NCBI GenBank assembly: GCA_964427275.1
Contig: CAYRSR010000002.1
Span: forward strand, 1,956 to 65,955
Length of the DNA stretch: 64,000 nucleotides
Reading direction: 5' to 3'
From: an uncultured Candidatus Saccharibacteria bacterium
Lineage (GTDB): Bacteria > Patescibacteriota > Minisyncoccia > UBA6257 > CAYRSR01
The position numbers were made by a program, and so were the translations under genes. Below are positions 1 through 64,000 of the stretch, piece after piece (position 1 is the stretch's first letter; each line of letters opens with the position of its first letter). Below the pieces are notes generated by a model that did no database searches, was not told the DNA's origin, and was given only the letters and a program-made list of their open reading frames with translations.

Positions 1-368
1 GAAGTCCCTTTTATTACATCGTAAATAAACTTATCATCAAAACCTATCTTTGCCGCATCATTTCTTGTGCAGCCGTAATATAATTTCTTCATTTTAGCCC
101 AATGAATTGCTGCAAAACACATAGGACATGGCTCACAAGAAGAATATATCTCGCAATCAGAAAGATCGAATCTCTTTAATTTAGCAGAAGCTTTTCTTAT
201 AGCTACAATTTCGGCATGAGCAGTAGGGTCATTAGTTTTAATAACCTCATTATGGCCCTTTGCAACAATCTTTCCATTTCTTACTATAACTGCACCAAAG
301 GGGCCGCCATCGTTTTGTCTTAAACCTTTAAAGGCTTCTTCAATGGCTATTTTCATAAATTTATTCAT
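1..368 (-). CDS. Guanine deaminase-like cytidine/deoxycytidylate-deaminase-fold zinc enzyme; the C-terminus runs off the window edge
   Basis: Reverse translation gives MNKFMKIAIEEAF...GGPFGAVIV...NDPTAHAE...CEPCPMC...DAAKIGFDD, with the HAE and PCxxC zinc motifs. It closely resembles the Bacillus GuaD/TadA family. ATG at 366-368. Confidence 0.65.
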   Translation of the reverse strand, partial: MNKFMKIAIEEAFKGLRQNDGGPFGAVIVRNGKIVAKGHNEVIKTNDPTAHAEIVAIRKASAKLKRFDLSDCEIYSSCEPCPMCFAAIHWAKMKKLYYGCTRNDAAKIGFDDKFIYDVIKGT

Positions 369-403
369 ATTTAGTTTGTTTACAAACTAAGATATATTAA
401 TAC

Positions 404-493
404 TGGCGGTGGGGGTGAGATTCGAACTCACGATACCCTTTTGGGGTATAGCGGTTTTCAAGACCGCCCCTTTCAACCACTCAGGCACCCCAC
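404..493 (-). tRNA. tRNA-Ser (anticodon UGA), long variable arm
   Basis: Cloverleaf folded by hand: acceptor GGTGGGG/CCCCACC, anticodon loop cTTGAaa, long extra arm, T-loop GGTTCGAATCC. Confidence 0.8.
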
Positions 494-692
494 CATAATA
501 AATTTAAAATATAAATATCAAAATGTAAAATGACAATTAAAAATTCAAAATTAACAAATTCTAAAAATGTAAAATGTAAAAATCAAAAATCAAAATACTA
601 TAATCAATTTTCAATTTTCAAATTGTTAATTTGTTTGAAAATTAGCTCGCCCACTCGCAATACTTAGGTCTATATTGATGAGCAGATTATAG
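494..692. repeat. AT-rich modular intergenic repeat element, copy A, between divergent tRNA genes
   Basis: Shares the blocks AAATTTAAAATNTAAATATCAAAATG, AAAATGTAAAATGACAATT and AATCAATTTTCAATTTTCA...TTTGTTTGAAAATT with copies at 14425-14644, 57747-57878 and 58764-58904. Confidence 0.6.
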
Positions 693-765
693 TGCCCCGA
701 CTAGGATTCGAACCCAGATCTTATCCTTAGGACGGATCTGCTCTATCCAATTGAGCTATCGGGGC
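693..765 (-). tRNA. tRNA-Arg (anticodon CCU)
   Basis: Acceptor GCCCCGA/TCGGGGC, D-arm GCTCAATTGGATAGAGC, anticodon loop gtCCTaa, T-loop TTCGAAT. Confidence 0.7.
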
Positions 766-814
766 TTTACAACTTTAAAATTATACTATAAAATTTAATT
801 GATAACAATTAATT

Positions 815-888
815 GGGCGTATAGCTCAGTTGGTTAGAGCGCTACGTTGACATCGTAGAGGTCTCCTGTTCGAGTCAGGATACGCCCA
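815..888 (+). tRNA. tRNA-Val (anticodon GAC)
   Basis: GGGCGTATAGCTCAGTTGGTTAGAGC...; anticodon stem CTACG/CGTAG with loop tTGACat; T-arm GTTCGAGTC. Confidence 0.85.
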
Positions 889-897
889 CTTAAAGCT

Positions 898-971
898 GGG
901 CCGTTAGCTCAGTTGGCTAGAGCGTCTGCGTGGCACGCAGGAGGTCAAGGGTTCAAGTCCCTTACGGTCCA
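898..971 (+). tRNA. tRNA-Ala (anticodon GGC)
   Basis: GGGCCGTTAGCTCAGTTGGCTAGAGC...; G3:U70 Ala identity pair present; anticodon loop gtGGCac; T-arm GGTTCAAGTCC. Confidence 0.8.
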
Positions 972-993
972 CAGAAACAAAGCTCAAGCTAAA

Positions 994-2040
994 ATGAAAG
1001 AAAAATCTAGAATAATAACTACAATTAAGAAAGTAATACCTGCAGTGGTTTCAATTGTTATTACTAAACGTCTTCGACAGTTAGAAGAAGAATTGAGAGA
1101 AAGGTTTTATCCTTTTTATCCCTTGCTTCCTCCAATTCAAATCCCAAGAGAAATGATTGGTCCAGGAGGAAGAATAAGAATTGGTGGAGGTTCTGGATTT
1201 ATCTTTGATTCCTCCGGCTTAATTTTAAGTAATCGACATGTAGTTTCTGAACCTAATGTTGAATATACTGTAATTACTCATGATGAAAAAAGATATCCAG
1301 CTAGAGTTCTAGCAACAGATCCAACTACAGATGTAGCAATTATTAAAATTGAACCTAAAAAACCCTTACCAATAGTTAAACTCGGAGATTCAAATGAACT
1401 GGAATTAGGACAAACAGTTTTAGCAATAGGATATGCTTTAGGAATATTCCGAAACACTGTGTCCAAAGGAATAATTTCTGGTTTAAGCAGAGCAATTGTA
1501 GCCAGGACCAAAGGATTGTTACTGGAAGAAAGTGAAGAAAGACTTAAGGGATTAATTCAAACCGATGCTGCAGTCAATTTAGGAAATTCAGGGGGACCGC
1601 TTGTAAATGTTTTTGGAGAAGTAATTGGAATAAACGTTGCAGCAGTAATTGGAGCAGAAAATATTGGCTTTGCTATTCCAATTAATACTGCTAAGAAGAC
1701 TTTGGCTAGCTTTAAAAAATATGGCCGAATAGCTAGGCCATTTTTAGGGGTTAGATACTTAACTATAAATAAACAGGTTCAGCAGGAACTAAAACTGCCA
1801 GTAGGTTATGGAGCATTGATTATTAAAGCTAGAGGCGCGATAGTTTTAGGCAGTCCGGCAGATAAGGCTGGTTTACTTCCCGGTGATATAATTTTAGAAT
1901 GCAATGGAAAAAAGATTAGTACTAAAAAAACCTTATCAGATCATCTGGAAGAATTTAATGCTGGAGATAAAATTGAATTAACCGTACTCAGAGGAACTGA
2001 AAAATTTAGAATAAAAATTACTTTAGCTGAAAGACCTTAA
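994..2040 (+). CDS. htrA: HtrA/DegP-family periplasmic serine protease with C-terminal PDZ domain
   Basis: N-terminal TM helix, trypsin-like His/Asp/Ser context (HVV, DVAIIKI, GNSGGPL) and a PDZ region. The ORF-track start at 913 overlaps tRNA-Ala, so the start was moved to the internal ATG at 994. Confidence 0.8.
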   Translation: MKEKSRIITTIKKVIPAVVSIVITKRLRQLEEELRERFYPFYPLLPPIQIPREMIGPGGRIRIGGGSGFIFDSSGLILSNRHVVSEPNVEYTVITHDEKRYPARVLATDPTTDVAIIKIEPKKPLPIVKLGDSNELELGQTVLAIGYALGIFRNTVSKGIISGLSRAIVARTKGLLLEESEERLKGLIQTDAAVNLGNSGGPLVNVFGEVIGINVAAVIGAENIGFAIPINTAKKTLASFKKYGRIARPFLGVRYLTINKQVQQELKLPVGYGALIIKARGAIVLGSPADKAGLLPGDIILECNGKKISTKKTLSDHLEEFNAGDKIELTVLRGTEKFRIKITLAERP

Positions 2041-4445
2041 ATTACCAGATTAATAAGCTTATCTGGAATATAAATTATTTTCTTAATCTTTTTACCTTGA
2101 ATATATCTTTTTATTTTTTCAGAATTTAAAGCTATTTCTTTTACTTCTGATTCAGATAAACCACCTATTACTTCCAATTTGTCTCTCAACTTACCATTTA
2201 CTTGAATAATCAGAGTAATTTTTTCTGCTTTAATTAATTCAGGATTGTATTTAGGCCAGCTTTGAGTAAATATGGATTTTTTATTTCCTAGCCTTTGCCA
2301 TAATTCTTCAGCTATATGAGGAGTAAATGGAGCAATTAACTTTATCAAGCTCTCATAAGTAGACTTTGATATATAAGGCTGTTTTTCTATTTCATTTACC
2401 AATACCATTAAAGTTGAAACGGCAGTATTAAATCTAAAATCTTTAATATGTTCAGTAACCATTTTAATACTTTGATGTAAAAGTTTTTGAATTTGACTGG
2501 ATTCAGGCTTTAATTCTTTAATTTTAGATTGTAATTTCCAAATTCGATTTAAAAATCTGTAGCAACCAACTACACTTCGATCTGACCACTCAGTAGCTTG
2601 TTCAGCAGGACCCATAAACAATTCGTATAATCTTAGTGTATCCGCTCCATATTTTTTGATTAATTCATCTGGCACAACTACATTTCCCTTAGATTTGGAC
2701 ATTTTTGCTCCATGTCGATAAACTGTTCCCTGATTGAATAACTTAGAAAATGGTTCGTCAAAGTCAATAAGTTTCTTATCAAATAAGAATTTAGTAAGAA
2801 ACCTTGCATACAACAGGTGCATTACTGCATGTTCTGCTCCACCAATATACAAATCAACCGGCAGCCATTTTTTAATTTTTGATTTCGAAGCAAATTGCTT
2901 TGAATTTTTTGAATCAATATATCTAAGAAAGTACCAGGAAGAACAAACAAAGGTGTCCATTGTATCAGTTTCACGAAAAGCTTTTCCTCCACACTTAGGA
3001 CACTTTACTTTTACAAACTTCTCACTTTTAGCCAGTGGTGACTTTCCTCCTCCAGCTGGTTTAAAGTCCTTAATTCTGGGCAGAATTACTGGCAATTCCG
3101 ATTCGGGAACTGGAACCCAACCACATTTAGAACAGTGTATCATTGGTATTGGAGCACCCCAGTATCTCTGCCTGGAAATTAACCAATCCCTAAGTTTATA
3201 GTAAACTTCTTTCTTTCCTAGATTGTTTTTTTGCAAATACTGAGCGATTTTTGCTCTAGCTTGTTTGGAAGTTAATCCGGAAAACTTTCCTGAATTTATT
3301 AATATTCCATCCTCAACATAGGCTTCATCTGGAAAGTTAGATTTTCCAGATTTTGGTCTAATAACTTCAATAATTTTTAAGTTATGTTTCCTGGCAAAAT
3401 CAAAATCTCTTTGGTCGTGAGCAGGAACTGCCATAATTGCACCGGTTCCATATTCTCCAAGTACATAGTCAGCCACATAAACCGGCACTTGCTTCTGATT
3501 AACTGGATTTATTGCTAATATTCCTTTTAGTTCAATTCCAGTTTTTGACTTATCTTGAGAAGTTCTTTCAATTTCAGTTTTCTGTTTAGCTTGTCTAATA
3601 TATCTTTTAACCGAGTTAAAGTTTGAAATTCTTGGCTTAAGTGTTTCAATTATAGGATGTTCCGGAGCTAAAACGATATAAGTACAACCAAATAAAGTAT
3701 CAGCTCTGGTGGTAAATACATCAACTGAAAGTTTAGAATTCACAATTTGGAACCGAACAGTAACTCCGGAGGACTTACCAATCCAGTTTCGCTGCATTAA
3801 TTTTATATTTTCGGGCCAATCAATTTTTTCCAAATCTTTCAATAGTCTTTCAGCATATTTAGTAATCTTAAAAAACCATTGCTCAAGGTCTTTTTGTTTA
3901 ACCAGACTACCACATCTTTCACACCTGCCATTAATTACTTGTTCTCTAGCCAAAACAGTTTTACATTTTGGACAATAATTTACAGCTGATTTTTCCCGAT
4001 AAGCTAATCCAGCTTTGTACAATTGTAAGAACATCCATTGAGTCCATTTGTAATAATCTGGAGTTGAGGTATTAATTTCTCTACTCCAATCATATCCTAA
4101 TCCGGAGCTAATCATTTGTTTTTTAATTCGATTAATTGACTTTTTTGTAGTTATTCTTGGATGAATTCCGGTTTTAATAGCAAAGTTCTCGGCTGGTAAT
4201 CCAAAAGCATCCCAGCCCATTGGATGAAGAACATTATAACCTTGCATCAATTTCTGTTTGGCTATCAGGTCAGAAATAGTGTAACCTTTAAGATGTCCAA
4301 CGTGAAGTCCGTAAGCAGAGGGATAAGGAAACATGTCCAAGCAATAAAACTTTGGTTTCTTCGATCTATCTGAAGCTCTAAAAATCTTAAGTTCTTCCCA
4401 ATTTTTTTGCCACTTTTTCTCAATTTTTTGAAAAGGATAAGACAT
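2037..4445 (-). CDS. leuS: Leucyl-tRNA synthetase
   Basis: 802 aa; HIGH motif (HVGHLKGY), KMSKS motif, CP1 editing region and zinc-finger cysteines. Confidence 0.9.
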   Translation of the reverse strand: MSYPFQKIEKKWQKNWEELKIFRASDRSKKPKFYCLDMFPYPSAYGLHVGHLKGYTISDLIAKQKLMQGYNVLHPMGWDAFGLPAENFAIKTGIHPRITTKKSINRIKKQMISSGLGYDWSREINTSTPDYYKWTQWMFLQLYKAGLAYREKSAVNYCPKCKTVLAREQVINGRCERCGSLVKQKDLEQWFFKITKYAERLLKDLEKIDWPENIKLMQRNWIGKSSGVTVRFQIVNSKLSVDVFTTRADTLFGCTYIVLAPEHPIIETLKPRISNFNSVKRYIRQAKQKTEIERTSQDKSKTGIELKGILAINPVNQKQVPVYVADYVLGEYGTGAIMAVPAHDQRDFDFARKHNLKIIEVIRPKSGKSNFPDEAYVEDGILINSGKFSGLTSKQARAKIAQYLQKNNLGKKEVYYKLRDWLISRQRYWGAPIPMIHCSKCGWVPVPESELPVILPRIKDFKPAGGGKSPLAKSEKFVKVKCPKCGGKAFRETDTMDTFVCSSWYFLRYIDSKNSKQFASKSKIKKWLPVDLYIGGAEHAVMHLLYARFLTKFLFDKKLIDFDEPFSKLFNQGTVYRHGAKMSKSKGNVVVPDELIKKYGADTLRLYELFMGPAEQATEWSDRSVVGCYRFLNRIWKLQSKIKELKPESSQIQKLLHQSIKMVTEHIKDFRFNTAVSTLMVLVNEIEKQPYISKSTYESLIKLIAPFTPHIAEELWQRLGNKKSIFTQSWPKYNPELIKAEKITLIIQVNGKLRDKLEVIGGLSESEVKEIALNSEKIKRYIQGKKIKKIIYIPDKLINLVI

Positions 4446-4549
4446 TAATTTCTAATCAGCTAAGTTCTGATGGTTTTATTATATAATAAAATAAACAGAA
4501 AGCAATTGAATATTGAAAACTAGCTTAAAGTTGACTATAGTTAGTTAGT

Positions 4550-5527
4550 ATGGAAAAGAAAAAAGTAGTAACAATTGGTGGTGGAACAGGAAGCTATAAC
4601 CTACTGAGGGGATTAAAAAAATACACTGATAAAATTGAAATTAGTGCAATAGTGACAATGATGGATTCAGGGGGAAGTTCAGGAATACTAAGAGACGAAT
4701 ATGGAGTTTTACCGCCGGGAGACATCAGAAGATGTTTAATAGCCTTATCCGATGAAACTGAAATCCTTAAAAAGCTATTTAATTACAGGTTTCATTCTAA
4801 AAAAGGAAATAGTTTGTCAGGCCATAACTTTGGCAATTTGTTTTTAACTGCACTGGAAAAAATACTAAACAGCGAACAAAAGGCAATTAAGTTTGCTTCC
4901 AAAATTTTGAAAGTAAGAGGTAAAGTATTGCCGGTAACTTTTCAAAGCACTCATCTGTATGCACGCCTGGAAGATGGAACCCTAATTAAAGGAGAATCAG
5001 TAATTGATTTGCCTCGTTCAACTTCAAACTTAAGAATTAAAAGACTATATCTAAAACCTCCGGCAGAGGCAAATCCAGAAGTTTTAATAGCTATAAAACA
5101 GGCTCAGGTTATAATAATAGGCCCGGGAGATTTATTTACCAGTATTATTCCAAACCTAGTAGTTAATGGAGTATCCAAAGCTATTAGAAAATCAAAAGCC
5201 TTAAAAATTTATAACTGCAATATAATGACCAAATATGGTGAAACCAATGATTTTTCAGTTTATGACCACTTGGCTACCATTGAAGAGTATATTGGTTGTC
5301 CTTGTATTGATGTTTTAACCTATAACAGCAAAAAATTGAGGTCAAAGATTTTGAAAAGATACCAACGAGAAAAAGCTAAACCAGTAAAATTTATCCAGAA
5401 TGAATTCAAGTCTAGAAATATAGAAATAATCGGTAGAAATTTAGTTACCGAACCAAATGTAGCCAGGCATGACCCGGAAAAAATTGGAAAACTAATTATG
5501 AAAATAATCTCTAAAAGGTTGAGCTAA
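4550..5527 (+). CDS. YvcK/CofD-family (UPF0052) gluconeogenesis-factor-like protein
   Basis: VVTIGGGTGSYNLLRGLK...IVTMMDSGGSSGILR...LPPGDIRRCLIAL is characteristic of the YvcK/2-phospho-L-lactate transferase fold. Confidence 0.7.
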   Translation: MEKKKVVTIGGGTGSYNLLRGLKKYTDKIEISAIVTMMDSGGSSGILRDEYGVLPPGDIRRCLIALSDETEILKKLFNYRFHSKKGNSLSGHNFGNLFLTALEKILNSEQKAIKFASKILKVRGKVLPVTFQSTHLYARLEDGTLIKGESVIDLPRSTSNLRIKRLYLKPPAEANPEVLIAIKQAQVIIIGPGDLFTSIIPNLVVNGVSKAIRKSKALKIYNCNIMTKYGETNDFSVYDHLATIEEYIGCPCIDVLTYNSKKLRSKILKRYQREKAKPVKFIQNEFKSRNIEIIGRNLVTEPNVARHDPEKIGKLIMKIISKRLS

Positions 5528-5539
5528 AAGTTAAGTCAC

Positions 5540-6445
5540 TTAAGGACTCCAGTTTATGATTATTTCCTCTACTAGCGGAGTAGTTTCTTTGCAGGGATCA
5601 GATTCTAAAATCACTTTATACCTGAAATAGCGATGATTATTATGGTAACTTCGGTTAATCTTTATTGGGAAATTTGGGCCAATTGGCTCATAAACGTCAG
5701 TTTCTAAACCGGTTCCTCCAGGTCCTAGAAACTTCCATTCACCAGTATCACATTGAGGAGGATTGGTAGCTCCATTTGGACAATTTGAGGAGGCAAATTG
5801 AAACTTAACTTTGGTACCAGATGGCTTGTATCCCTTCCACATAAGCGAATTAAATCCAGCTCCTGATTCTATTCCAGTATCGTATACTAAAGAAACAAGA
5901 TAACCTGTTTTTCCAGAAGTAGACCAGGAAGTTTTTACTTTATAATCAATTGGTCCCTCAGCACCAGGATTGTTGCTATTAAAGGAAATCCAGCCAATTA
6001 TATCATTCCAGGCCCAACCCTGGAAGTTTCCTGCAGCATCAATAGTTACTCGATAATTTGATTGGGTGCAAACATTCAAATCACGACAATTAAAGGAAAT
6101 CCAGCCAATTACCTCGTTCCAGGCAAAACCGGATAATTCTCCGTTACAGTTGTTTTCAACTTTAAAGTTAGAACTGCTGCAGATATTTCCATTGGGGGAA
6201 GTTTCACAATCAAGGGCAATATAACCTACACTGGAACTAGCGTATCCTTTAATTTTGTAATCAGTTACTTCCACATTGCCGGTAGAATAGAAATCAATCC
6301 AGCCAATAATATCATTCCAGGCCCAGTGCTCCCCTTCTTCCGAACTAATATTAGTAGCTGCAGCTGCTTGTTTTGTTTCAAATAATAGGCAAATTTGGAT
6401 TATTAAAATAGTTAACAATAGTAATTTCAGTAGATTTTTTTTCAT
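5540..6445 (-). CDS. Secreted cysteine-rich protein with three Trp-rich G[WF]AWN[DE][IV]IGWI[SD]F repeats
   Basis: Signal peptide MKKNLLKLLLLTILIIQICLLF; three ~15 aa Trp-rich repeats encoded by three near-identical ~35 bp DNA repeats (around 5981-6023, 6091-6132 and 6291-6340); many Cys residues. No confident family match from memory. Confidence 0.6.
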   Translation of the reverse strand: MKKNLLKLLLLTILIIQICLLFETKQAAAATNISSEEGEHWAWNDIIGWIDFYSTGNVEVTDYKIKGYASSSVGYIALDCETSPNGNICSSSNFKVENNCNGELSGFAWNEVIGWISFNCRDLNVCTQSNYRVTIDAAGNFQGWAWNDIIGWISFNSNNPGAEGPIDYKVKTSWSTSGKTGYLVSLVYDTGIESGAGFNSLMWKGYKPSGTKVKFQFASSNCPNGATNPPQCDTGEWKFLGPGGTGLETDVYEPIGPNFPIKINRSYHNNHRYFRYKVILESDPCKETTPLVEEIIINWSP

Positions 6446-6490
6446 AATTCTAGTATAATATTATTATACTGAATAAACCATTATCCGTAA

Positions 6491-7408
6491 ATGCGAAGTA
6501 TCTATGATATTAAAGAAAACTTACACTGGATAGATATTCTTTCTCCTTCTCCGCTAGATTTGCAGTATCTGAGACAAAATTATAACTTTCACTCAGTAAT
6601 TCTGGATGAGCTTTTACACCTTTCCAGTCGAGGAAAAGTAGATAGGTTTGAAGACGATTATCTTTACATAGTATTTCGGATTCCGGTTTACGATATTAAA
6701 GAAAAAACTTCAAAATGTGGCGAAATTGATTTACTTATTACCAGAAATAGTCTAATCACTGTTCACTACCAGCCTTTGCAGCCAATTGAAGAGTTTGAGA
6801 GAAAGTTAAAGAATAAAAAATTAATAGAGGAAATCAATGATACTGCCAGATTAACCTATCAGTTTCTGGAAGAGGTTAATCAATTTTCTTTACATCAACT
6901 CCAACGTATTCAGGAAAAAGTAAACCAGGTTGGAGAGCAACTTTTTGCTAAACATCAACAGGATTTACTAGAAAGAATTTCCTGGATTAAAAGAGATTTA
7001 GTTACTATAGGAATGATTGTCCAACCTCAACTTAGGATATTAGAATCTTTACTATCAGTCTGTTCAGATTTCTGGGGTAAGCGCGCTGAAGTGTATTTTT
7101 CAGACTTACTAAACGACTATGGTAGAGTAATTAACTTATTTGAAAGCTTAAAAACTACTCTATCTGATTTCGAAACTACCAATGCCCAACTACTGAACTA
7201 TAAGTCAAATGATGTAATGAAAAAATTTACTGTACTGGCTTTTTTAACATTTCCATTAATGCTGGTGGTAGCAATAATTACTATTCCGACAATTTCTGAA
7301 GCAATTGAAAACTGGATGGGATTAAATGGATTTATTCTATTAATTCTGGGCTCAGTACTAACTATGGGTTTACTAGCTTACATTTTCAGAAAGAAGGATT
7401 GGATGTAG
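6491..7408 (+). CDS. CorA-like divalent cation transporter (two C-terminal TM helices, non-canonical GMN region)
   Basis: 305 aa soluble N-domain followed by two TM helices at the extreme C-terminus, which is the CorA/ZntB architecture. The loop reads ENWMGLNG rather than the canonical YGMNF. Confidence 0.45.
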   Translation: MRSIYDIKENLHWIDILSPSPLDLQYLRQNYNFHSVILDELLHLSSRGKVDRFEDDYLYIVFRIPVYDIKEKTSKCGEIDLLITRNSLITVHYQPLQPIEEFERKLKNKKLIEEINDTARLTYQFLEEVNQFSLHQLQRIQEKVNQVGEQLFAKHQQDLLERISWIKRDLVTIGMIVQPQLRILESLLSVCSDFWGKRAEVYFSDLLNDYGRVINLFESLKTTLSDFETTNAQLLNYKSNDVMKKFTVLAFLTFPLMLVVAIITIPTISEAIENWMGLNGFILLILGSVLTMGLLAYIFRKKDWM

Positions 7409-7439
7409 CTACCTAAGCTTAATACTTAACCACATAATA

Positions 7440-8819
7440 ATGGTCTATATTTTTGACACCTTATCTGAAAAAATTAAACCCCTTCCAAAGAAAATTAACC
7501 TATTTGTGTGTGGTCCTACAGTTTACGATTATGTTCACATTGGCCATGCCAGATTATACCTGGTATTTGACATGCTGGTCAGATATTTAAGATTTAAAAA
7601 ATTTAAAGTTTTTTATTTACAGAATATTACCGATATTGATGATAAAATAATTGACAAAGTTAAAAGTAAAAAGAATAAATTTACTAGAAAAGATATACTA
7701 AAACTAGCTCACTTTTATGAAAAAAAGTACCTTGAGGATATGCAAAAAATTAACATTAATACGGTAGATGCCTATGCCAGAGCTTCTGAGCACATTAAAG
7801 AAATAATAAGCCAGATTAAAAAATTGATTGAGCTAGGATATGCCTATCAAACTATGCGAGGAATCTATTTTGAAGTAAAGAAGTTTAAAAACTACGGAAA
7901 GTTATCCAAACAGAATTTAGATGAATTGAGACCAGGCTGGAGAATTGAACCAGACCCGCAAAAAAAAGACCCTTTGGATTTTAGTCTGTGGAAATTCTGG
8001 AAATTAGGCTGGAAATCTCCCTGGGGAATAGGCCGACCTGGCTGGCACATTGAAGATACAGCTATAGCTTATAAGTTTTTTGGACCTCAGTATGATCTAC
8101 ATGGTGGTGGAATGGATTTAAAGTTTCCTCATCATGAATCAGAAATAGCTCAAATGGAAGCTTTTTCTTCCAAAAGGCCAATGGTTAAAGTCTGGATGCA
8201 TGTTGGATTACTAAAAATAAATGGGAAAAAAATGTCCAAAAGCTTAGGAAACTATCTAACTTTAAGAGATTTTTTAAAGCCAGATGTTAAAAAAAGAGTA
8301 AATTTATTGAGATTGATGGTGGCAAGCTATCACTATCGTTCACCACTAAACTATACCGAAAAACTACTAAAACAAACCGAAAGTAAGTTTCAAAACTTAA
8401 TTGAATTTCTGGAAAAATTAAGAATGATTAAGCAGAGTCAGAAAATTCTAAAGATTTCCTACCAATTAAAATTGGCTCAAAAAAACTTTCAACAGGCTCT
8501 GGACAAGGATTTTAACACTCCTAAAGCTTTAGGAGTGTTATTTAAACTTATTTCTGAAATTCAAAGAGACCTTTGGAAGCTGAATAAGACCCAGGCAAAG
8601 CAGATTAGCAAGTTTATTCAAGAAAGGTTGAAAATTTTTGGAATTGAGTTAAACTTAACTGGAGTACCAGAGTTAATAAAAAACTTAGCTAAACAACGAG
8701 AAAAGTTTAGAAAAAACAGACAATGGAATGAAGCAGATAAATTACGAAAAAAAATAAACAAACTAGGATATCAGATAGAAGATACCCCAGCTGGACCATA
8801 CATAAAGCCAATCACTTAA
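7440..8819 (+). CDS. cysS: Cysteinyl-tRNA synthetase
   Basis: CGPTVYDYVHIGHAR (HIGH) and KMSKSLGN motifs; 459 aa. Confidence 0.9.
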   Translation: MVYIFDTLSEKIKPLPKKINLFVCGPTVYDYVHIGHARLYLVFDMLVRYLRFKKFKVFYLQNITDIDDKIIDKVKSKKNKFTRKDILKLAHFYEKKYLEDMQKININTVDAYARASEHIKEIISQIKKLIELGYAYQTMRGIYFEVKKFKNYGKLSKQNLDELRPGWRIEPDPQKKDPLDFSLWKFWKLGWKSPWGIGRPGWHIEDTAIAYKFFGPQYDLHGGGMDLKFPHHESEIAQMEAFSSKRPMVKVWMHVGLLKINGKKMSKSLGNYLTLRDFLKPDVKKRVNLLRLMVASYHYRSPLNYTEKLLKQTESKFQNLIEFLEKLRMIKQSQKILKISYQLKLAQKNFQQALDKDFNTPKALGVLFKLISEIQRDLWKLNKTQAKQISKFIQERLKIFGIELNLTGVPELIKNLAKQREKFRKNRQWNEADKLRKKINKLGYQIEDTPAGPYIKPIT

Positions 8820-8823
8820 AACT

Positions 8824-10143
8824 ATGGTTAAACTACCACCGCAGGATATTGAAGCCGAAAAATCAGTACTCGGAGCTTTAATGATTAATCCTCAGGCGAT
8901 TGTAAAAGTTTGTGATGTCTTAAGTCCAGAAGATTTTTACAAGCCTGAGCATCAGGAAATTTATTCAGTAATTGTTGATCTTTTTTCTAAGAATGAGCCA
9001 ATTGATATTTTAAGCGTATCTTCTGAGTTAAAAAGAAGAAAGAAGATTAGGCAGATTGGAGGGGTAAGTTATCTAACTGATCTAGTTGAGGGGGTAGCCA
9101 GTGCCTCCCATATCACCCACTATGCTAAGATAGTTAGAGAAAAAAGAAACCTACGTGACTTACTTGGAGTTGCTGCTGAAATAACTGAAAAGGCATTTGA
9201 ACAAAAAGAGGCCAAGTACTTACTGGATGAAATTGAGCAAAAAATCTTTAAAATTTCTCAGCATTCACTGGTTAAAGAAAGAATTCCCTGGGAGACTGAA
9301 CTAAAAATGGCATTTGAAAGAATAGAAAAACTTCAACAGAAAAAAGAAGGACTTCGAGGAATTCCAACTGGCTTTAAAAAGCTGGATAATTACCTTTCTG
9401 GACTTCAAAAGTCCAACTTGATTATCCTGGGAGCCCGTCCCTCTCTTGGAAAGACTGCATTTGTTCTAGATATAGCCAGGCATGTTACGACTGAACAGCA
9501 TATTCCAGTTGCCTTCTTTTCCTTGGAAATGTCTAAAGATGAAATAATAGACAGATTAATATCTGCCGAATCCTCAGTAGATTTATGGAAACTAAGAACA
9601 GGCAGGGTAGACGATTCTTTGGAGTTTGAAATGATCCAATCTGCTCTGGATAGACTTTCTAAAACTCCAATTTTTATTGAGGATTATCCTTCTCCAACGG
9701 TTCTCCAGATTCGTTCAATATCCAGAAGATTGCAGTTGGAAAAAGGATTGGGGTTAATAATTATCGATTATGTTCAACTTATTACTCCTTCTGGAAACTT
9801 TGATAACCCTGTTCATCAGTTTACTGAAATCAGTCATGGCCTAAAAACTCTGGCCAGGCAACTAGAAGTACCAGTACTGGCTGTTTCCCAACTTACTCGA
9901 GCAGTAGATCAGAGAGAAACTGGGATTCCTAGACTATCCGACTTAAGAGAAACTGGCTCCTGGGAACAGGACGCTGATGTAGTTATGTTCCTATACCGGC
10001 AGAAAGAACAACTTGAGGATTTGGGAGATAGTAACTTGATGAAGATAAGAATTGCTAAACATCGAAATGGACCCCTGGGAGTAATAGAATTAAATTTTGA
10101 TCCTCAAAAAGTTACTTTTAGAGAGATTGATGAAACTTTGTAA
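8824..10143 (+). CDS. dnaB: Replicative DNA helicase DnaB
   Basis: N-terminal DnaB domain; Walker A GARPSLGKTAF; RecA-like C-domain; 439 aa. Confidence 0.9.
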   Translation: MVKLPPQDIEAEKSVLGALMINPQAIVKVCDVLSPEDFYKPEHQEIYSVIVDLFSKNEPIDILSVSSELKRRKKIRQIGGVSYLTDLVEGVASASHITHYAKIVREKRNLRDLLGVAAEITEKAFEQKEAKYLLDEIEQKIFKISQHSLVKERIPWETELKMAFERIEKLQQKKEGLRGIPTGFKKLDNYLSGLQKSNLIILGARPSLGKTAFVLDIARHVTTEQHIPVAFFSLEMSKDEIIDRLISAESSVDLWKLRTGRVDDSLEFEMIQSALDRLSKTPIFIEDYPSPTVLQIRSISRRLQLEKGLGLIIIDYVQLITPSGNFDNPVHQFTEISHGLKTLARQLEVPVLAVSQLTRAVDQRETGIPRLSDLRETGSWEQDADVVMFLYRQKEQLEDLGDSNLMKIRIAKHRNGPLGVIELNFDPQKVTFREIDETL

Positions 10144-10157
10144 AAATTTGACCTACT

Positions 10158-10757
10158 GTGATTCCTGAAGTTATAAGAAAACTTATTAAAATCTTAATGA
10201 AATTCCCTTCAATTGGCCCAAGACAGGCTACCCGCTTAGCTTTTCATCTAGTACATCAAGAAAAATCACAACTAGAAAATTTTGAACAAACCCTTAAAGA
10301 ACTTCAAAAAATGAGAATTTGCCCTAATTGTTTTTTTCCTTATCAGGGTAATTACAGACTTTGTCCAATTTGTCGTGATAATAGTAGAGATAAACATGTG
10401 ATTACTATTGTAGAAAAAGAAACTGACTTAATTTCAATAGAGAAAACCAAAACATATAAAGGAAATTATTTGATTCTGGGTGGACTGGCTAAAAGAGAAA
10501 TGTTGGAACCAGCTCAAAAACAAAGACTGAATGCTTTGGAAAGAAGAATAAAATACGAGTTAGGTGGAAAAGTTAAAGAAATAGTTATTGCTTTAAATCC
10601 AAATACTTATGGAGATTTTACTTTTTTGTTGATTAAAAAGCAGTTTGAAAACTTAGCTGACAAAATTACCAGACTAGGTCGGGGAATTCCAACTGGTGGA
10701 GAAATAGAATTTGCTGACAAACAAACTCTAATTGAGGCATTCAAACGAAGAAGTTGA
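10158..10757 (+). CDS. recR: Recombination protein RecR
   Basis: HhH N-terminus, C4 zinc finger CPNC...CPIC, Toprim domain; 199 aa. Confidence 0.85.
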   Translation: MIPEVIRKLIKILMKFPSIGPRQATRLAFHLVHQEKSQLENFEQTLKELQKMRICPNCFFPYQGNYRLCPICRDNSRDKHVITIVEKETDLISIEKTKTYKGNYLILGGLAKREMLEPAQKQRLNALERRIKYELGGKVKEIVIALNPNTYGDFTFLLIKKQFENLADKITRLGRGIPTGGEIEFADKQTLIEAFKRRS

Positions 10758-10775
10758 AAATTTGATATAAGAGTT

Positions 10776-11084
10776 TTAGGTTATGGACTTTAGTATTTCT
10801 ATTTCAGTATAAGGTTGTCGATGTCCTTTCTTTTTTCTATACCTGGTTTTAGGTTTATATTTAAACACTATCTTTTTTTCAGTTTTTCCTTGAGCTAAAA
10901 TTCTTGCTTTAATCTTTTTATCAAGATAAGGAGTTCCAATTTCAACTGTGTTGTCATTGGCAAAAAGTAAAATTTTATCTAAAACAATCTCATCTCCTAC
11001 TTTGCCATTGATCTTCTCTACCTTAATTTTATCTCCTGGCTTTAGCTTATATTGTTTTCCTTTTATTTCTGCTACAATTAACAT
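10776..11084 (-). CDS. rplU: 50S ribosomal protein L21
   Basis: MLIVAEIKGKQYKLKPGDKIKVEKI... typical bL21; 102 aa. Confidence 0.85.
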   Translation of the reverse strand: MLIVAEIKGKQYKLKPGDKIKVEKINGKVGDEIVLDKILLFANDNTVEIGTPYLDKKIKARILAQGKTEKKIVFKYKPKTRYRKKKGHRQPYTEIEILKSIT

Positions 11085-11085
11085 A

Positions 11086-11406
11086 TCAATTTAACTTTAA
11101 CACACTGGTTAAAAAAGTAAATATCAAAATTGTTTCTAGAAACGTGACACAACTCAAAAAAAATGATAATAACTTTTCTCGATGGAATAAAAAATTAGCC
11201 AGACTGAAATTTGCTAAAAAAACTAAAAAACTTAGTAAAATGAAATTTTTAAGATAACTTATATTTCTCAGATAATTTGATCCAGAATATAAGTTTTTAG
11301 GAAATACAATGTAGCTCTGGTTAGAAACCTTAGCATAGCTAACTATAAAAATTACCATTAAAGCTGAAAAACTTACTGCAAAAATAACTTTTAGAGTAAT
11401 AGGCAT
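11086..11406 (-). CDS. Hypothetical small membrane protein (ORF-track ORF trimmed to the first ATG that clears tRNA-Glu)
   Basis: Very hydrophobic 106 aa with 2-3 predicted TM segments. The longer 135 aa ORF overlaps tRNA-Glu and is not credible. Codon usage is AT-rich and could be non-coding. Confidence 0.25.
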   Translation of the reverse strand: MPITLKVIFAVSFSALMVIFIVSYAKVSNQSYIVFPKNLYSGSNYLRNISYLKNFILLSFLVFLANFSLANFLFHREKLLSFFLSCVTFLETILIFTFLTSVLKLN

Positions 11407-11414
11407 AGTTCCAG

Positions 11415-11488
11415 TACCGTTACCGGGATTCGAACCCGGGTTACCTGGCTGAGAACCAGGTGTCCTAGGCCAGCTAGACGATAACGGC
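11415..11488 (-). tRNA. tRNA-Glu (anticodon CUC)
   Basis: D-arm TCGTCTAGCTGGCCTAGGACAC is nearly identical to canonical bacterial tRNA-Glu. Anticodon stem CCTGG/CCAGG with loop ttCTCag; T-arm CCGGGTTCGAATCCCGG. Confidence 0.8.
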
Positions 11489-11543
11489 AACAAAACTAAG
11501 TATAAACAGTAATAACTTAAAAATCAACTCTTAGAAGGCTTTG

Positions 11544-12776
11544 TTAATATTTCTTAATTTCTTCTACTACTTTTTCCAAGTGCATTGCCCTACTCCCTTT
11601 AACTAAAATTACATCTCCTGGTTGCAATTCCAGTTCTACTGGTTTTTTAGCCTGGTCGGCGTAAAGATAGGAGAATATTTTATCCTGGGGCATTCCCATT
11701 TGCTTAGCCCCAGCAGCAATGAATTTCGCTCTGGGTCCTATTGTAAACAAAACATCTACAAAGGAAGCTAAAAATCTTCCAATTTCTTGATGCACTTTAA
11801 GAGAATATCTACCTATCTCCAGCATATCTCCTAAAACTACTACCTTTCTCTTAGCTGGCAATTCTTTTAATGTATTAAGTGCATTTTTCATTGATAAGGG
11901 AGAGGCGTTATAACAATCATCAATGATTATGGTATTTTTTACTCCAACCAGTAGATTCATTCGAGATTTTGGAGGCGAATACCTTTCAGATAATGCTTCA
12001 GTAATTTCAATTAGATTTAATCCAAAGGTTAGTCCTACACAGGCAGCACATGCAGCGCTATAGGCAGCTCCTCGACCTAAAACTTTATTCAACTTAACTG
12101 GAACACAATTTCCCTGGTATTCTAGCTTAAATCTTACTCCCCAGGGAAATTCTTTATAATAATTTTCAAAGTTAGAAATCATTACCTGAGCTGACTTATT
12201 AAAACCATAAGTTATTATTTTAGCCTTTAGTCTTGATTGAATTTCTTTAGTCCAAACGTCATCAATATTTAAGACAGCAATTCCTGAACTTGAGAGAGAT
12301 TCTACTAATTTTGCTTTTTCTCTAGCTACCTCTTCCGGACCAGAATAAAATTCAACATGAACTGGAATTTCTCCAACAGCAGTTATAACTCCAATTTGAG
12401 GCTGAGCAATACTTAGTAGATAATTTAAATCTCCAGGCTTATCTGCACCGTATTCCAAGACTAAAATTTCTGGATAATCAGCCCTTAAAACTAAATTTTT
12501 AATTGAACTGAGTATAACTCTTAGCCAGAATAACCTCCCGGTTATAGCAGAATAATCGCCCAAAATAGTTAACGGAAGCCCAATTTCATTATTAAAATTT
12601 GCTGGAGAAACTCTAGTTTTTCGATACTTTCCCAGTACTGCTCCAATTGCTAGCTTAGCAGAGGTTTTACCAACACTGCCGGTTACACCAATTATTCCAG
12701 GCTGATACTTCCTTAATGTAGCTTTAGCCAAGCTTTTTAGAATAAATCTTAAAATTTTTAGTCCAATCTTTTTCAT
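11544..12776 (-). CDS. Mur ligase family enzyme, most likely UDP-MurNAc-tripeptide--D-Ala-D-Ala ligase (MurF) or MurE
   Basis: P-loop GVTGSVGKTS; Mur ligase central and C-terminal domains; position directly after ftsI in the division/cell-wall cluster; 410 aa. Confidence 0.7.
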   Translation of the reverse strand: MKKIGLKILRFILKSLAKATLRKYQPGIIGVTGSVGKTSAKLAIGAVLGKYRKTRVSPANFNNEIGLPLTILGDYSAITGRLFWLRVILSSIKNLVLRADYPEILVLEYGADKPGDLNYLLSIAQPQIGVITAVGEIPVHVEFYSGPEEVAREKAKLVESLSSSGIAVLNIDDVWTKEIQSRLKAKIITYGFNKSAQVMISNFENYYKEFPWGVRFKLEYQGNCVPVKLNKVLGRGAAYSAACAACVGLTFGLNLIEITEALSERYSPPKSRMNLLVGVKNTIIIDDCYNASPLSMKNALNTLKELPAKRKVVVLGDMLEIGRYSLKVHQEIGRFLASFVDVLFTIGPRAKFIAAGAKQMGMPQDKIFSYLYADQAKKPVELELQPGDVILVKGSRAMHLEKVVEEIKKY

Positions 12777-12778
12777 AA

Positions 12779-14143
12779 TTAGTCTGCTGGAAATAAATGA
12801 TAGTAACTAATTATAAATTGAGCTAGTTCCTTAAATGCTGGAACTACCGTAATTCCTGCTAAAGGTGCACCTTCTGGCTTTTCCAATTTTACCAGAATGA
12901 CAATTTCCGGTGAAGTGCCCGAGATAAATCCTACAAAAGTGTTAATTACTTCTGAGCTATATCCGCCATTTTCTAAATCTGGAACTTGAGCAGTACCAGT
13001 TTTTCCTCCTATCTTATATCCATCAATCACAGCTACACCTGCCTTTTCTACAGTACTGATTAACATCAATTTTATTTGTTCACTTACTTCTGGGCTAATA
13101 GTATTTCCAATTATCTTCTTGCCCAACTTTTTATTTAGATATGGTCGCATTAGCTTACCTCCATTAATTAAACTTGAAAAAGCATTAATAAGTTCAATCG
13201 GAGTTACTGATATTCCCTGTCCAAATGAAGCACAGGCAAAATTCAGTGGCTGATTATCCTTAAGATTTGAAAGATCTCCATGTTGTTCAAATGGAAAATC
13301 AATGCCAGTTGGCTGGTCAAAGCCAAATTTTTTTAAGTAATTGTAAAAAGTTTGATGACCAATCTTTCTTTCCAGAAGGACTGCTCCAGTATTAATTGAA
13401 TGTTCTAATACATCCTTTATAGTTATTTCTCCATAACTTTTATTGTCCCAGTTGGTAATAGTTTTAGAGCCAATGGTAACCTTGCCCGGATCAAATAGAG
13501 TGTAATCTGGAGTGAATGAGCCTGAATCCAGGCCAGCAGCTATTGTGAATGGCTTTATTACTGAACCAGGTTCATATCTTTTACATATAGCCTGGTTTAC
13601 AAATAGACTTGGATTGGCTTTATTGTATTGATTTGGATTAAAATCTGGCTTACTGGCTAATGCTAAGATTTCTCCACTATTTGGATTTTGAACAATAATG
13701 GTCCCGGCTTGGGCATTAGTTCTTTTAATCAGCTGTTCTAAAATACTTTCAGCTTGATTCTGAATGTTTATGTCGATAGTTAAATACTGGTCCTCTCCTT
13801 GTTCCAATTGTTGATTATAATATCTTTCCAAACCGTATAAGCCAGTTGGAAACTTATTCTCTTTTGTATAGCCAACATAACCAATAAGTTGAGAAGCTAA
13901 GTTTTTTAATGGACAATACCTGGGATTTCTAAAATCACCAGTTCGATTTAGAGCTACAGGAAAGCTATTATTATGGCGGTCAGTGAAAAAAAATATTCCT
14001 CTAGAATTCTTAATTGAAACGTAAGAATCTTGCTCAGCTTTAACTAAATTAGTTTTTCCAACCTGAAGATCATAAAGACGGAAAACCAAAAAAGAATAAC
14101 CAAGCCAAAACAATATTGCCAGGAATATTATTTTAGACTTCAT
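12779..14143 (-). CDS. ftsI: Penicillin-binding protein FtsI (PBP3), septal transpeptidase
   Basis: N-terminal TM anchor, SVIKP (SxxK) and GKTGTAQ (KTG) motifs; follows ftsL. Confidence 0.8.
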   Translation of the reverse strand: MKSKIIFLAILFWLGYSFLVFRLYDLQVGKTNLVKAEQDSYVSIKNSRGIFFFTDRHNNSFPVALNRTGDFRNPRYCPLKNLASQLIGYVGYTKENKFPTGLYGLERYYNQQLEQGEDQYLTIDINIQNQAESILEQLIKRTNAQAGTIIVQNPNSGEILALASKPDFNPNQYNKANPSLFVNQAICKRYEPGSVIKPFTIAAGLDSGSFTPDYTLFDPGKVTIGSKTITNWDNKSYGEITIKDVLEHSINTGAVLLERKIGHQTFYNYLKKFGFDQPTGIDFPFEQHGDLSNLKDNQPLNFACASFGQGISVTPIELINAFSSLINGGKLMRPYLNKKLGKKIIGNTISPEVSEQIKLMLISTVEKAGVAVIDGYKIGGKTGTAQVPDLENGGYSSEVINTFVGFISGTSPEIVILVKLEKPEGAPLAGITVVPAFKELAQFIISYYHLFPAD

Positions 14144-14424
14144 AAGTTGGAAGCTGAAAGATACTTTGGACTTGATTCTAGAATCAAGCCTTGCTGTTTG
14201 GCTATTTTTTCCAAGTTAGAGGGACTGGTTACCTGATATAGCTCTTTCTGAAGGCCCAAATTAATGCTTTTTAAACTAGCCAGCTCATTTTCTAGATTTT
14301 TAATCTGATAATGGAGAGAAACCAGCTGATTGTATTGGTAAATGTACAATTCACCAAGAAGTAAAAGTATACCCAGGAAAATCAACCAGTTATACTTTTT
14401 TGGTGATGATTTAATAATAGTCAT
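14140..14424 (-). CDS. ftsL: FtsL/DivIC-like cell-division protein (single TM plus coiled coil)
   Basis: 94 aa; TM helix then leucine-zipper-like coiled coil; sits between rsmH and ftsI as in canonical division/cell-wall clusters. Confidence 0.6.
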   Translation of the reverse strand: MTIIKSSPKKYNWLIFLGILLLLGELYIYQYNQLVSLHYQIKNLENELASLKSINLGLQKELYQVTSPSNLEKIAKQQGLILESSPKYLSASNL

Positions 14425-14644
14425 AATAAAAAATTTAAAATGTAAATATCAAAATGAAAAATGCTATTAATCAATTTTCAATTTTCATTGAATTTTCAAT
14501 TTTCAATTACCGAGTCCCATTATCGAGGTTGAACCTCGATAATTTCTTCCTTCTAAATTGCATTTGTTTGAAAATTGGTTTATTGATAATTGATTGAAAA
14601 TTAGAAATTGAAAATTGTAAATTGTAATTTTGATTTTTAAATTT
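14425..14644. repeat. AT-rich modular repeat element, copy B, inserted between rsmH and ftsL; long imperfect palindrome with a central perfect hairpin
   Basis: Left arm AAATTTAAAATGTAAATATCAAAATG...CAATTTTCAATTTTCA mirrors right arm TGAAAATTGTAAATTGTAATTTTGATTTTTAAATTT. Central perfect 10 bp stem ATTATCGAGG/CCTCGATAAT (14519-14543, loop TTGAA). Shares blocks with copies A, C and D. Confidence 0.6.
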
Positions 14645-15538
14645 TTAACTTACTATGGCTGCTCTTAGTTTAGCTGAGCGACTTCGAGGATTGAATTTGA
14701 TTTCTTCTGGATCAGGAACTACTGGCTTTTTGGTAATAATCTTTACCTTTTCCTCTTTAGCTAATTGTCTAAATTTATTCTTTACTATCCTATCTTCTAA
14801 AGAATTAAAAGAAATCACCACTACTCTTCCATTCGGTTTTAAAATTTCTGGCAAGTTATTAAGTACTTTCTCAAGATTCTCTAGTTCCCTATTTGCAAAG
14901 ATTCTTAAGGCTAAAAATGTTTTTGTAGCTGGATGAATTCTTCTTCTTCGATAACTTAAAGGTACTGCCAATTTTACAACTTCTGCTAGTTCTAAATTGG
15001 TCTCAATTGGTTTTATTCTTTCTCTCTCTTTTATAGCTTTAGCTATTCTTTTGGCATACCTTTCTTCTCCGTAGATTTTTAAAACCCAGGCTAGCTCCTT
15101 TTGATTCATCTTCTTGAGCAGTTCCTTTACTGGAGTATATTCAGGAGAATAAATCATCAGCAGTGGTTCAGATTTACCTGAGAAAGAAAATCCTTTTCCG
15201 CTTTGAAGCTGAATTGATGAGAATCCCAGATCTAAAAGCAATCCATCAGCCTTTCCTAGTTTTTCTTGCTTAAGAATTGTAGTTAGGTCAGCAAAATTTC
15301 CATTTCTGAAAACCAATTTTATTTGCTTATCCTTTAATACTTGAGTTAATCGCTTCTTAGCCAGATTTAAAGATTCCAAATCTAAATCAACTCCTAAAAA
15401 CTTTCCGGCATTCATTTTTTTCAGGATTACTTCTGAATGTCCTCCACTTCCAAGAGTTCCATCAATAAAAAAATCTCCAGGTTTCAAATCCAATATTTCC
15501 ACAACCTTTTTTAAAAGAACTGGAATATGATACATCAA
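14645..15538 (-). CDS. rsmH: 16S rRNA (cytosine1402-N4)-methyltransferase RsmH
   Basis: GTLGSGGHS SAM-binding motif; position downstream of mraZ; 297 aa. Confidence 0.85.
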   Translation of the reverse strand: MMYHIPVLLKKVVEILDLKPGDFFIDGTLGSGGHSEVILKKMNAGKFLGVDLDLESLNLAKKRLTQVLKDKQIKLVFRNGNFADLTTILKQEKLGKADGLLLDLGFSSIQLQSGKGFSFSGKSEPLLMIYSPEYTPVKELLKKMNQKELAWVLKIYGEERYAKRIAKAIKERERIKPIETNLELAEVVKLAVPLSYRRRRIHPATKTFLALRIFANRELENLEKVLNNLPEILKPNGRVVVISFNSLEDRIVKNKFRQLAKEEKVKIITKKPVVPDPEEIKFNPRSRSAKLRAAIVS

Positions 15539-15547
15539 AAATTAGGA

Positions 15548-15979
15548 TTATATCCCTAATTCTCCCAGTTTTTCAGCAATTTCCTTTGAAGCTGACTCAG
15601 TCTTACTCTTGTATTGCTCCCAGATATGCTGGTCCCATAACTCTATTCGGTTATACAAGCCTGCAAATACTACTTGTTTCTTAAGTCGAGCATATTTCCT
15701 GAGATATTCAGGAATTAAAATTCTTCCCTGCGAATCTATTGATATATCTACTGCCCCGGCTAACATCAGTCTGACAAAGGCTCGAGAATCTGCCTTAGCC
15801 AAAGGCAATTTAACTAATTTTTGAGCCAGGGTTTCCCATTCTTTTACTGGAAATAAAAACAAGCAACAGTCCAAGCCCCTGGTAATTACAGCCTTTTTAC
15901 CCAATATTTTTCTGAATTTGACCGGAATAGCTACTCTTCCCTTGTTATCAATATTGTATTGATATTCGCCAATAAACAT
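15548..15979 (-). CDS. mraZ: Transcriptional regulator MraZ
   Basis: MFIGEYQYNIDNKGRVAIP matches the MraZ N-terminus, and the protein has the duplicated SpoVT/AbrB-like MraZ domain. The ORF-track start at 15991 overlaps a repeat box; the conserved MF start at 15979 is preferred. Confidence 0.8.
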   Translation of the reverse strand: MFIGEYQYNIDNKGRVAIPVKFRKILGKKAVITRGLDCCLFLFPVKEWETLAQKLVKLPLAKADSRAFVRLMLAGAVDISIDSQGRILIPEYLRKYARLKKQVVFAGLYNRIELWDQHIWEQYKSKTESASKEIAEKLGELGI

Positions 15980-15983
15980 AAAG

Positions 15984-16125
15984 TTATCCACAATTTTTTA
16001 GACTTATCCACATATTTATCCACAATTCCCCACTTTGTTATAAGATTACACCACTGGTCAGGAAAAGTCAACTAAAACTGTGGATAACTTTAAAATAATT
16101 TAGTTATATTAGGTTATAAGATTGC
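15984..16125. promoter_or_regulatory. Cluster of four perfect TTATCCACA 9-mers plus a GTTATAAGATT direct repeat upstream of mraZ
   Basis: TTATCCACA on the plus strand at 15984-15992, 16004-16012 and 16016-24; TGTGGATAA (reverse complement) at 16080-16088. GTTATAAGATT appears twice (about 16038-16048 and 16112-16122). The surrounding region is AT-rich. Confidence 0.6.
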
Positions 16126-16144
16126 AATAAATTAAAAACAGGTT

Positions 16145-16426
16145 TCAGTACTTGATTTCAAAATGATCAAACTCTTCCTGACATTTTTGCCATTCAATTT
16201 CTAAATTAGTCACTTTTGCTAAAGGTGGACCTACTTTAATCCAGTTAATCATTTGATTGATTCTTTCTTTTTCACCTTCCAAAACAATTTCTACTTTTCC
16301 ATCAGGTAAATTTTTTACCCAGCCGGTTATTCCCAAACTTTGAGCCTTCTTTTGAGTATAATCACGAAAAAAGACTCCCTGAACTTGTCCGGAAACAATA
16401 ATATGAACTCTAACCTTCTCAGACAT
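16145..16426 (-). CDS. acyP: Acylphosphatase
   Basis: VSGQVQGVFFRDYTQ...GITGWVKNLPDGKVEIVLEG; 93 aa. Confidence 0.85.
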   Translation of the reverse strand: MSEKVRVHIIVSGQVQGVFFRDYTQKKAQSLGITGWVKNLPDGKVEIVLEGEKERINQMINWIKVGPPLAKVTNLEIEWQKCQEEFDHFEIKY

Positions 16427-16445
16427 AGCTTAGAAATTTGAAAAT

Positions 16446-16518
16446 GTGGACGGTATAGGATTTGAACCTATGACCCCTGCAATGTGAGTGCAGTGCTCTA
16501 CCGCTGAGCTAACCGTCC
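16446..16518 (-). tRNA. tRNA-Val (anticodon CAC)
   Basis: GGACGGTTAGCTCAGCGGTAGAGCACTGCACTCACATTGCAGGGGTCATAGGTTCAAATCCTATACCGTCCA; anticodon loop ctCACat. Confidence 0.8.
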
Positions 16519-16545
16519 ACCAGAGAACTTTGAGTAATATAATCT

Positions 16546-16920
16546 TTACTGTAGTTCTACTTTAGCTCCGGCTTGTTCCAGTTTTTTCTTTATTTCTTCA
16601 GCTTCCTCTTTTTTAACTTCTTCTTTTATTACCTTGGGGGCTGCTTCAACCATATCCTTAGCCTCTTTTAAGCCAGTTTTAGTTATTTCTTTAACTACTT
16701 TAATTACTTCAATTTTCTTAGGCCCAACTTCTTTTAGTAGTATGTTAAATATACTCTTTTCTTCGGCTGGTTTTTCTGCTGGCACTACTGATGGTGCTAC
16801 TGCAGCCGGAGCAGTTATTCCAAATTTATCCTGTAATACCTTAACCAATTCAGCTAACTCCAGAGTAGTTAATCCTTCAATTTCTTTAATTAAGTTTTTA
16901 ACTTTACTTTCCTCAGCCAT
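16546..16920 (-). CDS. rplL: 50S ribosomal protein L7/L12
   Basis: N-terminal dimerisation helix, Ala/Pro-rich hinge, conserved C-terminal domain; 124 aa. Confidence 0.9.
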
Positions 16921-16926
16921 ATTTAC

Positions 16927-17442
16927 CTATTTCTTCGACCTTTGTTCCAAAATATACAATAAATTTGCCAGTGGATTTTTTAAGCTGGAAATTAAGTTAT
17001 AAATTGGGCTCCCAATTAATCCAATTAATCTGCCAAACAAGTTTTCCCGAGAGGGTGACTTTACTAGAATTTCTACTATTTCTTCTTCTTTCATTTCTTT
17101 TCCAATTAAATCATAAATTCCTAGCAACTTAAATTGATCCAAATTCAATAAATCTTTCATTTTAAGGATTACTTTCCCAATATCTCCTAGTACGAATATG
17201 ATACCTAGCTGACCAGAATAAATTTCTCTTGGGTCAATTTCAATATCTTTTTCTCTAAAACCAATCTTTAGTAACCTTTTTTTTATAATTTTCAGTGTAG
17301 CCTCTTTTTTAATATCCTTTCTTAACCTGATAAACTCCATGGCTGGAATTTTGGAAAATCCAAATAAAATCAAGCTATTAGCTTTTTCCAAAAGCTTTTT
17401 ACATTCCTCTAATTCTTTAATTTTTTGTTGTTTAGATTTCAT
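16927..17442 (-). CDS. rplJ: 50S ribosomal protein L10
   Basis: Position immediately upstream of rplL and typical uL10 N-domain; 171 aa. Confidence 0.85.
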   Translation of the reverse strand: MKSKQQKIKELEECKKLLEKANSLILFGFSKIPAMEFIRLRKDIKKEATLKIIKKRLLKIGFREKDIEIDPREIYSGQLGIIFVLGDIGKVILKMKDLLNLDQFKLLGIYDLIGKEMKEEEIVEILVKSPSRENLFGRLIGLIGSPIYNLISSLKNPLANLLYILEQRSKK

Positions 17443-17561
17443 TAAATAAAAAAATCTGCTTCCGCAGACTTATGTTTATTAGCTACCCTCGGCAGGAATT
17501 TAGGAACCTGCTGTCTGCGGATAGTCAAAAAGAATATAAACAATTTTAAATTAAATGTCAA
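17443..17561 (-). promoter_or_regulatory. Consensus sigma70-type promoter (TTGACA-17-TATATT) and structured leader upstream of rplJ
   Basis: On the minus strand, -35 TTGACA at 17561-17556, a 17 nt spacer, and -10 TATATT at 17538-17533. The ~85 nt leader has paired CCGCAGAC/GTCTGCGG segments and a CTGCGGAAGCAG hairpin followed by a T-run just before the ATG. Confidence 0.45.
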
Positions 17562-17566
17562 CCTTC

Positions 17567-18190
17567 CTAATCTTGAATTAGAGGTACAAAACTAAATCCC
17601 CAGAAGCTCTTCTGTTCAAATTTATTTTTGGTAACCTTATCTAGAACTATAATACTGTCTCCTGAGGGAGTAATTAATCTTCCTCCAACTTTTAACTGGT
17701 TTTTCCAGCTTTCAGGAATAATCTTGGCGTCTGCCCCGCAAATTATCTTATCAAACGGAGATTCGCTGATGTATCCTTTTGAACCATCACCATAAACAAT
17801 CTTAACTATCCCCTTCTCTATGAAGTTGAATTTAGAAACATTATTGGTAGCCATTCTTGCTAACTCAAAAATTCTTTCAATTGCGACTACTCTTCCCTTT
17901 TCTCCAACCAAGTAAGCAAGAAGGGCAGTTACCCAGCCAGAACCTGCTCCAATATCCAAAACTTTATCGCCTGACTGTGCTTGAAGTAATTCCAGCATGA
18001 AAGCTACTACCAATGGTTGAGAAATAGTTTGACCGTAGCCAATCGGCAAAGGAGTATTTAAATAGGCCTGATTTTGATATTTTTTTAAAACAAATTCTTT
18101 TCGATCAACTGTTTGGAAAGCTTTAATAATTCTTTCTGATTTAAGATAGCCATGATTAATTAATTCCTCAATCAGTGATTGATTAGACAT
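17567..18190 (-). CDS. pcm: Protein-L-isoaspartate O-methyltransferase
   Basis: VLDIGAGSGW SAM-binding motif; PCMT fold; 207 aa. Confidence 0.85.
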   Translation of the reverse strand: MSNQSLIEELINHGYLKSERIIKAFQTVDRKEFVLKKYQNQAYLNTPLPIGYGQTISQPLVVAFMLELLQAQSGDKVLDIGAGSGWVTALLAYLVGEKGRVVAIERIFELARMATNNVSKFNFIEKGIVKIVYGDGSKGYISESPFDKIICGADAKIIPESWKNQLKVGGRLITPSGDSIIVLDKVTKNKFEQKSFWGFSFVPLIQD

Positions 18191-18332
18191 AGATATATTA
18201 AGTTTAATTATAAATTAGCTTAACTTAAATTACAATAAAAACCTTGACAAATTGTAAAGAATTAGTATAACTGAAGAAAGATTTAAAAATTAACAAATTT
18301 ATAAGGTAGCAAAAACTAAGGGAGGTGGGGAA

Positions 18333-18809
18333 ATGGTTTTTTTAGTGAAACTACTGGCGATAGTGGTTAGCTTAGTATGTCTGGATTATTTTTTGACAGC
18401 CATTGTACCCTGGCCTTATCGTCGAAAAAAGGAAATTAGAGTTTTTCTAATTTGCCCGGTTAGAAAAATCAAAGAGGAAGAAAAAGTAGCAATTAAAGAA
18501 TATATTGAAAATCTAGAATCAAAAGGATATAAGGTCTACTGGCCGTTAAGAGACACTGATCAAAATGATCCAATTGGTATTCGGATTTGTACTGATAATG
18601 CTAGAGCAATTATGAAAGCAGAAGAAATTCATGTCTGGTATAATCCTTCTTCTTCCGGTTCAAAATTCGATCTGGGAATGGTGTTTATGTTCAACCTTCT
18701 AAACCCTAGAAAAAGAAAGAAAATTATTATTGCCAACCCTTCAGCTGTTAGGGAAACAGATTATAAGAGCTTTGAAAATCTTTTGTTATATTTAGCAAGA
18801 CAAAAATAA
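18333..18809 (+). CDS. Hypothetical membrane-anchored protein with a nucleoside 2-deoxyribosyltransferase-like Rossmann core
   Basis: Strong RBS AAGGGAGGTGGGG; N-terminal TM helix; core VFLICPVR...HVWY...SSGSKFDLGMVF resembles the NDT/SLOG-like motif; followed by a strong intrinsic terminator. Family assignment is tentative. Confidence 0.4.
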   Translation: MVFLVKLLAIVVSLVCLDYFLTAIVPWPYRRKKEIRVFLICPVRKIKEEEKVAIKEYIENLESKGYKVYWPLRDTDQNDPIGIRICTDNARAIMKAEEIHVWYNPSSSGSKFDLGMVFMFNLLNPRKRKKIIIANPSAVRETDYKSFENLLLYLARQK

Positions 18810-18814
18810 TGTAT

Positions 18815-18839
18815 AAACGCGCCTTCCGGCGCGTTTTTT
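18815..18839 (+). terminator. Rho-independent terminator
   Basis: AAACGCGCC-TTCC-GGCGCGTTT perfect GC-rich 9 bp stem followed by TTTT(T)A. Confidence 0.7.
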
Positions 18840-18867
18840 ATTTATTTGTTGCTAAAAAATATTCGAG

Positions 18868-18954
18868 CGGAGGTGGAAGGATTCGAACCTTCGTTTCGCA
18901 CTAGCGAAAAGCGGTTTTCGAGACCGCCCCGTTAGACCACTCCGGCACACCTCC
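18868..18954 (-). tRNA. tRNA-Ser (anticodon CGA), long variable arm
   Basis: GGAGGTGTGCCGGAGTGGTCTAACGGGGCGGTCTCGAAAACCGC... anticodon loop cTCGAaa; extra arm; T-arm GGTTCGAATCC. Confidence 0.8.
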
Positions 18955-19018
18955 TCTTTTATTATATCACCTTTAACCCCCTTTTCAATTTCAGTTTTAA
19001 GTTTTATAATTTATTATT

Positions 19019-21715
19019 ATGGCTAAGTACGTTTACTTCTTTGCCAAGAATAAACCTGAAGGAAATGCTAAGTTAAAGGATATTCTTGGAGGTAAAGGAG
19101 CTAATCTAGCTGAAATGGCTAAAATTGGAATTCCTGTTCCACCCGGATTTACTATCTCAGCCGAAATTTGTCCAATATATTTAAAATATAAAAAAATTCC
19201 CTCCAAACTAAAACTTGAAATAGAAAAAAATCTTAAAAAATTAGAAAAAGTTGTTAGAAAAAAATTTGGTGACAAATGCGATCCACTATTAGTTTCAGTA
19301 AGAAGTGGAGCAGCTATATCTATGCCTGGAATGATGGATACTATTTTAAATCTGGGACTAAATCAAAAGTCAGTTGAAGGATTGGCTCAAAAAACAGGTA
19401 ATCAAAGATTTGCCTGGGATTCTTATCGAAGATTAATTCAGATGTTTGGAAATGTAGTAACTGGGATTGAACACTCTAAATTCGAACAGGAGATAGAAAA
19501 GATCAAAAAAAGAAGAAAAATTAAACAGGACCTGGAATTAACTGTAGAAGACTTAAAAGAGCTAGTAAAAAAATTTAAGGAAGTATACAAAAAGGAGACT
19601 AAACAGGACTTTCCAGATTCTCCTAGACAACAGCTATATTTAGCTATTGAAGCAGTATTTAAATCCTGGAACAATCCCAGAGCAGTTAAGTATAGGAAAA
19701 TCAACAAAATAACTGGTCTTCTTGGAACTGCTGTTAATGTCCAGACAATGGTTTTTGGAAATATGGGAAGAAATTCAGCTACCGGAGTAGCTTTCACCAG
19801 AAATCCAGCTACTGGAGAAAATGAATTTTACGGCGAGTACTTAATTAATGCTCAGGGAGAAGACGTTGTAGCCGGGATTAGAACTCCTAACCAGTTAACC
19901 AAAAAACTTTCAAGGAAATGGGCTAAAGAGAATGGAGTTAGTGAAGCAGTAAGGAAAAAACTTTATCCATCTCTGGAAGAAGCTATGCCGGAGGTATTTA
20001 AGCAACTTTGCGACATTAGAAAAAAATTAGAAAACCATTATAAGGATATTCAAGATATTGAGTTTACTATTCAGGAAGGAAAGCTGTATATCCTTCAAAC
20101 CAGAACTGGAAAGAGAACTGGTACCGCAGCAGTGAAAATTGCTGTAGATTTGGTAAAAGAAAAACTAATTGATAAACAAACTGCTTTAATGAGAGTTGGC
20201 CCGGAAAAAATTAAAGAACTCTTACATAAAAGAGTTGACTCTCAAGCAAAAATAAATGTTTTGGGAACTGGACTACCAGCTTCACCAGGAGCTGCTACAG
20301 GACAAATCGTGTTTGATGCTGAAGAGGCAGTCAGACAGGTAAAAGACGGAAAATCAGTAATTCTGGTTAGAAACGAAACCTCACCTGAAGATGTTGAAGG
20401 AATGAGTGTATCTGAAGGAATTTTAACTGCAATTGGTGGAATGACTTCTCATGCTGCAATTGTAGCAAGAGGAATGGGAACTCCTTGTGTAGTTGGGTGT
20501 TCAGACCTTGTCATTGATTATAAAAAACAAATTTGTACCATTGGAGGAAAAAAATTCAAGACGGGGGACTTTATTACTATTGACGGAACTAAAGGAAGAG
20601 TAATTGAAGGAAAAGTAAAACTGGTTTATCCAAAGCTAACTGCAAATTTTGCTAGATTAATCAAATGGGCTGATCAGATTAGAAAACTTGGAGTTAGAGC
20701 TAATGCCGAAACGCCTGAAGATGTAAAAAAAGCCAGAGAGTTTGGCGCTGAAGGAATTGGATTGTGTAGAACTGAACATATGTTTTTCAAAGAAGACAGA
20801 ATCATAAAGATGCAGCAAATGATCCTAGCCGAAACTGAATCAGCTAGAAAAGAAGCAATTTATTCTCTTTTACCTTTTCAAAAAAAAGACTTCATAGAGA
20901 TATTTAAAATAATGATGAATTTACCAGTAACTATTAGATTACTGGATCCGCCTCTTCATGAATTCCTCCCTAAAACTGAATTAGAAATTAAAACTCTAGC
21001 TAAAAAATTAAAAGTATCGGTCAGGGAAATAAAACAAAAAATTAATGATTTAAAAGAAGTTAACCCAATGTTAGGACATCGAGGATGTAGATTAGGTATT
21101 TCTTATCCAGAAATAACCAAAATGCAAACCAGGGCAATAATTGAAGCTGCAGCTGAACTTGTAAAGAAAGGAGTTCGGGTAAAACCGGAAATTATGGTTC
21201 CATTGGTTTCGATAAAAAATGAACTGGAAAATCAAATTAAGCTTATTAAACAAGAGGTTAGTAGAGTAATAAAAGAGAAACGGCAAAAAGTTAATTATAA
21301 AATCGGGACAATGATTGAAACTCCACGAGCTTGTATGATAGCTGATAAAATTGCTGAATTAGTTGACTTCTTCTCCTTTGGAACTAATGACTTAACCCAG
21401 ATGAGCTATGGGTTTTCAAGAGATGATATTGGAAAATTTTTACCAGCTTATATTGATGCTAGAATTGTCGAATATGATCCATTTATGATTTTAGATAGAT
21501 CTGGAGTTGGGCAATTGATGAAGCTTGCTGTTGAAAAGGGAAGAAAGACTAAACCAGATTTAAAAATCGGAATTTGTGGAGAACATGGTGGTGAACCAAC
21601 TTCAATTGAATTATGTCACCAGCTTAATTTAAGCTATGTTTCCTGCTCTCCGTACCGAGTCCCGATAGCTAAGTTAGCAGCAGCACAGGCAGCTATTAAG
21701 GATAAGAAAAAATAA
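19019..21715 (+). CDS. ppdK: Pyruvate, phosphate dikinase
   Basis: 898 aa; N-terminal ATP-grasp (GGKGANLAEM); central phospho-His domain GGMTSHAAIVARGMGTPCVVG; C-terminal PEP-utilising TIM barrel. Confidence 0.9.
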   Translation: MAKYVYFFAKNKPEGNAKLKDILGGKGANLAEMAKIGIPVPPGFTISAEICPIYLKYKKIPSKLKLEIEKNLKKLEKVVRKKFGDKCDPLLVSVRSGAAISMPGMMDTILNLGLNQKSVEGLAQKTGNQRFAWDSYRRLIQMFGNVVTGIEHSKFEQEIEKIKKRRKIKQDLELTVEDLKELVKKFKEVYKKETKQDFPDSPRQQLYLAIEAVFKSWNNPRAVKYRKINKITGLLGTAVNVQTMVFGNMGRNSATGVAFTRNPATGENEFYGEYLINAQGEDVVAGIRTPNQLTKKLSRKWAKENGVSEAVRKKLYPSLEEAMPEVFKQLCDIRKKLENHYKDIQDIEFTIQEGKLYILQTRTGKRTGTAAVKIAVDLVKEKLIDKQTALMRVGPEKIKELLHKRVDSQAKINVLGTGLPASPGAATGQIVFDAEEAVRQVKDGKSVILVRNETSPEDVEGMSVSEGILTAIGGMTSHAAIVARGMGTPCVVGCSDLVIDYKKQICTIGGKKFKTGDFITIDGTKGRVIEGKVKLVYPKLTANFARLIKWADQIRKLGVRANAETPEDVKKAREFGAEGIGLCRTEHMFFKEDRIIKMQQMILAETESARKEAIYSLLPFQKKDFIEIFKIMMNLPVTIRLLDPPLHEFLPKTELEIKTLAKKLKVSVREIKQKINDLKEVNPMLGHRGCRLGISYPEITKMQTRAIIEAAAELVKKGVRVKPEIMVPLVSIKNELENQIKLIKQEVSRVIKEKRQKVNYKIGTMIETPRACMIADKIAELVDFFSFGTNDLTQMSYGFSRDDIGKFLPAYIDARIVEYDPFMILDRSGVGQLMKLAVEKGRKTKPDLKIGICGEHGGEPTSIELCHQLNLSYVSCSPYRVPIAKLAAAQAAIKDKKK

Positions 21716-21716
21716 T

Positions 21717-22751
21717 TTATTCAACAATGTTTAAGTCTGTACCACACTTAGAACATTTTCCATTCTTATCAATCCGTTGGATGGTATAACCTACTCGACT
21801 AATCATCTTAGCTCCACATTTTGGACAATAGGTATTCTCAGCTTCTAGCCCTGGAATGTTGCCAATGTACACATATTTAAGCCCCATTTCTTTTCCAATT
21901 TGATAGGCTTCTTTCAAAACTTCAATTGGGGTATCAGGTAATTGCTTTAATTTCCAGGAGATACTTCCACAAAACTGGGTTATATGCCAGGGTGTATCAG
22001 GACCTAAATTACTTTTGATAAATCTGGCAATGTCTTTAAAAATCTTAGGCTTATCATTTAAGCTTGGAATAACTAAAGTGGTTACTTCTAAATGAATTTT
22101 TGCTTTCTTAACTCTAATCAGATTATCTAAAACCGGCTTTAATTTGCCACCACAATATTTAAGATAGAAATCATCTTCAAAACTTTTCAAATCGACATTT
22201 ACTGCATCAAGATAAGGAGAAATTAAATCAAAAGTTTGTCTTGACCAGAATCCATTGGATACCCAGGTATTTTTTAGTTTGGCTTTTTTTGCTAGCTTCA
22301 TAGTTTCTAAAGCAAATTCCAAAAAAATAGTCGGTTCAGTATAAGTATAAGAAATTGAGGGTAAATTATTTTTCAGTGCAATCTCTACAATTTCTTCTGG
22401 CGTATATTCTTCTCCCTCAATTTTTTTATATAACTTAGGACCCTGAGAAATATACCAGTTCTGACAGGAATAACAAGCAAAATTACAGCCAGCTGAAGCA
22501 ATAGATAAAGAATTTGTTCCGGGTAAAAAATGATAAAATGGCTTTTTTTCAATTGGATCAATATTTATGGCACAAAGTTTCTTATAATTTAAAGAATATA
22601 GTCTTCCTTGAATATTTTTAACTGTCCCACAAATACCAACTTCTCCTTCTGAAATAATGCAATAATGACTACATCTTAGACATTGAGCTTGATTATTAGA
22701 CAATTTTTTGTACAAATAGAGCTCTTTCATAGTTATCTTTTGCTTACACAT
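21717..22751 (-). CDS. Radical SAM enzyme of the AmmeMemoRadiSam / PFL-activase-like family
   Basis: N-terminal CLRCSHYC...GICG; DPIEKKPFYHF; CX3CX2C radical SAM cluster motif GCNFACYSCQNW; C-terminal zinc ribbon CPKCG...CSKCG. Confidence 0.7.
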   Translation of the reverse strand: MCKQKITMKELYLYKKLSNNQAQCLRCSHYCIISEGEVGICGTVKNIQGRLYSLNYKKLCAINIDPIEKKPFYHFLPGTNSLSIASAGCNFACYSCQNWYISQGPKLYKKIEGEEYTPEEIVEIALKNNLPSISYTYTEPTIFLEFALETMKLAKKAKLKNTWVSNGFWSRQTFDLISPYLDAVNVDLKSFEDDFYLKYCGGKLKPVLDNLIRVKKAKIHLEVTTLVIPSLNDKPKIFKDIARFIKSNLGPDTPWHITQFCGSISWKLKQLPDTPIEVLKEAYQIGKEMGLKYVYIGNIPGLEAENTYCPKCGAKMISRVGYTIQRIDKNGKCSKCGTDLNIVE

Positions 22752-23359
22752 GGACTATTCTTCAAATAAAATCTCCACTTCCTTTTAGACCAGTAGGGTC
22801 CAGCATAATCAATTCCAATTCGTCTGGTTGAAACAATTTCACCTTGACTTACTTTAACTCCTCTATCTTCTAACCAAATCCTCTGACTAGTACATAAGTC
22901 CTCGCCATAGAAGGATTTATTTAGTTTCAGGTACTGACAGACTTTTCCAGGTCCCTTAGCTAACTCGCTAATCTTTACTAGCCTATTATTAATCTTTATT
23001 AGTTTATTTAAATCAGGAGTAATAAATTGATGGTTTTTTACTATTACCGGTTCTAATGCTCTTATCAGAACACATTCTGGCTTTCCCTTTAAAGAAGTAC
23101 TAATATTCAATTGCCAGTACATTCCATAAATTAGATAAATATAAATATGTCCTCCAATAAAGTATTCAGCCTGATTTCTGGGAGTAAGTTTTCCCTGATA
23201 AGCATGTGATGCCTTATCTTCTGGGCCAATATAAGCCTCAGTTTCTACTATCTTGCCAGCTATTTTTCTTCCACGATAAACTCTAACAATATACTTACCC
23301 AAAACTTGTTTAGCTACTGTTAGAGTAGGTTGAGTATAAAATTTTCTGGGCAATCTCAT
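22733..23359 (-). CDS. mpg: DNA-3-methyladenine glycosylase (Mpg/AAG family)
   Basis: MRLPRKFYTQPTLTVAKQVLGKYIVRV...IVETEAYIGPEDKASHAY is the characteristic Mpg N-terminus; 208 aa. Confidence 0.8.
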   Translation of the reverse strand: MRLPRKFYTQPTLTVAKQVLGKYIVRVYRGRKIAGKIVETEAYIGPEDKASHAYQGKLTPRNQAEYFIGGHIYIYLIYGMYWQLNISTSLKGKPECVLIRALEPVIVKNHQFITPDLNKLIKINNRLVKISELAKGPGKVCQYLKLNKSFYGEDLCTSQRIWLEDRGVKVSQGEIVSTRRIGIDYAGPYWSKRKWRFYLKNSPCVSKR

Positions 23360-23361
23360 AA

Positions 23362-24699
23362 TTACATCTCGATAGCCGGTATTTCGGTAGTTGGAATTAA
23401 GGATTCTTCAGTTGGTAAGGTAAAGTAAAAAGTAGTTCCTCTGCCCAGAATGGATTCAACCCAGATTTCTCCACCATGATTTTCAATGATGTTTTTAGTG
23501 AGATAAAGTCCCAGTCCAGAGCCTTTTATCTCTTTGACATTGGAAGCCCTGAAGAATTTAGTGAACAATCTATCTACATCCTGTTTGGGTATACCTATCC
23601 CGGTATCTTCTACTGAAAGTTGAATGAACGGCTTTTGTTTTAGTTTTTTTATTCTAACCACTAATCTTCCCCCAGGAGTATTATATCTGATTCCATTGTC
23701 AATCAAATTTGATAAAGCCAATCCCAGCTTATCCGGATCAATTTTTAACAAGGGGATTGGTTCTTTTGGAGCTTCAAAAAATAGCTTGACTTCAAATTCC
23801 TTGGCTAATGGCTTGGCTGAAATCAGTATATCCTGAACAAACCTTACTATATCAACTTTCTTGAATTTATAACCAAACTTTCCTTCTTCTATTCTGGAGG
23901 TAGTCAAAAGGTCAGCCACTATTTTTAGTAAATGATTAGCAATATTAAGAGCTTCCTCCAGCATAATTTTTTGGTCTTCAGTTAAATTTTCTGCTTCAAC
24001 TAAACTTTCAAGTCCCCACTTAATTTCCCCAAGTGGCGTTCTGAGTTGATGAGCTGCTATGGTGACAAACTCCCCCTTAGCTTTGATTAATCTTTTTATT
24101 CTGGTCTGGTCTCTAATTACTTTAAAAAATCCAAGTAGTCTTCCAGATGGGTCGGTAATTTTACTAGTAGCTACTCTAAGTTCCAGACTTTTGAATGAAA
24201 TTTCTACAATACTGGGCCAGCTATCTGGAGAAGTAACAGGTTTCACTGCTGGAGCCAGGGAAGGAAAAACTGTTTGAATTAGAATTTGGTATTCAGGTTG
24301 CTTACTTAAAGCTGGGGTTAGGGTTTTGCCTAGAATCTTTTTGGCAGGAATTTTAAATATTTTCTCAGCAACCTTATTAAATATTATTACTTTGAAATCA
24401 GGATCATAAGCAATTAAACCATCTTGAAGTCCAGCAATAATACTTCTAATCTGGTTTCTCTCAATTTTCATTTCCCAATTTAACTTAGCTAATCTTAGAG
24501 AATTAACAAAAATTAAGCTGATAGCTATTAAACTGACTCCAAAGACAAGCCAGGCTAGAACAACTGGAAGAAAGATAAAATTAATTACTATAATAATAGT
24601 TAAAGCTGGTGTTAAAAACCAGAAAGTTCTCATTTCTGGAAGAGAAAGATAAAATTTAATCCTTCTGAAAAATCTTTTTATTGGATAAAAAACTCTCAT
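23362..24699 (-). CDS. Membrane-anchored PAS sensor histidine kinase; no response regulator in the window
   Basis: Two N-terminal TM helices, PAS-like region, HisKA H-box AAHQLRTPL, HATPase_c motifs (NLIDNGIRY, DTGIGI, GSGLGL). Confidence 0.8.
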   Translation of the reverse strand: MRVFYPIKRFFRRIKFYLSLPEMRTFWFLTPALTIIIVINFIFLPVVLAWLVFGVSLIAISLIFVNSLRLAKLNWEMKIERNQIRSIIAGLQDGLIAYDPDFKVIIFNKVAEKIFKIPAKKILGKTLTPALSKQPEYQILIQTVFPSLAPAVKPVTSPDSWPSIVEISFKSLELRVATSKITDPSGRLLGFFKVIRDQTRIKRLIKAKGEFVTIAAHQLRTPLGEIKWGLESLVEAENLTEDQKIMLEEALNIANHLLKIVADLLTTSRIEEGKFGYKFKKVDIVRFVQDILISAKPLAKEFEVKLFFEAPKEPIPLLKIDPDKLGLALSNLIDNGIRYNTPGGRLVVRIKKLKQKPFIQLSVEDTGIGIPKQDVDRLFTKFFRASNVKEIKGSGLGLYLTKNIIENHGGEIWVESILGRGTTFYFTLPTEESLIPTTEIPAIEM

Positions 24700-24718
24700 T
24701 AATTTTATTCTAGCATTT

Positions 24719-25621
24719 CTAAGTGTCCAAATTCAATTGATTTCCCTGGAATTTTTCCAATCTAGAAATCAGACGATTGAATCCCAGCTTCCTGAAATAA
24801 TTGATTAAATCTGCCCTTGGAATTTGATAAGCTAAATGATCTAACTTTAAATCAAACTTTAAATCCTGTCTGATAGAGGCCAGCTTTTTAACCAGCAGAG
24901 CTTGAGATTTTAATTGCTTGAGACTCTGACAAACTTTTGGAGAAACTATATTATCCAGCTTATTAAAGTTCTTATAAATTCCATCTAGATCACCAAATTG
25001 ATTGAGTAAAATTGCAGCAGTTTTTGGTCCAACTCCAGGAATTCCAGGCAGATTATCTGAAACATCCCCTACTAAAGCCTTGAAGTCTGGAATTTGTTCT
25101 GGAAATATACCTAGCCTGGATTTAACCTTAATCCTATCATAGGTATTCATTTCAGTTAATCCTTTTTGTGGAGTTCTAACCACAATTTTTTCTCCTCTTA
25201 CTAATTGTAAAGCGTCCAGGTCTCCGGTAAGAATGACTATTTTTAAATCCTTATATTTGGAAAAAAGATTAGCTAACGAACCTAAGATGTCATCGGCTTC
25301 AAAGCCGCTTTTTTCAAAAAATTTCATCTTAAATTTCTGTAGCAGCTTGCGAGACATTTTAATCTGAATTGCTAGCTCACCAGGAACCTTTGGTCTTTGA
25401 ATTTTGTATTCAGGATAAAGTTCTTCCCTAAAAGTTGGTTCAGGTCTATCAAAAGCAGCGGCTATGAAATCGGGCTTCTCTTCCCGAATTATCTTAAGTA
25501 AAGTACTGGACAATCCGTATAATGCATTAACTGGCTGTCCTGCTGGAGAAGTTAAAAGAGGTATAGCATGAAAACAGCGATGAATTATAGAATTAATATC
25601 AATTAACAATAAAGTTTTCAT
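24719..25621 (-). CDS. 5'-3' exonuclease / flap endonuclease (Pol I N-terminal domain homologue)
   Basis: MKTLLLIDINSIIHRCFHA...; acidic metal-binding residues; H3TH motif GIPGVGPKTA; 300 aa. Confidence 0.8.
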   Translation of the reverse strand: MKTLLLIDINSIIHRCFHAIPLLTSPAGQPVNALYGLSSTLLKIIREEKPDFIAAAFDRPEPTFREELYPEYKIQRPKVPGELAIQIKMSRKLLQKFKMKFFEKSGFEADDILGSLANLFSKYKDLKIVILTGDLDALQLVRGEKIVVRTPQKGLTEMNTYDRIKVKSRLGIFPEQIPDFKALVGDVSDNLPGIPGVGPKTAAILLNQFGDLDGIYKNFNKLDNIVSPKVCQSLKQLKSQALLVKKLASIRQDLKFDLKLDHLAYQIPRADLINYFRKLGFNRLISRLEKFQGNQLNLDT

Positions 25622-25626
25622 AAAAA

Positions 25627-27426
25627 TTAGTCTTTTTTAAGACGATGTTGGTAATACCAGTTAAACAACTTTTTAGCTACTGGCAGGGTATTTAAGCTTC
25701 CTTCTTTAGAGTTTTCAATTAAAATTAAAATGACTATTTGAGGATTGTCTACTGGTGCATAACCAACAAAAATAGCATTGGTCTGCTGTTTTTTTCTTAC
25801 CTCTACACTTCCAGTTTTTGCTGCAACTTTGAATGGTAAATCTTGTAACATTCTGGCAGTTCCATAAGGTTTACTAACTGATTCTACCATTCCCCGCTCT
25901 ATCTCCTTGAATATGAATGAATTAATATTCAGCTGAGATAATATTTCAAAATTCTGAGCCTTGGAAATTCTAAGCTTTAGAATTTTTCCTCTATTAGCAA
26001 TAGCACTAATGTAGCTAATCAATTCTAATGGGGTAATTGAAATCTCTCCCTGGCCAATGGAAATATTGTAAGTGTTTCCTAAAGTCCATTTGGAATTTAC
26101 TTCAGGTAAGTTTCCATTCACTTCTCCGGGAATATCAATTTGAGTTGGCTTATCCAGGTTAAATTTTTTAAAATATTCAATTAATTTTTTTGCTCCTAAT
26201 CCTTTAAAATCTCGATACCCTCCACCCAGCCGGTAAAAATAAACATTACAGGACTTAGCTAGAGCTGAATACAAATTTGTTTCTTGATGAGCTTTCCAAT
26301 CTCTAAAAATTGTTGGCAAGCCACCATAGGGATTTTCTAGAACCAATTTCCCGGAACAATAAATTGATTCCTCAGAGGAAATTATTTTTTCATTCAATCC
26401 AGCTATGGCTATTAATGGCTTAATAGTAGAACCGGGGGAATAGAGTCCGGATACAGCTCGATTAAATAGAGGCTGATTTTTTTGTTTTAAAAACTTGGAA
26501 ACCTGATTTAAATCAAATGAAGGTAAACTAACCAAAGCTAAAATTTCACCGGAGTTGGGATCAACTGCAATTCCAACTGCTCTGGTTAAATTCAATTCAG
26601 CTAATCTTTGTTTCAAAGTAGAATAAAAATATTTTTGAAGTTCTAGATCAATAAAGGTAGGAAGATCTCTTCCTGAAACTGGAGCTTTAACTATTTTCTG
26701 ACCTAAAACTTTTCCTTGAGCATCTCTAAATACTAACTTTCTCCCATTCCTTCCTCTCAGGTAAGAATCATAATATTTTTCTAGTCCAGTTTTACCTACT
26801 AAATCATTTATGTCTAGGTTAGGATTTTTTTGTAGTTCATCTTGATCAGCTAAGCTTAAATATCCTAAAACATGAGAAAGAACTAGAGAATCAGAATATT
26901 TTCGATTCCATCCTAATTCGATTTGAACTCCAGGTAAATCTTTTTGTCTTAAATCTAAAGCAATAGATTTATCCAAATTATCAACCAGGCAAATTTTACT
27001 AGCAGAGTCTTTAAGTTGATTAAACTTCTGTTCAACTACAGAAATATTTAGGTTTAGACTTCTAGCTAATTCTTGAAATATTTTTAGTTTTAGTTTTGGA
27101 TCCTTGGGTAAAGAATCTGGTAGAAGATTAAGACGATAAACTGGCTGATTGCTAGCTAATATAACTCCAAATCGGTCTAAAATCTTTCCACGTTTAGCAA
27201 AGACAGTGTAAGATTGATTTATATTCTGAAGAGCAATTTTTTGATAGGTTGGATAATTGGAAAATATTATTATCAAATAAAGAATCATAGTTATGCAAAT
27301 TAAACAAAAGATTATTAAAAAAAATTTAAAGACCCTGCTACTCAGTTGAACTTCAAGTAAGTCTTCAGATTGTTTTTTATCAATTAAAATATCTTCCAGA
27401 TTAATTTCCCGTTTTGTCCGTTGCAT
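25627..27426 (-). CDS. mrdA: Penicillin-binding protein 2 (elongasome transpeptidase, MrdA-like)
   Basis: N-terminal TM; STIKP (SxxK) and KTGS motifs; adjacent to an mreB homologue; 599 aa. Confidence 0.75.
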   Translation of the reverse strand: MQRTKREINLEDILIDKKQSEDLLEVQLSSRVFKFFLIIFCLICITMILYLIIIFSNYPTYQKIALQNINQSYTVFAKRGKILDRFGVILASNQPVYRLNLLPDSLPKDPKLKLKIFQELARSLNLNISVVEQKFNQLKDSASKICLVDNLDKSIALDLRQKDLPGVQIELGWNRKYSDSLVLSHVLGYLSLADQDELQKNPNLDINDLVGKTGLEKYYDSYLRGRNGRKLVFRDAQGKVLGQKIVKAPVSGRDLPTFIDLELQKYFYSTLKQRLAELNLTRAVGIAVDPNSGEILALVSLPSFDLNQVSKFLKQKNQPLFNRAVSGLYSPGSTIKPLIAIAGLNEKIISSEESIYCSGKLVLENPYGGLPTIFRDWKAHQETNLYSALAKSCNVYFYRLGGGYRDFKGLGAKKLIEYFKKFNLDKPTQIDIPGEVNGNLPEVNSKWTLGNTYNISIGQGEISITPLELISYISAIANRGKILKLRISKAQNFEILSQLNINSFIFKEIERGMVESVSKPYGTARMLQDLPFKVAAKTGSVEVRKKQQTNAIFVGYAPVDNPQIVILILIENSKEGSLNTLPVAKKLFNWYYQHRLKKD

Positions 27427-27468
27427 GTAACGGTTTAAACTAATAAAAGATATAAGATTTGAATTTGA

Positions 27469-28509
27469 TTATATCTTGACCTGATTCTTTGGAAAAACTT
27501 CCAGGAATTTTCGATACTTTTTGAAATCTTCTAAGATTACCCCGGTCCCTCTAGATAAACATCCAATTGGGTCATCTACTCGAGATACTTTTATGGAGAG
27601 TTGTCTGGCCAAAAACTTATCTATTCCTCTTAGTAAACTACTCCCTCCGCAGATATAAATTCCATTTTTATAAATATCCCCGGCTAACTCAACTGGAGCT
27701 CTCTCAATTAATTCAGCTATACTATCGACAATAATTTTAAGGGGTTCTTCTAAAGCTATCTGAATGTGAGAACTCTTGACCACAATTTCACGAGGAAGTC
27801 CGGTATTAACATCACGACCTCTAGCAAGGGTATCTAATTTCTCCGACTCTCCTAATGCTGTACCAACTTCTATTTTAATTCTTTCGGCAGTTTTCTCTCC
27901 AATAATCAATCCTGCTTCCTTTTGAATAAAATTGATAATGTATCTATTAAACTGATTTCCAGCAACTTTCAATTTTTCTGAAATTACCACTCCTTCAGCA
28001 GACAGTAAGGCAATATTGGTAACCCCTCCTCCAATGTCTACAATCAAAATTGCCTGGGGCTGGTCAATATTCAAATGTGAACCTAAAGCAGCGGCAACTG
28101 GCTGGGAAACAAAAAATACTGTAGATGCCCCAATGCTCTGATAAAGATCTTCTATAGATTTTCTTTCTACTTCAGTTAAACCAATTGGTATGGTGGAAAC
28201 TACTAGAGTATTAAAAGACCAGGGGCAAGATTTAGCAAAAAATCTTTTCAACATCTCCTTGGCAATATCAAAATCTGAGATTACTCCATTAGATATTGGA
28301 GAAAGAGCAGTAATATGATGAGGGGTTCGGCAAAACATTTTATCAGCTGGTTTTCCCACTGCAGTAATTCGATTAGTTACATTATTAAATGCAACCATGG
28401 ATGGTTCTCTTAAGACAATTCCTTTCCGTCTCAGATAAATCAAAGTGTTACAGGTTCCTAAATCAACTCCTACACCCTTCTTAAAAATATTCACATTAAA
28501 AATACTCAT
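27469..28509 (-). CDS. Second actin-like MreB-family protein (divergent paralogue)
   Basis: GVDLGTCNT phosphate-1 motif, DIGGGVT, CGGSSLLRG; 346 aa; only distantly similar to the canonical mreB at 32081-33088. Confidence 0.7.
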   Translation of the reverse strand: MSIFNVNIFKKGVGVDLGTCNTLIYLRRKGIVLREPSMVAFNNVTNRITAVGKPADKMFCRTPHHITALSPISNGVISDFDIAKEMLKRFFAKSCPWSFNTLVVSTIPIGLTEVERKSIEDLYQSIGASTVFFVSQPVAAALGSHLNIDQPQAILIVDIGGGVTNIALLSAEGVVISEKLKVAGNQFNRYIINFIQKEAGLIIGEKTAERIKIEVGTALGESEKLDTLARGRDVNTGLPREIVVKSSHIQIALEEPLKIIVDSIAELIERAPVELAGDIYKNGIYICGGSSLLRGIDKFLARQLSIKVSRVDDPIGCLSRGTGVILEDFKKYRKFLEVFPKNQVKI

Positions 28510-29744
28510 ATTTTATTTAGTAACTGTCTTAAGCTAACTAATCTTTTTTTGGTTTGATTTCTTTTTTTGATTTCTATTTTGTTAACCGCCTTAGTTTTTG
28601 GACTTACTACCAGTCGATTTGGAATTCCAATTAGATCAGCATCGGCAAACTTCTCTCCAGCTGAAACCTTTCTATCATCACATAATACTTCAGCACTTTT
28701 CTGCTTAAGCTTAGCATATACTTTTTTTGCAAATTTTTCAACCTCCTTATCATTGGATAAAATTAGCAGATGGTACTGATAAGGACTGATTTCTTCAGGC
28801 CAGATAATTCCGGCTGAATCGTGATTTACTTCTACTACCGTAGCTAAAGTCCTTTCAATTCCTATTCCATAACAGCCCATGACTACTGGCTTAAGTTCCC
28901 CAGTTTTGGTTCTAAACCTAAGGTCTAGAGATTCTGAAAACCTGGTTCCTAATTTAAAAATATTTCCAACTTCAATAGCTCTGGTTTTTTTAATTGTTCC
29001 TTTACCGCAGCGAGGACATTTTTGTCCTTCTTTTAAACTGCTTATTTCTTTATTCTGGGAAAACTTGCAATTTTCACACCAGAAAATAGTATCTTCTCCA
29101 GAAGGACTTTCTACCATAAATTCATGAGAATATTTAGAAAAATAACCTCCGGAAGCTTCAGTAACTATTGCAGTTAACCCACATCTTTTAAATATTCTCA
29201 GATAAACTTTTTTCAATTTCTGGTAGTATTTTTCCAGGTCTGCTTGATCCTGGTGAAAACTATATAAATCCTTCATTGTAAATTCCCTCCCCCTTATTAA
29301 TCCAGACCTAGCTCTAGGTTCATCCCGAAACTTAGTTTGAATCTGATAAACTGAAATAGGTAGGTCCTGATAGGAAAGAATTATTGGCTTGGCTAATTCA
29401 GTAACTATTTCTTCATGAGTTGGCCCTAAAACTAACTTCTTGCCTGCTCTATCGACAAACTGATACATAATTTCACTCAAATCCTTAAATCGATTAGTTT
29501 GCTCCCAGATTTTTTGAGGTTGAACTGCAGGCATCAATATTTCCTGAGCTCCGATTTTATTTAGTTCTTCTCGAATGATATTTTCTATCTTCTTTTTAAC
29601 CCTTAACCCGAGAGGCAGAAAGCTATATACTCCAGCCATTAATTTACTAACAAATCCACCTTTAATTAAAAATCTAGCATTAGCTGATTTTTCTTCTTTA
29701 TAAAATTGCTTAGAAGTTTTTGAAAATAACTTAGACTGAAGCAT
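28506..29744 (-). CDS. proS: Prolyl-tRNA synthetase (minimal form, no editing insertion)
   Basis: Class II motifs (FRDE, GLIRGREFTMKD, GIGIER), an anticodon-binding domain and a C-terminal zinc-ribbon-like CxxC pair; 412 aa. Confidence 0.75.
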   Translation of the reverse strand: MLQSKLFSKTSKQFYKEEKSANARFLIKGGFVSKLMAGVYSFLPLGLRVKKKIENIIREELNKIGAQEILMPAVQPQKIWEQTNRFKDLSEIMYQFVDRAGKKLVLGPTHEEIVTELAKPIILSYQDLPISVYQIQTKFRDEPRARSGLIRGREFTMKDLYSFHQDQADLEKYYQKLKKVYLRIFKRCGLTAIVTEASGGYFSKYSHEFMVESPSGEDTIFWCENCKFSQNKEISSLKEGQKCPRCGKGTIKKTRAIEVGNIFKLGTRFSESLDLRFRTKTGELKPVVMGCYGIGIERTLATVVEVNHDSAGIIWPEEISPYQYHLLILSNDKEVEKFAKKVYAKLKQKSAEVLCDDRKVSAGEKFADADLIGIPNRLVVSPKTKAVNKIEIKKRNQTKKRLVSLRQLLNKI

Positions 29745-29763
29745 AATAAAACCCTTTTATTAA

Positions 29764-30777
29764 TTATAAAACCATTCTAATATCCTTGAAAACAAGTAAA
29801 ATGGCTAAAATTAACAAAAAGATAAATCCATAGGCATTAATTGTTGAAACAATTTTCTTAGATAAGGGACGACCCTTAATTTTTTCAATGGCAGTATAAA
29901 CTAAAAACATTCCATCCAGAGCAGGAAATGGTAGTAAATTGAAAACTGCCAAACCTACTGAAATACTAGCCATTACCTGCACAAGGTAAATTAGTCCAAT
30001 CTGACCAATTTTATAGGCAAAAAATACCATTCCTACCGGACCAACTACATCCTGAAGTAGTTCGGGCTTTACAAAAGATTGAGTAATAATTTTGTATAGT
30101 CCCTGAAGAGTAGCTCTTATAACCCAGAAAGTTCGTCTAGTAGCTACAGCAAGACTTCCCAAAAAAGATTGCTTGGGAATTCCAGCATCAAAAAAGCCAA
30201 TACCTAGCTTTCCTTCTCCAGAAGGAGGAGATACTCTAGGAACAATTGATTTGGTTAAAATATTACCATTTCGCCTTATTTTTAAAGTTATTTTCTTTCC
30301 AGCCTGTTGGTTTAAGAACTGAATCATTTGCTCACCTGTAAATGGAAAATCTAATCGCTGCTGCCCGTAGCTTAAGTTAATAATTTGGTCCTGAACTTGA
30401 AGACCGGCTTGTTCAGCTGGTGAACCGGGAAAAACCTTGTTGATTAACAAAACCGGGTCAGTTCCTATCAGGGACACCATAACAAATAACAAAAATCCTA
30501 ACATTAGATTAAAAAGTACTCCCCCAAGAAAAATAGCCGATTTATGTAAAGGAGGCTGTCTGAGCAGGTCGGTTTCAGATATTTTGTTAAACCCACCAAA
30601 CGGTATAGCATTGATGCTATATTTGGTTCCTCCAAGCTTCTTAGAAAAAATGCAGGGAGGATAACCAAGTCCAAATTCTTCAACCTTAACCCTAAAAGAT
30701 TTTGCTAAGCAAAAATGTCCGAATTCATGAACCAAAACGATTATTGAAAGAAAAATTACTGCTAATAAATAAATCAT
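29764..30777 (-). CDS. rseP: RIP site-2 metalloprotease RseP
   Basis: HEFGHF HExxH motif in TM1, PDZ domain, LDG motif; 337 aa. Confidence 0.85.
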   Translation of the reverse strand: MIYLLAVIFLSIIVLVHEFGHFCLAKSFRVKVEEFGLGYPPCIFSKKLGGTKYSINAIPFGGFNKISETDLLRQPPLHKSAIFLGGVLFNLMLGFLLFVMVSLIGTDPVLLINKVFPGSPAEQAGLQVQDQIINLSYGQQRLDFPFTGEQMIQFLNQQAGKKITLKIRRNGNILTKSIVPRVSPPSGEGKLGIGFFDAGIPKQSFLGSLAVATRRTFWVIRATLQGLYKIITQSFVKPELLQDVVGPVGMVFFAYKIGQIGLIYLVQVMASISVGLAVFNLLPFPALDGMFLVYTAIEKIKGRPLSKKIVSTINAYGFIFLLILAILLVFKDIRMVL

Positions 30778-31310
30778 CTCTGTATTTCTTCAATTTTAGA
30801 TTGAACAATTTGTTGAATCTGATTATTAATCTCTTTAGTGTGTTGGTCAATTTGTTCTTTTAACCTAAACTTTTGATCCTCGGTAAGTTCTTTATCTAGG
30901 TACTTTTGTTCAATTTGTTTATTAAAATTATCTCGTTCAGCTCGAATTAAAATTCTAGTTTGTTCAGCAATACTTTTAACCTGCTTAATTATTTGCTGTT
31001 TTCTTTCTGAAGACAGTGGAGGGAGCTTTACAAAAATTGTTTTCTCCGAAACCCGGTTAGAATAACCGCGCTTGGATAAAGCTCTGGTAATCTCTGGAAT
31101 AGCATCTTTATCCCATACTTCAATTGAAAATTCCTGGACTGAAGGCATCCGAATAGTAGCTAGTTGTTTTAAGGGAATTTGCTGTTGATAATATTCTATT
31201 TTAATGTCCCCAATTAAGCTTGAATCAATCCTACTTCCTCTAATTAAATTTAGTTTTTGTCTAAAGTTATCAACAATTTGTTTAGTTTTAGTTTTATAAT
31301 CTTCTAGCAT
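30774..31310 (-). CDS. frr: Ribosome recycling factor
   Basis: Typical RRF three-helix bundle plus beta domain; 178 aa. Confidence 0.85.
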   Translation of the reverse strand: MLEDYKTKTKQIVDNFRQKLNLIRGSRIDSSLIGDIKIEYYQQQIPLKQLATIRMPSVQEFSIEVWDKDAIPEITRALSKRGYSNRVSEKTIFVKLPPLSSERKQQIIKQVKSIAEQTRILIRAERDNFNKQIEQKYLDKELTEDQKFRLKEQIDQHTKEINNQIQQIVQSKIEEIQR

Positions 31311-31311
31311 A

Positions 31312-32052
31312 TTAGTCTTCAGCTACCATTAGTTCTAATGCCCTTTGTTGAAGTTTTCGATTTAAATTATATTTAGAAAGCTCCACCTGTTTATTTAAAA
31401 GCATCTTAATTTTAGAATATTTTTTCTCTTTTCTCAATTTAATTATTATCCGTTCAATCCTTTCATTAAGGTCTTTAATTTGGTTATTTTGCTTTAGTAA
31501 CTGGATAGCTCTTCCTAGTCGACCAAAAGAATCTTTAGCCAGTTTCTCAGCTAAATCTTCAGTCAGGTTATATTTGACAAGTAAGATTTTTTTTATCCGG
31601 CATTCAGGCAAAGTTGGAAAATAAATCTTAGTTAACCTTGAACTTAAGGTTTCTAAAAGAAATAAAGGATTCCTGGCAATAAGAATAATTACAGAATAAG
31701 CCGGTGGCTCTTCAACAATCTTTAATAAGGCATTGCTAGCTTGATAAGTAAGTAAATCAGCCTGGTCAATAACTACCGAACGATATTTCGATTTCAAAGG
31801 TTTAAGCTTCAAAAACCTTTTGATTTCCTTAACTTTATCTATACCAATTTTACTCTCTGGAAGAATTATCCGAGCATCAATTAAGTTGGTAAAATGGCTA
31901 TAATTTCCCTTTTCCAGAAAATTTACCAATTCTAACGCAAAACTAAACTTACCTACGCTTTTCTCTCCAAAAAAAACATAACTTCCAGATAGTCTACCCT
32001 CATTAATTAGTTTTTCAAACTGCTTGTATTTTTCTTCCAGACCAAATAGCAT
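31312..32052 (-). CDS. holB: DNA polymerase III delta-prime-like AAA+ clamp-loader subunit
   Basis: Walker A-like GEKSVGKFS; SNALLKIVEEPP box; SRL(TKI) sensor motif; 246 aa. Confidence 0.55.
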   Translation of the reverse strand: MLFGLEEKYKQFEKLINEGRLSGSYVFFGEKSVGKFSFALELVNFLEKGNYSHFTNLIDARIILPESKIGIDKVKEIKRFLKLKPLKSKYRSVVIDQADLLTYQASNALLKIVEEPPAYSVIILIARNPLFLLETLSSRLTKIYFPTLPECRIKKILLVKYNLTEDLAEKLAKDSFGRLGRAIQLLKQNNQIKDLNERIERIIIKLRKEKKYSKIKMLLNKQVELSKYNLNRKLQQRALELMVAED

Positions 32053-32080
32053 AAGTTTTCAGTCTAATATTTGCTATATT

Positions 32081-33088
32081 TTAGAACTTTGATAGTAATG
32101 CCCTTTTATAAACATCAAGATGGTCCAGAATAAGGGCAGTCCCTTTAACCACACAATATAAAGGATCTTCAGCTACATAAGCTGGTACTTTCAAAACTTT
32201 TTCAAAGTATTTATCAATTTTCCTTAGTTTTGCTGTTCCTCCGCTAATTATTATTCCTTTTTCCATTATATCAGCTACCAGCTCTGGGGGGGTCTGATTA
32301 AACACTTTCTCAATACTTCTAGCAATTTCACTTAAATGAAAGGAAATGGCTTCCTGGACATGAACATTCTGAATAACTAAATCTTTAGGTAATCCGGTTC
32401 TGAAATCTCTTCCTCTTATTTTAAGTTCAACAATTTTTTTGGGAGGCAGAGCTTCGCCTATTTCAAATTTAATTTTCTCGGCTGTTCTTTCACCAATAAC
32501 TAACTTAAATCTTTTTTTAATGTAGCTAGCAATAGCCTGATCAAGCTTATTGCCACCAATTTTTTCACTGGCATAAGAAACAATTCCACCCAGAGAAATT
32601 ACTGCTATTTCTGAAGTTCCTCCACCTAAATTAACAATCATATTTCCTTCAGAAGAATTAATTGGAATTCCTGCCCCTAAAGCTGCTAAAATTGGCTCCT
32701 TTACTAGGTATACTTCTCTAGCCCCGGCTTCTTTAGCTGCCTTCACTACAGCTCTCCTTTCTACTGGAGTAATTCCACAAGAGACTGATATTGCTACCTC
32801 TGGCTTAAGTAAATTGAATCGACCAATAGCTTTATTAATAAAATAGGCAAGCATAGCCTTGGTAATATAGTACTCGGCAATTACTCCTTCTTTTAATGGC
32901 TTATAAATTACAATATTAGAAGGAGTTTTACCAACCATTTCCTTAGCTTCCCGACCAACCGCCATTACTTTATTTTCTGGCTTAACTAAGGCTACCGCAG
33001 TTGGTTCATTAATTACTACTCCTTTTCCTGGAACATAAACTAAAGTATTGGTAGTTCCTAAATCAATTCCCAGCTTAGATATCAGCAT
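32081..33088 (-). CDS. mreB: Rod-shape-determining protein MreB
   Basis: GIDLGTTNT, VNLGGGTS, SGGTAKL motifs; 335 aa. Confidence 0.9.
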   Translation of the reverse strand: MLISKLGIDLGTTNTLVYVPGKGVVINEPTAVALVKPENKVMAVGREAKEMVGKTPSNIVIYKPLKEGVIAEYYITKAMLAYFINKAIGRFNLLKPEVAISVSCGITPVERRAVVKAAKEAGAREVYLVKEPILAALGAGIPINSSEGNMIVNLGGGTSEIAVISLGGIVSYASEKIGGNKLDQAIASYIKKRFKLVIGERTAEKIKFEIGEALPPKKIVELKIRGRDFRTGLPKDLVIQNVHVQEAISFHLSEIARSIEKVFNQTPPELVADIMEKGIIISGGTAKLRKIDKYFEKVLKVPAYVAEDPLYCVVKGTALILDHLDVYKRALLSKF

Positions 33089-33274
33089 AAGTCTAAGGTA
33101 ACTTACTTGTTTGCAGGCTTAATAAATGCTTGAAAACTCATACTTTAAAATTTTGTATTGCTTTATTATAATATAGTCTAACTTCAAAAGTCAATTAAAG
33201 TTAAATTAAATCACTTTTCCAGAATCTTATTTCTCTTGTTTTAGAAATTTCTTGAGACTATAATTATTAAGTCT

Positions 33275-36200
33275 ATGGAATTTGTTCACCTTCATACTCA
33301 CAGTCATTATTCACTTTTAGACGGACTAGCCAAGATTGACGAGTTAATAGACCGGGCTAAGGAATTGGAAATGAAAGCTCTAGCCTTAACTGACCATGGA
33401 AATCTTTATGGAGCTATCGAATTTTACAAAAAAGCTAAATTAAAAGGTATAAAGCCAATTCTAGGAGTAGAAGCTTACCTAGCTTTAAAAGACAGATTTA
33501 CTAAGAGACCTAAAGTTGATTCAAAAAATTATCACTTGACTCTAATTTGTAAGAATAATACTGGCTGGAAAAATTTATTAAAATTGGTAACAAAATCTTA
33601 CCTGGAAGGATTCTATTATCATCCAAGAATGGATAAGGAATTGCTGACTCAGTATCATGAAGGGTTAATCGGAATGTCTGGGTGCCTAGCGGGTGAAATT
33701 CCCCAGCTTCTATTAGAAAACAAATTTGAACAAGCTAAAAATAAATTAGCAGAATACCAGAAAATCTTTGGGAAAGAAAATTTTTATCTAGAATTAAGTG
33801 CTCATCCAGAAGTAAAAAAAATAAACCTAGTAAATCAAAGAATAATCAAGTTAGCTAAACAAACCAATACTCCATTGGTTGCTACTCAGGATATTCATTA
33901 TCTTTATCCCGAAGATGCTAAGTATCACCAGATACTTTTAAATGTTCAAACTAATCATGCGGAAAAATTAGTTATGGAAGGTGACTATTCAATGCGCTCT
34001 CCTCAACAAATGTTTCAAATTTTTAAAGATATTCCTGAAGCTATTTCCAATACAGTAAAAATTGCTGAGCAATGCAATGTTGAAATTGAGTTAGGAAAAG
34101 TTCAATTACCTAAATTCAAAGATTCTGAAGAACAGGATTCATTTAGCTATTTGAAAGAACTGGTTAAAGAAAAATTACCTTCAAAGTTTTCTCAAGTTAC
34201 TCCTGAAATTAGAAACAGAATCAACTATGAGCTTTCAGTAATTAAAAAAACTAACTTTGCAGATTACTTCTTAATTGTTCAGGATGTTTGCAACTGGGCT
34301 AGAAAACGAAAAATCGTAGTAGGTCCAGGCCGAGGTTCAGCAGCTGGAAGTCTAGTTGCCTATGTTCTGGGAATAGTAAAAATTAACCCACTAAAGTACG
34401 ATCTTTTGTTTGAAAGATTTCTTAATCCCCAAAGAGTTCAGCTTCCAGACATTGATATTGACTTTGCTGATACCAGAAGAGATGAAGTAATAGATTATGT
34501 TCGCCAAAAATATGGAAAAGACAGAGTAGCTCAAATTGTCACTTTTGATACTATGGCAGCTAGAGCAGCAATAAGAGATACTGGTAGATCTTTGGGATAT
34601 AGCTATAGCTTCTGCGACAAAATAGCCAAGTTAATTCCACCCAATCTTTCACTAAACCAAGCATTAAATACTTTACCGGAATTAAATCAACTTTACCTGA
34701 GCAATCAACAAGTTAAAAATCTAATTGATTCAGCCAAAAAATTAGAAGGGGTAGTCAGGCATGCCTCAGTTCATGCCTGTGGAGTAGTGATTTCAAAGTA
34801 TCCACTAACTGATTTAGTTCCTTTGCAATTTGCTCCTCAGGATAAGTATTGCATTATTACTCAATTTGACATGCATTCAATTGAAGATCTGGGATTACTA
34901 AAAATAGATTTTCTAGGATTAAGAAATTTAACCATCATAGAAGAGACTTTAAAACTAATAAAAGAACATTATAATCGAGATATAAGAATTGAAGATATTC
35001 CTGAGGATGACAAGCAAACTTTTGATTTACTCAAACGTGGAAATACTGCCGGAATATTTCAACTTGAATCTGAAGGAATGACTGCTTACCTTAAGAAACT
35101 AAAACCAAATCGGTTTGAAGACATTATAGCCATGATAGCTCTCTATCGCCCGGGACCACTAAAGGCAGGTTTAATTCCCAGCTACATTAATAGAAAAAAT
35201 GGAAAGGAAAAGATTGAATACATTCATCCAAAGCTTGAACCAATTTTAAAAGCAACTTATGGAGTGCCAATTTATCAAGAACAGTTGATGAAAATTGTCC
35301 AGGTGCTGGCTAATTTTTCTCTGGCTGAGGCTGATATTTTAAGAAAAGCTATAGGAAAGAAAAGAGAGGATTTAATTAAAAGACTTTCCCAAAAAATAAT
35401 TGACGGAATGGTAAAAAACAACATTCCAAGAAACACTGCACTTCGAATCTGGGAGTGGATAAAGCCATTTGCTGGCTACGGCTTCAACAAAAGCCACAGT
35501 GCTTGTTATGCCACAATTTCTTATCAAACTGCTTACCTTAAGGCTCACTTTCCAGTTGAATTTGCTGCAGCTTTATTTAATGCTTCTTTGTTTGATATTG
35601 ACCGAGTTGCTTACCTAATCAAGCAAGTTGAAGAATCTAATATAAAGGTCTTACCTCCAGATGTAAATTTGAGTCAGGCCAAATTTAGTCCTGAGGAAAA
35701 TAATATCAGATTTGGTTTAATAGCTATAAAAAATGTCGGAATAGGTTTAGCAAGCGAAATTGTTGAAAATAGGATCCAGAATGGTCCATTTCAAAACTTA
35801 GCTGATTTCCTATTTAGAATTAAGCACAATCTAAACAAAAAATCTCTGGAAAGCTTAATCAAGTCTGGAGCACTGGATAGCCTTGGAACAAGCCGAGAGA
35901 CTGCAATTGACAACTTAGACAAGTTGCTTAAATTTAACTCATCCAACAAAATATCTACCCAGCCAGCTTTATTTAGCTATCAGCCTTCAAAATTATCATT
36001 AAAACTAAAACCGTCTAAGCCTAATTTGAGTTTAAGACTTTCCTGGGAAAAGGAATATTTAGGGGCTTATCTTACTGGCCACCCATTGCATTTAATTAAA
36101 GTAAACCAGAAAGATATAACTCCAATTAGCAAATTAAAGGAAAAAATCGGCAAAAAATTAACTATAATCGGGATAATTTCTAAGATTAAGAAGAAAATAA

Positions 36201-36397
36201 CCAAACTTGGTGAACCAATGTTATTCGTAAAACTAGAAGATTTAACCGAACAAGTAGAGATAGTAGTTTTCCCAAAAGTTTTAACCAGTTATCCTGAATT
36301 ATTTAAGGAAAATAAAATAATAATGGCAAGAGGCCTAGTTTCTTCAAGATTAGGAAAGATAAGTTTTATTTGCGACCAAGTTAAATTACTAAGATAA
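33275..36397 (+). CDS. dnaE: DNA polymerase III alpha subunit
   Basis: PHP domain FVHLHTHSHYSLLDG; polymerase core; OB fold; 1040 aa. Confidence 0.9.
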   Translation: MEFVHLHTHSHYSLLDGLAKIDELIDRAKELEMKALALTDHGNLYGAIEFYKKAKLKGIKPILGVEAYLALKDRFTKRPKVDSKNYHLTLICKNNTGWKNLLKLVTKSYLEGFYYHPRMDKELLTQYHEGLIGMSGCLAGEIPQLLLENKFEQAKNKLAEYQKIFGKENFYLELSAHPEVKKINLVNQRIIKLAKQTNTPLVATQDIHYLYPEDAKYHQILLNVQTNHAEKLVMEGDYSMRSPQQMFQIFKDIPEAISNTVKIAEQCNVEIELGKVQLPKFKDSEEQDSFSYLKELVKEKLPSKFSQVTPEIRNRINYELSVIKKTNFADYFLIVQDVCNWARKRKIVVGPGRGSAAGSLVAYVLGIVKINPLKYDLLFERFLNPQRVQLPDIDIDFADTRRDEVIDYVRQKYGKDRVAQIVTFDTMAARAAIRDTGRSLGYSYSFCDKIAKLIPPNLSLNQALNTLPELNQLYLSNQQVKNLIDSAKKLEGVVRHASVHACGVVISKYPLTDLVPLQFAPQDKYCIITQFDMHSIEDLGLLKIDFLGLRNLTIIEETLKLIKEHYNRDIRIEDIPEDDKQTFDLLKRGNTAGIFQLESEGMTAYLKKLKPNRFEDIIAMIALYRPGPLKAGLIPSYINRKNGKEKIEYIHPKLEPILKATYGVPIYQEQLMKIVQVLANFSLAEADILRKAIGKKREDLIKRLSQKIIDGMVKNNIPRNTALRIWEWIKPFAGYGFNKSHSACYATISYQTAYLKAHFPVEFAAALFNASLFDIDRVAYLIKQVEESNIKVLPPDVNLSQAKFSPEENNIRFGLIAIKNVGIGLASEIVENRIQNGPFQNLADFLFRIKHNLNKKSLESLIKSGALDSLGTSRETAIDNLDKLLKFNSSNKISTQPALFSYQPSKLSLKLKPSKPNLSLRLSWEKEYLGAYLTGHPLHLIKVNQKDITPISKLKEKIGKKLTIIGIISKIKKKITKLGEPMLFVKLEDLTEQVEIVVFPKVLTSYPELFKENKIIMARGLVSSRLGKISFICDQVKLLR

Positions 36398-36399
36398 AA

Positions 36400-38109
36400 A
36401 TGTCCAGATACAAACTATCCACTATCAGACACTCTCTAGCTCATATCCTAGCCACCGCAGTTTATGAACTTTACCCCAATGCTAAATTTGGTACTGGGCC
36501 AGCTACAGAAAACGGGTTCTATTACGACATAAAATTTGAAACTAAAATTGCCGAAAAAGACCTACAGAAGATTGAATCAAAAATGAAGGAATTAATAGAT
36601 GAAAACATTCCATTTATAAAGCAAGAGATTTCTATCAGTCAGGCTAAAAAAATATTTGAAAATCAACCTTTTAAGCTGGAGTTAATACAAGAATTGAGCA
36701 GAAAACAGAAATACGTATCAGTTTATCAAAGTAAAGATTTTATTGATTTGTGTAAAGGACCTCATGTAAGAAAATCTGGAATAATCAATAAAAGTGCATT
36801 TAAATTGACTAGAATTGCTAGTGCTTATTGGAAAGGAGATGAAAAAAATCCAATGCTAACTAGAATCTATGGAGTTGCATTTACCACCAAGGAGGAGCTA
36901 GAAAAGTATTTAGAAAATCTAAAAGAAATCAAGTTAAGAGATCACCGAACCTTAGGGCAAACTTTGGAATTGTTTATGTTTGATGAAGAAGTAGGAGCTG
37001 GGCTTCCTTTATGGTTACCAAAAGGAGAAACCTTACGTCACATTATTGAAGAATATCTTTACAAAGAACTTAAATCTACTGGATATCAATGGGTGAGAAC
37101 TCCTCACATTGGTAATCTAAAGCTCTGGAAAACCTCAGGACACTGGGAACTTTACCGAGAAAACATGTATTCTCCAATAGAAGTAGATAACCAGAAGTAC
37201 TTACTTAAACCAATGAACTGTCCTTTTCATGTTAAGATTTATCAGTACAAGGTTAGAAGCTACAAAGACTTGCCTTTAAGGTATGCTGAATTAGGTACTG
37301 TGTACCGATATGAAAGAACTGGAGTTCTTCATGGATTAACCAGAGTTAGAGGTTTTACTCAGGATGATGCTCATATCTGGTGCACTCCAGCACAACTATC
37401 TGATGAACTAACTAGAATTTTAAAGCAAGGCCTAAAAATCTTAAAAACCTTTGGATTTAGAGAATTTAACATTTACCTTTCTACCAGACCTGAAAAATAT
37501 GCTGGAACCATTAAAAAATGGCAGAAAGCTACTAAAAGTTTGAAATATGTACTAAATAAACTGAACCTGGATTATAAAATTGACCGTGGAGGAGGAGTAT
37601 TTTATGGACCAAAAATTGACATAAAGATTAAAGATGCATTAGGTCGAGAATGGCAATGTACTACCATTCAGGTAGACTTTAACTTACCAGAAAGATTCAA
37701 TATTGTTTATATGGATGAATCTGGCAAAAAAAGACAACCAATTATGATTCATCGAGCCTTATTAGGATCCATTGAGCGATTTATTGGAATACTTTTAGAG
37801 CATTATCGAGGAGCTTTACCTCTATGGCTATCACCTATTCAGGTAGTTATACTTCCGATTGCTAAGCGTCATCTAAATTATGCCAAAAAAATTCAAAAAC
37901 AACTAAACCTACGCTCTGAAATCTGGCTAGAAAAGCAAACATTGGCTAAAAGAATTAGAGAGGCTGAGATTCAGAAAATTCCTTACATGCTGATAGTTGG
38001 TGACCGGGAAATCAAGGAAAATCAAGTTGCAATAAGAAGCGAAAAGAAAGGAGACTTAGGTAGAATGAAGCTAGAACAATTTTTGAAAGAAATCAAAACT
38101 AAGAATTGA
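36400..38109 (+). CDS. thrS: Threonyl-tRNA synthetase (lacks the N-terminal TGS domain)
   Basis: Editing-domain HxxxH (HSLAHIL), class II core, HRALLGSIERFIGILLEH, anticodon-binding domain; 569 aa. Confidence 0.85.
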   Translation: MSRYKLSTIRHSLAHILATAVYELYPNAKFGTGPATENGFYYDIKFETKIAEKDLQKIESKMKELIDENIPFIKQEISISQAKKIFENQPFKLELIQELSRKQKYVSVYQSKDFIDLCKGPHVRKSGIINKSAFKLTRIASAYWKGDEKNPMLTRIYGVAFTTKEELEKYLENLKEIKLRDHRTLGQTLELFMFDEEVGAGLPLWLPKGETLRHIIEEYLYKELKSTGYQWVRTPHIGNLKLWKTSGHWELYRENMYSPIEVDNQKYLLKPMNCPFHVKIYQYKVRSYKDLPLRYAELGTVYRYERTGVLHGLTRVRGFTQDDAHIWCTPAQLSDELTRILKQGLKILKTFGFREFNIYLSTRPEKYAGTIKKWQKATKSLKYVLNKLNLDYKIDRGGGVFYGPKIDIKIKDALGREWQCTTIQVDFNLPERFNIVYMDESGKKRQPIMIHRALLGSIERFIGILLEHYRGALPLWLSPIQVVILPIAKRHLNYAKKIQKQLNLRSEIWLEKQTLAKRIREAEIQKIPYMLIVGDREIKENQVAIRSEKKGDLGRMKLEQFLKEIKTKN

Positions 38110-38152
38110 ATTTACCTGATAAGATTATTAGATTTGTATAGTTCCTATAGTA

Positions 38153-39061
38153 ATGAGTCAGGCTAGGAAAAATAAACCAAAAGTAATTGTAATCTTGGGA
38201 CCTACTGCTTCAGGAAAATCAGACTTAGCCATAAAAATAGCTTTAAAATTCAATGGCCAGATAATTTCTGCAGATTCAAGACAGGTATATAAAGGATTAG
38301 ATATTGGTACCGGCAAAGTAACCAAAGCTGAACAAAAATTAGTTAAGCATTATCTTCTAGATGTTTGTTCTCCAAAAAAGATATTTACAGTGGTTGATTA
38401 CCAAAGACTAGCTAAAAAGGCTTTAGATAAAATATTAGCTGATGGTAAGATTCCAATAATCTGTGGTGGAACTGGCTTTTATATTGATACCTTAATTTAT
38501 GACTTAAAATTTCCTGAAGTTGCCCCAAATGCAAAGTTAAGAAAAAGGTTGGAAAAATACTCAGCTGAAAAATTGTATCAAATACTTAAAAAATTGGATC
38601 CTCTTAGGGCAGAAACCATTGACAAAAAAAATAAAAGAAGACTGATTAGAGCAATTGAGATTATAAAGGGTGGAAAAACTATCTCTGAAATTAAAAAGAA
38701 ATCTCCATACCAATTACTAAAAATCGGAATTAAAAGAAGTCGAGAAGAATTGAAAAAAAGAATTATCGCTAGATTGGATAAAAGATTAGCCCAGGGATTA
38801 ATATCAGAAGTAAAAAATCTTCACCGCCAAGGACTAAGTTACAAGAAAATGGAGCAGCTAGGATTAGAATATCGATGGGTAGCTAGATATTTGCAGAAAA
38901 AAATAGATTATCAACAAATGAGACAGAATCTAATTAACAAAATTTATCAGTATAGCAAGCGTCAGATGACCTGGTTCAAAAGAGACAAACAAATTCACTG
39001 GATAACCAGTCAATCTGAAGCATTTCAATTAGTTAAGAAGTTTCTAGAACCCGATTTTTAA
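38153..39061 (+). CDS. miaA: tRNA dimethylallyltransferase
   Basis: P-loop ILGPTASGKS; MiaA fold; 302 aa. Confidence 0.85.
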   Translation: MSQARKNKPKVIVILGPTASGKSDLAIKIALKFNGQIISADSRQVYKGLDIGTGKVTKAEQKLVKHYLLDVCSPKKIFTVVDYQRLAKKALDKILADGKIPIICGGTGFYIDTLIYDLKFPEVAPNAKLRKRLEKYSAEKLYQILKKLDPLRAETIDKKNKRRLIRAIEIIKGGKTISEIKKKSPYQLLKIGIKRSREELKKRIIARLDKRLAQGLISEVKNLHRQGLSYKKMEQLGLEYRWVARYLQKKIDYQQMRQNLINKIYQYSKRQMTWFKRDKQIHWITSQSEAFQLVKKFLEPDF

Positions 39062-39576
39062 GTGTCAATATTTCTTGCACTTACAGTAACTTGAAGGTTA
39101 ATTTTAGCTTCTATTTGAGGAATATTTGGGACAGCTTCTAACAAAATAGTAATTCTAGGAGGAAGTCCATCTCCGGTCTCACAGCCTTTCAAGATAAAGT
39201 CTAAAAACTTAATTTGAACATTGGAAGAAGTAATTGGATAAAAATCTTCGCCAGCTTCACTCCTTTCAATAGCTTGTGAATGTAACCTATAAGTTACTGA
39301 ATTTCCATATTGATTAACAAAATCTATTCTCCCTTTTTCTGGAGAGGAAAAATTGGTTCCGGTTCTAATTTCTCTTACCATCTGCTCTAAAATTTTAGAA
39401 GCATTGTCACTAGCTGCTATTAGTGAAACTATATTTCTTTGAGTTCTCAATCCTCTGGTAAATGCTCCAGTAGCTATAGCAAAGAAAATTGTAAATAAAC
39501 CTAAGGCCACAATCATTTCTATCATAGTGAATCCTCTTTTATTTAATAATTGAAACTTAAAAATTGAAATTTTCAT
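39058..39576 (-). CDS. Minor (pseudo)pilin with prepilin-type N-terminus
   Basis: Class III signal KRG|FTMIEMIVAL; 172 aa. Confidence 0.65.
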   Translation of the reverse strand: MKISIFKFQLLNKRGFTMIEMIVALGLFTIFFAIATGAFTRGLRTQRNIVSLIAASDNASKILEQMVREIRTGTNFSSPEKGRIDFVNQYGNSVTYRLHSQAIERSEAGEDFYPITSSNVQIKFLDFILKGCETGDGLPPRITILLEAVPNIPQIEAKINLQVTVSARNIDT

Positions 39577-39579
39577 TTT

Positions 39580-40065
39580 TTATGGTCTCCAATTGAAAAA
39601 ATGACTTTCAGAATTTACTTCATATCTTCCTCCTTTAATGTTCCAGTAAACTCTAGAGTTTATTTTGACTTCATCTGGGCTAATATTTTCAATTTCAATT
39701 TTTCTTTTAAAGATAGTTTCTTCTCCGGAATCATAACTATAAATTCGGGTATTTGGATCATGCTTAAGAAAATTATCAGTAAAAGGCTCTAAAGATTCGC
39801 TATTATAATCTACCTGGTAAGTTCCATCAAAAATTCCTTCATTCCATGGTCTGAAGTTAATATAGTTAGTATCAATGATGTTTTTCACTATTTCTATTCC
39901 TTCAGCAGCTAAAAATGAACCAATGTAATTTGCTGAGATTACTTTATTTAAAGATAAAGAATGAGAGAGTAAAGTAAATATACCTCCAAAAGCAATACAT
40001 AAAATAGCTAACGATACTGCTGCTTCAATCAATAAATAGCCTGATTTTCTATAATCGTCATTCAT
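39580..40065 (-). CDS. Minor (pseudo)pilin with prepilin-type N-terminus
   Basis: Prepilin motif SG|YLLIEAAVSLAIL; 161 aa. Confidence 0.6.
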   Translation of the reverse strand: MNDDYRKSGYLLIEAAVSLAILCIAFGGIFTLLSHSLSLNKVISANYIGSFLAAEGIEIVKNIIDTNYINFRPWNEGIFDGTYQVDYNSESLEPFTDNFLKHDPNTRIYSYDSGEETIFKRKIEIENISPDEVKINSRVYWNIKGGRYEVNSESHFFNWRP

Positions 40066-40068
40066 ATT

Positions 40069-40611
40069 TTATTCTGGAGTAATTTGACCAGCTCGATTAA
40101 TTTTAATGGTAACGGTATCTTGATGGGCTAAATCTTCCAGAATAACTACTGCTTCAATTTGATCAGGAACAATTTTAGTTTTTGGCTCAGGAGGAATGAA
40201 ATTCACGCTGTCTAAAGTTAGGCTTTTAAATCTAACTCTGAAGTCTAATTGATACTTTTTAACTAACTCTGAGCTGCCGGAATATCTAAAGTCGGAATCT
40301 TTGCAATCATCAGCCAAATCCTGATAAAGAATAAAACTATTTTCTTTGGGAATAAATTCAATTCCATATGCACAAGGAAGAGTTTCCTTAGCATACATTC
40401 CCATAGCCATAGATTTAGCTCTACTTATAGCTCCAATTAACTTGGATTGTTCTCTTAAAAGTAATACCCTTCTTTCTCCAATCCGGCTAAAAGTTATAAC
40501 TACTGCGGTTAGAATTACCATAACAAAGATAACCACTAGCATTTCCAGTAAGGTAAAGCCAGACATTCGATGGTAAAGTTTTAAGTCCTGTATTGTCTTT
40601 AATTCTGACAT
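40069..40611 (-). CDS. Minor (pseudo)pilin with prepilin-type N-terminus
   Basis: Prepilin motif SG|FTLLEMLVVIFVMVIL; 180 aa. Confidence 0.65.
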   Translation of the reverse strand: MSELKTIQDLKLYHRMSGFTLLEMLVVIFVMVILTAVVITFSRIGERRVLLLREQSKLIGAISRAKSMAMGMYAKETLPCAYGIEFIPKENSFILYQDLADDCKDSDFRYSGSSELVKKYQLDFRVRFKSLTLDSVNFIPPEPKTKIVPDQIEAVVILEDLAHQDTVTIKINRAGQITPE

Positions 40612-40632
40612 AAATCTTAAAATGTTTGTTAT

Positions 40633-41505
40633 TTAGAATCCAAATGAGCTAAAGTAAAAACTCAGTATTTGATAGCCAAATAGTCCAGTTAAAACTACCC
40701 CCAAGCTGAAAAATGGACCAAAAGCTAGATAATCCTTTCTATGTTTCTTTTTAGCTAACAGACAAAATAAACCTGCCATTCCCCCAATTAAAAAGGAAAG
40801 CATTAAAGCTAAGATTATATCCGGCCAGCCTAAAATTAATCCTCCGGCAAGTCCCATTTGTACATCTCCCCAGCCCATTATTTTTTCTCTAGAGAAAAAA
40901 ACCATCCCTCCAAAAAATACCAAAGTTAATAAACTTCCAGCTAGGTGATTTAGCCAGTAACTTGAAAACTTTGTAATCATTAAACTAAAATAACCTAGAT
41001 ATGACTCAGGATGCCAGAAGATGGAAACTACTCCTAAAACTATTAAAACCAAAACCAATTCGCCTGGAATTAGTAGGTTTCTTAAGTCAATAATTGAAAC
41101 TAATAAAAGAACTAATAGAATTAAACCCCAGACAGCTGCTAGCTTTAAGTTATTCGTAAAAACAAGAAAACTAATAGTCAACCCTATACCTCCTAACAAC
41201 TCAACTATTGGATATTGCCAAGAGATAGGCTTCTTACAGTGACGACACTTTCCTTTTTGAATCAGAAAACTAAGAATAGGTATTAACTCATACCAGGATA
41301 GCCTGGTTTTACAATAAGGACAGTAAGACCTGGAAAAAAATACTTCTCTTCTAAAAACTGGCTTACCTGGTGAAAATCGTAAGCTTAATACATTAATAAA
41401 ACTTCCTAGAGTAGTTCCGATTAGAAATAGAATTAAATAGTTAAAACTGCACACAATAATTGGGGTCATCACAATCAACGTTATAAACCATTCCATCAGT
41501 ATCAT
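40633..41505 (-). CDS. pilD: Prepilin leader peptidase / N-methyltransferase (A24 family)
   Basis: N-terminal zinc-binding CPYC...CRHC between TM helices; polytopic membrane protein. The ORF 5' end overlaps the pilin gene, so the start is probably an internal Met. Confidence 0.75.
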   Translation of the reverse strand: MILMEWFITLIVMTPIIVCSFNYLILFLIGTTLGSFINVLSLRFSPGKPVFRREVFFSRSYCPYCKTRLSWYELIPILSFLIQKGKCRHCKKPISWQYPIVELLGGIGLTISFLVFTNNLKLAAVWGLILLVLLLVSIIDLRNLLIPGELVLVLIVLGVVSIFWHPESYLGYFSLMITKFSSYWLNHLAGSLLTLVFFGGMVFFSREKIMGWGDVQMGLAGGLILGWPDIILALMLSFLIGGMAGLFCLLAKKKHRKDYLAFGPFFSLGVVLTGLFGYQILSFYFSSFGF

Positions 41506-41881
41506 CAGCTAAAGCTGGGTTGTTAGAATCTTCCAAGGTAGCCCTCAACACATAGTTTTGTTTATCTCCAGATACTCCATACTCATAAGAATAATCAGGA
41601 TATAGCGGGTCATTGGAAATTGTAGTTACTCCAATTCCTGCTCCAACCAATGCTTCTTTTAAAGAAGTCCAGCTATCTGCTCCAGTAATTTCCGGGTAAC
41701 TATTATACTTAACATAATAAAGTTCCAAAGCATTCTGAGTTTCTCTTAAATCTGCTATTCTTCTAGCATCTCTACCTCTAGCTCTAAATCCACCAAGTCC
41801 TACCAAAACTACTGAAGCCAAAAGTCCAATAATTGATACTACAATTAAAAGCTCAATTAAAGTAAATCCTCTTTTTTTCAT
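41441..41881 (-). CDS. pilA: Type IV major pilin
   Basis: MKKRG|FTLIELLIVVSIIGLLASVV N-terminus; C-terminal disulfide pair CDDPNYC; 146 aa. Confidence 0.8.
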   Translation of the reverse strand: MKKRGFTLIELLIVVSIIGLLASVVLVGLGGFRARGRDARRIADLRETQNALELYYVKYNSYPEITGADSWTSLKEALVGAGIGVTTISNDPLYPDYSYEYGVSGDKQNYVLRATLEDSNNPALADDTDGMVYNVDCDDPNYCVQF

Positions 41882-41904
41882 AAAATTTATTTGCTTAGCG
41901 ACCT

Positions 41905-43116
41905 TTAAAACTTCAATGCCAGGTTGTAAATTGGCATAAGAATCGAGGCAAACAGGAAACCTACCATTACACCAATAGCTACAATTAACACTGGTTGAAT
42001 CAATTCAACTAAATTAGTTACAGCATCATCAACTTCTCGAGAATAAAAATCTGAAATCCGATTCAGCATTGAAGTAACCTGACCAGTCGATTCTCCCACT
42101 GAAATTAACTGAGAAACCAAAGGTGGAAAATAGGAAGGAGCTTTAGTTAAAACCTGAGACAATGCCTTACCTTCTCTTATCCCTTTAACAGCTTCTCTTA
42201 GTAAGTCCCTATAAACTATATTACCAATAGTAATTGCAGAAATTTCAATAGCTTGTGCCATAGGTATTCCTCCTTTAATCAAAACAGCACAAGCTGCAGT
42301 AAACCTAACTATTGAAAGTTTTCTTAGTAAAGCTCCTATTCCAGGAAGTCTTAAGGAAATTTCATCAAAAACAATTCTTCCTTCAGGGGTACGAATGTAA
42401 TCAATAACTAGAAAAATAACCAAAGCTATAACTGAGGTAACAAGCCACCACCATTTTATCCCAAATTTACCAATATAAATCAAAGCTTTGGTAAACAAAG
42501 GTAACTCCACTTTTGCTTCAGCAAAAATTGGTTCAATTTGAGGAAATACTTGAGTGACCATTAAAAGCACTACCCCGATAAATAAGACTATCACTATAAC
42601 TGGGTAAATCAAAGCTCCTCTTATTTTAGATGTCAAGACAACTTCTTTTTCATAGTAAGAAGCCATATATTCTACTGCTTCATCTATCCTTCCGGTTACC
42701 TCGCCTGAACGAACCATATTAACAAAAAAACTGGAAAAGATTGAGGGATGCTTTTCTAAAGCTTGGGAAAATGACAATCCAGCTTCAATATCAGATATTA
42801 GTGCTGCAGTAGCTTCTTTTAAATAAGGATTACTAACCTGCCCATAAAGAATTTTTAATGATCTGGATAATGAGATTTTTGATGATAATAAGGTAGCCAG
42901 CTGTCTTGAATAAATCATTAAATCCTTCCTATTTACTTTTTTAAGGAACTCTAAAATTCTCTGAATTAGTCCTTTTTTAATTCTTATTTTTTCTAAACTT
43001 AGAACATACAACCCGTGTCCCTCCAAAATATTTAAAGCAGCTTCTCGAGAAGCAGCAGTTACTATACCAACCTGTAGCTCCCCTGTTTCGGTTCTAGCTT
43101 TATATCGAAACTTCAT
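41905..43116 (-). CDS. pilC: Type IV pilus inner-membrane platform protein (GspF family)
   Basis: Duplicated GspF domain with three TM segments; 403 aa. Confidence 0.85.
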   Translation of the reverse strand: MKFRYKARTETGELQVGIVTAASREAALNILEGHGLYVLSLEKIRIKKGLIQRILEFLKKVNRKDLMIYSRQLATLLSSKISLSRSLKILYGQVSNPYLKEATAALISDIEAGLSFSQALEKHPSIFSSFFVNMVRSGEVTGRIDEAVEYMASYYEKEVVLTSKIRGALIYPVIVIVLFIGVVLLMVTQVFPQIEPIFAEAKVELPLFTKALIYIGKFGIKWWWLVTSVIALVIFLVIDYIRTPEGRIVFDEISLRLPGIGALLRKLSIVRFTAACAVLIKGGIPMAQAIEISAITIGNIVYRDLLREAVKGIREGKALSQVLTKAPSYFPPLVSQLISVGESTGQVTSMLNRISDFYSREVDDAVTNLVELIQPVLIVAIGVMVGFLFASILMPIYNLALKF

Positions 43117-43119
43117 AAT

Positions 43120-44193
43120 TTATTCTCTTTCTAGTAAAATTCTAAGTTCAGATGGATTCAAGGAATATAACTCAGCATTTTCTAAAGAAATTTCCTTTTT
43201 CCTCACCAGATTAGCCAGAGAACGATTAAGAGAAATCATGCCTTCTTCCAGAGAAGTCTCTATAACTAAATCTATCTGAAATGCCTTTCTTTCTCTGATT
43301 AAGTTACGAATAGCCGAATTACAGATCATCACTTCACAAGCTGGAACTCTACCACCTTCAATCTTAGGAATTAATCTTTCTGAAATTACACCAGCCAATG
43401 TGGCTGCTAATTGAATGGTAACCTGAGTCTGTTGAGCTGCCGGAAAACTATCAATTATCCTGTCTATTGTTTGGGAAGCAGAATTAGTATGCAAAGTGGA
43501 AAATACTAAATGGCCAGTTTCAGCAGCAGTTAGAGCTGCTGACATAGTTTCAGGATCTCTCATCTCACCAATCATGATTACATCAGGGTCCTGTCGTAAA
43601 ATAGAACGTAAGCCGGTATGAAAATCTCTAGTATCTTTACCTACTTCACGCTGAGATATTAAACATCTATCCTGAATAAGCATATATTCCACCGGATCTT
43701 CGATAGTAATAATATGTTCAGTTCTAGTATGATTTATCTCATCTAGCATTGCTGCTAATGTCGTAGTTTTTCCATGACCAGCTGGACCTACCACTAAAAC
43801 AAATCCTTGTTTGAGTTTAACAAAATTATGAATAACCGGAGGCAAATTAAGTTCTTTAATTGTTGATATCTTTCTGGGAATAAGTCTCAAAGCTGCAGCC
43901 ATAAAGCCTTGTTGAAAATATACATTTACTCTAAACCTTGCTTTATCCTCAAATTCATAAGCAAAATCAAGTTGTTTTTCTTTTAAAAACTCTTTCATCT
44001 GTTCCTCGGTTAATAAAGCTGAAACTAACCCATTAACTGCTTCAGGAGTTAAAATTGGTTCACCAGACAAAGGCATTAGTGCACCATCAATCCTTAAAGT
44101 AGGATAATAACCTACTCCCAAGTGAAGATCAGAAGCATTTTGCTTTAAGGTGGTTAACAAATATTCTCTTAATTTTTGTCTATAATCAATCAT
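43120..44193 (-). CDS. pilT: Type IV pilus retraction ATPase PilT
   Basis: Walker A GPAGHGKTTT, Asp box, Walker B, His box; 357 aa. Confidence 0.85.
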   Translation of the reverse strand: MIDYRQKLREYLLTTLKQNASDLHLGVGYYPTLRIDGALMPLSGEPILTPEAVNGLVSALLTEEQMKEFLKEKQLDFAYEFEDKARFRVNVYFQQGFMAAALRLIPRKISTIKELNLPPVIHNFVKLKQGFVLVVGPAGHGKTTTLAAMLDEINHTRTEHIITIEDPVEYMLIQDRCLISQREVGKDTRDFHTGLRSILRQDPDVIMIGEMRDPETMSAALTAAETGHLVFSTLHTNSASQTIDRIIDSFPAAQQTQVTIQLAATLAGVISERLIPKIEGGRVPACEVMICNSAIRNLIRERKAFQIDLVIETSLEEGMISLNRSLANLVRKKEISLENAELYSLNPSELRILLERE

Positions 44194-44197
44194 TTTT

Positions 44198-45937
44198 TTA
44201 AATAGTTTGTCTTAATACTTCTTCAATAGTAGTTTCTCCTCTCAGAGCTTTAATAATACCATCCTGTCTTAATGTTATCATTCCTTGCCGCTTTGCTTCC
44301 TGCTCAGCTTTTTCTCTAGAAAAACCCTGTTCAATAATTGAGGCTAGTTGAGAAGTCATTTTAAGAACTTCAAATATACCAATTCTTCCTTTTAATCCCT
44401 TACCCATACACTTGGGACAACCAATTCCTTTATAAAGAACATAAGGCCTTTGATACTTACCAAGTATTTCACTTTTTATTTTTTCCGGTAAGTTGTTTAA
44501 CTCCTGCTCAATGATATCTTGAACTTGCTCAGAAACCTGGACTTCTTTCTTACAGAATGGACAGATTCTGGCTACTAATCTCTGAGCTAGCATTAAAATA
44601 AGCGAAGAAGGTAAAAGAAAAGGTCTGACTTTTAAATCTAACAACCTCGGAATAACTCCAACAGCATCATTTGTGTGAATAGTGGACAAGAGTATATGAC
44701 CGGTTAAAGCTGCCTGAATTGCCAGGCCAGCAGTTTCTTCATCTCTAATTTCTCCGACCATGATAACATCCGGATCCTGACGAACAACTTGACGCAAACC
44801 AGAGGCAAAACTATACCCAATATCTTCTTTGATTTGAGATTGGCTAATTCCTTCAATAAAATATTCTACCGGATCCTCTAAGCTAACTACGTTAACTTCT
44901 TCTTGATTTAATTTCTGTAGTAATGCATATAAGCTGGTTGTTTTTCCAGAACCGGTTGGTCCACTAATCAAAATCATCCCGTAAGGTTTACTAAGGGCTT
45001 CCAAAGTAGCTTCCAAGTTTGGCCCCTCTAATCCCAATTCATATAATCCTTTTAGGCCCACAGTAGGATCCAGAATTCTAATTGCCACCTTCTCACCTAG
45101 AGGTGTAGGGAAAGTAGCTACCCTAAAGTCAATATGTTTTCCATAAATTACAGTTCGGAATCGACCATCCTGTGGAATTCTGGTTTCATCAAGTTTAAGA
45201 TTGGACAAAACCTTTATTCTAGAGATTATTGGGCGATGAAGTTCTGAAGGTAAACTAGAAACTTGCTTAAGTTTCCCATCAATTCTAAACCTGATTCTCA
45301 AATAATTTTGCTGAGGTTCAATATGAATATCAGAAGCCTGAACTTCTACAGCTTCTTTTAAAGTAGAAGCTACAATTTTTATTATCGGTGCTTCTTCTTC
45401 AGCAGAAATTGCTTTTTCCAGTTCTACTACTTTTTGAGTTGGAGGAGCTTTTATTTCCCCAATAACTTGTAAAGCCTTTTCAATCTCAGTCTGATATGGA
45501 GAATACTTTCTCCAGACTTTTTCTAAATCAGATGGGGTAATTAAATATACCCCTAGATTTAAATCCTCTCTTCGAGCAATAAACTTTAAAGCATTTTGAG
45601 CTCGAGTATCATCAGGATTAAGCATTCCAACAATCAAGGTATCACCTTCTATCTTAATCGGAACAACCTTATAAGTTCTGGAAGTATCTTCTGATATAAT
45701 TTTCAATAATCTTGGCTCAATTTCTTCCAGATTAAACTTCTTATAAGGCACTCCCAAATATCGACTTTTTACTTCAGCAATTTTTTGTTCAGGAATCAAA
45801 TTTCTCTCATAAATCAAATCCTCTAAGGATTTAGCTGAAGCACGAGCTTCTCTTAGTAACTTTTGTCCAATTTCTTCTTTAATCAATCTTTCTTCTCTTA
45901 ATAGATTAAAAAGTTCTTTATCTTTCATATAAAGCAA
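44198..45937 (-). CDS. pilB: Type IV pilus assembly ATPase PilB (GspE family)
   Basis: N-terminal GSPII domain; Walker A GPTGSGKTTS; tetracysteine CPFC...CPKC; 579 aa. Confidence 0.85.
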   Translation of the reverse strand: MLYMKDKELFNLLREERLIKEEIGQKLLREARASAKSLEDLIYERNLIPEQKIAEVKSRYLGVPYKKFNLEEIEPRLLKIISEDTSRTYKVVPIKIEGDTLIVGMLNPDDTRAQNALKFIARREDLNLGVYLITPSDLEKVWRKYSPYQTEIEKALQVIGEIKAPPTQKVVELEKAISAEEEAPIIKIVASTLKEAVEVQASDIHIEPQQNYLRIRFRIDGKLKQVSSLPSELHRPIISRIKVLSNLKLDETRIPQDGRFRTVIYGKHIDFRVATFPTPLGEKVAIRILDPTVGLKGLYELGLEGPNLEATLEALSKPYGMILISGPTGSGKTTSLYALLQKLNQEEVNVVSLEDPVEYFIEGISQSQIKEDIGYSFASGLRQVVRQDPDVIMVGEIRDEETAGLAIQAALTGHILLSTIHTNDAVGVIPRLLDLKVRPFLLPSSLILMLAQRLVARICPFCKKEVQVSEQVQDIIEQELNNLPEKIKSEILGKYQRPYVLYKGIGCPKCMGKGLKGRIGIFEVLKMTSQLASIIEQGFSREKAEQEAKRQGMITLRQDGIIKALRGETTIEEVLRQTI

Positions 45938-46214
45938 ACGGATTGGCTCGACCTAACTCTGGAATAGTTAATGGAGTACTATAATCACGGAGGTTTTGAT
46001 AAACTGGATTTTCAAAAATGGATTTAGAAATCAAATTAATTCTAGACATTTCGTGGATTTGTTTAAACTGAGAAGGAATAACCACTTCAATTAAAGGTGG
46101 AGTCTTAAAAAACAGAAAATACACACTCGCACCTAACATCAAAAATATAATTAATCCAGTTACTATTTTTTTAAAATCTAATCCAGGTTTAGGTTCTTCT
46201 ACAACTATAGCCAT
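45918..46214 (-). CDS. Small single-TM protein inside the pilus operon (PilP-like or lineage-specific component)
   Basis: 98 aa with one TM helix; lies between the pilO-like gene and pilB. Confidence 0.4.
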   Translation of the reverse strand: MAIVVEEPKPGLDFKKIVTGLIIFLMLGASVYFLFFKTPPLIEVVIPSQFKQIHEMSRINLISKSIFENPVYQNLRDYSTPLTIPELGRANPFALYER

Positions 46215-46216
46215 AA

Positions 46217-46783
46217 TTATTGAGCTTGATAATAAGTATCGACCGTTAGCTCCTGAACATATAAGTTTTCTTCCGGAACATCTGCTTTTTCCATCTTTAT
46301 ATTAATTAAATCATTAAGCTGAATACTAGTCTCCAAAATCTCTGAAAATTTCTTAATTGCCTCATAAGTTCCAAAAATCTTCATATCAAAACGGAGAGTA
46401 CCTATTCCTTTAGCTATCGAACCTTTTTTAGATGGCTTTATTCCTAATATCTTAACTGACAATGAATTAATTGATACCCCACAGGATTCAGCAACAGTTT
46501 GATATAAGTGAATAGCCTGCGGGATGCTTTCCTCAATTGGTAAAATCTTAGATAAGATCTCTTGCTGCTTTTGAATGTTCTCCTCTTGCTGAGCAACTTG
46601 CATAAATTCCTCAATTATAGAAGTTTGCTCAGTAAGCAGTCTAGTTTGACTTAAAAGCTCTCCTTTTAGTCTCACAATCTCCTGATAGGAAGGAATAACC
46701 ATCTTAATAAATACCAGTATAGCAGTAATGATAAAAATAGCTGAAAGTAAAATTAATAAAATTCTTTTAACCGAAGCTTTCAT
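46217..46783 (-). CDS. pilO: PilO-like pilus assembly protein (single TM plus coiled coil)
   Basis: N-terminal TM, coiled coil, C-terminal alpha/beta domain; gene order after pilN. Confidence 0.55.
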   Translation of the reverse strand: MKASVKRILLILLSAIFIITAILVFIKMVIPSYQEIVRLKGELLSQTRLLTEQTSIIEEFMQVAQQEENIQKQQEILSKILPIEESIPQAIHLYQTVAESCGVSINSLSVKILGIKPSKKGSIAKGIGTLRFDMKIFGTYEAIKKFSEILETSIQLNDLINIKMEKADVPEENLYVQELTVDTYYQAQ

Positions 46784-47340
46784 ATTTTTTGTTCAAATTT
46801 AAACAATTGTTCATTAAATAAAATCATAGTTGAGAAAGTTATTCCTTCTTCACCCTTCTCTGATTCATTTAATACTACTTGCTTTATTAAAGGATTTTGC
46901 TTAAAGACCAGAATCTGTTGAGCTAAATTCTTGTAGGAAAGAGCTATGCCTTCCAGAGTCAAATAATGTTGTTTTAAGTCAGCATCAATTTTAGTAAGAT
47001 AAACCTCTTTTAATATATTTTGCTCCAAAAATGAGAATAAATTGGATGGTTTAATGTGATTTCTAAACAGTTCCTGTACATTAACTAGTTGGGAATAAAA
47101 ATTTATAAGATTTTCTCTCTGTTCGGAGGTTATCCTTTTTTCCAGCTCAGTAATTCTTTTTTCCACCGACTTTAATTCTGAATTTAAAAATGACTTATAG
47201 CCAAATTCAAGAGAAAAATAAAGAACCAAAACCAGTCCTAATCCTAATAAAGAAAACCAGAATAATCTCCAGGGCAAATAGACCGGAATTTTCTCTGGTT
47301 CCAAAAGATATTCCTTTCTAGTTTTCTGATAATCTATCAT
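46780..47340 (-). CDS. pilN: PilN-like pilus assembly protein
   Basis: Short cytoplasmic N-terminus, single TM, periplasmic coiled coil; immediately downstream of pilM. Confidence 0.55.
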   Translation of the reverse strand: MIDYQKTRKEYLLEPEKIPVYLPWRLFWFSLLGLGLVLVLYFSLEFGYKSFLNSELKSVEKRITELEKRITSEQRENLINFYSQLVNVQELFRNHIKPSNLFSFLEQNILKEVYLTKIDADLKQHYLTLEGIALSYKNLAQQILVFKQNPLIKQVVLNESEKGEEGITFSTMILFNEQLFKFEQKI

Positions 47341-47347
47341 AAGCTAA

Positions 47348-48439
47348 TTATATAAACTCTCTAAGGCCAAGTCCAATTGATACTGCTAGGGACGAACCCA
47401 AATCCTTAAGAGCTGGTTCTACTTCTTTTGGATAATTAATTTTACTGATAAAACTTTCAGCTTTAACTGGGACTCCAAGCTTTCTTTCAAAGTATTCACT
47501 TATTCCTAACAATTTAGCTCCCCCACCGGCTAAAATTATCCTTTCTGGCTTCCGACCTAAATTTTCCTTCAGGTAAGCATTTCGAGTTCGTTCCACATCT
47601 TTTATTATAGCATCTAAAATTGGGGTAATCAAACTAGATAGCTCTCTATGCTCTTCTCCACCTAATAAACCATAGCGTTTTTTAAGGTTTTCCGCTCTAT
47701 TTATGTCTATTCCTAATCCTCTGGCTATTGCCCTGGTTAAAGAATTTCCAGCAAGGTCAGTTCGCTCACTATACTTCAAGGCTCCATTGTCAACTATAGT
47801 AATATTGGTAACACATCCACCAATATCTATCAACATGGTTGGAGTAGAACCAATACCTGCTGCTCGAACTAAACTGAGACTTTCTATCTCTAAGGCTACT
47901 AACCTTAACCCAGCTAGTTTAAAAATCTGTCGGTAGATTTCGATTCTTTCATTGGGCATAGAAATAATAAATATCTGCTGTTTTTTTATCCCCCTTTCTT
48001 CTCTCTCTCCAACCTTTAACCAGTCAATGGTTACATCAGAAATTGGTAAAGGAATATACCTTCGGCATTGAAGCGGAATAGCTTTTACCAAGTCACTTTC
48101 AGGCATCATTGGAAATTCAATAAGAGTAGTAAACGCAGCAAATAACGGCAGACTAGCTATAACATCAGAAGTTTTAACATTAGCTTTTTCAAATAAATAC
48201 CTTAAGGTTCTAGCAGTTTCTTTCTTTAAAGGCTTAAGAGAACTGGTTTGAATAGCATTATTTAATCTTTCCAGATAACCATAGGTTTCCAGATAACCAT
48301 AATTTTTAAGATAAGGTCTTCCTCTTACTGGAGAAATTTCAACCAGTTTTAGAGTAACTGTACCTATATCTACTCCTAAATAACTTCTCTTTGGTTTAAA
48401 AATTTTAAATACCATAACAAGGAAATATTTGACTTGCAA
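47348..48439 (-). CDS. pilM: Type IV pilus assembly ATPase-like protein PilM (actin fold)
   Basis: YLGVDIGTVTLKLVEI... actin-like fold; 363 aa. The start may be the internal Met at ~48415. Confidence 0.8.
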   Translation of the reverse strand: MQVKYFLVMVFKIFKPKRSYLGVDIGTVTLKLVEISPVRGRPYLKNYGYLETYGYLERLNNAIQTSSLKPLKKETARTLRYLFEKANVKTSDVIASLPLFAAFTTLIEFPMMPESDLVKAIPLQCRRYIPLPISDVTIDWLKVGEREERGIKKQQIFIISMPNERIEIYRQIFKLAGLRLVALEIESLSLVRAAGIGSTPTMLIDIGGCVTNITIVDNGALKYSERTDLAGNSLTRAIARGLGIDINRAENLKKRYGLLGGEEHRELSSLITPILDAIIKDVERTRNAYLKENLGRKPERIILAGGGAKLLGISEYFERKLGVPVKAESFISKINYPKEVEPALKDLGSSLAVSIGLGLREFI

Positions 48440-49129
48440 TTATTATATCACAATCATAATATAAAAAAAGTGTTTAGTAAAATTAAAATTGGGGAATTCT
48501 TATTAGATCTAATTTTTCCTCCATTTTGCCTGGTGTGTGAAAAAAACTATTCTAAAGAATTTTTGTGTGGGAACTGCCAGAAAAAAATAAAATTTTTTAA
48601 TGTAGCTTATCAATTTAAAAACCCCAATTTCACTTTACTTGCAGCTACCTCCTACCAAAATCAAGTTATAAGCAAGTTAATTACCATTTTGAAGTATCAG
48701 AAAATCAAATCTGCTGCTAAACCACTGACAAGAATTGTGATTGAATACTTAAACAGAATGAAATTGGTTTCAAAAATAAGCTCTTACATCTTAGTCCCTA
48801 TTCCACTTCATCACCAAAAACTAAGACAAAGAAAATTTAACCAGTCAGAAATTATAGCTAAAATTTTGGCTCAAAAGCTAAATCTTAATTTTTCGCCAGA
48901 GATAATGATTAGGACCAAAAACACTACTGCCCAAGTAAATCTACGAGAGAAAGAAGAAAGAGTGCAAAACGTAAAAGGTTGTTTTAAAGTCAAAGGAAAT
49001 GTTTTTGGGAAAAATATTTTAGTTTTTGACGATGTATTTACCACTGGAGCTACTATGAAAGAAGCAATTAAAACCTTAAGAAAAGCTGGAGCCAGAAAAG
49101 TAATTGGCTTGGTAGTAGCTAAAGCTTAA
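48434..49129 (+). CDS. comFC: ComF-family phosphoribosyltransferase (competence protein ComFC-like)
   Basis: N-terminal zinc finger CLVCE...CGNCQ; C-terminal PRTase motif ILVFDDVFTTGATM. The ORF-track start is a TTG that overlaps the pilM start; the true start may be GTG at 48470. Confidence 0.75.
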   Translation: MQLLYHNHNIKKVFSKIKIGEFLLDLIFPPFCLVCEKNYSKEFLCGNCQKKIKFFNVAYQFKNPNFTLLAATSYQNQVISKLITILKYQKIKSAAKPLTRIVIEYLNRMKLVSKISSYILVPIPLHHQKLRQRKFNQSEIIAKILAQKLNLNFSPEIMIRTKNTTAQVNLREKEERVQNVKGCFKVKGNVFGKNILVFDDVFTTGATMKEAIKTLRKAGARKVIGLVVAKA

Positions 49130-49136
49130 AAATATA

Positions 49137-50609
49137 ATGAAAAATCATCAACAAAGTCGAATACCCAGGTGTATGAGTACCCAGCATCCCGATAATGTTA
49201 ATCTGCCATTTTTTGCCGAAAATAGCCGACTCAGCGGGGAAGATGAAATTCAAGAAGCCTATTATGCATTTTCATATCTGGGCTGCGATGAACAACTGTG
49301 GGATTGCGAAGGAAAAGAAATAGATAATTTCGTAATTAAAAAACTACTGTTGAAATATCCGCAGTTTTTTAAAACTAGAAGATTAGGTAGAGATGTTTTC
49401 ATAACTTTAAGGGTTCCCAATCCAGCTATAGAAAAGACAGAAGCAAAAATACTACTGGAGACGTTGGAGAGTATACCTCGCTCATTTGATGCAGCTAAAT
49501 TATTTTACGGAAGAAATATTTCGCCGATATTTGAAGTTATCTTACCAATGACCAGTTCAGCCAGGCAGATAGACAGAGTTTACAAATATTACCGCGATTT
49601 TGTAGCCGGAAAACAAAATAAGCAACTTTACCCGGGAGATATAAAAATTGGCCAATGGATAGGCAAGTTTCAGCCTGAACAAATTAAAGTTATTCCATTG
49701 TTCGAAGACCTAAATCATCTATTGAATTCTGCTAATATAGTTAAACAATATTTATCCGATAAACTTATTGATTATCAGAGAGTTTTCCTGGCTCGATCGG
49801 ATCCGGCTATGAATTATGGACTAATAAGTTCAGTGATATTAAATAAAATTGCCCTGCAAAGATTACAAAAATTATCTGAAAATACCGGCATTAAAATTTA
49901 TCCCATCATTGGACTCGGCCCATCTCCATTTAGAGGAAACTTAAAACCAGAAACAGTAGAAAGAATAATAGCTGAATATCCCAGCGTCTGGACTTTCACT
50001 ATTCAATCAGCATTCAAATATGATTATCCGGCTGAACAGGTCAAATTGGCAATTCAAAAATTAAAGCAAAAACCAGTCAATCCAGTTCATAAAGTCGAAG
50101 AGAAAAAAACTCTACCAATATTAAAAAAGTATTCTGCGGAATATCAGAGACAAATTAAAAAATTAGCCAAGTTAATTAACAAAATTGCCAGATATATTCC
50201 AGAAAGGAGAAAAAGAAAACTCCATGTTGGATTATTCGGCTATTCCAGAAATATCCAGGGAATTCAGTTGCCTAGAGCAATTAGTTTCACTGCTTCCCTT
50301 TATTCTATTGGTTTACCTCCTGAAATTTTAGGTTTAAATGCTTTAACTAAATCGGAGATTGAATTTGTAAGCCAGATTTATCTAAACCTTAAGTCCGACC
50401 TAACTGATGCCCTAACTTACTTTAATCCTAACTGTAAATTTTTACCCAGAAATCTAAGTCAAAAAATTAGAAAACTGTTTAATTTTCAATTAAATAAGCA
50501 ACATAGACAAATAACTAATCGGATCCAAGATCTATTAATTAAAGGTAAAACTGAAAATTTAAAACACTATATTTTAGCTGCAGCTAATTTAAGAAAATTT
50601 TTGGGATAA
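49137..50609 (+). CDS. Archaeal-type phosphoenolpyruvate carboxylase (atPEPC, PepcA family)
   Basis: N-terminal signature RIPRCMSTQHPDNV is diagnostic of the archaeal-type PEPC family; 490 aa fits the family size. Confidence 0.7.
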   Translation: MKNHQQSRIPRCMSTQHPDNVNLPFFAENSRLSGEDEIQEAYYAFSYLGCDEQLWDCEGKEIDNFVIKKLLLKYPQFFKTRRLGRDVFITLRVPNPAIEKTEAKILLETLESIPRSFDAAKLFYGRNISPIFEVILPMTSSARQIDRVYKYYRDFVAGKQNKQLYPGDIKIGQWIGKFQPEQIKVIPLFEDLNHLLNSANIVKQYLSDKLIDYQRVFLARSDPAMNYGLISSVILNKIALQRLQKLSENTGIKIYPIIGLGPSPFRGNLKPETVERIIAEYPSVWTFTIQSAFKYDYPAEQVKLAIQKLKQKPVNPVHKVEEKKTLPILKKYSAEYQRQIKKLAKLINKIARYIPERRKRKLHVGLFGYSRNIQGIQLPRAISFTASLYSIGLPPEILGLNALTKSEIEFVSQIYLNLKSDLTDALTYFNPNCKFLPRNLSQKIRKLFNFQLNKQHRQITNRIQDLLIKGKTENLKHYILAAANLRKFLG

Positions 50610-50643
50610 TTGCAAAATTCTTAATTTAGGTTAATATTTAAAT

Positions 50644-51102
50644 ATGTCTAAATTCTCTCAATTTTATCAGCTAAAGCTAGAGCAAATAATGGAAAAGGAA
50701 GTTGCTAATCTTCCGTTAATAGAAGAACATGCTAGTATAAGTAAAGCTATGATTATGCTAAAAAAACATGACCACCTTTGGGTAGTAAAAGACCTTAAAA
50801 GTCGGGTATTAGTTGGAGTAGTTACTAACTATGACATGCTAAGATTTTTTTCTCCTAGAAAGAAAGTTCCAATTGTTGGACTTATCAAACACTTAATTCA
50901 TTATACTCCAGGCGAAATTAGAGAAATTATGCATTATCCAATTACTTGTAATCCAGCTGAAAAAATCAGCGATGCAATCAAAAAAATGATAGCCCATCGC
51001 ATCAGAAGAATACCAGTAGTAAAAAACCATCAGATAATTGGAGAAATAACTTCTCGTCAGATAATTAAGGAATTTATATCTAGATACCTGACGCATCTTT
51101 AA
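50644..51102 (+). CDS. CBS-domain pair protein
   Basis: Two CBS repeats (..ISKAMIML...VVTNYDMLR.. and ..ISDAIKKM...RRIPVV..); 152 aa. Confidence 0.7.
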   Translation: MSKFSQFYQLKLEQIMEKEVANLPLIEEHASISKAMIMLKKHDHLWVVKDLKSRVLVGVVTNYDMLRFFSPRKKVPIVGLIKHLIHYTPGEIREIMHYPITCNPAEKISDAIKKMIAHRIRRIPVVKNHQIIGEITSRQIIKEFISRYLTHL

Positions 51103-51103
51103 A

Positions 51104-52282
51104 ATGCAGAATGTAATTTTATTAGCTGGAATAATTCTGGGACTTGGCTTTATATTTGGCAAGATAACTGATCATTTTAAGCTAACTACTGTAGTTGGCT
51201 ATATCATAACCGGAATTATTTTAGGACCAGTCTTTCACCTAATAAAAATTTCTTCAACAACAACTGAAATTGTAGTTGGTTTCGTTTTAGCTTTAGTTGC
51301 TTTTATAATCGGAGGAAACTTTACTATTAACTTTCTAAGAAGATTGGGGAAAGCTACTGGAATAATACTTGTTTCTCAGGCATTAGCTACAGCTATTTTC
51401 ACTGGAATCGGAATCTATTTATGGACAAATAATCTACTAACTGCTTTAATTCTGGGAAGTCTAGCTGTAGCTACTGCTCCAGCTGGAACTATAGCAGTTA
51501 TTCAGAGTCATCATGTTAGAAATCGAGTAAGTAAGATAATTACTGCCATAGTCGGCCTTGATGACGGAATAGCTATAATTATTTTTGTAGTAGCTTTATC
51601 AATAGTAAAAACTATTCTTGGGGGTAATTTATCAATACTTGGTTCAATTTATAAAGTAACCTGGGAAATTGGAGGAGCAGTCATTCTAGGAATAATAACT
51701 GGAATAATTTCTTCTCAATTAGCTAAAAGGATTAGAACTGAGGAAAGTATCTTAATTACTGCACTGGTAAGTATTTTAATCTGTGCTGGATTAGCTAAAA
51801 TAGCTGGAGTTTCATTAATTCTTTCTGAAATGTTTTTAGGAGCTAGCTTAGTTAATCTAGCACCAGGGATATCCAGAAGTTATTTTGAAGTTATAGAAAA
51901 ACTCCTTCCATTATTTTTTGTTTTGTTCTTTGTAACAGCTGGATTGAATTTAAGATTAGATTTGTTAATTAAAAGTGGTGGAATAGGACTAATTTATATC
52001 TTGTGCAGGATTATTGGAAAAATTGTTGGTGCAGCTGGAGGAGCCAAATTAGCAAAAGCAAAACCAGTAGTTCAAAAGTACCTTGGATTTGCCTTACTAT
52101 CTCAGGCCGGAGTAGCAATCGGATTAGCTGCCATAGCAAGTCATGAGCTTTCGATTTTAGGTTCATCAGGACAATACTTAGGTACATTAGCATTGACCAC
52201 AATTACTGCCACCACCGTAATATTTGAAATAATCGGACCTATCGGAGTTAGATTTACTTTAACCCAAATTAAGAAATGTTAA
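51104..52282 (+). CDS. Cation/proton antiporter (CPA family) membrane protein
   Basis: About 11-12 TM helices rich in Gly/Ala with the Na+/H+ exchanger topology; 392 aa. Confidence 0.6.
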   Translation: MQNVILLAGIILGLGFIFGKITDHFKLTTVVGYIITGIILGPVFHLIKISSTTTEIVVGFVLALVAFIIGGNFTINFLRRLGKATGIILVSQALATAIFTGIGIYLWTNNLLTALILGSLAVATAPAGTIAVIQSHHVRNRVSKIITAIVGLDDGIAIIIFVVALSIVKTILGGNLSILGSIYKVTWEIGGAVILGIITGIISSQLAKRIRTEESILITALVSILICAGLAKIAGVSLILSEMFLGASLVNLAPGISRSYFEVIEKLLPLFFVLFFVTAGLNLRLDLLIKSGGIGLIYILCRIIGKIVGAAGGAKLAKAKPVVQKYLGFALLSQAGVAIGLAAIASHELSILGSSGQYLGTLALTTITATTVIFEIIGPIGVRFTLTQIKKC

Positions 52283-53184
52283 ATTTTTAAATACTTTTTT
52301 ACTGCAAATGCACTAGAAAAGATTCCCAGTCCAATTCCGGTTATTAATTGCCAGCCAAATAAAGTAAAATAGTTATTCTGAAGATAGTTTTGAAGATTTA
52401 CTTGAGGTATAAAAGCAGTGACATAAGGTGAAGCCAAACTGATTAAAGGAGAAAAAAATGAAAAACTTAAAACTGCTGCTAAAGCTCCACAAAGAATACC
52501 TTGAACAACAAATGGCCCCCTAATAAAGCTATTAGGAGCACCTACCAGTCTCATAATTTCTATCTTCCTTCGGTTAGAATATATTCCCAATCTAATCGTA
52601 TTAAACGCCACCAAAAATGCTATTATTGCTAGACCAGCAGTTACAGCAATTCCCCCCTTATTAATAACATCAGTAATCTTAATTAATCTATCAATTATTA
52701 ACTGGTTCTGAGTATAAGTTATCTTCTTTATGATTGGATAATTGGCATCCTCCAGATATTTAGCAATATTTTGATAATCTTCAGGATTAAAAGCTTTTAT
52801 TTCTAGAGAAGCCAGTAGAGGGTTTTCCTCCAGTTCACTTAAAGCCTGTATCACTATCTTTTCTTCAGCATGTCTGGATTTAAATTTGACTAAAGCCTGT
52901 TCTTTAGAAATATAGCCTACTCTCTTTACCTCTGGCAAATTCTCTAGGTCATTTTTTAAAAGTAGAATATCATCCTCTGGAGCATCAGGTTCAAAGTACA
53001 CGCATATATCAATCTTATCTTGAAGACTCTTTACTGCTGAACTAGTAACCACATTGAAAATAATCAATGACTGGAAAACAATCAATCCTAAAATCATCAT
53101 TATTACAGTTACAGCTGAAAGCCAGCTACTTCGCAGAAAGTTCTGAACTCCATATTTTATTATTCGATAAAGACTGGTAAACAT
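52279..53184 (-). CDS. ftsX: Cell-division ABC-transporter-like permease FtsX
   Basis: TM1, large extracellular loop, then three C-terminal TM helices; follows ftsE. Confidence 0.75.
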   Translation of the reverse strand: MFTSLYRIIKYGVQNFLRSSWLSAVTVIMMILGLIVFQSLIIFNVVTSSAVKSLQDKIDICVYFEPDAPEDDILLLKNDLENLPEVKRVGYISKEQALVKFKSRHAEEKIVIQALSELEENPLLASLEIKAFNPEDYQNIAKYLEDANYPIIKKITYTQNQLIIDRLIKITDVINKGGIAVTAGLAIIAFLVAFNTIRLGIYSNRRKIEIMRLVGAPNSFIRGPFVVQGILCGALAAVLSFSFFSPLISLASPYVTAFIPQVNLQNYLQNNYFTLFGWQLITGIGLGIFSSAFAVKKYLKI

Positions 53185-53188
53185 GTAA

Positions 53189-53902
53189 CTACTTACTTAA
53201 AACAAACTGACCATGCTGTTCATCTCTAATTACTCTTCCTTTTTCCAGGGTTATTACTCTTTGCCCTAGTGTATCAATAATTTCTTTATTGTGAGTAGCT
53301 AGAATCACTGTACTACCAGCCTGATTAATTTTCACCAATAGTTTTATTACTTCCCAGGTATTAAACGGATCTAAGTTTCCAGTAGGCTCATCGGCAATTA
53401 CCAGCTGTGGCTGATTTATCATAGCTCTAGCAATGGCGGTTCTTTGCTTTTCTCCCCCGGATAACTCCCTGGGAAAATTTCTGGCTTTATCTTCTAATCC
53501 AACCATTTTTAGTAGATAAGGAACCAATTTATTAATTCTTCGTTGAGGATGTCCTTCCACCTCCAAAGCATAAGCAACATTTTCAAAAACTGTCTTTTCT
53601 GGAAGCAAACGAAAGTCCTGAAAAATTATCCCAAGATTACGTCGATAAGCTGGAAGTTGATATGGTTTGAGCTTATTAACTTCATATGAGTTAAAAAATA
53701 TTCTTCCTTTAGTTGGTTTTTCTTCACCAATCAATAATTTAACAATTGTAGTCTTTCCTGCTCCAGAAATTCCTACAATAGATACAAATTCTCCGGGTTT
53801 AATTTTAAAACTAACATCTTCAAGAGCAGTAAATCTACTATTATAAACTTTATAAACATTTTGAAACTCCACTATAAACATATAACACTGAAGTTCTTCC
53901 AA
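53189..53902 (-). CDS. ftsE: Cell-division ATP-binding protein FtsE
   Basis: Walker A GISGAGKTT, ABC signature LSGGEKQR, Walker B VIADEPTGNLD. Confidence 0.85.
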   Translation of the reverse strand: MEELQCYMFIVEFQNVYKVYNSRFTALEDVSFKIKPGEFVSIVGISGAGKTTIVKLLIGEEKPTKGRIFFNSYEVNKLKPYQLPAYRRNLGIIFQDFRLLPEKTVFENVAYALEVEGHPQRRINKLVPYLLKMVGLEDKARNFPRELSGGEKQRTAIARAMINQPQLVIADEPTGNLDPFNTWEVIKLLVKINQAGSTVILATHNKEIIDTLGQRVITLEKGRVIRDEQHGQFVLSK

Positions 53903-53961
53903 CTAAAAAAACTCTTATGATTTTATCAAATTAAAGTTCCTTTGCAATAATCTTAAAAGAA

Positions 53962-54411
53962 TCAGCTAATTTTTTCTATTACCTTTCCACCAGCTTTTTC
54001 AATTTTTCGTTTAGCAGTTTTCGATACCGGCAATTCAACCTCTATCGGTTTATCAATTTCTCCATCTCCTAAAATTTTAACTTTCTTTTTAGATTTCTTG
54101 ATTAATCCATATTGACAAAGAACCTCCTGATTAATTTTAGTAAGTTTTTTTTGTTCCACCAGCTTGCTTATATCATCTAGATTAAATACTTGAGGTTTTA
54201 TCCTCTTTGCTTCCCAATAGGACATTCTGAAACTTTTTCCTCTTAATTTTGGGTATTTTAGTATGGTATCTCGATAAAATAATCTTAATTTTCTTCCAGC
54301 TCTGGCTTTCTGTCCTTTCATTCCTCTCCCAGAGTAATTTCCTCTTTTTCCTCCACGACCAACTCTTTTTTTAGTTTTGAATCTAGTTGAGGATAGCTGA
54401 TGTAACTGCAT
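53962..54411 (-). CDS. rplO: 50S ribosomal protein L15
   Basis: GRGGKRGNYSGRGMKGQKARAG glycine-rich N-terminus. Confidence 0.9.
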   Translation of the reverse strand: MQLHQLSSTRFKTKKRVGRGGKRGNYSGRGMKGQKARAGRKLRLFYRDTILKYPKLRGKSFRMSYWEAKRIKPQVFNLDDISKLVEQKKLTKINQEVLCQYGLIKKSKKKVKILGDGEIDKPIEVELPVSKTAKRKIEKAGGKVIEKIS

Positions 54412-54430
54412 ACTTAAAGTAAATAAAAAC

Positions 54431-54889
54431 TTAACCTTTTAACTTTTTTAAGGCCTTAACCGTAGCTAAGGCAGTGGTCAGTTTGTTTTTGGTATGACTT
54501 AAGATTTTGCAGGAAATATCCTTTACTCCTCCCAATTCCAGAACTACTCTGGCTGCTCCCCCAGCTATTAAGCCATGCCCAGCTCGAGCTGGCTTAATTC
54601 TAACTCTAGCTGCACTATACTTTGCTTCTACTTCATGTGGAATTGTGCGATTCTCTCTTAAAGGTATGGTAAATAACTTCTTTTCGGCATCACGCTCAGC
54701 CTTGTCAATTGCTTCAGCTACATCTAATCCTTTGCCAATTCCTACTCCTACTTTTCCATTTCTATTGCCAACTACCAGAGTAGCTCGAAACTTAAATCTT
54801 TTGCCCCCAGCTACCACTCGAGCTACTCTTCTTAAATCCAGAACTAACTTCTCCATTTTTTCTTCTTTTTTTATTTCTTTTTCAGCCAT
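54431..54889 (-). CDS. rpsE: 30S ribosomal protein S5
   Basis: dsRBD-like N-domain plus S5 C-domain; 152 aa. Confidence 0.9.
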   Translation of the reverse strand: MAEKEIKKEEKMEKLVLDLRRVARVVAGGKRFKFRATLVVGNRNGKVGVGIGKGLDVAEAIDKAERDAEKKLFTIPLRENRTIPHEVEAKYSAARVRIKPARAGHGLIAGGAARVVLELGGVKDISCKILSHTKNKLTTALATVKALKKLKG

Positions 54890-54890
54890 G

Positions 54891-55247
54891 TTATGCTTTT
54901 AGATTTTTCCTAAACTCTTCTATCAGTGCCTTTACTCGACCATGATACTTATACCAGCCCCTGTCAAAAACTACTTGACTAATGTTTAATTGTTTAACTT
55001 TTTGTGCTATTATTCTTCCCACTTCTCGAGCTCGTTCAATCTTTGTTTGTCGTTTTGTACCAATCTCCAAGGAAGATGCATGAGCTAATGTATACCCGGT
55101 TTGGTCATCAATTAATTGAACATAAATATGCTTATTGCTTCTGAAGATAGAAAATCTTGGTTTAAATCCAGTTCCCTTTCCGATTTTTGCTCTGGTTTTA
55201 ATTTTTCTTCTCTCTCTTAATTTAAGTGTCTTTTTTATCTGCTTCAT
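54891..55247 (-). CDS. rplR: 50S ribosomal protein L18
   Basis: Operon position and a uL18-like sequence; 118 aa. Confidence 0.85.
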   Translation of the reverse strand: MKQIKKTLKLRERRKIKTRAKIGKGTGFKPRFSIFRSNKHIYVQLIDDQTGYTLAHASSLEIGTKRQTKIERAREVGRIIAQKVKQLNISQVVFDRGWYKYHGRVKALIEEFRKNLKA

Positions 55248-55282
55248 AACTTTTAAAAACCTAGTCCATCACAGGTATATTT

Positions 55283-55858
55283 CTATGTTGCAGTAGTAGT
55301 TGTTGCTCTTTTAGTTGGCTTTAATTTTACCTCTTCTCCTAAATATCTAATTCCTTTTCCTTTATATGGATCCGGTTTTTTTAATTCTCTAATTTTAGCA
55401 GCAACCTGTCCCACTCTTGCCTTGCAGTACCCTTTTACTTTAATGATATTCTCTTTCACTTCAACATCTATATCCTCAGGAATTTTAAAGTTTACTGGAT
55501 GAGAATAACCAAGTTGAAATATCAGATTTTGTCCTTCCTTTCTTACTCGATATCCCAATCCTCGAATTTCAAGTTGTTTCTCAAAACCAGAAGTCAAGCC
55601 AATTACCGCATTATTACACAAAGCTCTCATAGTTCCCCAAAAAGCCTTTGTTTGTCTTCCTGAGGTTATAGGTTTAAACGATAAAACCTGATCTTCTAAA
55701 TCAATTTCAATTCCAGGTAATTTGCTAATCTCTAGCTTCTGTCCTTTTTGATTGCTAAAAATAATTTTGTTATCTTTAAGTTCTATCTTTACTTCCTGGG
55801 GTATTTTAATTGGTTTTTTACCTATCTTAGACATACTAAAAATAAATTTGTTATTCAA
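55283..55858 (-). CDS. rplF: 50S ribosomal protein L6
   Basis: Duplicated uL6 domain; 191 aa with a Thr-rich C-terminal tail. Confidence 0.85.
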   Translation of the reverse strand: MNNKFIFSMSKIGKKPIKIPQEVKIELKDNKIIFSNQKGQKLEISKLPGIEIDLEDQVLSFKPITSGRQTKAFWGTMRALCNNAVIGLTSGFEKQLEIRGLGYRVRKEGQNLIFQLGYSHPVNFKIPEDIDVEVKENIIKVKGYCKARVGQVAAKIRELKKPDPYKGKGIRYLGEEVKLKPTKRATTTTAT

Positions 55859-55977
55859 AAAAGCCTGATTTTAATGTTATATTACAGTAAGTACTTTGTC
55901 AATTGGTTGATAAGCTACTAGTCAAGCTTTGGTTTAAAAGATTTTAAGCTAGGTAAAATTCTAATTTAGATTTTTAC

Positions 55978-56349
55978 TTACCAGATCTCAAATAATATTT
56001 CACCTCCAACCTTCTTTTTTTTAGCTTCCTCCCCGGTCATTATTCCAAGTGAAGTGGAAACTACTAATTTTCCAAAGCCACTCTTAACTGGCTTAATGTC
56101 CCTATAGCCGGCATAGATGTGCCTGGATGGCTTACTTATAAACTTAACCTCATTTATGGGTCTGTTACCCAATGTAACTTCAATGCTTTTTTTGTTTTTC
56201 TTATTATTTATTATCTTAATTTCCTTTAAAAACTTATGTTTAACCAGAGACTCTAAAATACTAAAATCCATTTTTGAATAAGGAACTATTACTGTTTTTT
56301 TACCAGCATCCTGAGCATTTTTAATTCTAATTAGAGTATCCCAATACAT
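55978..56349 (-). CDS. rpsH: 30S ribosomal protein S8
   Basis: MYWDTLIRIKNA... typical uS8; 123 aa. Confidence 0.9.
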   Translation of the reverse strand: MYWDTLIRIKNAQDAGKKTVIVPYSKMDFSILESLVKHKFLKEIKIINNKKNKKSIEVTLGNRPINEVKFISKPSRHIYAGYRDIKPVKSGFGKLVVSTSLGIMTGEEAKKKKVGGEILFEIW

Positions 56350-56370
56350 AAAAAATTTTGCATTTTTCTA

Positions 56371-56556
56371 TTACCAGCTTGCTTTTTTAACTCCAGGAAT
56401 CTCGCCTCTAGATGCCAGTTCTCTAAAACAAATTCGACAGAGTCCAAAATCTCTCATGTATCCCCTCTTTCTTCCACAACGCCAGCATCGCCTAACTATT
56501 CGAGTTTTATATTTTGGTTTCTTTTTAGCCCGAGCAATTACAGATTTCTTTGCCAT
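56371..56556 (-). CDS. rpsZ: 30S ribosomal protein S14 type Z (zinc-binding)
   Basis: 61 aa with CWRCGRKRG...CRIC zinc motif. Confidence 0.9.
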
Positions 56557-56568
56557 AATATTATTTTA

Positions 56569-57063
56569 TTATATCTTTAGTGGTATTCCAATCTGCTTAT
56601 AAATCTCAATAGCCTTTTCTCTGTTTCTAACTTTAGGGACTATAGTTACCTGCAAGCCAAACCTTACATTAGATTTTTCCAGGTCAATTTCTGGAAAAGC
56701 ATAGTGTTCTCTAAATCCAATATTCAAACATCCCTTTTCATCAATACTTTTCAAATCAATACCTCTAAAATCCTTAACTCTGGGCAAGACTAGATTAATC
56801 AATCGAAACAAAAAATCTCTCATTCTTTTTCCTCGTAAGGTTACCTTTAAGCCAACCAACTGTCCTGCTCTGACTTTAAATCCAGAAATGGATTTTCTTG
56901 CAGTAGTATATGCCGGTTTCTGGCCAGTAATCAAGCTTAATTCCTTAACTATTTCTGGTAGAATTTTTTGCTCAAACTGAGATTCATTTCTAAACTTTCC
57001 CACACCGGTACTAATCACTATCTTTTCTATTTGAACTAAATATTTTTTTGGAAATAATTCCAT
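56569..57063 (-). CDS. rplE: 50S ribosomal protein L5
   Basis: Operon position and a uL5-like sequence; 164 aa. Confidence 0.85.
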   Translation of the reverse strand: MELFPKKYLVQIEKIVISTGVGKFRNESQFEQKILPEIVKELSLITGQKPAYTTARKSISGFKVRAGQLVGLKVTLRGKRMRDFLFRLINLVLPRVKDFRGIDLKSIDEKGCLNIGFREHYAFPEIDLEKSNVRFGLQVTIVPKVRNREKAIEIYKQIGIPLKI

Positions 57064-57068
57064 AAAAA

Positions 57069-57374
57069 TTAAACCTTACCTTTACATTTTTTACAATACC
57101 TAACTTTTTTACCGTTCTCAAAACGATATCCTACTCTAGTGGGTTTTTCGCAGTTAGGACAAATTAAAGCTACATTGGAAACATCAACTGGTCTGGGAAT
57201 CTCAACTATTTCTCCTTTTTCTCCTTCTCTTCGAGGACGATAATGTTTCTTACAAAGATTTAATCCTTCTACTACAACTTTATTCTTTTTTGGAAAAACC
57301 TTCATTACTTTTCCAATCTTTCCTTTATCCTTCCCAACCAGCATTAAAACTTTGTCACCAGATTTAATTTTCAT
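57069..57374 (-). CDS. rplX: 50S ribosomal protein L24 with a C-terminal four-Cys zinc ribbon
   Basis: KOW domain MKIKSGDKVLMLVGKDKGKIGKV; C-terminus CPNCEKPTRVGYRFENGKKVRYCKKCKG, where most bacteria have no Cys. Confidence 0.85.
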   Translation of the reverse strand: MKIKSGDKVLMLVGKDKGKIGKVMKVFPKKNKVVVEGLNLCKKHYRPRREGEKGEIVEIPRPVDVSNVALICPNCEKPTRVGYRFENGKKVRYCKKCKGKV

Positions 57375-57377
57375 AAT

Positions 57378-57746
57378 TTAAACTACGTTTTTAGCTAGAT
57401 TAACAATGTTTTTAAATCCCTTTTCAGCTAATTCATGAGGAACCGGGCCAAAAATTCTAGTGGCTTTGACCTCTTTCTTTTTAGTGGTTAATACCGCAGC
57501 ATTTTCGCTGAATCTTACATAAAATCCTCCTTTTCTCCTAAAATTTTTTCGCTGTCTTACTATGACTGCATAAACTATGTCGCCTTTTTTAACTGACTTT
57601 CCTGGTTCAGCTTTTTTTACTGAAGCAACAATTATATCTCCAATTTGAGCATATCTTCTTCTGGTTCCACCCAAAATCCTGAAGCATTGAATCAATTTTG
57701 CTCCAGAATTATCAGCCACTTTTAACATTGTACGTTCTTGAATCAT
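57378..57746 (-). CDS. rplN: 50S ribosomal protein L14
   Basis: [17 protein letters not shown]... typical uL14; 122 aa. Confidence 0.9.
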
Positions 57747-57878
57747 AACAAATGTAAAATTTAAAAATCAAAATGTAAAATGACAATTTAAAATTCAAAA
57801 TGAACAAATGTTAAAATGATTTTAAGCTTGTCAATTTTAACATTTTGCATTGTAGTTTTGATTTTTGATTTTTTAATT
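57747..57878. repeat. AT-rich modular repeat element, copy C, between rplN and rpsQ; contains the ~75 bp unit in + orientation
   Basis: 57751-57826 (AATGTAAAATTTAAAAATCAAAATGTAAAATGACAATTTAAAATTCAAAATGAACAAATGTTAAAATGATTTT) is ~95% identical to the reverse complement of 58831-58904. The rest of the element is a partial inverted copy. Confidence 0.65.
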
Positions 57879-58112
57879 TTAAATTTTCTTGATTATTCTC
57901 CACCTCTTCTCTCTACTTAATGGCCTAGTTTCCTCAATTATCACTCTGTCTCCTACTTTGTACTGATTTTTCTCATCATGAGCCTTAAATCTCTTAGAAT
58001 ACTTATAGTACTTACGGTAAAGTGGATGTTTCTTTAATCTCTCCACCAAAACAACTCTGGTCTTATCCATTTTATCTGAAACTACTATTCCTTTTAATCT
58101 TTTTCTAGCCAT
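57879..58112 (-). CDS. rpsQ: 30S ribosomal protein S17
   Basis: OB-fold uS17; 77 aa. Confidence 0.9.
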
Positions 58113-58127
58113 AATTTTTGATATATT

Positions 58128-58337
58128 CTACTTAGTTAACCTGGATTTTTCAATTCTTATAGTTAAGATTTTAGCAATATTCCTTTTTACCTTTCTAATT
58201 TCCCTAACATTCTTTAGTTTTCCAGCTGCCAAATCAAAGTTCAATTGCTGTAGTTTTTTTTTGGATTCTTGCAATTCCCGGTCTAATTCCTGAAGACTCA
58301 TAGTATGTAATTTTTTAAGATATTCTTTAGCCTTCAT
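58128..58337 (-). CDS. rpmC: 50S ribosomal protein L29
   Basis: Helical uL29; 69 aa; operon position. Confidence 0.85.
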   Translation of the reverse strand: MKAKEYLKKLHTMSLQELDRELQESKKKLQQLNFDLAAGKLKNVREIRKVKRNIAKILTIRIEKSRLTK

Positions 58338-58346
58338 ACTTGTTTG

Positions 58347-58763
58347 TCAGGTTGCGCTGATAACTTTTGTTTTAAGAGGTAGTTTATAACCAGCCAGAGT
58401 TAAAGCCTTTCGAGCCAGAGAATGATCAGGTGAATCAATCTCTATAATAATTCTACCCGGTTTTACCGGACATACATAGTGATCTACACTTCCTTTTCCT
58501 CCCCCCATTCCAACTTCTGGTGGAAACTTAGTAACTGGCTTATCTGGGAAAACTCTTATCCAGATTCTTCCGCTAGATTTAAGATAATGAACAATTACCC
58601 TTCTAGCTGATTCTAATTGTCGGTAAGTTAGCCAAGCTGAAGTTAAAGCCTGTAGCCCAAAGTTTCCAAAAACTAACTTCACTCCTCTTGTTTCTTTGTT
58701 TCGATTCAAGGAGCGCCCTTTTTGCCATTTCCTATGTTTTACTTTTCTTGGAGCCTCACGCAT
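58347..58763 (-). CDS. rplP: 50S ribosomal protein L16
   Basis: uL16 core; 138 aa. Confidence 0.9.
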   Translation of the reverse strand: MREAPRKVKHRKWQKGRSLNRNKETRGVKLVFGNFGLQALTSAWLTYRQLESARRVIVHYLKSSGRIWIRVFPDKPVTKFPPEVGMGGGKGSVDHYVCPVKPGRIIIEIDSPDHSLARKALTLAGYKLPLKTKVISAT

Positions 58764-58904
58764 AATAAATTAAAAATTTAAATATCAAAAATTAAAATTA
58801 CAAATCAAAATGTTAAAATTAGCAAATTTCAAAATCATTTTTAACATTTGTTCATTTTGAATTTTAAACTGTCATTTTGTATTTTGATTTTTAAATTTTA
58901 CATT
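58764..58904. repeat. AT-rich modular repeat element, copy D, between rplP and rpsC; contains the ~75 bp unit in - orientation
   Basis: 58831-58904 is the inverted copy of the 57751-57826 unit. The 5' part (AAATTAAAAATTTAAATATCAAAA...CAAAATGTTAAAATTAGC) resembles the first block of copies A and B. Confidence 0.65.
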
Positions 58905-59567
58905 TTACGTAAAGGTTTCACCTTTGTAAATCCAGACTTTTATTCCTAACTTTCCATAGACAGTTAAAGCCTCTGATTCTCCATAATCAATATTACTTCT
59001 AATTGTCTGCTGAGGAAGTTTTCCCTTGCTTAGATGCTCACATCTTGCATGTTCCGAGCCATCTAGTCTTCCACAAATTCTGATTTTGGCTCCAAGTACT
59101 CCGGGATGTTGCATTATATTGGCTAAATGAGTTTTCATTACTCTGCGAAACTTCTTTCTCTGCTCCAGTTCTGTAGCAATATATTGTGAAACTACACTTG
59201 CTGAAACATCAGTCCTTTTTAGTTCCTTGATATCAAGCTTAATCTGAGGCAATTCTTCAATATTCCTGGCTAGCCTATTTTTCCTAATCATTTTGACAAC
59301 GGCCTTATTCAGTTCTTCCAGTTTCTTTCCACCTCGCCCGATAATTAATCCCGGCCTGGCTGCTGTTATAATAACGTTAAGCTTTTCTCCTAGTCGTTCA
59401 ATTTCAATTTTATCTATTCCAGTACGTCCAACCCGTCTTTTTATTTCTTCTCTGATTAAATAATCCTCTTCTAATTGATAATTAAGCCTTCGCTGAAATA
59501 ACCAGCGACTCTTCCAATCCTTATTTATTCCTAATCGAAAAGAATATGGGCTAATTTTCCTACTCAT
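58905..59567 (-). CDS. rpsC: 30S ribosomal protein S3
   Basis: KH domain plus S3 C-domain; 220 aa. Confidence 0.9.
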   Translation of the reverse strand: MSRKISPYSFRLGINKDWKSRWLFQRRLNYQLEEDYLIREEIKRRVGRTGIDKIEIERLGEKLNVIITAARPGLIIGRGGKKLEELNKAVVKMIRKNRLARNIEELPQIKLDIKELKRTDVSASVVSQYIATELEQRKKFRRVMKTHLANIMQHPGVLGAKIRICGRLDGSEHARCEHLSKGKLPQQTIRSNIDYGESEALTVYGKLGIKVWIYKGETFT

Positions 59568-60085
59568 GTGGCTTTTCTTCTAAATATTTTAGTTATACCA
59601 CCTTTCCTTTCTTTTTTTGGCTCAACTTTTTCTTCAGCTTTGGTTAATTTAGTCTTTTCTTCTTCTACTTTCTCTTTTTCCTCCTTTTTTGCTACCTTCT
59701 TTTCTTTCTTCTTTTCCTTTTCTGGAAAACTAAATTGTTGAGGAAAAGGCTTTTCTGCTTCAGCTAAGCATAGGCTTACATGTGTTGATTTTTTCTTAAT
59801 CAGATGCACTCTACCTCGAGCCTCAAACCTGTATCTTTTTAAGCTCGGACCCTGGTCTACTCTGATTTCACTGATAAAAAGCTTTTCTTTAGCCAGATTT
59901 TTATTCTGGGCATTAGCTATAGCAGAATTTAAAAGCTTAAATAAAGGCTTTGCAGCTCTATTAGGTAAAAGATAAAGCTGGGCTAGGGCTCGATTTACAG
60001 GCATCCCTCTGATTAAGTCAGCAACAAGTCTCACTTTTTTGGGACTAATTCTTAAATATCTTAGTTTTGCCTTGGCAGTTCTCAT
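59564..60085 (-). CDS. rplV: 50S ribosomal protein L22 with ~55 aa Lys/Glu-rich C-terminal extension
   Basis: uL22 core (~115 aa) followed by a K/E-rich tail [26 protein letters not shown]...; 173 aa. Confidence 0.85.
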
Positions 60086-60387
60086 GATTGTGCTAGAGCT
60101 CTTTTTCTTTCTAGTTCCCTTTGCATTTTCCCTCCATGTTTGACGAATTTTTTGGTTGGAGCAAATTCTCCCAGTTTGTGACCAACCATTTCCTCAGTTA
60201 CCTTTACCTTGATAAAATCCTTCCCATTATGTACTGCAAAGGTAAACCCAATCATTTCTGGAGAAATCTCTGAATTTCTAGCCCAGGTTTTAATCACTAC
60301 TTCATGCTTCCGTTCAGGTTCTATTTTGGAAATCTTCTTCAATAACTTTTCATCTACATATGGACCTTTTTTTGAACTACGACTCAT
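60082..60387 (-). CDS. rpsS: 30S ribosomal protein S19
   Basis: uS19; 101 aa. Confidence 0.9.
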
Positions 60388-60393
60388 ATTTTT

Positions 60394-61155
60394 TTATTTT
60401 CTTCGTTGAATAATAAGCTTGTCCGACGGTTTATGTTTTTTTCTAGTCTTCCTACCTCCAGTAATCTTCCCCCATTTTGTCTTCGGATATTTAGTTCCTC
60501 GTTGAGTTTTTCCTTCTCCTCCGCCATAAGGGTGATCTCTAGGATTCATAGCAGTTCCTCTAACCACCGGCCTTCTTCCCATGTGTCTTTTAGTCCCGGC
60601 TTTTCTAATTACTCTTAAGTTATGCTCAGGATTAGAAGCTACTCCTATCGTAGCAAAACAATCCCAGGGAACCTTTCTAATTTCTCCAGAAGGAAGTTTT
60701 AAGTGAGTATATCCATCTTGATTAGCTAAAACCTGAGCAGAACTACCTGCTGACCTACAAAGCTGTCCACCTTTCCCTGGAAAAAGTTCAATATTAAAAA
60801 CCAGACTTCCTACTGGTATTCTGGATAACTTTGTTCGATTACCTACTTCAATTGGAGCTTCAGGTGAACAAATAATTTCCTGACCAGGTTTAGAATCTTT
60901 AGGAGCCAGAATATAGCTTCTGTGACCATCCTGATAAACTATTCTAGCAATATTGGCAGTTCGATACGGGTCATACTCTATCTTTTCTATCTTTGCTGGA
61001 ATACCAATTTTTTGTTTAAAATCAACCATCCTATAAAGTCGTTTTGCTCCTCCTCCACGATGTCGAATAGTTACTTTCCCAGAAGAATTTCTTCCACTAT
61101 TCTTTTTTATTTTTATAGTTAATGGCTTATAGACCATTTTAGTGAGTAATTTCAA
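60394..61155 (-). CDS. rplB: 50S ribosomal protein L2
   Basis: uL2 motifs (GGGAKR, HPYGGGEG); 253 aa. Confidence 0.9.
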   Translation of the reverse strand: MKLLTKMVYKPLTIKIKKNSGRNSSGKVTIRHRGGGAKRLYRMVDFKQKIGIPAKIEKIEYDPYRTANIARIVYQDGHRSYILAPKDSKPGQEIICSPEAPIEVGNRTKLSRIPVGSLVFNIELFPGKGGQLCRSAGSSAQVLANQDGYTHLKLPSGEIRKVPWDCFATIGVASNPEHNLRVIRKAGTKRHMGRRPVVRGTAMNPRDHPYGGGEGKTQRGTKYPKTKWGKITGGRKTRKKHKPSDKLIIQRRK

Positions 61156-61483
61156 TGGTATACCCTTTTTCCAAACTAACTATAGCTTTTTTAAAATCGG
61201 GCCTTTTTCCTTCAGTAAATCTAAATCTTTTAACTTTGCCCTTCTGATTAATTATTCGAACTTTACTTATCTTTACATTATAAATTCTTTCAATCTCTTT
61301 TTTAATTTGAGGCTTATTAGCAATTTTTTTCACAATGAAAAGATATTGATTGTACTTTTGTAAATCAATAGCCTTTTCGGTAATCTTAGGATACTTTACC
61401 AAGAAAGTAAGTCGTTCTCCCTTAGTTGGAGGTAACTTAACTTCCTCTTTTTTCTTTTCTCCTTTTGATTTTCTTTTGAACAT
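61139..61483 (-). CDS. rplW: 50S ribosomal protein L23
   Basis: uL23; 114 aa; operon position. Confidence 0.85.
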   Translation of the reverse strand: MFKRKSKGEKKKEEVKLPPTKGERLTFLVKYPKITEKAIDLQKYNQYLFIVKKIANKPQIKKEIERIYNVKISKVRIINQKGKVKRFRFTEGKRPDFKKAIVSLEKGYTIEITH

Positions 61484-61501
61484 AGTTAAAGCTAATCCAT
61501 A

Positions 61502-62137
61502 TTAAACCAATTTGTAATGATTTTCAATAACTTCTACCGATTTATAGGCTAATAAAACAAGCTGATATTTTAATAGGTCGTAAACACTTAAACTAGTTGG
61601 TTCAATTATTTTTACTTTTGGTACATTTCTTCCAGCTAAAAAAATCTCTTTGTTTCCTGACTCTGGTATTATTAAAACCGAATCTTTCCCGGGAACCAAA
61701 AAATTCCTAATTAACTTGATGAAAACCTTTGTCTTTGGTTGTTCCACAACCAGATCTGAAACTATCTTTAATTGATTTTCCTTTAATTTTTTGGAAAGTA
61801 GAGAAAATAAAGCTTTCTGGACCATTTTTTTATTTATTTTCCGAGTATAATTCTCGTATTTGGTTGGACCAAAAGCTACTCCTCCACCTTTCCATATTGG
61901 AGATCGGATTGAACCATGTCTAGCTCTTCCAGTGCCCTTCTGTCTCCACGGTTTTTTTCCACCACCACTAACTTCAGCTCTTGTCTTAGTGTGAGCTAGA
62001 TGTTTTCTTCGGTTAGCTAGTTTAACTGTTAGTACCTGATGAATTAAACTAGGATTAAACTCAACTCCAAAAATCCTATTTGGTACATCAATTTGTTTAA
62101 TTTTTTGATTTTTTTGATTGTATAAATCTGCTTTCAT
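61502..62137 (-). CDS. rplD: 50S ribosomal protein L4
   Basis: uL4; 211 aa. Confidence 0.9.
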   Translation of the reverse strand: MKADLYNQKNQKIKQIDVPNRIFGVEFNPSLIHQVLTVKLANRRKHLAHTKTRAEVSGGGKKPWRQKGTGRARHGSIRSPIWKGGGVAFGPTKYENYTRKINKKMVQKALFSLLSKKLKENQLKIVSDLVVEQPKTKVFIKLIRNFLVPGKDSVLIIPESGNKEIFLAGRNVPKVKIIEPTSLSVYDLLKYQLVLLAYKSVEVIENHYKLV

Positions 62138-62156
62138 GATTTAAGTTTAGCTAAGG

Positions 62157-62588
62157 TTACTTCACTTCCAACCTTTTGATCTCACACTTGCTATTTTTGT
62201 ATCCTGGTACCGCTCCCTTTACAAATATTAACCGGTTAGATTTATCAACTTTTACCACTTTCAGGTTCTTTACTGTAACCATTCTTCCACCCATTCTTCC
62301 TGCCATCTTTTTTCCTTTAAGTACCCTTTGAGGTGTAGTTGCTCCAATAGAACCCGGAGCTCTAAATTTTTCTTTTTGACCATGAGTCTTTGGTCCTCCA
62401 GAAAAGCCATGACGTTTTACTACCCCTTGAAATCCCAATCCCCTACTTCTTCCTCTAACCGAAACTAATTCTCCTTCAGTTATGGTTATCGGTTCCTTCT
62501 CTTCTATTTTTAAAGGAGTAACCGGAATTACTTCCTCTCCTTTAAAGATTTGAGTCATTTTCATTTTTTTTGCTATAAATTTACTCAT
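62157..62588 (-). CDS. rplC: 50S ribosomal protein L3, minimal form with ~65 aa internal deletion
   Basis: N-terminal KKMKMTQIF and C-terminal [15 protein letters not shown]...[10 protein letters not shown]...VKGAVPG match uL3, but the protein is only 143 aa against ~210 in most bacteria. Confidence 0.8.
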
Positions 62589-62599
62589 ATTGAGATACT

Positions 62600-62640
62600 A
62601 AAAACTGCCAATCCGCTAAGTTTAGCAGACTAGCAGTTTT
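62600..62640. other. Long imperfect hairpin flanked by A- and T-runs between rpsJ and rplC (terminator/attenuator-like)
   Basis: AAAACTGC(62600-07)...GCAGTTTT(62632-39) outer stem with inner GCTA-agtt-TAGC palindrome; T-run follows on the plus strand and a short T-run on the minus strand. Confidence 0.4.
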
Positions 62641-62662
62641 TTATCAATCAATCAACACTTTT

Positions 62663-62995
62663 TTACATCATCTTAATTTGAACTTCCACTCCGGCTGGTA
62701 AATTAAGTTCAGTTAAAGCATTAATCAGCTTCTGACTAGGATCAACTATTTCTATTAATCTTTTATGAATTGTCATTTCAAACTGCTCTCTAGAATCTTT
62801 ATGGACAAAAGGCGAGCGATTTACAGTATAGCGACGAATCTCAGTAGGAAGTGGTATCGGACCAATTAGTTTATGCCCGGTTTTTTCTATTACTCCCACA
62901 ATTTGTTTACAGGAACTATCAACTAGCCGGCGATCGTAAGCCTTTAATTTTAATCTCAATCTCTGAGTTTCTTTTTCCAACTTCTTCTTGGTCAC
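62663..62995 (-). CDS. rpsJ: 30S ribosomal protein S10
   Basis: uS10; 110 aa. Confidence 0.9.
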   Translation of the reverse strand: MTKKKLEKETQRLRLKLKAYDRRLVDSSCKQIVGVIEKTGHKLIGPIPLPTEIRRYTVNRSPFVHKDSREQFEMTIHKRLIEIVDPSQKLINALTELNLPAGVEVQIKMM

Positions 62996-63007
62996 TGTGT
63001 CTTTTGG

Positions 63008-64000
63008 TTACTTAATTATTTTAGTAACCACACCTGCTCCAATGGTTTTCCCACCTTCTCTAATAGCAATCCTTTGTTGCTCCTCTAATGCTACCGGAGC
63101 AATGAGTTTCACTTTTAGATTAGCAGTATCCCCTGGCATTACCATTTCCATTCCTTCCGGTAAAATTACCTCGCCAGTAACATCTGCAGTTTGAATATAA
63201 AATTGTGGCTTATAACCACTGAAAAATGGTGTATGTCTTCCGCCTTCCTCTTTAGATAAGACATAAACCTCAGTTTCAAATTCAGTATGCGGGGTAATAC
63301 TTCCAACAGCAGCCAATACCTGTCCTCTCTGAACCTCCTCTTTTTTAATACCTCTAAGTAAAACTCCAATGTTGTCACCAGCTCTTCCTTCTTTTAAAAT
63401 CTTTCTAAACATCTCTATGCCAGTTACTACTACTTTTCTGGTAGGTTTAAATCCTACTAATTCTACTTCCTGATTAAGTCTTACAACCCCCCTAGCTACT
63501 CTTCCAGTAACAACGGTTCCTCTGCCAGCAATAGAAAAAATGTCTTCAATTGGCATTAAAAATGGCTTATCTTCCTCTCTTACCGGTAAAGGTATATACT
63601 CATCTAAGGCTTTAATTAGCTCCAGAATTGATTTTACTGATTCATCTTCCAGTGAGTCTGCCTGCAAAGCTTTTAGAGCTGAACCACGAATTACCGGTAT
63701 TTCATCACCAGGAAAATCATATTTTTTCAGCAGTTCTCTAGTTTCTGATTCAACTAAATCTATTAACTCTTTATCTTCTACCTGGTCAGTTTTATTTAGA
63801 TAAACTATTATTGCTGGTACTCCAACCTGACGAGCTAACAGTAAATGCTCTCTTGTTTGAGGCATTGGACCATCCACAGCAGAAATCACCAAAATTGCTC
63901 CATCCATCTGAGCTGCTCCTGTAATCATATTCTTAATATAGTCGGCATGTCCGGGGCAGTCGATATGAGCATAATGGCGATTTTCGGTTTCATACTCAGA
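63008..64000 (-). CDS. tuf: Elongation factor Tu; the N-terminus lies beyond the 3' edge of the window
   Basis: ...[27 protein letters not shown]... through the C-terminal beta barrels. The reading frame continues unbroken upstream of the ORF-track Met to position 64000. Confidence 0.9.

Follow-up and report, generated by a model that had tools for sequence, protein, structure and literature searches.

Type IV pili (T4P) are the best-supported host-attachment device of CPR/Patescibacteria and, to our knowledge, studies of the tip and accessory proteins of these pili have until now been confined to Saccharibacteria. Among described systems, PilC/PilY1 is a non-pilin that is exported via SPase I, is encoded among minor-pilin genes and has the tip pilin PilK as its docking site (preprint 10.64898/2026.09.18.752573). 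Its layout combines a variable N-terminus with a conserved carrier C-terminus (PMC8179133). For Saccharibacteria, pilins that bear lectin-like accessory domains have been described (PMC11623550). Here, we characterized a gene at positions 5540..6445 on the minus strand of a 64,000-nt stretch of DNA (the window), which encodes a 301-aa precursor (stop codon 5540-5542; ORF listing). We consider it fairly probable that the product belongs to an unnamed Paceibacteria/CPR family and is a Sec-exported, two-domain T4P component borne on the pilus.

The open reading frame, its three Trp motifs and its DNA repeats are present as outlined in the preliminary description. A database protein (P0001) is 100% identical to the ORF product, and a sequence search with the 301-aa protein retrieved 1,304 homologues. 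The adjoining genes, previously termed yvcK-like and corA-like, carry the corresponding Pfam domains, CofD/YvcK-like (PF01933) and CorA (PF01544). The gene is divergent from corA, convergent with cofD and monocistronic in the window, and it is detached from pilus genes, with corA, cofD and leuS as neighbors and a T4P cluster 33 kb off. Just upstream of the ATG lies a sigma-70-like promoter sequence, TTTACG-17-TATAAT (6463..6491, minus strand), a consensus match only (10/12) of a kind whose number in the region is not above shuffled expectation. A detached context was found in 7/81 species-level loci, closest relatives included, and LeuS and HtrA flank the gene both in the window and in the relative P0002. 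The ORF is intact and every family-invariant residue is kept in this copy.

Residues 1-29 (6359..6445, minus strand) make up a predicted signal peptide composed of MKKN, a hydrophobic core and AAA; SPase I is predicted to cut behind Ala29. That the protein begins with a cleavable signal peptide had been proposed before, and conservation bears this out: position -1 is Ala in 76/80 homologues, position -3 is A, V, or I, the n-region contains K/R in 99% of the 80, and the median 12-residue hydrophobicity maximum among them is 2.8. Residues 2-24 form a helix in the AF2 model. The n, h, and c regions of a type I signal are present, and no class III (prepilin) motif was found in the protein. A lipoprotein was ruled out, as the sequence is without a lipobox and Cys19 is not conserved. 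Conservation supports a Sec-exported, SPase-I-cleaved extracellular protein with a predicted mature length of ~272 aa. The mature N-terminus, A-T-N-I (residues 30-33; 6347..6358, minus strand), is nearly invariant (A 69/80, T 73/80, N 75/80, I 74/80) and opens the structured part of the Trp-repeat domain, with an AF2 pLDDT of 97 for residues 31-40. Such an N-terminus, an SPase I signal and a pilus-operon gene beside a minor pilin would also suit a pilus-dependent soluble factor like CofJ (ETEC) or TcpF (Vibrio cholerae), docking on the tip minor pilin by its mature N-terminus and then released to act on the host. CofJ/TcpF are said to be the precedent for pilus-dependent secreted factors, in work of 2018 and 2022 attributed to Oki et al. 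We find this quite improbable for the present protein, since ATNI lies in a folded domain whose N-terminus is ordered in the monomer model and no enzymatic or toxin-like domain accompanies it. Moreover, the motif is kept as (T)NI[DS] in relatives in which a pilin plus linker replaces the signal segment; cleavage is not needed in these forms, and a covalent fusion is incompatible with release.

A link to type IV pili was absent from the preliminary description, and it is the main point of this report. T4P neighbors were present in 74/81 species-level loci of related genomes. In 60/76 loci, the nearest upstream gene is that of a 223-aa minor pilin, encoded on the same strand, or the two are fused, and a 4-nt overlap with the upstream pilin gene occurs in 11 of those pairs. 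PilB/PilC are encoded upstream in 52/60 and a PilM-like gene downstream in 56/71. The operon reads major pilin(s), PilB, PilC, 162-aa pilin, 223-aa pilin, this gene, a 152-aa GspK/PilX-like pilin lacking Glu5, and a PilM-like protein; at one locus (L021), the same slot is occupied by a 732-aa orthologue with an N-terminal extension of IPT/TIG-type domains. The upstream partner pilin has a G|QSLxE class III motif, matches PF07963 and is named 'prepilin-type' or 'PulG' at source. Its AF2 model, made for the pilin family alone, consists of a long N-terminal helix plus a sheet, with the Xcp pseudopilus as the best PDB match, and its conserved C-terminal tail, 'QTDWSGG...IDY..TGSI', reaches a pLDDT of 66-74 when modelled alone. 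Mean identity within the operon is 0.61 for PilB, 0.54 for PilC, 0.50 for this protein, 0.48 for the major pilin and 0.35-0.40 for the minor pilins, making this protein the third most conserved of the operon. The module is fused to a pilin in 8/81 loci, and such fusions make up 37 of the 150 best representative clusters; they are laid out as pilin, ~10-residue G/S/T linker, (T)NI[DS] and then the module. Because most relatives have either a T4P operon position or a pilin fusion, the pilus most likely displays this protein as one of its parts. The repeated, independent-looking fusion to a minor pilin provides a concrete hypothesis on a pilus-borne protein and a host-binding surface.

The same data bear on a different role, in which the module would be a non-covalent cell-wall or S-layer anchor. 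Its Trp repeats would attach to the envelope polymer of the cell itself, as choline-binding, GW, SLH, or CWB2 repeats do, so as to tether surface proteins, including parts of the pilus machine, or to form part of the route by which the pilus crosses the wall. Tandem hairpin repeats rich in aromatic residues are a typical trait of wall-binding modules, and those of this protein resemble them. The conservation of 0.50, above that of the pilins, fits an invariant self ligand, the gene stands alone in this genome, and the module is conserved and C-terminal in many multidomain surface proteins whose N-terminal adhesin-type domains vary. [quoted passage not shown] We thus regard an anchor as rather unlikely. 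A DNA-binding role, considered because competence pili have been proposed for CPR, was ruled out, since mature members of the family are acidic (median pI 4.4, net charge -9). LeuS follows the pilus operon in loci L003, L005, L028, and L059. Judged from gene order, the adjacency of LeuS in the window and in those operons is a synteny remnant, and the ancestral position of the gene is the minor-pilin block of the pilus operon.

The window also holds a type IV pilus cluster (39058..48439, minus strand) in which Pfam identifies PilM, PilN, PilO, PilB, PilT, PilC, the major pilin, PilD and three pilin-like genes, and we take this cluster as the candidate partner of the protein in this genome. With profiles made from the 162-aa and 223-aa minor-pilin families of related operons, matches were obtained at 40069-40611 (E 8e-11) and 39580-40065 (E 7e-6), the latter match being weak and confined to the N-terminal helix region; a further pilin of the cluster lies at 39058-39576. 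Neither a 223-type pilin with a DWSGG tail nor a Glu5-less 152-type pilin was found in the 64 kb. It is conceivable that the gene has been uncoupled from pili in this genome and now encodes a free-standing secreted lectin/adhesin descended from a pilus-operon gene. A monocistronic gene that is detached, as in the closest relatives, and preceded by a promoter-like site would agree with this, as would the missing DWSGG-tail pilin, the loss of one repeat's disulfide and two unusual extra Cys (see below). We nevertheless give uncoupling a low probability, considering that the ORF is intact with all family-invariant residues, that the contig also carries a T4P cluster and that the view covers 64 kb of the genome.

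The N-terminal domain consists of four ~37-aa units, each built of a Trp-motif hairpin (G[WYF]AWNDxIGWISF), a C-x5-C loop and a YKV strand. The preliminary description listed three 15-residue repeats; the three strong motifs are indeed there (residues 38-52, 106-119, and 143-156), but the unit is longer and a fourth, degenerate copy had been missed. On the minus strand, R1 (residues 36-62, HWAWNDIIGWIDFY; 6260..6340) holds the DNA repeat copy 6287-6328, R3 (residues 102-138, GFAWNEVIGWISFNC-x5-C..YRV; 6032..6142) the copy 6089-6130, and R4 (residues 139-175, GWAWNDIIGWISFN..YKVKTSW; 5921..6031) the copy 5978-6019. The degenerate R2 (residues 63-101, GYASSSVGYIALDC-x8-C..NFKV; 6143..6259, minus strand) follows the family consensus, and its one-residue-gap register to R3 and R4 is our own reading of the sequence. 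In R2, Cys80 does not vary among homologues, and at least 90% of them retain Cys89. In R4 of this protein, the C-x5-C pair is lost, though present in most homologues, and this copy has two unusual extra Cys. The estimate of about 10 cysteines in a Cys-rich protein was too high: there are 9 in total and 8 in the mature protein. Mature family members have 4, 6, or 8, even counts as expected for disulfides.

At the DNA level, a 42-nt unit occurs three times, at 5978, 6089, and 6287, the second and third copies being 88% and 79% identical to the first, so that near-identity holds for two copies and not for the third. A 20-mer previously noted as an exact match occurs twice, at 5981 and 6092 (rather than 6091), against a chance expectation of 0.03, and an exact match between two repeats spans 23 nt. 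These features had been taken to indicate recent intragenic duplication or concerted evolution, with a potential for variable repeat number, in a lineage-specific adhesin. The 23-nt match and a modest family-wide excess of synonymous codons shared between repeats (554 observed vs. 440 expected) would be in keeping with that idea. However, R3-R4 identity is 0.66 within proteins and likewise 0.66 between species, whereas orthologous repeats are more alike (R3-R3 0.77, R4-R4 0.79) and linkers are position-specific. In synonymous identity between repeats, this gene does not stand out from the family. Codons preceding TGG have C as their last base in 63/109 cases vs. 10% overall, and this genome-wide codon-context bias explains the rare shared codon pairs GCC-TGG and GGC-TGG. 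Trp motifs number 3 in 88/120 homologues and 5-7 in 22/120, with the higher counts arising by whole-domain duplication; the count is fixed at three or doubled as a domain. As for lineage specificity, the family comprises 8,951 50%-identity clusters across Paceibacteria/CPR. A recent, lineage-specific origin therefore seems very improbable to us. As sequence comparison indicates, the repeats are position-specific orthologues and not recent copies, and their identity in DNA stems from conservation of the motif, the single codon for Trp and the genome-wide NNC-before-TGG bias. In an AT-rich genome, short near-identical DNA repeats can arise by motif conservation and codon-context bias without recent duplication.

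Structure prediction, recommended in the preliminary description, gave a confident AF2 model (pLDDT 93, pTM 0.75). The model comprises two domains, an N-terminal Trp-repeat beta domain and a C-terminal, probable jelly-roll beta-sandwich (residues 176-301; 5543..5920, minus strand), the latter assigned from AF2 secondary structure and weak local Foldseek matches. The C-terminal domain ends in the conserved ...HNNxRYFRYK...VxxIIINWSP, and its loop at ~residues 220-236 (CPNGATNPPQC) is the point at which a second Trp-repeat domain is inserted in relatives, among which insertion and permuted architectures are present. In the monomer model, order extends to both termini (pLDDT 95-98), and residues 291-300 form an ordered C-terminal strand (pLDDT 95-98). 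The protein could not be placed in a named family beforehand, and the searches agree. Pfam (E up to 10) and NCBIfam scans of the query gave no match, a Pfam scan of 80 homologues (E up to 1) gave none either, PDB sequence searches with single sequence and profile returned nothing, and Foldseek against the PDB had no match at E <= 1e-3. No PDB fold match was obtained with Foldseek for the N-terminal Trp-repeat domain. The C-terminal ~125 aa gave weak local Foldseek matches to MAM, PAW, CBM, Eph-LBD, and LamG jelly-rolls (probability 0.85-0.99, ~130-140 aligned columns, all PDB E >1e-3, query-normalised TM <=0.26). Foldseek against BFVD yielded 15 matches at E <= 1e-3; the long ones (~275-360 columns), to P22 gp10-like 'stabilisation' proteins, were set aside as non-informative (rmsd 15-20 A, TM ~0.2), and one short match (126 columns, rmsd 7.0) is of the same weak, local jelly-roll type.

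The earlier suggestion of a surface, adhesin, or lectin-type module looks apt, given an all-beta, acidic, aromatic-rich protein whose relatives are fused to LamG, F5/8-C, TIG, fn3, NHL, and PKD domains. In other members, F5/8-C, TIG, fn3, NHL, or LamG sits N-terminal to the conserved C-terminal module. Composition (pI ~4.4, 13.6% aromatic residues) and the weak jelly-roll similarity suggest ligand binding. The high conservation argues against a host-specific adhesin and fits a structural/carrier role as well as it fits a universal ligand. The broader ~37-aa Trp repeat occurs in >4,500 clusters. Literature searches on the motif and on accessory proteins of Paceibacteria pili returned no description of the family. 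With thousands of members and no counterpart in Pfam, NCBIfam, or the PDB, it is a candidate for one or two new domain families, the Trp-repeat domain and the jelly-roll carrier.

If the protein is a pilus-borne component, the mature form would, once exported, associate with the minor pilin encoded just upstream, and the minor-pilin complex would carry it to the pilus tip. There, its role may be that of a conserved carrier, or of a module that binds ligands (probably glycans), and it could possibly help in pilus priming. In the window's lineage, the gene would have stayed behind beside leuS while the pilus genes came to lie at their present distance. A bolder reading, which we offer tentatively and with some doubt, is that the family is the missing 'tip protein' of Paceibacteria monoderm-type pili: a structurally new, PilY1-independent carrier that would dock on the DWSGG tail of a minor pilin, be needed for priming and present a new Trp-ladder glycan-binding fold, through which these episymbionts would first touch their bacterial or archaeal hosts. 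If true, the broader ~37-aa Trp repeat would be a major unrecognised CPR surface-binding repeat.

Several known systems share features with this protein. Wall-binding repeats (CW_binding_1 choline-binding, GW) are likewise tandem short beta-hairpins with conserved Trp/Gly, extracellular and often C-terminal. They differ in motif and unit length (here 37 aa with a disulfide loop) and lack the pilus-operon link seen here, and CW_binding_1, GW, SLH, LysM, and SH3b profiles gave no Pfam match (query E up to 10; 80 members E up to 1). Jelly-roll or galactose-binding-like domains (MAM, PAW, CBM, LamG) resemble the C-terminal domain in local Foldseek matches with weak E-values but not in sequence. 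For the N-terminal domain, Foldseek with the confident model found no beta-trefoil or beta-prism lectin fold in the PDB, and its units are four, not three. Modular pilins (Streptococcus sanguinis PilB with vWA and PilC with a lectin module, ETEC CofB, Saccharibacteria PilX1/PilX2) are paralleled in about one quarter of the best family clusters, which consist of a pilin module, a short linker and this module, some with a Laminin_G_3 lectin insert as well. In contrast to modular pilins, the window protein and most members are separate Sec-signal polypeptides, and the module grafted in this family is no domain known from elsewhere. PilC/PilY1 (IPR008707 / PF05567; type IVa pili, diderm) differs in that the query and 80 homologues have no PF05567 match, with neither a beta-propeller nor PilY1 among the Foldseek PDB matches. 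The family protein is ~270 aa vs. ~1,000 aa, its hosts are monoderm-like CPR, and the inferred partner pilin has a conserved C-terminal tail of its own. A disordered C-terminal plug for beta-strand augmentation, as in PilC, is not evident, since the termini, including the last strand, are ordered in the monomer model. Conversely, like PilC/PilY1, the family has an SPase I rather than a prepilin signal, a conserved C-terminal module with variable adhesin-type N-terminal extensions in relatives, and genes among minor-pilin genes (60/76 loci directly after or fused), the window copy instead lying between cofD and corA. A further likeness to PilC/PilY1 is a conservation above that of the pilins, as would suit a part in priming as well as in display. 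The protein is best read as a pilus-borne module that is a functional analogue, rather than a homologue, of PilC/PilY1 or modular pilins.

The gene at 5540..6445 on the minus strand, which the ORF listing gives as encoding a 301-aa protein, belongs to a large and so far undescribed family of Paceibacteria proteins associated with pili. The three Trp-rich peptides quoted in the preliminary description were recovered at residues 38-52, 106-119 and 143-156, and the flanking genes are those it named, a CofD/YvcK-like gene (PF01933) and CorA. Further to the left lie LeuRS and an HtrA-like protease, and further to the right CysRS, DnaB and RecR; a consensus match to a sigma-70-like promoter (TTTACG-17-TATAAT, minus strand) is found directly 5' of the ATG. 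A word-indexed search returned 1,304 homologues, typically 280-320 aa long and ~50% identical over the full length, all annotated as hypothetical and all from Paceibacteria-type MAGs (Wolfe-, Lipton-, Harrison-, Colwell- and Jorgensenbacteria). When 1.84 billion cluster representatives were searched exhaustively with a profile, 8,951 clusters matched at E <= 1e-3, 4,561 at <= 1e-10 and 524 at <= 1e-30. These counts therefore indicate a core full-length family and a much larger set with the Trp repeat in common, which includes proteins with ~11 tandem Trp motifs (P0384, for example), and with 8,951 clusters matched a lineage-specific origin of the protein is not supported. Neither the query nor 80 homologues had a match in Pfam, NCBIfam, PDB sequences or PDB profiles, text searches of the literature found the motif mentioned in no paper, and no description of the present family was found there. 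The Trp repeat is a widespread CPR surface repeat that is missing from Pfam. Many tandem ~35-aa Trp motifs, up to ~11, also occur in the distant proteins P0334, P0383, P0384 and that of locus L052 (289-1779); these proteins also contain PKD or Ig domains or are anchored in the membrane at the C-terminus, and one is encoded directly 5' of a pilin-PilB-PilC block.

The genomic context of the family was analyzed in 80 species-level loci from GTDB genomes and in contigs of individual homologues, with ORFs called and neighbours labelled by phmmer. The dominant order starts with the major pilin(s) and a polytopic membrane protein of 191 aa, continues with PilB, PilC and two pilins, one of 162 aa (GFTLIE) and one of 223 aa (G|QSLxE), and then runs through the Trp-repeat gene, occasionally a 128-aa protein, a protein of 152 aa and, last, a PilM-like protein of 507 aa. 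At least one pilus gene of this canonical operon adjoins the Trp-repeat gene in 74 of 81 loci, and the 223-aa pilin is directly upstream on the same strand, or fused, in 60 of the 76 assessable loci. PilB or PilC occurs within four genes upstream in 52/60 loci and the PilM-like gene within three genes downstream in 56/71. The distance from pilin stop to Trp-repeat-gene start is usually 0-15 nt, and in 11 pairs the two genes overlap by 4 nt, a sign that their translation may be coupled. The 223-aa family consists of genuine pilins: many members contain PF07963 and go by source names such as "prepilin-type N-terminal cleavage/methylation domain" or "PulG", and the AlphaFold2 model consists of a helix at residues 13-67 and a sheet, with a chain of the XcpGHIJK pseudopilus as its best PDB match (probability 0.99, TM 0.55 normalised to target). 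Its C-terminal ~50 residues are conserved (QTDWSGG...IDY..TGSI.IQGF) and modelled at lower confidence (pLDDT 66-74). The 152-aa family, undetected as a pilin by Pfam, shows GQAALPxVLLIGG..E as its consensus at the N-terminus, where the Glu at +5 is missing. This absence, the hallmark of GspK/PilX-type capping minor pilins, makes the 152-aa family resemble them and therefore places the Trp-repeat gene mid-way in the minor-pilin (tip-complex) block. The original guess of a secreted surface or lectin-like module was broadly right but missed the link to the pilus. Small domains of the PF05635 (23S_rRNA_IVP four-helix bundle) and PF13366 types, which are typical of selfish or intervening-sequence genes, were observed fused in-frame to, or beside, pilus-operon genes of relatives (pilin-family members P0128, P0131, P0149 and P0159; P0024 and P0040; locus L088, 11425-11784). 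Either real insertions or ORFs merged in error could account for them.

In 8 of 81 loci the Trp-repeat gene is fused in-frame to a 223-type pilin. At the junction in the fusion protein P0043, a complete pilin extends to ...DYTTSTGSLVMIF and is followed by a TSPTGGSATG linker and then by TIDSTYRYAWND..., the mature N-terminus of the Trp-repeat protein without its signal peptide. Among the best 150 representative clusters, a class III pilin motif opens the sequence in 37, and a strict pattern also detects the DWSGG tail in 29 of these. A Laminin_G_3 lectin domain is inserted in the pilin of some fusions, and in a permuted subset the C-terminal domain comes after the pilin tail and is split into two halves by the Trp domain, the insertion loop being the site of the extra Trp domain in 6-motif proteins. 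In other members the module is preceded by F5/8 type C, TIG/IPT, DUF2341, fn3, NHL-propeller or PKD domains, and an N-terminally extended orthologue of 732 aa (L021) occupies the same operon slot. The family pattern is a variable N-terminus on a conserved C-terminal module, or covalent grafting of the module on a pilin, a layout logic described for PilC/PilY1 and modular pilins by Pelicic and colleagues (PMC8179133).

In the window, the Trp-repeat gene is detached from pilus genes. A complete type IV pilus cluster occurs on the same contig at 39058-48439, all on the minus strand, with PilM (47348-48439), PilN (46780-47340), PilO (46217-46783), PilB (44198-45937), PilT (43120-44193), PilC (41905-43116), a major pilin (41441-41881) overlapping PilD (40633-41505), and three pilin-like genes (40069-40611, 39580-40065 and 39058-39576). 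Its gene order is unlike that of the canonical Paceibacteria operon with the Trp-repeat family. Profiles of the 162- and 223-aa families match 40069-40611 (E 8e-11) and 39580-40065 (E 7e-6); in the second case the match is limited to the N-terminal helix region of a protein without the DWSGG tail. Neither a DWSGG motif nor a second Trp-motif protein was found anywhere in the 64-kb window. The detached order (DnaB, CorA, gene, ... LeuRS, 288-aa protein, HtrA) is common to the closest relative (P0002) and five GTDB loci, and LeuRS directly follows the pilus operon in several canonical loci (L003, L005, L028 and L059). The LeuRS-side neighbours thus look like a synteny remnant of operon break-up. 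Most simply, this lineage lost its pilus genes from the ancestral site or had them moved elsewhere, and the Trp-repeat gene remained beside leuS. A ~290-300-aa protein, and sometimes HtrA, also follows LeuRS beyond the pilus operon of some relatives, and the same genes flank the window gene (913-6445; cf. L088).

Export was assessed by conservation over 80 homologues. Pre-sequences have a median of 30 residues, a strongly hydrophobic core and K/R in the n-region in 99% of cases; position -1 is Ala in 76/80 and -3 is A, V or I, with a nearly invariant A-T-N-I directly after the cleavage position. The pre-sequence matches the SPase I (-3, -1) pattern, and both a class III (prepilin) motif and a lipobox are absent from it. 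The precursor contains 9 Cys and the mature protein 8; since family members have 4, 6 or 8, the label "Cys-rich" is unwarranted. The count is always even, which fits disulfides in an exported protein. The window ORF is intact and keeps all family-invariant residues, and the usual C-x5-C pair of repeat 4, hence its disulfide, is absent. Two Cys not conserved in the family, residues 100 (nt 6146-6148) and 285 (nt 5591-5593), fall in different domains, and an inter-domain disulfide is possible.

By family alignment the repeat unit is ~37 aa, G-[WYF]-A-W-N-D-x-[IV]-G-W-I-S-F-[ND]-C-x5-C-x3-Y-K-V, rather than 15 residues, and a fourth, degenerate repeat (R2) occupies residues 63-101 (GYASSSVGYIALDC-x8-C...NFKV, the gapped register being our reading). 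At the DNA level, a 42-nt unit occurs at 5978, 6089 and 6287, the second and third copies being 88% and 79% identical to the first. The 20-mer quoted initially has exactly two matches in the 64-kb window, compared with 0.03 expected by shuffling; they lie at 5981 and at 6092, one position from the 6091 first given. Recent duplication or concerted evolution had been proposed on this basis. Core identity between orthologous repeats is 0.77 (R3-R3) and 0.79 (R4-R4), and that between R3 and R4 is 0.66 both within one protein and across species; whole units (0.47 vs. 0.47) and linkers (0.26 vs. 0.25) likewise agree within and between. The repeats are thus position-specific across species, and the equal identities indicate that the duplication is older than the family and that the copies have not evolved in concert at the protein level. 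The rare codons GCC-TGG and GGC-TGG are common to the repeats despite a 34% GC genome because of a strong genome-wide codon-context bias: across the long ORFs of the window, codons that precede TGG end in C in 63/109 cases vs. 10% overall, and Gly before Trp is GGC in 8/10 vs. 10% overall. Such a bias can produce spurious "conserved" DNA repeats around Trp motifs. With Trp and pre-Trp positions left out, R3 and R4 have 5 of 6 synonymous codons in common vs. 3.1 expected, an excess equalled or surpassed in 17% of family repeat pairs; family-wide the excess is modest (554 observed, 440 expected). An antisense 52-aa ORF in the repeat region, 6066-6224(+), is most likely a by-product of the opposite-strand coding repeats and not a gene. 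The anticipated variation in repeat number was not supported either: 88 of 120 homologues have three motifs, and the 22 with 5-7 have a complete second repeat domain within a loop of the C-terminal domain, so that motif number changes by whole-domain insertion and not by unit-wise slippage.

AlphaFold2, run on an 80-sequence alignment, gave a confident model (mean pLDDT 93, pTM 0.75) with a helix at residues 2-24, the signal peptide, and an otherwise all-beta fold. R3 and R4 each comprise three strands, of which a long one and a short one (Trp hairpin) come first; R1, which is shorter, and the degenerate R2 are less regular, and the C-terminal domain starts at ~residue 176. In Foldseek no PDB match reached E <= 1e-3, and consistent local matches were limited to jelly-roll sandwiches (meprin MAM, PNGase PAW, a CBM and Eph LBD; ~130-140 columns, probability 0.85-0.99), which by alignment length most plausibly correspond to the ~125-aa C-terminal domain. 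BFVD matches were set aside, the long ones having rmsd ~15-20 A and the rest being short, weak local matches of jelly-roll type. In permuted or nested relatives (P0280, P0312, P0317, P0343, P0346, P0355 and P0382; P0002, P0007 and P0018), the Trp domain, or a second copy of it, is inserted in a loop of the jelly-roll domain. The termini of the Trp domain are therefore expected to be close together, and the loop at window residues ~220-236 to be exposed.

Mean pairwise identity over 21 loci with all eight operon families was 0.61 for PilB, 0.54 for PilC, 0.50 for the Trp-repeat protein, 0.48 for the major pilin, 0.40 for the 223-aa pilin and 0.35 for the 162-aa pilin, the 152-aa pilin and the PilM-like protein. 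Mature family proteins are acidic (median pI 4.4, net charge -9), and the window protein contains 13.6% W+Y+F and 36% N+S+T+G. An identity above that of the pilins, together with composition, argues against a fast-evolving host-specific adhesin, and the acidity against DNA binding; rate and composition fit a protein that serves as a carrier or in priming, or one that binds a widely shared (glycan) ligand.

The family combines export-signal features, a defined domain and repeat architecture, family-wide operon membership, minor-pilin adjacency and coupling, frequent covalent fusion and high conservation. We hypothesize a non-covalent association of the free protein with the minor-pilin complex, the simplest contact site being the conserved tail of the 223-aa pilin, because the fusions join tail and module via only ~10 residues. 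It would then be carried at the pilus tip and may act as a carrier and/or ligand-binding module. It is probably a pilus accessory or tip module, the window copy being detached from its presumed partners. In Saccharibacteria, PilX1 and PilX2 are reported to have lectin-like accessory domains (PMC11623550). Functionally, the nearest precedent is PilC/PilY1. This non-pilin is exported by way of SPase I, has its gene among those of the minor pilins, binds PilK via beta-strand augmentation and stabilises it (preprint 10.64898/2026.09.18.752573); the Trp-repeat protein is excluded from that family because it has neither the propeller nor the disordered plug.

Follow-up and report, generated by a model that had tools for sequence, protein, structure and literature searches.

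The ERIC or IRU sequences of Enterobacteriaceae are imperfect palindromes of ~130 bp which are classed as MITEs (PMC3184786). Their positions are intergenic only and apparently transcribed, inside operons or next to them; both orientations occur, close relatives differ in the copies they carry, and the RNA forms long stem-loops. The Correia elements of Neisseria (CREE/NEMIS) are non-autonomous as well: they span 100-160 bp, comprise inverted repeats and promoter-like hexamers, occupy sites that are polymorphic between close strains and are often co-transcribed (PMC3184786). Repeated invasion of short intergenic regions is also known from compact organelle genomes, for example from the hairpin-forming repeats of sponge mitochondria (PMC2800124). 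Rickettsia palindromic elements (RPE), with a length of 105-146 bp, have multiplied in a genome that is small and reduced, and they may extend over the ends of coding sequences. In terms of RNA metabolism, Correia elements are cleaved by RNase III, and ERIC elements and the intercistronic hairpins of T7 act likewise.

The spacer between rsmH and ftsL described here is a composite copy of a dispersed AT-rich palindromic repeat, probably MITE/ERIC-like and non-autonomous, which would be selfish or near-neutral and co-transcribed with its host operon. Sequence comparison places it in a family of imperfect palindromes of 130-220 nt and 13-20% GC, built from degenerate 7-nt units (AAAATNN / NNATTTT), in a Patescibacteria lineage. 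In the open-access papers searched, no earlier description of such elements in CPR was found, and we consider them a new family of a known kind, namely small non-autonomous palindromic repeats that are MITE/ERIC-like. The likeness to ERIC/IRU is one of description, and the family differs in that it resides in another phylum, has 13-20% G+C, consists of 7-nt units and shows no detectable TA duplication. In addition, its copies take up the entire distance from stop to start in essential operons of a streamlined genome. Correia elements possess crisp 26-bp TIRs, a TA duplication and an IHF site, whereas the ends of the present family are fuzzy and its inner stem is best conserved. RPE are chiefly noted for in-frame insertion within ORFs and RNA genes, whereas the present family is strictly intergenic, and the sequences are unrelated. 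The sponge mitochondrial repeats belong to an organelle and not to a bacterium, and are unrelated in origin (PMC2800124). Finally, long-range RNA pairing that couples the translation of cistrons and the RNase III-processed T7 hairpins are alike in mode of action only, and for the present family such a mode is a matter of predicted folds.

Few known genomes are as streamlined as those of CPR/Patescibacteria, yet this hairpin family has colonised junctions in the S10/spc, dcw, parAB, gatCA and type IV pilus gene sets. The median gap between co-directional genes is only ~4 nt in the window, i.e. the whole 64-kb stretch of DNA analysed here. Given such streamlining, the repeated colonisation of junctions in essential, stoichiometry-sensitive operons is notable, while the exact filling of a spacer is simply the appearance that any tolerated insertion would have in such a genome. 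The family thereby represents a natural experiment on polycistronic expression without Shine-Dalgarno sites.

The spacer between rsmH and ftsL

On the minus strand, the window carries mraZ, rsmH, ftsL/divIC, a gene for a PBP transpeptidase and a Mur ligase gene (MurF) in this order (Table 1). The spacer between rsmH and ftsL, termed element A, has a G+C content of 20.5%, compared to 33.9% for the window. Three relatives of the same synteny show rsmH/ftsL gaps of 3, 33 and -4 nt, thus the 220 bp represent an insertion relative to the usual state. A previous reading of the same DNA (the sequence-only reading) had described a 220-bp non-coding separation of two genes that are normally adjacent or overlapping, and gene calls and relatives agree with it on both points. 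The alternative it named, a small protein missed in this region, is rejected. The only ORFs within element A are one of 18 aa in sense direction (MQFRRKKLSRFNLDNGTR, across the hairpin) and one of 47 aa in antisense direction, the interior bearing both is replaced in a sister genome, and in all orthologues the protein begins at the ATG annotated for FtsL. The N-terminus of FtsL, MTI, is invariant in five orthologues, four of which share MTII; consequently the annotated ATG is correct and the spacer is no missed N-terminal extension. The window sequence is also present in ENA assembly ERZ27248139.

Table 1. Genes and repeat features of the window (window coordinates) and location of further copies in other contigs
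Feature	Positions	Strand	Remarks
mraZ	15548-15979	-	
rsmH	14645-15535	-	ORF and Pfam Methyltransf_5; TAA stop at 14647-14645
Element A, composite AT-rich palindromic element	14425-14644	-	fills the entire rsmH/ftsL spacer; 220 bp
A: outer 5' end (transcription direction), AAAAATTTAAAAATCAAAAT..	14625-14644	-	first ~20 nt after rsmH stop; identical in sister; 18-19/19 match to ends of C and D
A: inner heptad arm, (CAATTTY)n sense, ATTGAAA/ATTGTAA on +	14593-14627	.	TRF period 7, 5 copies; pairs with 14471-14508
A: TTTGTTTGAAAATTG block	14562-14576	.	15/15 common with element B 629-643
A: private core, ~37% GC, ~55 nt	14506-14561	.	missing from sister spacer and from remaining window
A: perfect hairpin ATTATCGAGGTT-G-AACCTCGATAAT	14519-14543	.	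terminator-like only on + (antisense) strand
A: inner heptad arm, (TCAATTT)n on +	14471-14508	.	contains 18-nt tandem duplication 14473-14490 / 14491-14508
A: outer 3' end (transcription direction), CATTTTTCATTTTGATATTTACATTTTAAATTTTTTATT	14425-14463	-	abuts ftsL ATG; sister 38/39; 92% identical to start of element B
ftsL/divIC	14140-14424	-	ORF and DivIC/FtsL_2; ATG at 14424-14422
PBP transpeptidase	12779-14143	-	
Mur ligase (MurF)	11544-12776	-	
Element B, tRNA-Arg(cct)/tRNA-Ser(tga)	495-691	.	canonical arm 1 (501-565), extra heptads, inner module as in A (598-645)
Element C, S17/L14, canonical, ~140 nt	about 57747-57889 (to 57890)	+	antisense to transcription; S17 stop 57881-57879 inside
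Element D, S3/L16, canonical copy	58764-58904	-	sense orientation
S14/S8 spacer TAGAAAAATGCAAAATTTTTT, 21 nt	56350-56370	-	resembles outer end of the element; sister has element here
L022 copy	parA/parB junction		
L015 copy	gatC/gatA junction		
L010, two copies	flanking pilT (pilB/pilT/pilC)		
L009 copy	dnaX/ybaB junction		ends ~40 nt short of next ATG
L023 copy	rpmJ/rpsM junction		
L004 copy (sister genome)	rsmH/ftsL junction		

The spacer is a nested composite and not one simple palindrome. Its outer arms (14426-14500 and 14582-14656, 75 nt) are 73% complementary, its inner 18-nt arms 94%, and the outer palindrome enters the 3' end of rsmH by ~9-12 nt, stop codon included. Period-7 arrays extend over 14430-14463, 14471-14508 and 14593-14645. 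The sequence-only reading had proposed two arms that are inverted copies of each other; the complementarity of the arms holds, while their nesting and their extension into the end of rsmH do not fit such a simple layout. It had also pointed to a perfect hairpin at the centre, which is indeed present with 12 + 12 bases about one central base and is identical to the 10-bp stem with a ttgaa loop given there. Including this one, only two perfect hairpins of >=10 bp with a short loop occur in the 64 kb, and one of that kind appears in ~2% of spacer shuffles. Of the two motifs that had been suggested for a search, CAATTTT was found in the elements of the window, whereas the central CGAGGTTGAACCTCG has no second occurrence in it. 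The central GC hairpin is private to one lineage. A near-copy of it (23/25) was seen in contig L026 at 11280-11305, in a stretch that lacks collinearity with the window and is possibly chimeric, and no weight is given to it.

The inner module of element A, (CAATTTY)n ... (AAAATTG)n, has a polarity opposite to that of the family-type ends and is common to element B, where 59 nt match at 88% besides the TTTGTTTGAAAATT block. A further 38 nt match B at 92%, and 18-19 nt are exact matches to the ends of C and D. While an HMM of the canonical copies did not recover element A, it can be assigned to the family through its ends, through element B and through the sister locus.

Copies of the family and their turnover

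Two patterns delimit the family within the window: CAATTTT x3 yielded 6 matches compared to 0.08 expected, AAATTTAAAAATCAAAAT 11 compared to 0.30, and 16 of these 17 matches fall inside elements A-D. The claim that blocks of the spacer recur in an element of the tRNA cluster and in elements of the ribosomal operons was confirmed for B, C and D. Self-comparison of the window gave 88% identity between C and D over 139 nt, in inverted orientation. Tandem periods were 7, 8 and 14 in A, and 13, 15, 20, 21 and 27 in the other elements.

A sister genome is represented by the JGI contigs L004, L027 and L026, which are 91% identical to the window at nucleotide level over the dcw region and 98.9% over the ribosomal operon. 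Its rsmH/ftsL spacer comprises 181 bp, with the two ends conserved. The interior has only ~51% column identity to that of the window, compared to 90-97% in the flanks, and consists of a canonical copy of D type (91% identity to D) that lacks the GC hairpin. C and D are found at the same sites in the sister, with 100% (0/132 differences) and 98% (3/141) identity; as this equals the 98.9% of the flanks, the comparison is uninformative on selection. Another copy follows S14 in the sister, at the S14/S8 junction, and the contig ends inside it, while the window has 21 nt there. Judged from this pair, the S14/S8 spacer of the window would be an empty site, or else what is left after a deletion. In the sister, the family occupies at least three loci in 5 kb. 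The swapped interior at rsmH/ftsL and the presence or absence at S14/S8 thus show that the family turns over quickly, with most of the change at the palindrome centre.

Copies elsewhere were collected by one exact-pattern scan of public metagenome contigs, with a pattern that lay in the inner arm. Full copies of ~140 nt are 79-94% identical and were located at the junctions listed in Table 1. About 12 of the 18 scan loci (L008, L011-L014, L016-L021, L024, L025) share no more than the 23-mer or short A+T-rich stretches and were regarded as chance matches. No family copy was found in viral contigs. All copies lie between co-directional genes. With the exception of the L009 copy, they begin at the upstream stop codon, or slightly within the preceding ORF, and extend to a few bases before the next ATG; for S17 and ParA, the last two codons and the stop lie inside the element. 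Seven copies are oriented in sense and four in antisense direction. Family copies thus occupy, in either orientation and from stop to start, junctions of co-directional genes that normally measure 0-30 nt. Such junctions are empty in L001, L028, L030 and L032. In L032, S3/L16 measures 8 nt, S17/L14 -4 nt and S14/S8 1 nt. The pilus junctions of the window are free of the element as well (pilB/pilT 4 nt, pilT/pilC 3 nt) but filled in L010.

Contig L010 has 46% G+C, and its PilT is 63% identical to that of the window (67% at nucleotide level). Its two copies nevertheless have 19% G+C and are 79-81% identical to C and D. Such AT-rich copies in a contig of this composition do not fit a drift of local spacers, and point to horizontal spread or to a strong sequence requirement. 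AT-richness is thus intrinsic to the element.

MITEs are defined by a size below 200-400 bp without a transposase ORF, dispersed copies, TIRs, target duplication, a stem-loop, mobility and a transposase acting in trans (PMC3184786). The copies described here measure 132-220 bp, contain no transposase ORF and are dispersed over 4 loci in the 64-kb window. They have inverted ends (AAATTTAAAAATCAAAAT ... ATTTTGATTTTTAAATTT) and a symmetry over their full length, although the ends are less sharp than the inner stem. Their RNAs are predicted to form stem-loops, and the S14/S8 and pilB/pilT/pilC junctions occur in filled and empty state, as expected of mobile sequences. With regard to target-site duplication, the copies show no consistent direct repeat, their ends pass into TAA / ATTATG low-complexity sequence, and the only close filled and empty pair, at S14/S8, has a single junction on the contig. 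No transposase, RAYT or other mobilising gene was detected in the 64 kb or in the retrieved flanks. Furthermore, conservation is higher in the inner stem than at the ends, which is the reverse of a classical TIR-defined MITE, although this excess is in part ascertainment, the scan pattern having been located in the inner arm. Consequently, we use the term MITE/ERIC-like and do not regard the elements as proven MITEs. REP/BIME were rejected as a class, since these require a G+C-rich unit of ~35 nt while the elements comprise 132-220 nt with 13-20% G+C. In a scan of the whole window against Rfam 15 at gathering scores, the elements had no match, and when 14300-14760 was scanned by E-value, Lig_thermometer was the sole match (19.4 bits compared to a gathering score of 51.5, E = 2.1).

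Predicted RNA fold and expression context

The RNA of the minus strand, i.e. the sense transcript of the spacer, which the sequence-only reading had singled out for folding, is predicted to fold with -43 kcal/mol (z = -4.9), and 0 of 200 dinucleotide shuffles fold as well. Across the copies, minimum free energies range from -19 to -45 kcal/mol with z from -2.4 to -6. In folds of seven junctions, each from the stop codon through to the AUG, the upstream stop was part of the outermost long-range pair, and the stem ended 3-12 nt before the AUG. For rsmH, the last ~9-12 nt, with the stop codon among them, are paired at the base of the predicted hairpin, and the ftsL start codon lies 4 nt past the last paired base. 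In nine copies, 93% of the pair cells are paired, and this pairing is register-specific as it collapses when shifted. The helices consist of A-U pairs only and are interrupted every 5-12 bp. Within a 51-pair structure, 4 pairs show double changes, a number also reached by 63 of 500 shuffles, and RNAalifold gave a consensus energy of -0.84 kcal/mol and no double changes. Compensatory changes are thus too few, and selection on pairing is unproven.

A Shine-Dalgarno motif is missing before about 65 of the 73 starts examined. Upstream of 71 starts, -10 boxes lack the sharp positional peak of a general leaderless architecture, which was therefore rejected. Bona fide promoters elsewhere in the genome are sigma-70-like and close to gene starts, and real terminators consist of G+C-rich stems followed by a T run. 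The canonical dcw promoter lies upstream of mraZ, where four MraZ-operator-type boxes, GTGG(G/A), occupy 15986-16033. Measured against direct repeats at ~10-bp spacing, no such operator exists in the spacer, since 14425-14644 contains neither GTGG nor CCAC. The best promoter-like match on the sense strand of element A, TTGATA-18-TATTAT, ends at 14423 inside the ftsL ATG and thus cannot serve the ftsL start. All other sigma-70-type matches in the spacer reach 9/12, as expected from composition, and are not placed for it. An intrinsic terminator is absent from the sense strand of the spacer, where the hairpin continues as GGGACTCGG and a T-rich tail is present in antisense direction only. A scan of terminator patterns found 1 site compared to 1.2 expected in shuffles.

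Possible explanations of the element

If the spacer is such a repeat, it would be co-transcribed with its host operon, and it would be tolerated because start codons of this genome, which does without Shine-Dalgarno sites, normally sit in AU-rich leaders. Its transcript is predicted to form a long, weak A-U hairpin which holds the upstream stop in its base and ends just before the AUG. With the stop in the base and the AUG just past it, stop and start would be no farther apart in space than at a junction without an insertion. A terminating ribosome could melt the base of the stem and expose the next start, and initiation, either coupled to termination or as simple A/U-rich initiation, would continue across the element. 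Bridging by the hairpin and A/U-rich initiation would explain the occurrence of the family inside ribosomal-protein and division operons. The central GC hairpin would be a recent nested acquisition. By analogy to Correia and ERIC elements, some copies may be cut by dsRNA nucleases or may act as weak promoters.

Such cleavage might itself be the function, with an RNA processing or stability element in which the A-U hairpin is cut by an RNase III-type dsRNase or blocks exonucleases, so that the mRNA is split at rsmH/ftsL, S3/L16 and S17/L14 into parts of different half-lives. Significant long hairpins are predicted in the sense transcripts of all copies, with pairing preserved across copies, such a function would be independent of orientation and fits the 7:4 mix, and Correia, ERIC and T7 hairpins behave in this way. 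However, the interrupted A-U helices without real covariation speak against it, relatives run the same operons without the element, and the rsmH/ftsL interior is wholly different between the sister genomes. While compatible with a selfish origin, this function is rather unlikely. One might also speculate that the elements are domesticated intercistronic bridges that join stop and AUG, and in which re-initiation or processing sets the relative output of rsmH/ftsL, S3/L16 and S17/L14. Their spread would then target stop/start junctions or palindrome centres and would not proceed via a classical TIR transposase; to this model we assign a rather small probability. An internal promoter module is improbable as well. 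The heptad arms would supply -35/-10-like hexamers that start transcription just before ftsL, L14, L16 and tRNA-Ser. Such pairs are enriched in the elements over shuffles (16 vs 5.6 +/- 2.8 and 12 vs 2.1 +/- 1.5), and the sigma-70-like promoters of the genome also lie near gene starts. TTGTCA-17-TATATT ends 13 nt before tRNA-Ser(tga), and TTGTCA-17-TAAATT ends 11 nt before the L14 ATG, with the same arrangement in L022. However, the matches are equal on both strands and follow from heptad composition, the best one in element A overlaps the ftsL ATG, the L010 copies have not retained the hexamers, and the elements occur in both orientations. Furthermore, relatives need no extra promoters inside the S10/spc operon.

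The sequence-only reading had taken the element to split mraZ-rsmH from ftsL-ftsI-mur, possibly as a processing site, an internal promoter or an insulator. It does separate the two gene groups physically, but a role as promoter, insulator or terminator is unsupported, since the family sits at unrelated operons and the GC hairpin is missing in the sister. If the hairpin or the whole palindrome acted as a terminator, attenuator or insulator, it would cut read-through from mraZ-rsmH into ftsL-ftsI-mur. Its fit to a simple terminator pattern and the rarity of perfect hairpins in the window could be taken as support, whereas the antisense-only T tail, the chance-level scan, the absence of the hairpin from the same site in the sister and the different build of the real terminators contradict it. 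In addition, halting before the essential ftsL-ftsI-murF without an evident downstream promoter would be harmful, and we regard this explanation as very improbable. No better placed is a passive low-complexity spacer that arose by local slippage of 7-nt units and resembles the other loci by composition only. While period-7 arrays, the 18-nt tandem duplication and the fuzzy ends would fit slippage, element A has long specific matches to B, C and D, and canonical copies remain 79-94% identical across junctions and genomes. The sister even has a canonical copy at rsmH/ftsL itself, which leaves slippage an exceedingly small probability. TIGR-Tas systems occur often in CPR, with arrays that are difficult to recognise (PMC12045711; bioRxiv 10.64898/2026.09.09.750476), such that a guide-RNA array of this type, or another small-RNA gene, was considered. 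TIGR arrays comprise tandem 36-nt units with box C/D-flanked spacer pairs and an adjacent Nop-domain Tas protein (PMC12045711). The spacer, in contrast, has no 36-nt unit among its tandem periods and no visible box C/D-flanked spacer pairs, its neighbours are MraZ, RsmH, FtsL, PBP and MurF, and no Nop-domain (Tas) protein was present among the scanned window proteins. Since the family consists of near-identical dispersed copies instead of variable-spacer arrays and has no Rfam match, this origin is negligibly probable.

The repeat reading remains the probable one for the spacer. The same family is found at stop-to-start junctions of many unrelated operons and in both orientations, which leaves a dedicated divider of the dcw operon unsupported. 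Element A thus does not appear to be a control element specific to this operon, and such spacers should not be annotated as locus-specific regulators. The elements also explain contig breaks in these MAGs and are possible strain markers: L027 breaks inside an element and L007 46 nt into element A, as expected of multi-copy repeats. A heptad palindrome of similar style, 92 nt in length and with 26% G+C, was observed between mraZ and rsmH of L001, a relative with 52% G+C.

Element ends within upstream genes

In the window, the final two codons of S17 and its stop codon (AAA ATT TAA, K I *) lie inside element-homologous sequence, and the same holds, independently of S17, for the identical end of ParA on L022, a metagenome contig with a copy of the AT-rich palindromic element between parA and parB. 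Thus, the element provides the C-terminal end of the upstream gene together with its stop codon.

Coordinates of features in the window and in compared contigs
Feature	Source	Position	Remark
S17 end	window	57879-57889
ParA end	L022	400-410
S14|S8 spacer	window	56350-56370	21 nt
S14|S8 element copy	L027	5147-5250
Short spacer	L022	8143-8175	TTTTTAAATTTTGAATTTTTATT
mraZ|rsmH heptad palindrome	L001	2608-2699	92 nt, 26% G+C
rsmH|ftsL spacer	L028	3934-3966	33 nt
Contig tail	L026	10217-12162
(GAAGTTA)n heptads	L026	11048-11080	non-coding
Three ~26-nt repeats	L026	11183-11250	non-coding; ATCTCYC..ATTTTTAAA
Near-copy of element A core hairpin	L026	11280-11305	non-coding; 23/25
Perfect hairpin	window	8513-8540	13-bp stem, TAACACTCCTAAAGCTTTAGGAGTGTTA
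mraZ upstream region	window (- strand)	15986-16071	TTGACT-17-(TG)TAATCT
GTGG(G/A) boxes	window (- strand)	16033, 16023, 16011, 15991
L10 leader	window	17440-17538	Rfam
tRNA-Ser(cga)	window	18955-19018
A/T-rich insertion	L004	3451-3502	52 nt
Two small genes	L032	329-794
Notable genes	window	25627-33088, 39058-48439

Spacers and similar repeats in other contigs

While the S14|S8 spacer of the window is short, an element copy is found at this junction in the sister contig L027 (98.9% identical), which terminates within the repeat. On L022, a short spacer immediately 5' of an ATG is similar to a solitary element end; it may have been left by a deletion or represent a seed sequence.

Two relatives without the element at the compared junctions carry other palindromes. 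In L001, a Patescibacteria MAG with 52% G+C, the rsmH|ftsL gap comprises only 3 nt, and a heptad palindrome between mraZ and rsmH matches in style the inner module of element A, the copy between rsmH and ftsL in the window. The rsmH|ftsL spacer of L028 (RsmH identity 61%) contains the perfect palindrome ACGGTAATTACCGT.

The tail of L026, a contig of the sister sample, lacks collinearity with the window; it is possibly chimeric. The non-coding stretch of this tail, with heptads, ~26-nt repeats and the hairpin near-copy, gave no match to Rfam. Within the window, the sole other perfect short-loop hairpin of at least 10 bp besides that of element A is located in the cysteinyl-tRNA synthetase gene.

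Promoters, leaders and gene content

Upstream of mraZ, sigma-70-like hexamers are followed by four GTGG(G/A) boxes. The arrangement resembles a canonical Pmra promoter plus MraZ operator, here in a CPR genome. Among the 73 gene starts examined in the window, leaders are A/T-rich and a Shine-Dalgarno-like motif is nearly absent upstream of the start codons. General leaderless transcription is not established in the window, since TATAAT-like boxes upstream of its gene starts revealed no sharp positional peak. A TGATATAAT box lies 7 nt upstream of the tRNA-Ser(cga) gene, which is followed by a G+C-rich terminator; compared to the window, the sister contig L004 has an additional insertion immediately upstream of this promoter.

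In L032, a CPR genome of 585 kb, two small genes are situated between S10 and L3 within the ribosomal operon. One matches ParE_toxin and the other has no Pfam match; they may form a toxin-antitoxin pair. In the window itself, notable genes are a second PBP and two MreB paralogues; its type IV pilus cluster is complete, with PilM/N, PilB, PilT, PilC, a prepilin peptidase and several pilins.

Follow-up and report, generated by a model that had tools for sequence, protein, structure and literature searches.

What reads the four DnaA-type 9-mers that stand immediately upstream of mraZ in this Parcubacteria-group Patescibacterium? The first-pass annotation had recorded four perfect copies of the DnaA-box consensus at this place and weighed two readings, a DnaA-box cluster (as in an origin or a DnaA-regulated promoter) and a set of MraZ operator repeats. 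We addressed the question in a 64-kb window, which is the whole stretch of DNA that was analyzed, together with the corresponding loci of related genomes and with metagenomic loci. Exact search of the window confirms the cluster: TTATCCACA occurs on the plus strand at 15984-15992, 16004-16012, and 16016-16024, and its reverse complement at 16079-16087, one base away from the 16080-88 originally given for this last copy. All four copies fall within 104 bp and none is found elsewhere in the window; the looser TTATNCACA returns the same four matches only. Shuffles predict 0.53 copies of TTATCCACA per 64-kb window, and the Poisson probability of at least four copies in any 104-bp stretch, corrected for the number of windows, is ~1e-11, which bears out the claim that four such 9-mers in ~105 bp lie beyond chance.

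Read on the mraZ strand, the three co-oriented copies are spaced TGTGGATAA-3 nt-TGTGGATAA-11 nt-TGTGGATAA-4 nt (CTTT)-ATG, with the ATG at 15979-15977, as the annotation had described. This ATG is the MF start that the public gene calls use for mraZ (143 aa). A longer open reading frame call begins inside the box nearest the gene (box 4 below), at a GTG at 15991-15989 and not at an ATG as had been thought.

The Division Operon and its MraZ

What kind of operon does the cluster precede? Pfam identifies on the minus strand, in order, MraZ, RsmH, an FtsL/DivIC protein, and a class-B transpeptidase; murE (Mur ligase) follows in the public gene calls, giving mraZ-rsmH-ftsL-ftsI-murE. Upstream of mraZ on the same strand are genes for an acylphosphatase, tRNA-Val, rplL, and rplJ with its L10 leader. 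The nearest MraZ proteins are named Parcubacteria, Paceibacterota, or Patescibacteria, and the host is a member of the Parcubacteria group.

15548..15979, minus strand: mraZ coding sequence, 143 aa (Pfam MraZ, E = 1.8e-41), predicted binder of the array

Over residues 1-102 the protein aligns gap-free to Mycoplasma genitalium MraZ (PDB 9qlr), at moderate identity (phmmer E = 4e-23). In M. genitalium, K13, R15, and R86 contact the bases of TG(T/G) (PMC12957436). The MraZ of the window has the same three residues at equal positions, along with both DXXXR motifs, and D11, K13, R15, D82, and R86 are invariant across 27 relatives.

Predicted Promoter and Array Anatomy

How are the boxes arranged with respect to the promoter? 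Along the mraZ strand the order is a -35 (TTGACT), 17 nt that include a GTGG, a -10 (TAATCT), 9 nt, the array, CTTT, and ATG. The individual features, from the promoter toward the gene, are the following.

16066..16071, minus strand: predicted -35, TTGACT; a TTGAC block stands at the equal position in the family alignment
16045..16054, minus strand: box 0, unit GTGGTGTAAT; its GTGG (16054-16051) lies in the promoter spacer beside the -10, 21 bp upstream of box 1
16043..16048, minus strand: predicted -10, TAATCT, from the sequence and the family alignment
16024..16033, minus strand: box 1, unit GTGGGGAATT, at or just past the predicted transcription start
16016..16024, minus strand: box 2, 9-mer TGTGGATAA; 10-bp unit GTGGATAAAT from 16023
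16004..16012, minus strand: box 3, 9-mer TGTGGATAA; 10-bp unit ATGTGGATAA from 16013, core TGT at 16012-16010
15994..16003, minus strand: weak or degenerate unit GTCTAAAAAA, core GTCT, a skipped 10-bp position
15984..15992, minus strand: box 4, 9-mer TGTGGATAA, unit TTGTGGATAA; 4 nt before the ATG, overlapping the expected place of the ribosome-binding site
16033-15984, minus strand: array GTGGGGAATT GTGGATAAAT ATGTGGATAA GTCTAAAAAA TTGTGGATAA, then CTTT ATG at 15983-15977

In the TG(G/T) register, the core T's of the array recur every 10 bp exactly, at 16032, 16022, 16012, (16002), and 15992. The annotation had objected that a spacing of 12 and 20 bp does not neatly suit the MraZ spacing of Escherichia coli; that objection arose because the 9-mers, and not the TG(G/T) cores, were aligned, and it falls away in this register. 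In relatives that carry TGGGGATAA, the sole T of the box falls in the 10-bp register and not in the 12-bp register of the 9-mers.

The promoter itself is predicted: its -35 and -10 would overlap the array with the geometry known from Escherichia coli, and transcription would start in the region of box 1. A generic promoter scan did not call it, because TAATCT matches TATAAT at only 3/6 positions. Consensus scans of the window's intergenic region found no intrinsic terminator, and the search for a second promoter there returned sites on the plus strand only, at chance level.

The same intergenic region contains the direct repeat GTTATAAGATT, to which the annotation had also drawn attention.

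16037..16047, plus strand: proximal copy of GTTATAAGATT, covering on the mraZ strand the -10 and the predicted start region
16113..16123, plus strand: distal copy of GTTATAAGATT, from exact search

Both copies are present, and each is kept at 10/11 positions in the 94% relative (L085); L086, the 78% relative, lacks the repeat. The AT-rich window has 15 distinct pairs of exact 11-mers within 100 bp, ~5x the shuffled level; such a pair is no rarity, and the repeat by itself says little. Being kept only in the closest relative, and with similar pairs common around it, it was set aside as a functional element.

Conservation Upstream of mraZ

Is this arrangement conserved, and is it confined to mraZ? 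A scan of one genome per GTDB species yielded 80 relative loci with MraZ identities of 62-73%, nearly all labeled as Patescibacteria or candidate-phyla MAGs. Of these, 62 can be aligned gap-free to a single layout: TTGAC, N17, aGTGGnGTAtAAT, ~9 nt, AAGTGGGGAATTGTGGATAAnnnTG(G/T)GGATAA, ~10 nt, cTG(G/T)G(G/C)ATAAc. Those columns of this 62-locus alignment that are not forced by the anchor are 80-100% conserved. In the promoter region, the box 0 columns -21 to -18 read G51 T57 G55 G54 (n = 62 loci, not anchor-forced), and the -10 columns -15 to -10 read T50 A57 n n A45 T51 (n = 62). Box 2 is TGTGGATAA in 35/62 loci and AGTGGATAA in 16/62. Columns 21-29, which form box 3, read T61 G62 (G44/T18) G60 G60 A60 T49 A61 A60 (n = 62, unforced). 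The skipped unit has T at column 31 in 25/36 loci and G or C at column 30, and box 4 follows 19-20 bp past box 3 as TGGGGATAA (21 loci), TGTGCATAA (6), TGTGGATAA (5), or minor variants. The box consensus of the lineage is TG(G/T)GGATAA, and a T at the G/T position turns a box into the DnaA consensus TGTGGATAA. All three distal boxes carry this T in the window, in the relatives L011 and L079, and in the metagenome loci L148 and L152.

The association with mraZ is strict. A relaxed three-box pattern, searched on both strands of 481 kb, gave 60 matches, every one of them upstream of mraZ and on the mraZ strand; the window holds one match. Perfect 9-mers in the relative loci behave alike, with 71/75 lying within 600 nt upstream of mraZ. 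In L085 (94%) and L086 (78%) every box is kept while the rest of the spacer drifts, and the array accompanies mraZ whatever the upstream gene, be it for an acylphosphatase, a tRNA, or a sigma factor. The annotation had proposed a comparison of mraZ upstream regions as a check, and its outcome is that ~60 of 80 species keep the layout, restricted to mraZ. Farther out among the Patescibacteria of the set, the arrays are plain 10-bp ones (GTGGGTTGAA GTGGGGATAA GTGGAGTTAA in L054, for instance), which ties the variant found here to the canonical form of the MraZ operator.

Which protein does the pattern of conservation point to? At box 3, G replaces the T that DnaA needs (TGTGG) in 44/62 loci (71%), and N5, the position that DnaA ignores, is G in 60/62. 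The positions needed by DnaA (TGTGnATAA) are not conserved in the direct boxes of the relatives, and boxes 0 and 1, which are conserved like the others, are not DnaA-like. Judged by the alignment, the conservation profile of the direct boxes is the reverse of what DnaA requires. The locus combines an mra operon context, at least three direct repeats on a 10-bp period, and a conserved array restricted to mraZ. We consider it highly probable, from these sequence features, that the three co-oriented boxes are part of an MraZ autoregulatory operator at the promoter of mraZ-rsmH-ftsL-ftsI-murE. The operator reading of the annotation, which had rested on the GTGG core, is thereby supported for these three boxes, whose array is kept upstream of mraZ in ~60 species and nowhere else in those loci; the fourth, inverted box we assign to a separate upstream element, which either MraZ or DnaA may bind.

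Comparison with Known MraZ Operators

How does the site compare with operators whose function has been established? The E. coli K-12 mra promoter reads TTGACA, 17 nt, TAAACT, 8 nt, GTGGGAAATT GTGGGGCAAA GTGGGAATAA, and the window is built alike: a -35, 17 nt, a -10, 8-9 nt, and direct 10-bp repeats that run to the mraZ start. The first E. coli repeat, GTGGGAAATT, equals box 1 of the window (GTGGGGAATT) and stands at an equal distance from the -10, while the third, GTGGGAATAA, resembles (n)TGGGGATAA in the relatives and ATGTGGATAA in the window. Beyond the E. coli plan, the window adds a box within the promoter spacer, a further one two turns downstream, and an inverted one upstream, and each of its three distal boxes has a T (which makes them perfect DnaA boxes); the GGATAA after the core is, moreover, nearly invariant in this lineage.

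In M. genitalium, a cryo-EM study of 2026 describes MraZ boxes as GTG(G/T) followed by 6 spacer nt, with the start site within box 1 and altered spacing tolerated; most bacteria have three-box operators, and some mycoplasmas four-box ones (PMC12957436). The window shares the direct GTG(G/T) boxes, the 10-bp period, and the presence of more than three boxes, with binding in the window being a prediction. The four M. genitalium boxes are contiguous, whereas the array of the window has two skipped or degenerate positions. In Bacillus subtilis, three GTGG[A/T]G repeats are required for repression, and the GTGG-core triple repeat occurs at the mra promoter only, genome-wide (bioRxiv 10.1101/2022.02.09.479790); a GTGG-core triple repeat at the mra promoter is what the window has as well.

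By analogy with these systems, the site would work as follows. A sigma-70-type promoter (TTGACT, 17 nt, TAATCT) would be embedded in direct TG(G/T) repeats with a 10-bp period, one repeat in the spacer beside the -10 and four or five from the predicted start to 4 nt before the ATG, with the three TGTGGATAA 9-mers as boxes 2, 3, and 4. The subunits of an MraZ oligomer, binding cooperatively as in the E. coli, B. subtilis, and M. genitalium systems, would line a single face of the helix between about -20 and about +55. MraZ bound in this way would block the binding or the escape of RNA polymerase and so exert negative feedback on mraZ and on the downstream division genes, including ftsL and ftsI.

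Some features fit an MraZ operator less well. The base contacts described in M. genitalium, to GTG(G/T) and one more position, do not account for the near-invariant GGATAA (PMC12957436). Boxes 0 and 4 stand two helical turns from their neighbors and not one, the inverted box is a misfit in a single co-oriented oligomer, and the generic scan passed over the proposed promoter. There remains the fact that the window holds four perfect DnaA boxes of the highest affinity.

A Second Upstream Element and Possible DnaA Control

To what, then, does the inverted box belong?

16079..16087, plus strand: fourth perfect 9-mer, TGTGGATAA as given and TTATCCACA when read on the mraZ strand; inverted with respect to the array and followed, after a gap of 7 nt, by the -35

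Its extended form on the plus strand, AAACTGTGGATAACTTT, matches the consensus of an element found upstream of the promoter in the relatives, and by this comparison it is part of a second, separately conserved upstream element. Inverted exact TTATNCACA matches upstream of the promoter occur in 12/76 loci including the window (~0.45 expected), 47 to 230 bp upstream of box 1; L085 and L148 also have the inverted box. At -150 to -95 from box 1, the best TGTGNATAA match has at most one mismatch in 51/76 loci, against 3/74 and 2/76 in control windows. With its flanks the element reads aac(c/t)TGTGNATAACTT. All four bases occur at its N5, which is thus free, and its position 3 is almost always T; 49 loci have it in direct orientation only, 10 in inverted orientation only, 2 in both, and 15 in neither. 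Partner boxes stand out at a single offset, exactly 11 bp (12 upstream, 7 downstream); other offsets have counts of 0-1.

The element may be a real DnaA site, and the promoter could then be under dual control, as an MraZ operator and a DnaA-regulated promoter in one, with dcw expression answering to replication status. DnaA would bind the upstream box (inverted here, direct at ~-120 in most relatives) and, in this organism, the three T-variant boxes of the array as well; on the nucleotides that they share, MraZ and DnaA would either compete or act together. We regard this as possible but doubtful. In its favor, the upstream element is conserved separately from the array, and its free N5 and nearly constant T at position 3 set it apart from array boxes 3 and 4. 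The 11-bp partners are those of dnaA-linked and other DnaA-box clusters and not of the 10-bp MraZ period; the flanks (cTGTGNATAACt) match real DnaA-box clusters; and the element is used in either orientation, with direct and inverted forms nearly mutually exclusive. Two common variants of the element, TGTTNATAA and TGTGNATAT, argue against DnaA, as they break positions that we take to be required by E. coli DnaA. The motif is also ambiguous: the E. coli MraZ core, which Eraso et al. reportedly gave in 2014 as TGGGN, is fitted by TG(T)GN as well, so a distal MraZ site is equally possible. Many loci, moreover, have a terminator-like hairpin that separates the element from the promoter.

There is a precedent in B. 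subtilis, where binding of DnaA has been reported at the yllB(mraZ)/ftsL promoter region (PMC2533591; PMC8203912; bioRxiv 10.1101/2022.02.09.479790), which parallels the upstream element of the window. The DnaA and MraZ sites of B. subtilis are not known to be the same nucleotides, whereas the MraZ-type boxes of the window are themselves the DnaA consensus. The four boxes of the window score A = 16/31.7 = 0.505 on the scale of Ishikawa 2007, above the A > 0.3 set for stable DnaA binding (PMC2533591), a criterion derived for B. subtilis; the score speaks for DnaA here and counts against a role for MraZ alone. No Patescibacterial DnaA or oriC was present for comparison in the 83 related loci, and the literature gave general statements only.

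Other Explanations

Could DnaA alone account for the cluster, as a DnaA-regulated promoter or as a datA/DBC-like titration site in which MraZ plays no part? Four perfect consensus boxes in 104 bp and a score above the Ishikawa threshold would suit such a site. A metagenome scan for three direct perfect boxes gave 80 loci, of which 8 lie beside dnaA, 2 beside mraZ, and 70 are unclassified; because so few adjoin mraZ, and more adjoin dnaA, the prior for a cluster of this kind favors DnaA. The dnaA-linked clusters are 11-bp tandems of free orientation with flanks like those of the upstream element, and none of the eight could be assigned to this lineage (tblastx). The window resembles DnaA-box clusters in its perfect TTATCCACA, its cTGTGGATAAC flanks, and its 3- and 11-nt gaps, which recur in the dnaA-linked clusters. 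It differs from them in its strict link to mraZ, the 10-bp period of its cores, the lack of an origin signature, the change of the DnaA-critical T to G in relatives, and the presence of non-DnaA boxes within the array. Boxes 0 and 1 (GTGGTGTAAT and GTGGGGAATT) are conserved as well as the rest, boxes 3 and 4 are TGGGGATAA in most relatives, and the array is found only upstream of mraZ, in the layout of the proven E. coli operator. The relatives mostly carry TGGGGATAA, so DnaA does not account for the conservation of the three direct boxes. DnaA acting alone is very unlikely. Of the annotation's suggestion of a DnaA-regulated promoter, what survives concerns the fourth box and this organism's own perfect boxes, which DnaA may bind.

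Less credible still is that the 5' leader of mraZ forms an RNA element, whether structured or bound by protein. Boxes 1-4 are predicted to be transcribed, and box 4 sits at the expected place of the ribosome-binding site; against this reading, box 0 lies upstream of the -10. RNAalifold found no consensus structure in 34 leaders (0.0 kcal/mol), the leader of the window folds no better than shuffles (z = -0.95), and Rfam gave no match for it, on which grounds the candidate was rejected.

The weakest explanation is a chromosomal replication origin, the oriC option of the annotation, which we rule out for the 64 kb visible on skew, gene orientation, the missing dnaA, and independence of synteny. 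A DnaA-box cluster with AT-rich flanks would be expected of an origin, and at least one CPR lineage has an origin that its gene content does not make obvious (PMC4736985); the stretch 16090-16140 is AT-rich in the way of other intergenic DNA of the window. The cumulative G-C continues to fall from 16 kb to 64 kb, so that there is no skew minimum at 16 kb, and gene orientation does not diverge there, because 31/42 long open reading frames to the right of the site share the minus strand with the operon on the left. The boxes belong to a promoter and leader and come to within 4 nt of a start codon, and the array stays with mraZ across differing upstream genes. A tblastn search with B. subtilis DnaA found no match in the window or in 83 related loci, in agreement with the annotation's statement that dnaA lies outside the window; the query is a valid one, since it detects DnaA in 8 metagenome loci.

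Discussion

What does an MraZ operator of this form mean for the lineage? The site is of a known kind in a new lineage, in a distinctive variant form. On this reading it extends the MraZ operator to the Patescibacteria, in a form specific to the lineage: the box is extended, there are five to six positions, and one of the boxes sits within the promoter spacer. Methods that rely on box density would call such a cluster of perfect boxes an origin or a DnaA site, and here it is best read as the operator of another protein. The analysis also brought out, beyond the original finding, a second upstream element that is conserved widely and has DnaA-box properties.

The two elements together make the coupling of replication and division a directly testable question, and a sharper one in reduced genomes with few regulators. 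That the Patescibacterial division-operon promoter is in general a combined MraZ/DnaA switch, with a conserved DnaA-type box or pair of boxes upstream and an MraZ-box consensus one base away from a DnaA box, is in our judgment unlikely. In organisms like this one every distal MraZ box is a perfect DnaA box; if such a switch were real, the initiator of replication and the repressor of division would read the same nucleotides, and replication status would be coupled directly to the expression of ftsL and ftsI in ultra-small, regulator-poor cells.

Box 4 and the mraZ Start Codon

How does the last repeat of the predicted MraZ operator array relate to the mraZ start codon? Box 4 (TG(G/T)GGATAAC) ends 4–8 nt ahead of the start codon, where a Shine-Dalgarno sequence is expected, in the window (15984–15992) and in the short-leader relatives L012, L020, L024, L053, and L063. 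We found no purine-rich site other than box 4 in the window's mraZ leader. In long-leader relatives (100–350 nt), the start codon lies far away from box 4. Many relatives have a recurrent CCAC(T)TT motif, complementary to GTGG, between box 3 and box 4 (e.g., GGGGATAAGTACCCACTTCTGGGGATAAC in L044 and ...CTGCCACTTTCTGTGCATAAG in L051); the window lacks it.

Two related species are without the standard mraZ-upstream layout and have different tandem repeats in its place. L029 carries TGTTCAATGTTAAC units immediately 5' of the mraZ ATG. In L059 a short GTGG array is followed downstream by GGGGTTAAGA units and CTTAACCACC units in opposed runs.

Other Features of the Window

The gap between rsmH and ftsL (14425–14644) is 220 nt, unusually long for the inside of an operon. 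Short sequences are directly repeated within it: TCAATTTTCAA at 14471 and 14496, and AATTTTCAATT at 14473 and 14491. At the matching place in the 94% relative, a 46-aa ORF is called on the opposite strand. A leader of a known family sits upstream of rplJ:

17440–17538, minus strand: ribosomal protein L10 leader, scoring 45.8 bits for Rfam RF00557 (threshold 44)

The same family was also found in the related loci L015 and L017.

Metagenome Loci with Three Direct Boxes

Among the 80 metagenome loci with three direct, perfect copies of TGTGGATAA (L087–L166), 8 adjoin dnaA, and in 6 of these dnaN adjoins as well. mraZ adjoins another 2, and 70 are unclassifiable from the sequence stretch examined. 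In many, the boxes form regular tandems spaced 2, 3, or 12 nt apart and flanked as cTGTGGATAAC.

An Upstream Element at Patescibacterial mraZ Loci

A separate, direct-orientation element with the consensus aac(c/t)TGTGNATAACTT was found, with at most one mismatch, at 51 of 76 Patescibacterial mraZ loci, against 2–3 for controls. It lies 95–150 bp upstream of box 1 (loci L004–L083; examples are GGTGGATAACTTGTGCATAACC in L011, GGTGAATAACTTGTGTATAACT in L015, and, in the 78% relative L086, GTGGACAAGTTGTGTATAACTT). Its position N5 is free, and its tandem partners are spaced at exactly 11 bp. In its behavior the element resembles a DnaA box, or a pair of them, and not the 10-bp MraZ array.

Between this element and the −35 of the mraZ promoter, many species have an intrinsic-terminator-like hairpin (e.g., AAAAGCCCTTAAATAAAGGGCTTTTTTG in L010; CCGCTTAAATAAAGG in L012 and L022), the loop of which is conserved in sequence (TTAAATAAA).

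The window retains just a degenerate remnant of the direct element and has a DnaA-box 9-mer in the opposite orientation:

16079–16087: inverted box, upstream of the −35
16140–16132, minus strand: remnant of the direct element, TGTTTTTAA
16145–16426: acylphosphatase gene, between tRNA-Val and mraZ

The acylphosphatase gene is common to the window and the 94% relative L085; L086 and other relatives have no such gene there, and the upstream element fills that space. Insertion of the acylphosphatase gene may be the reason that the window's lineage carries an inverted box in place of the direct element.
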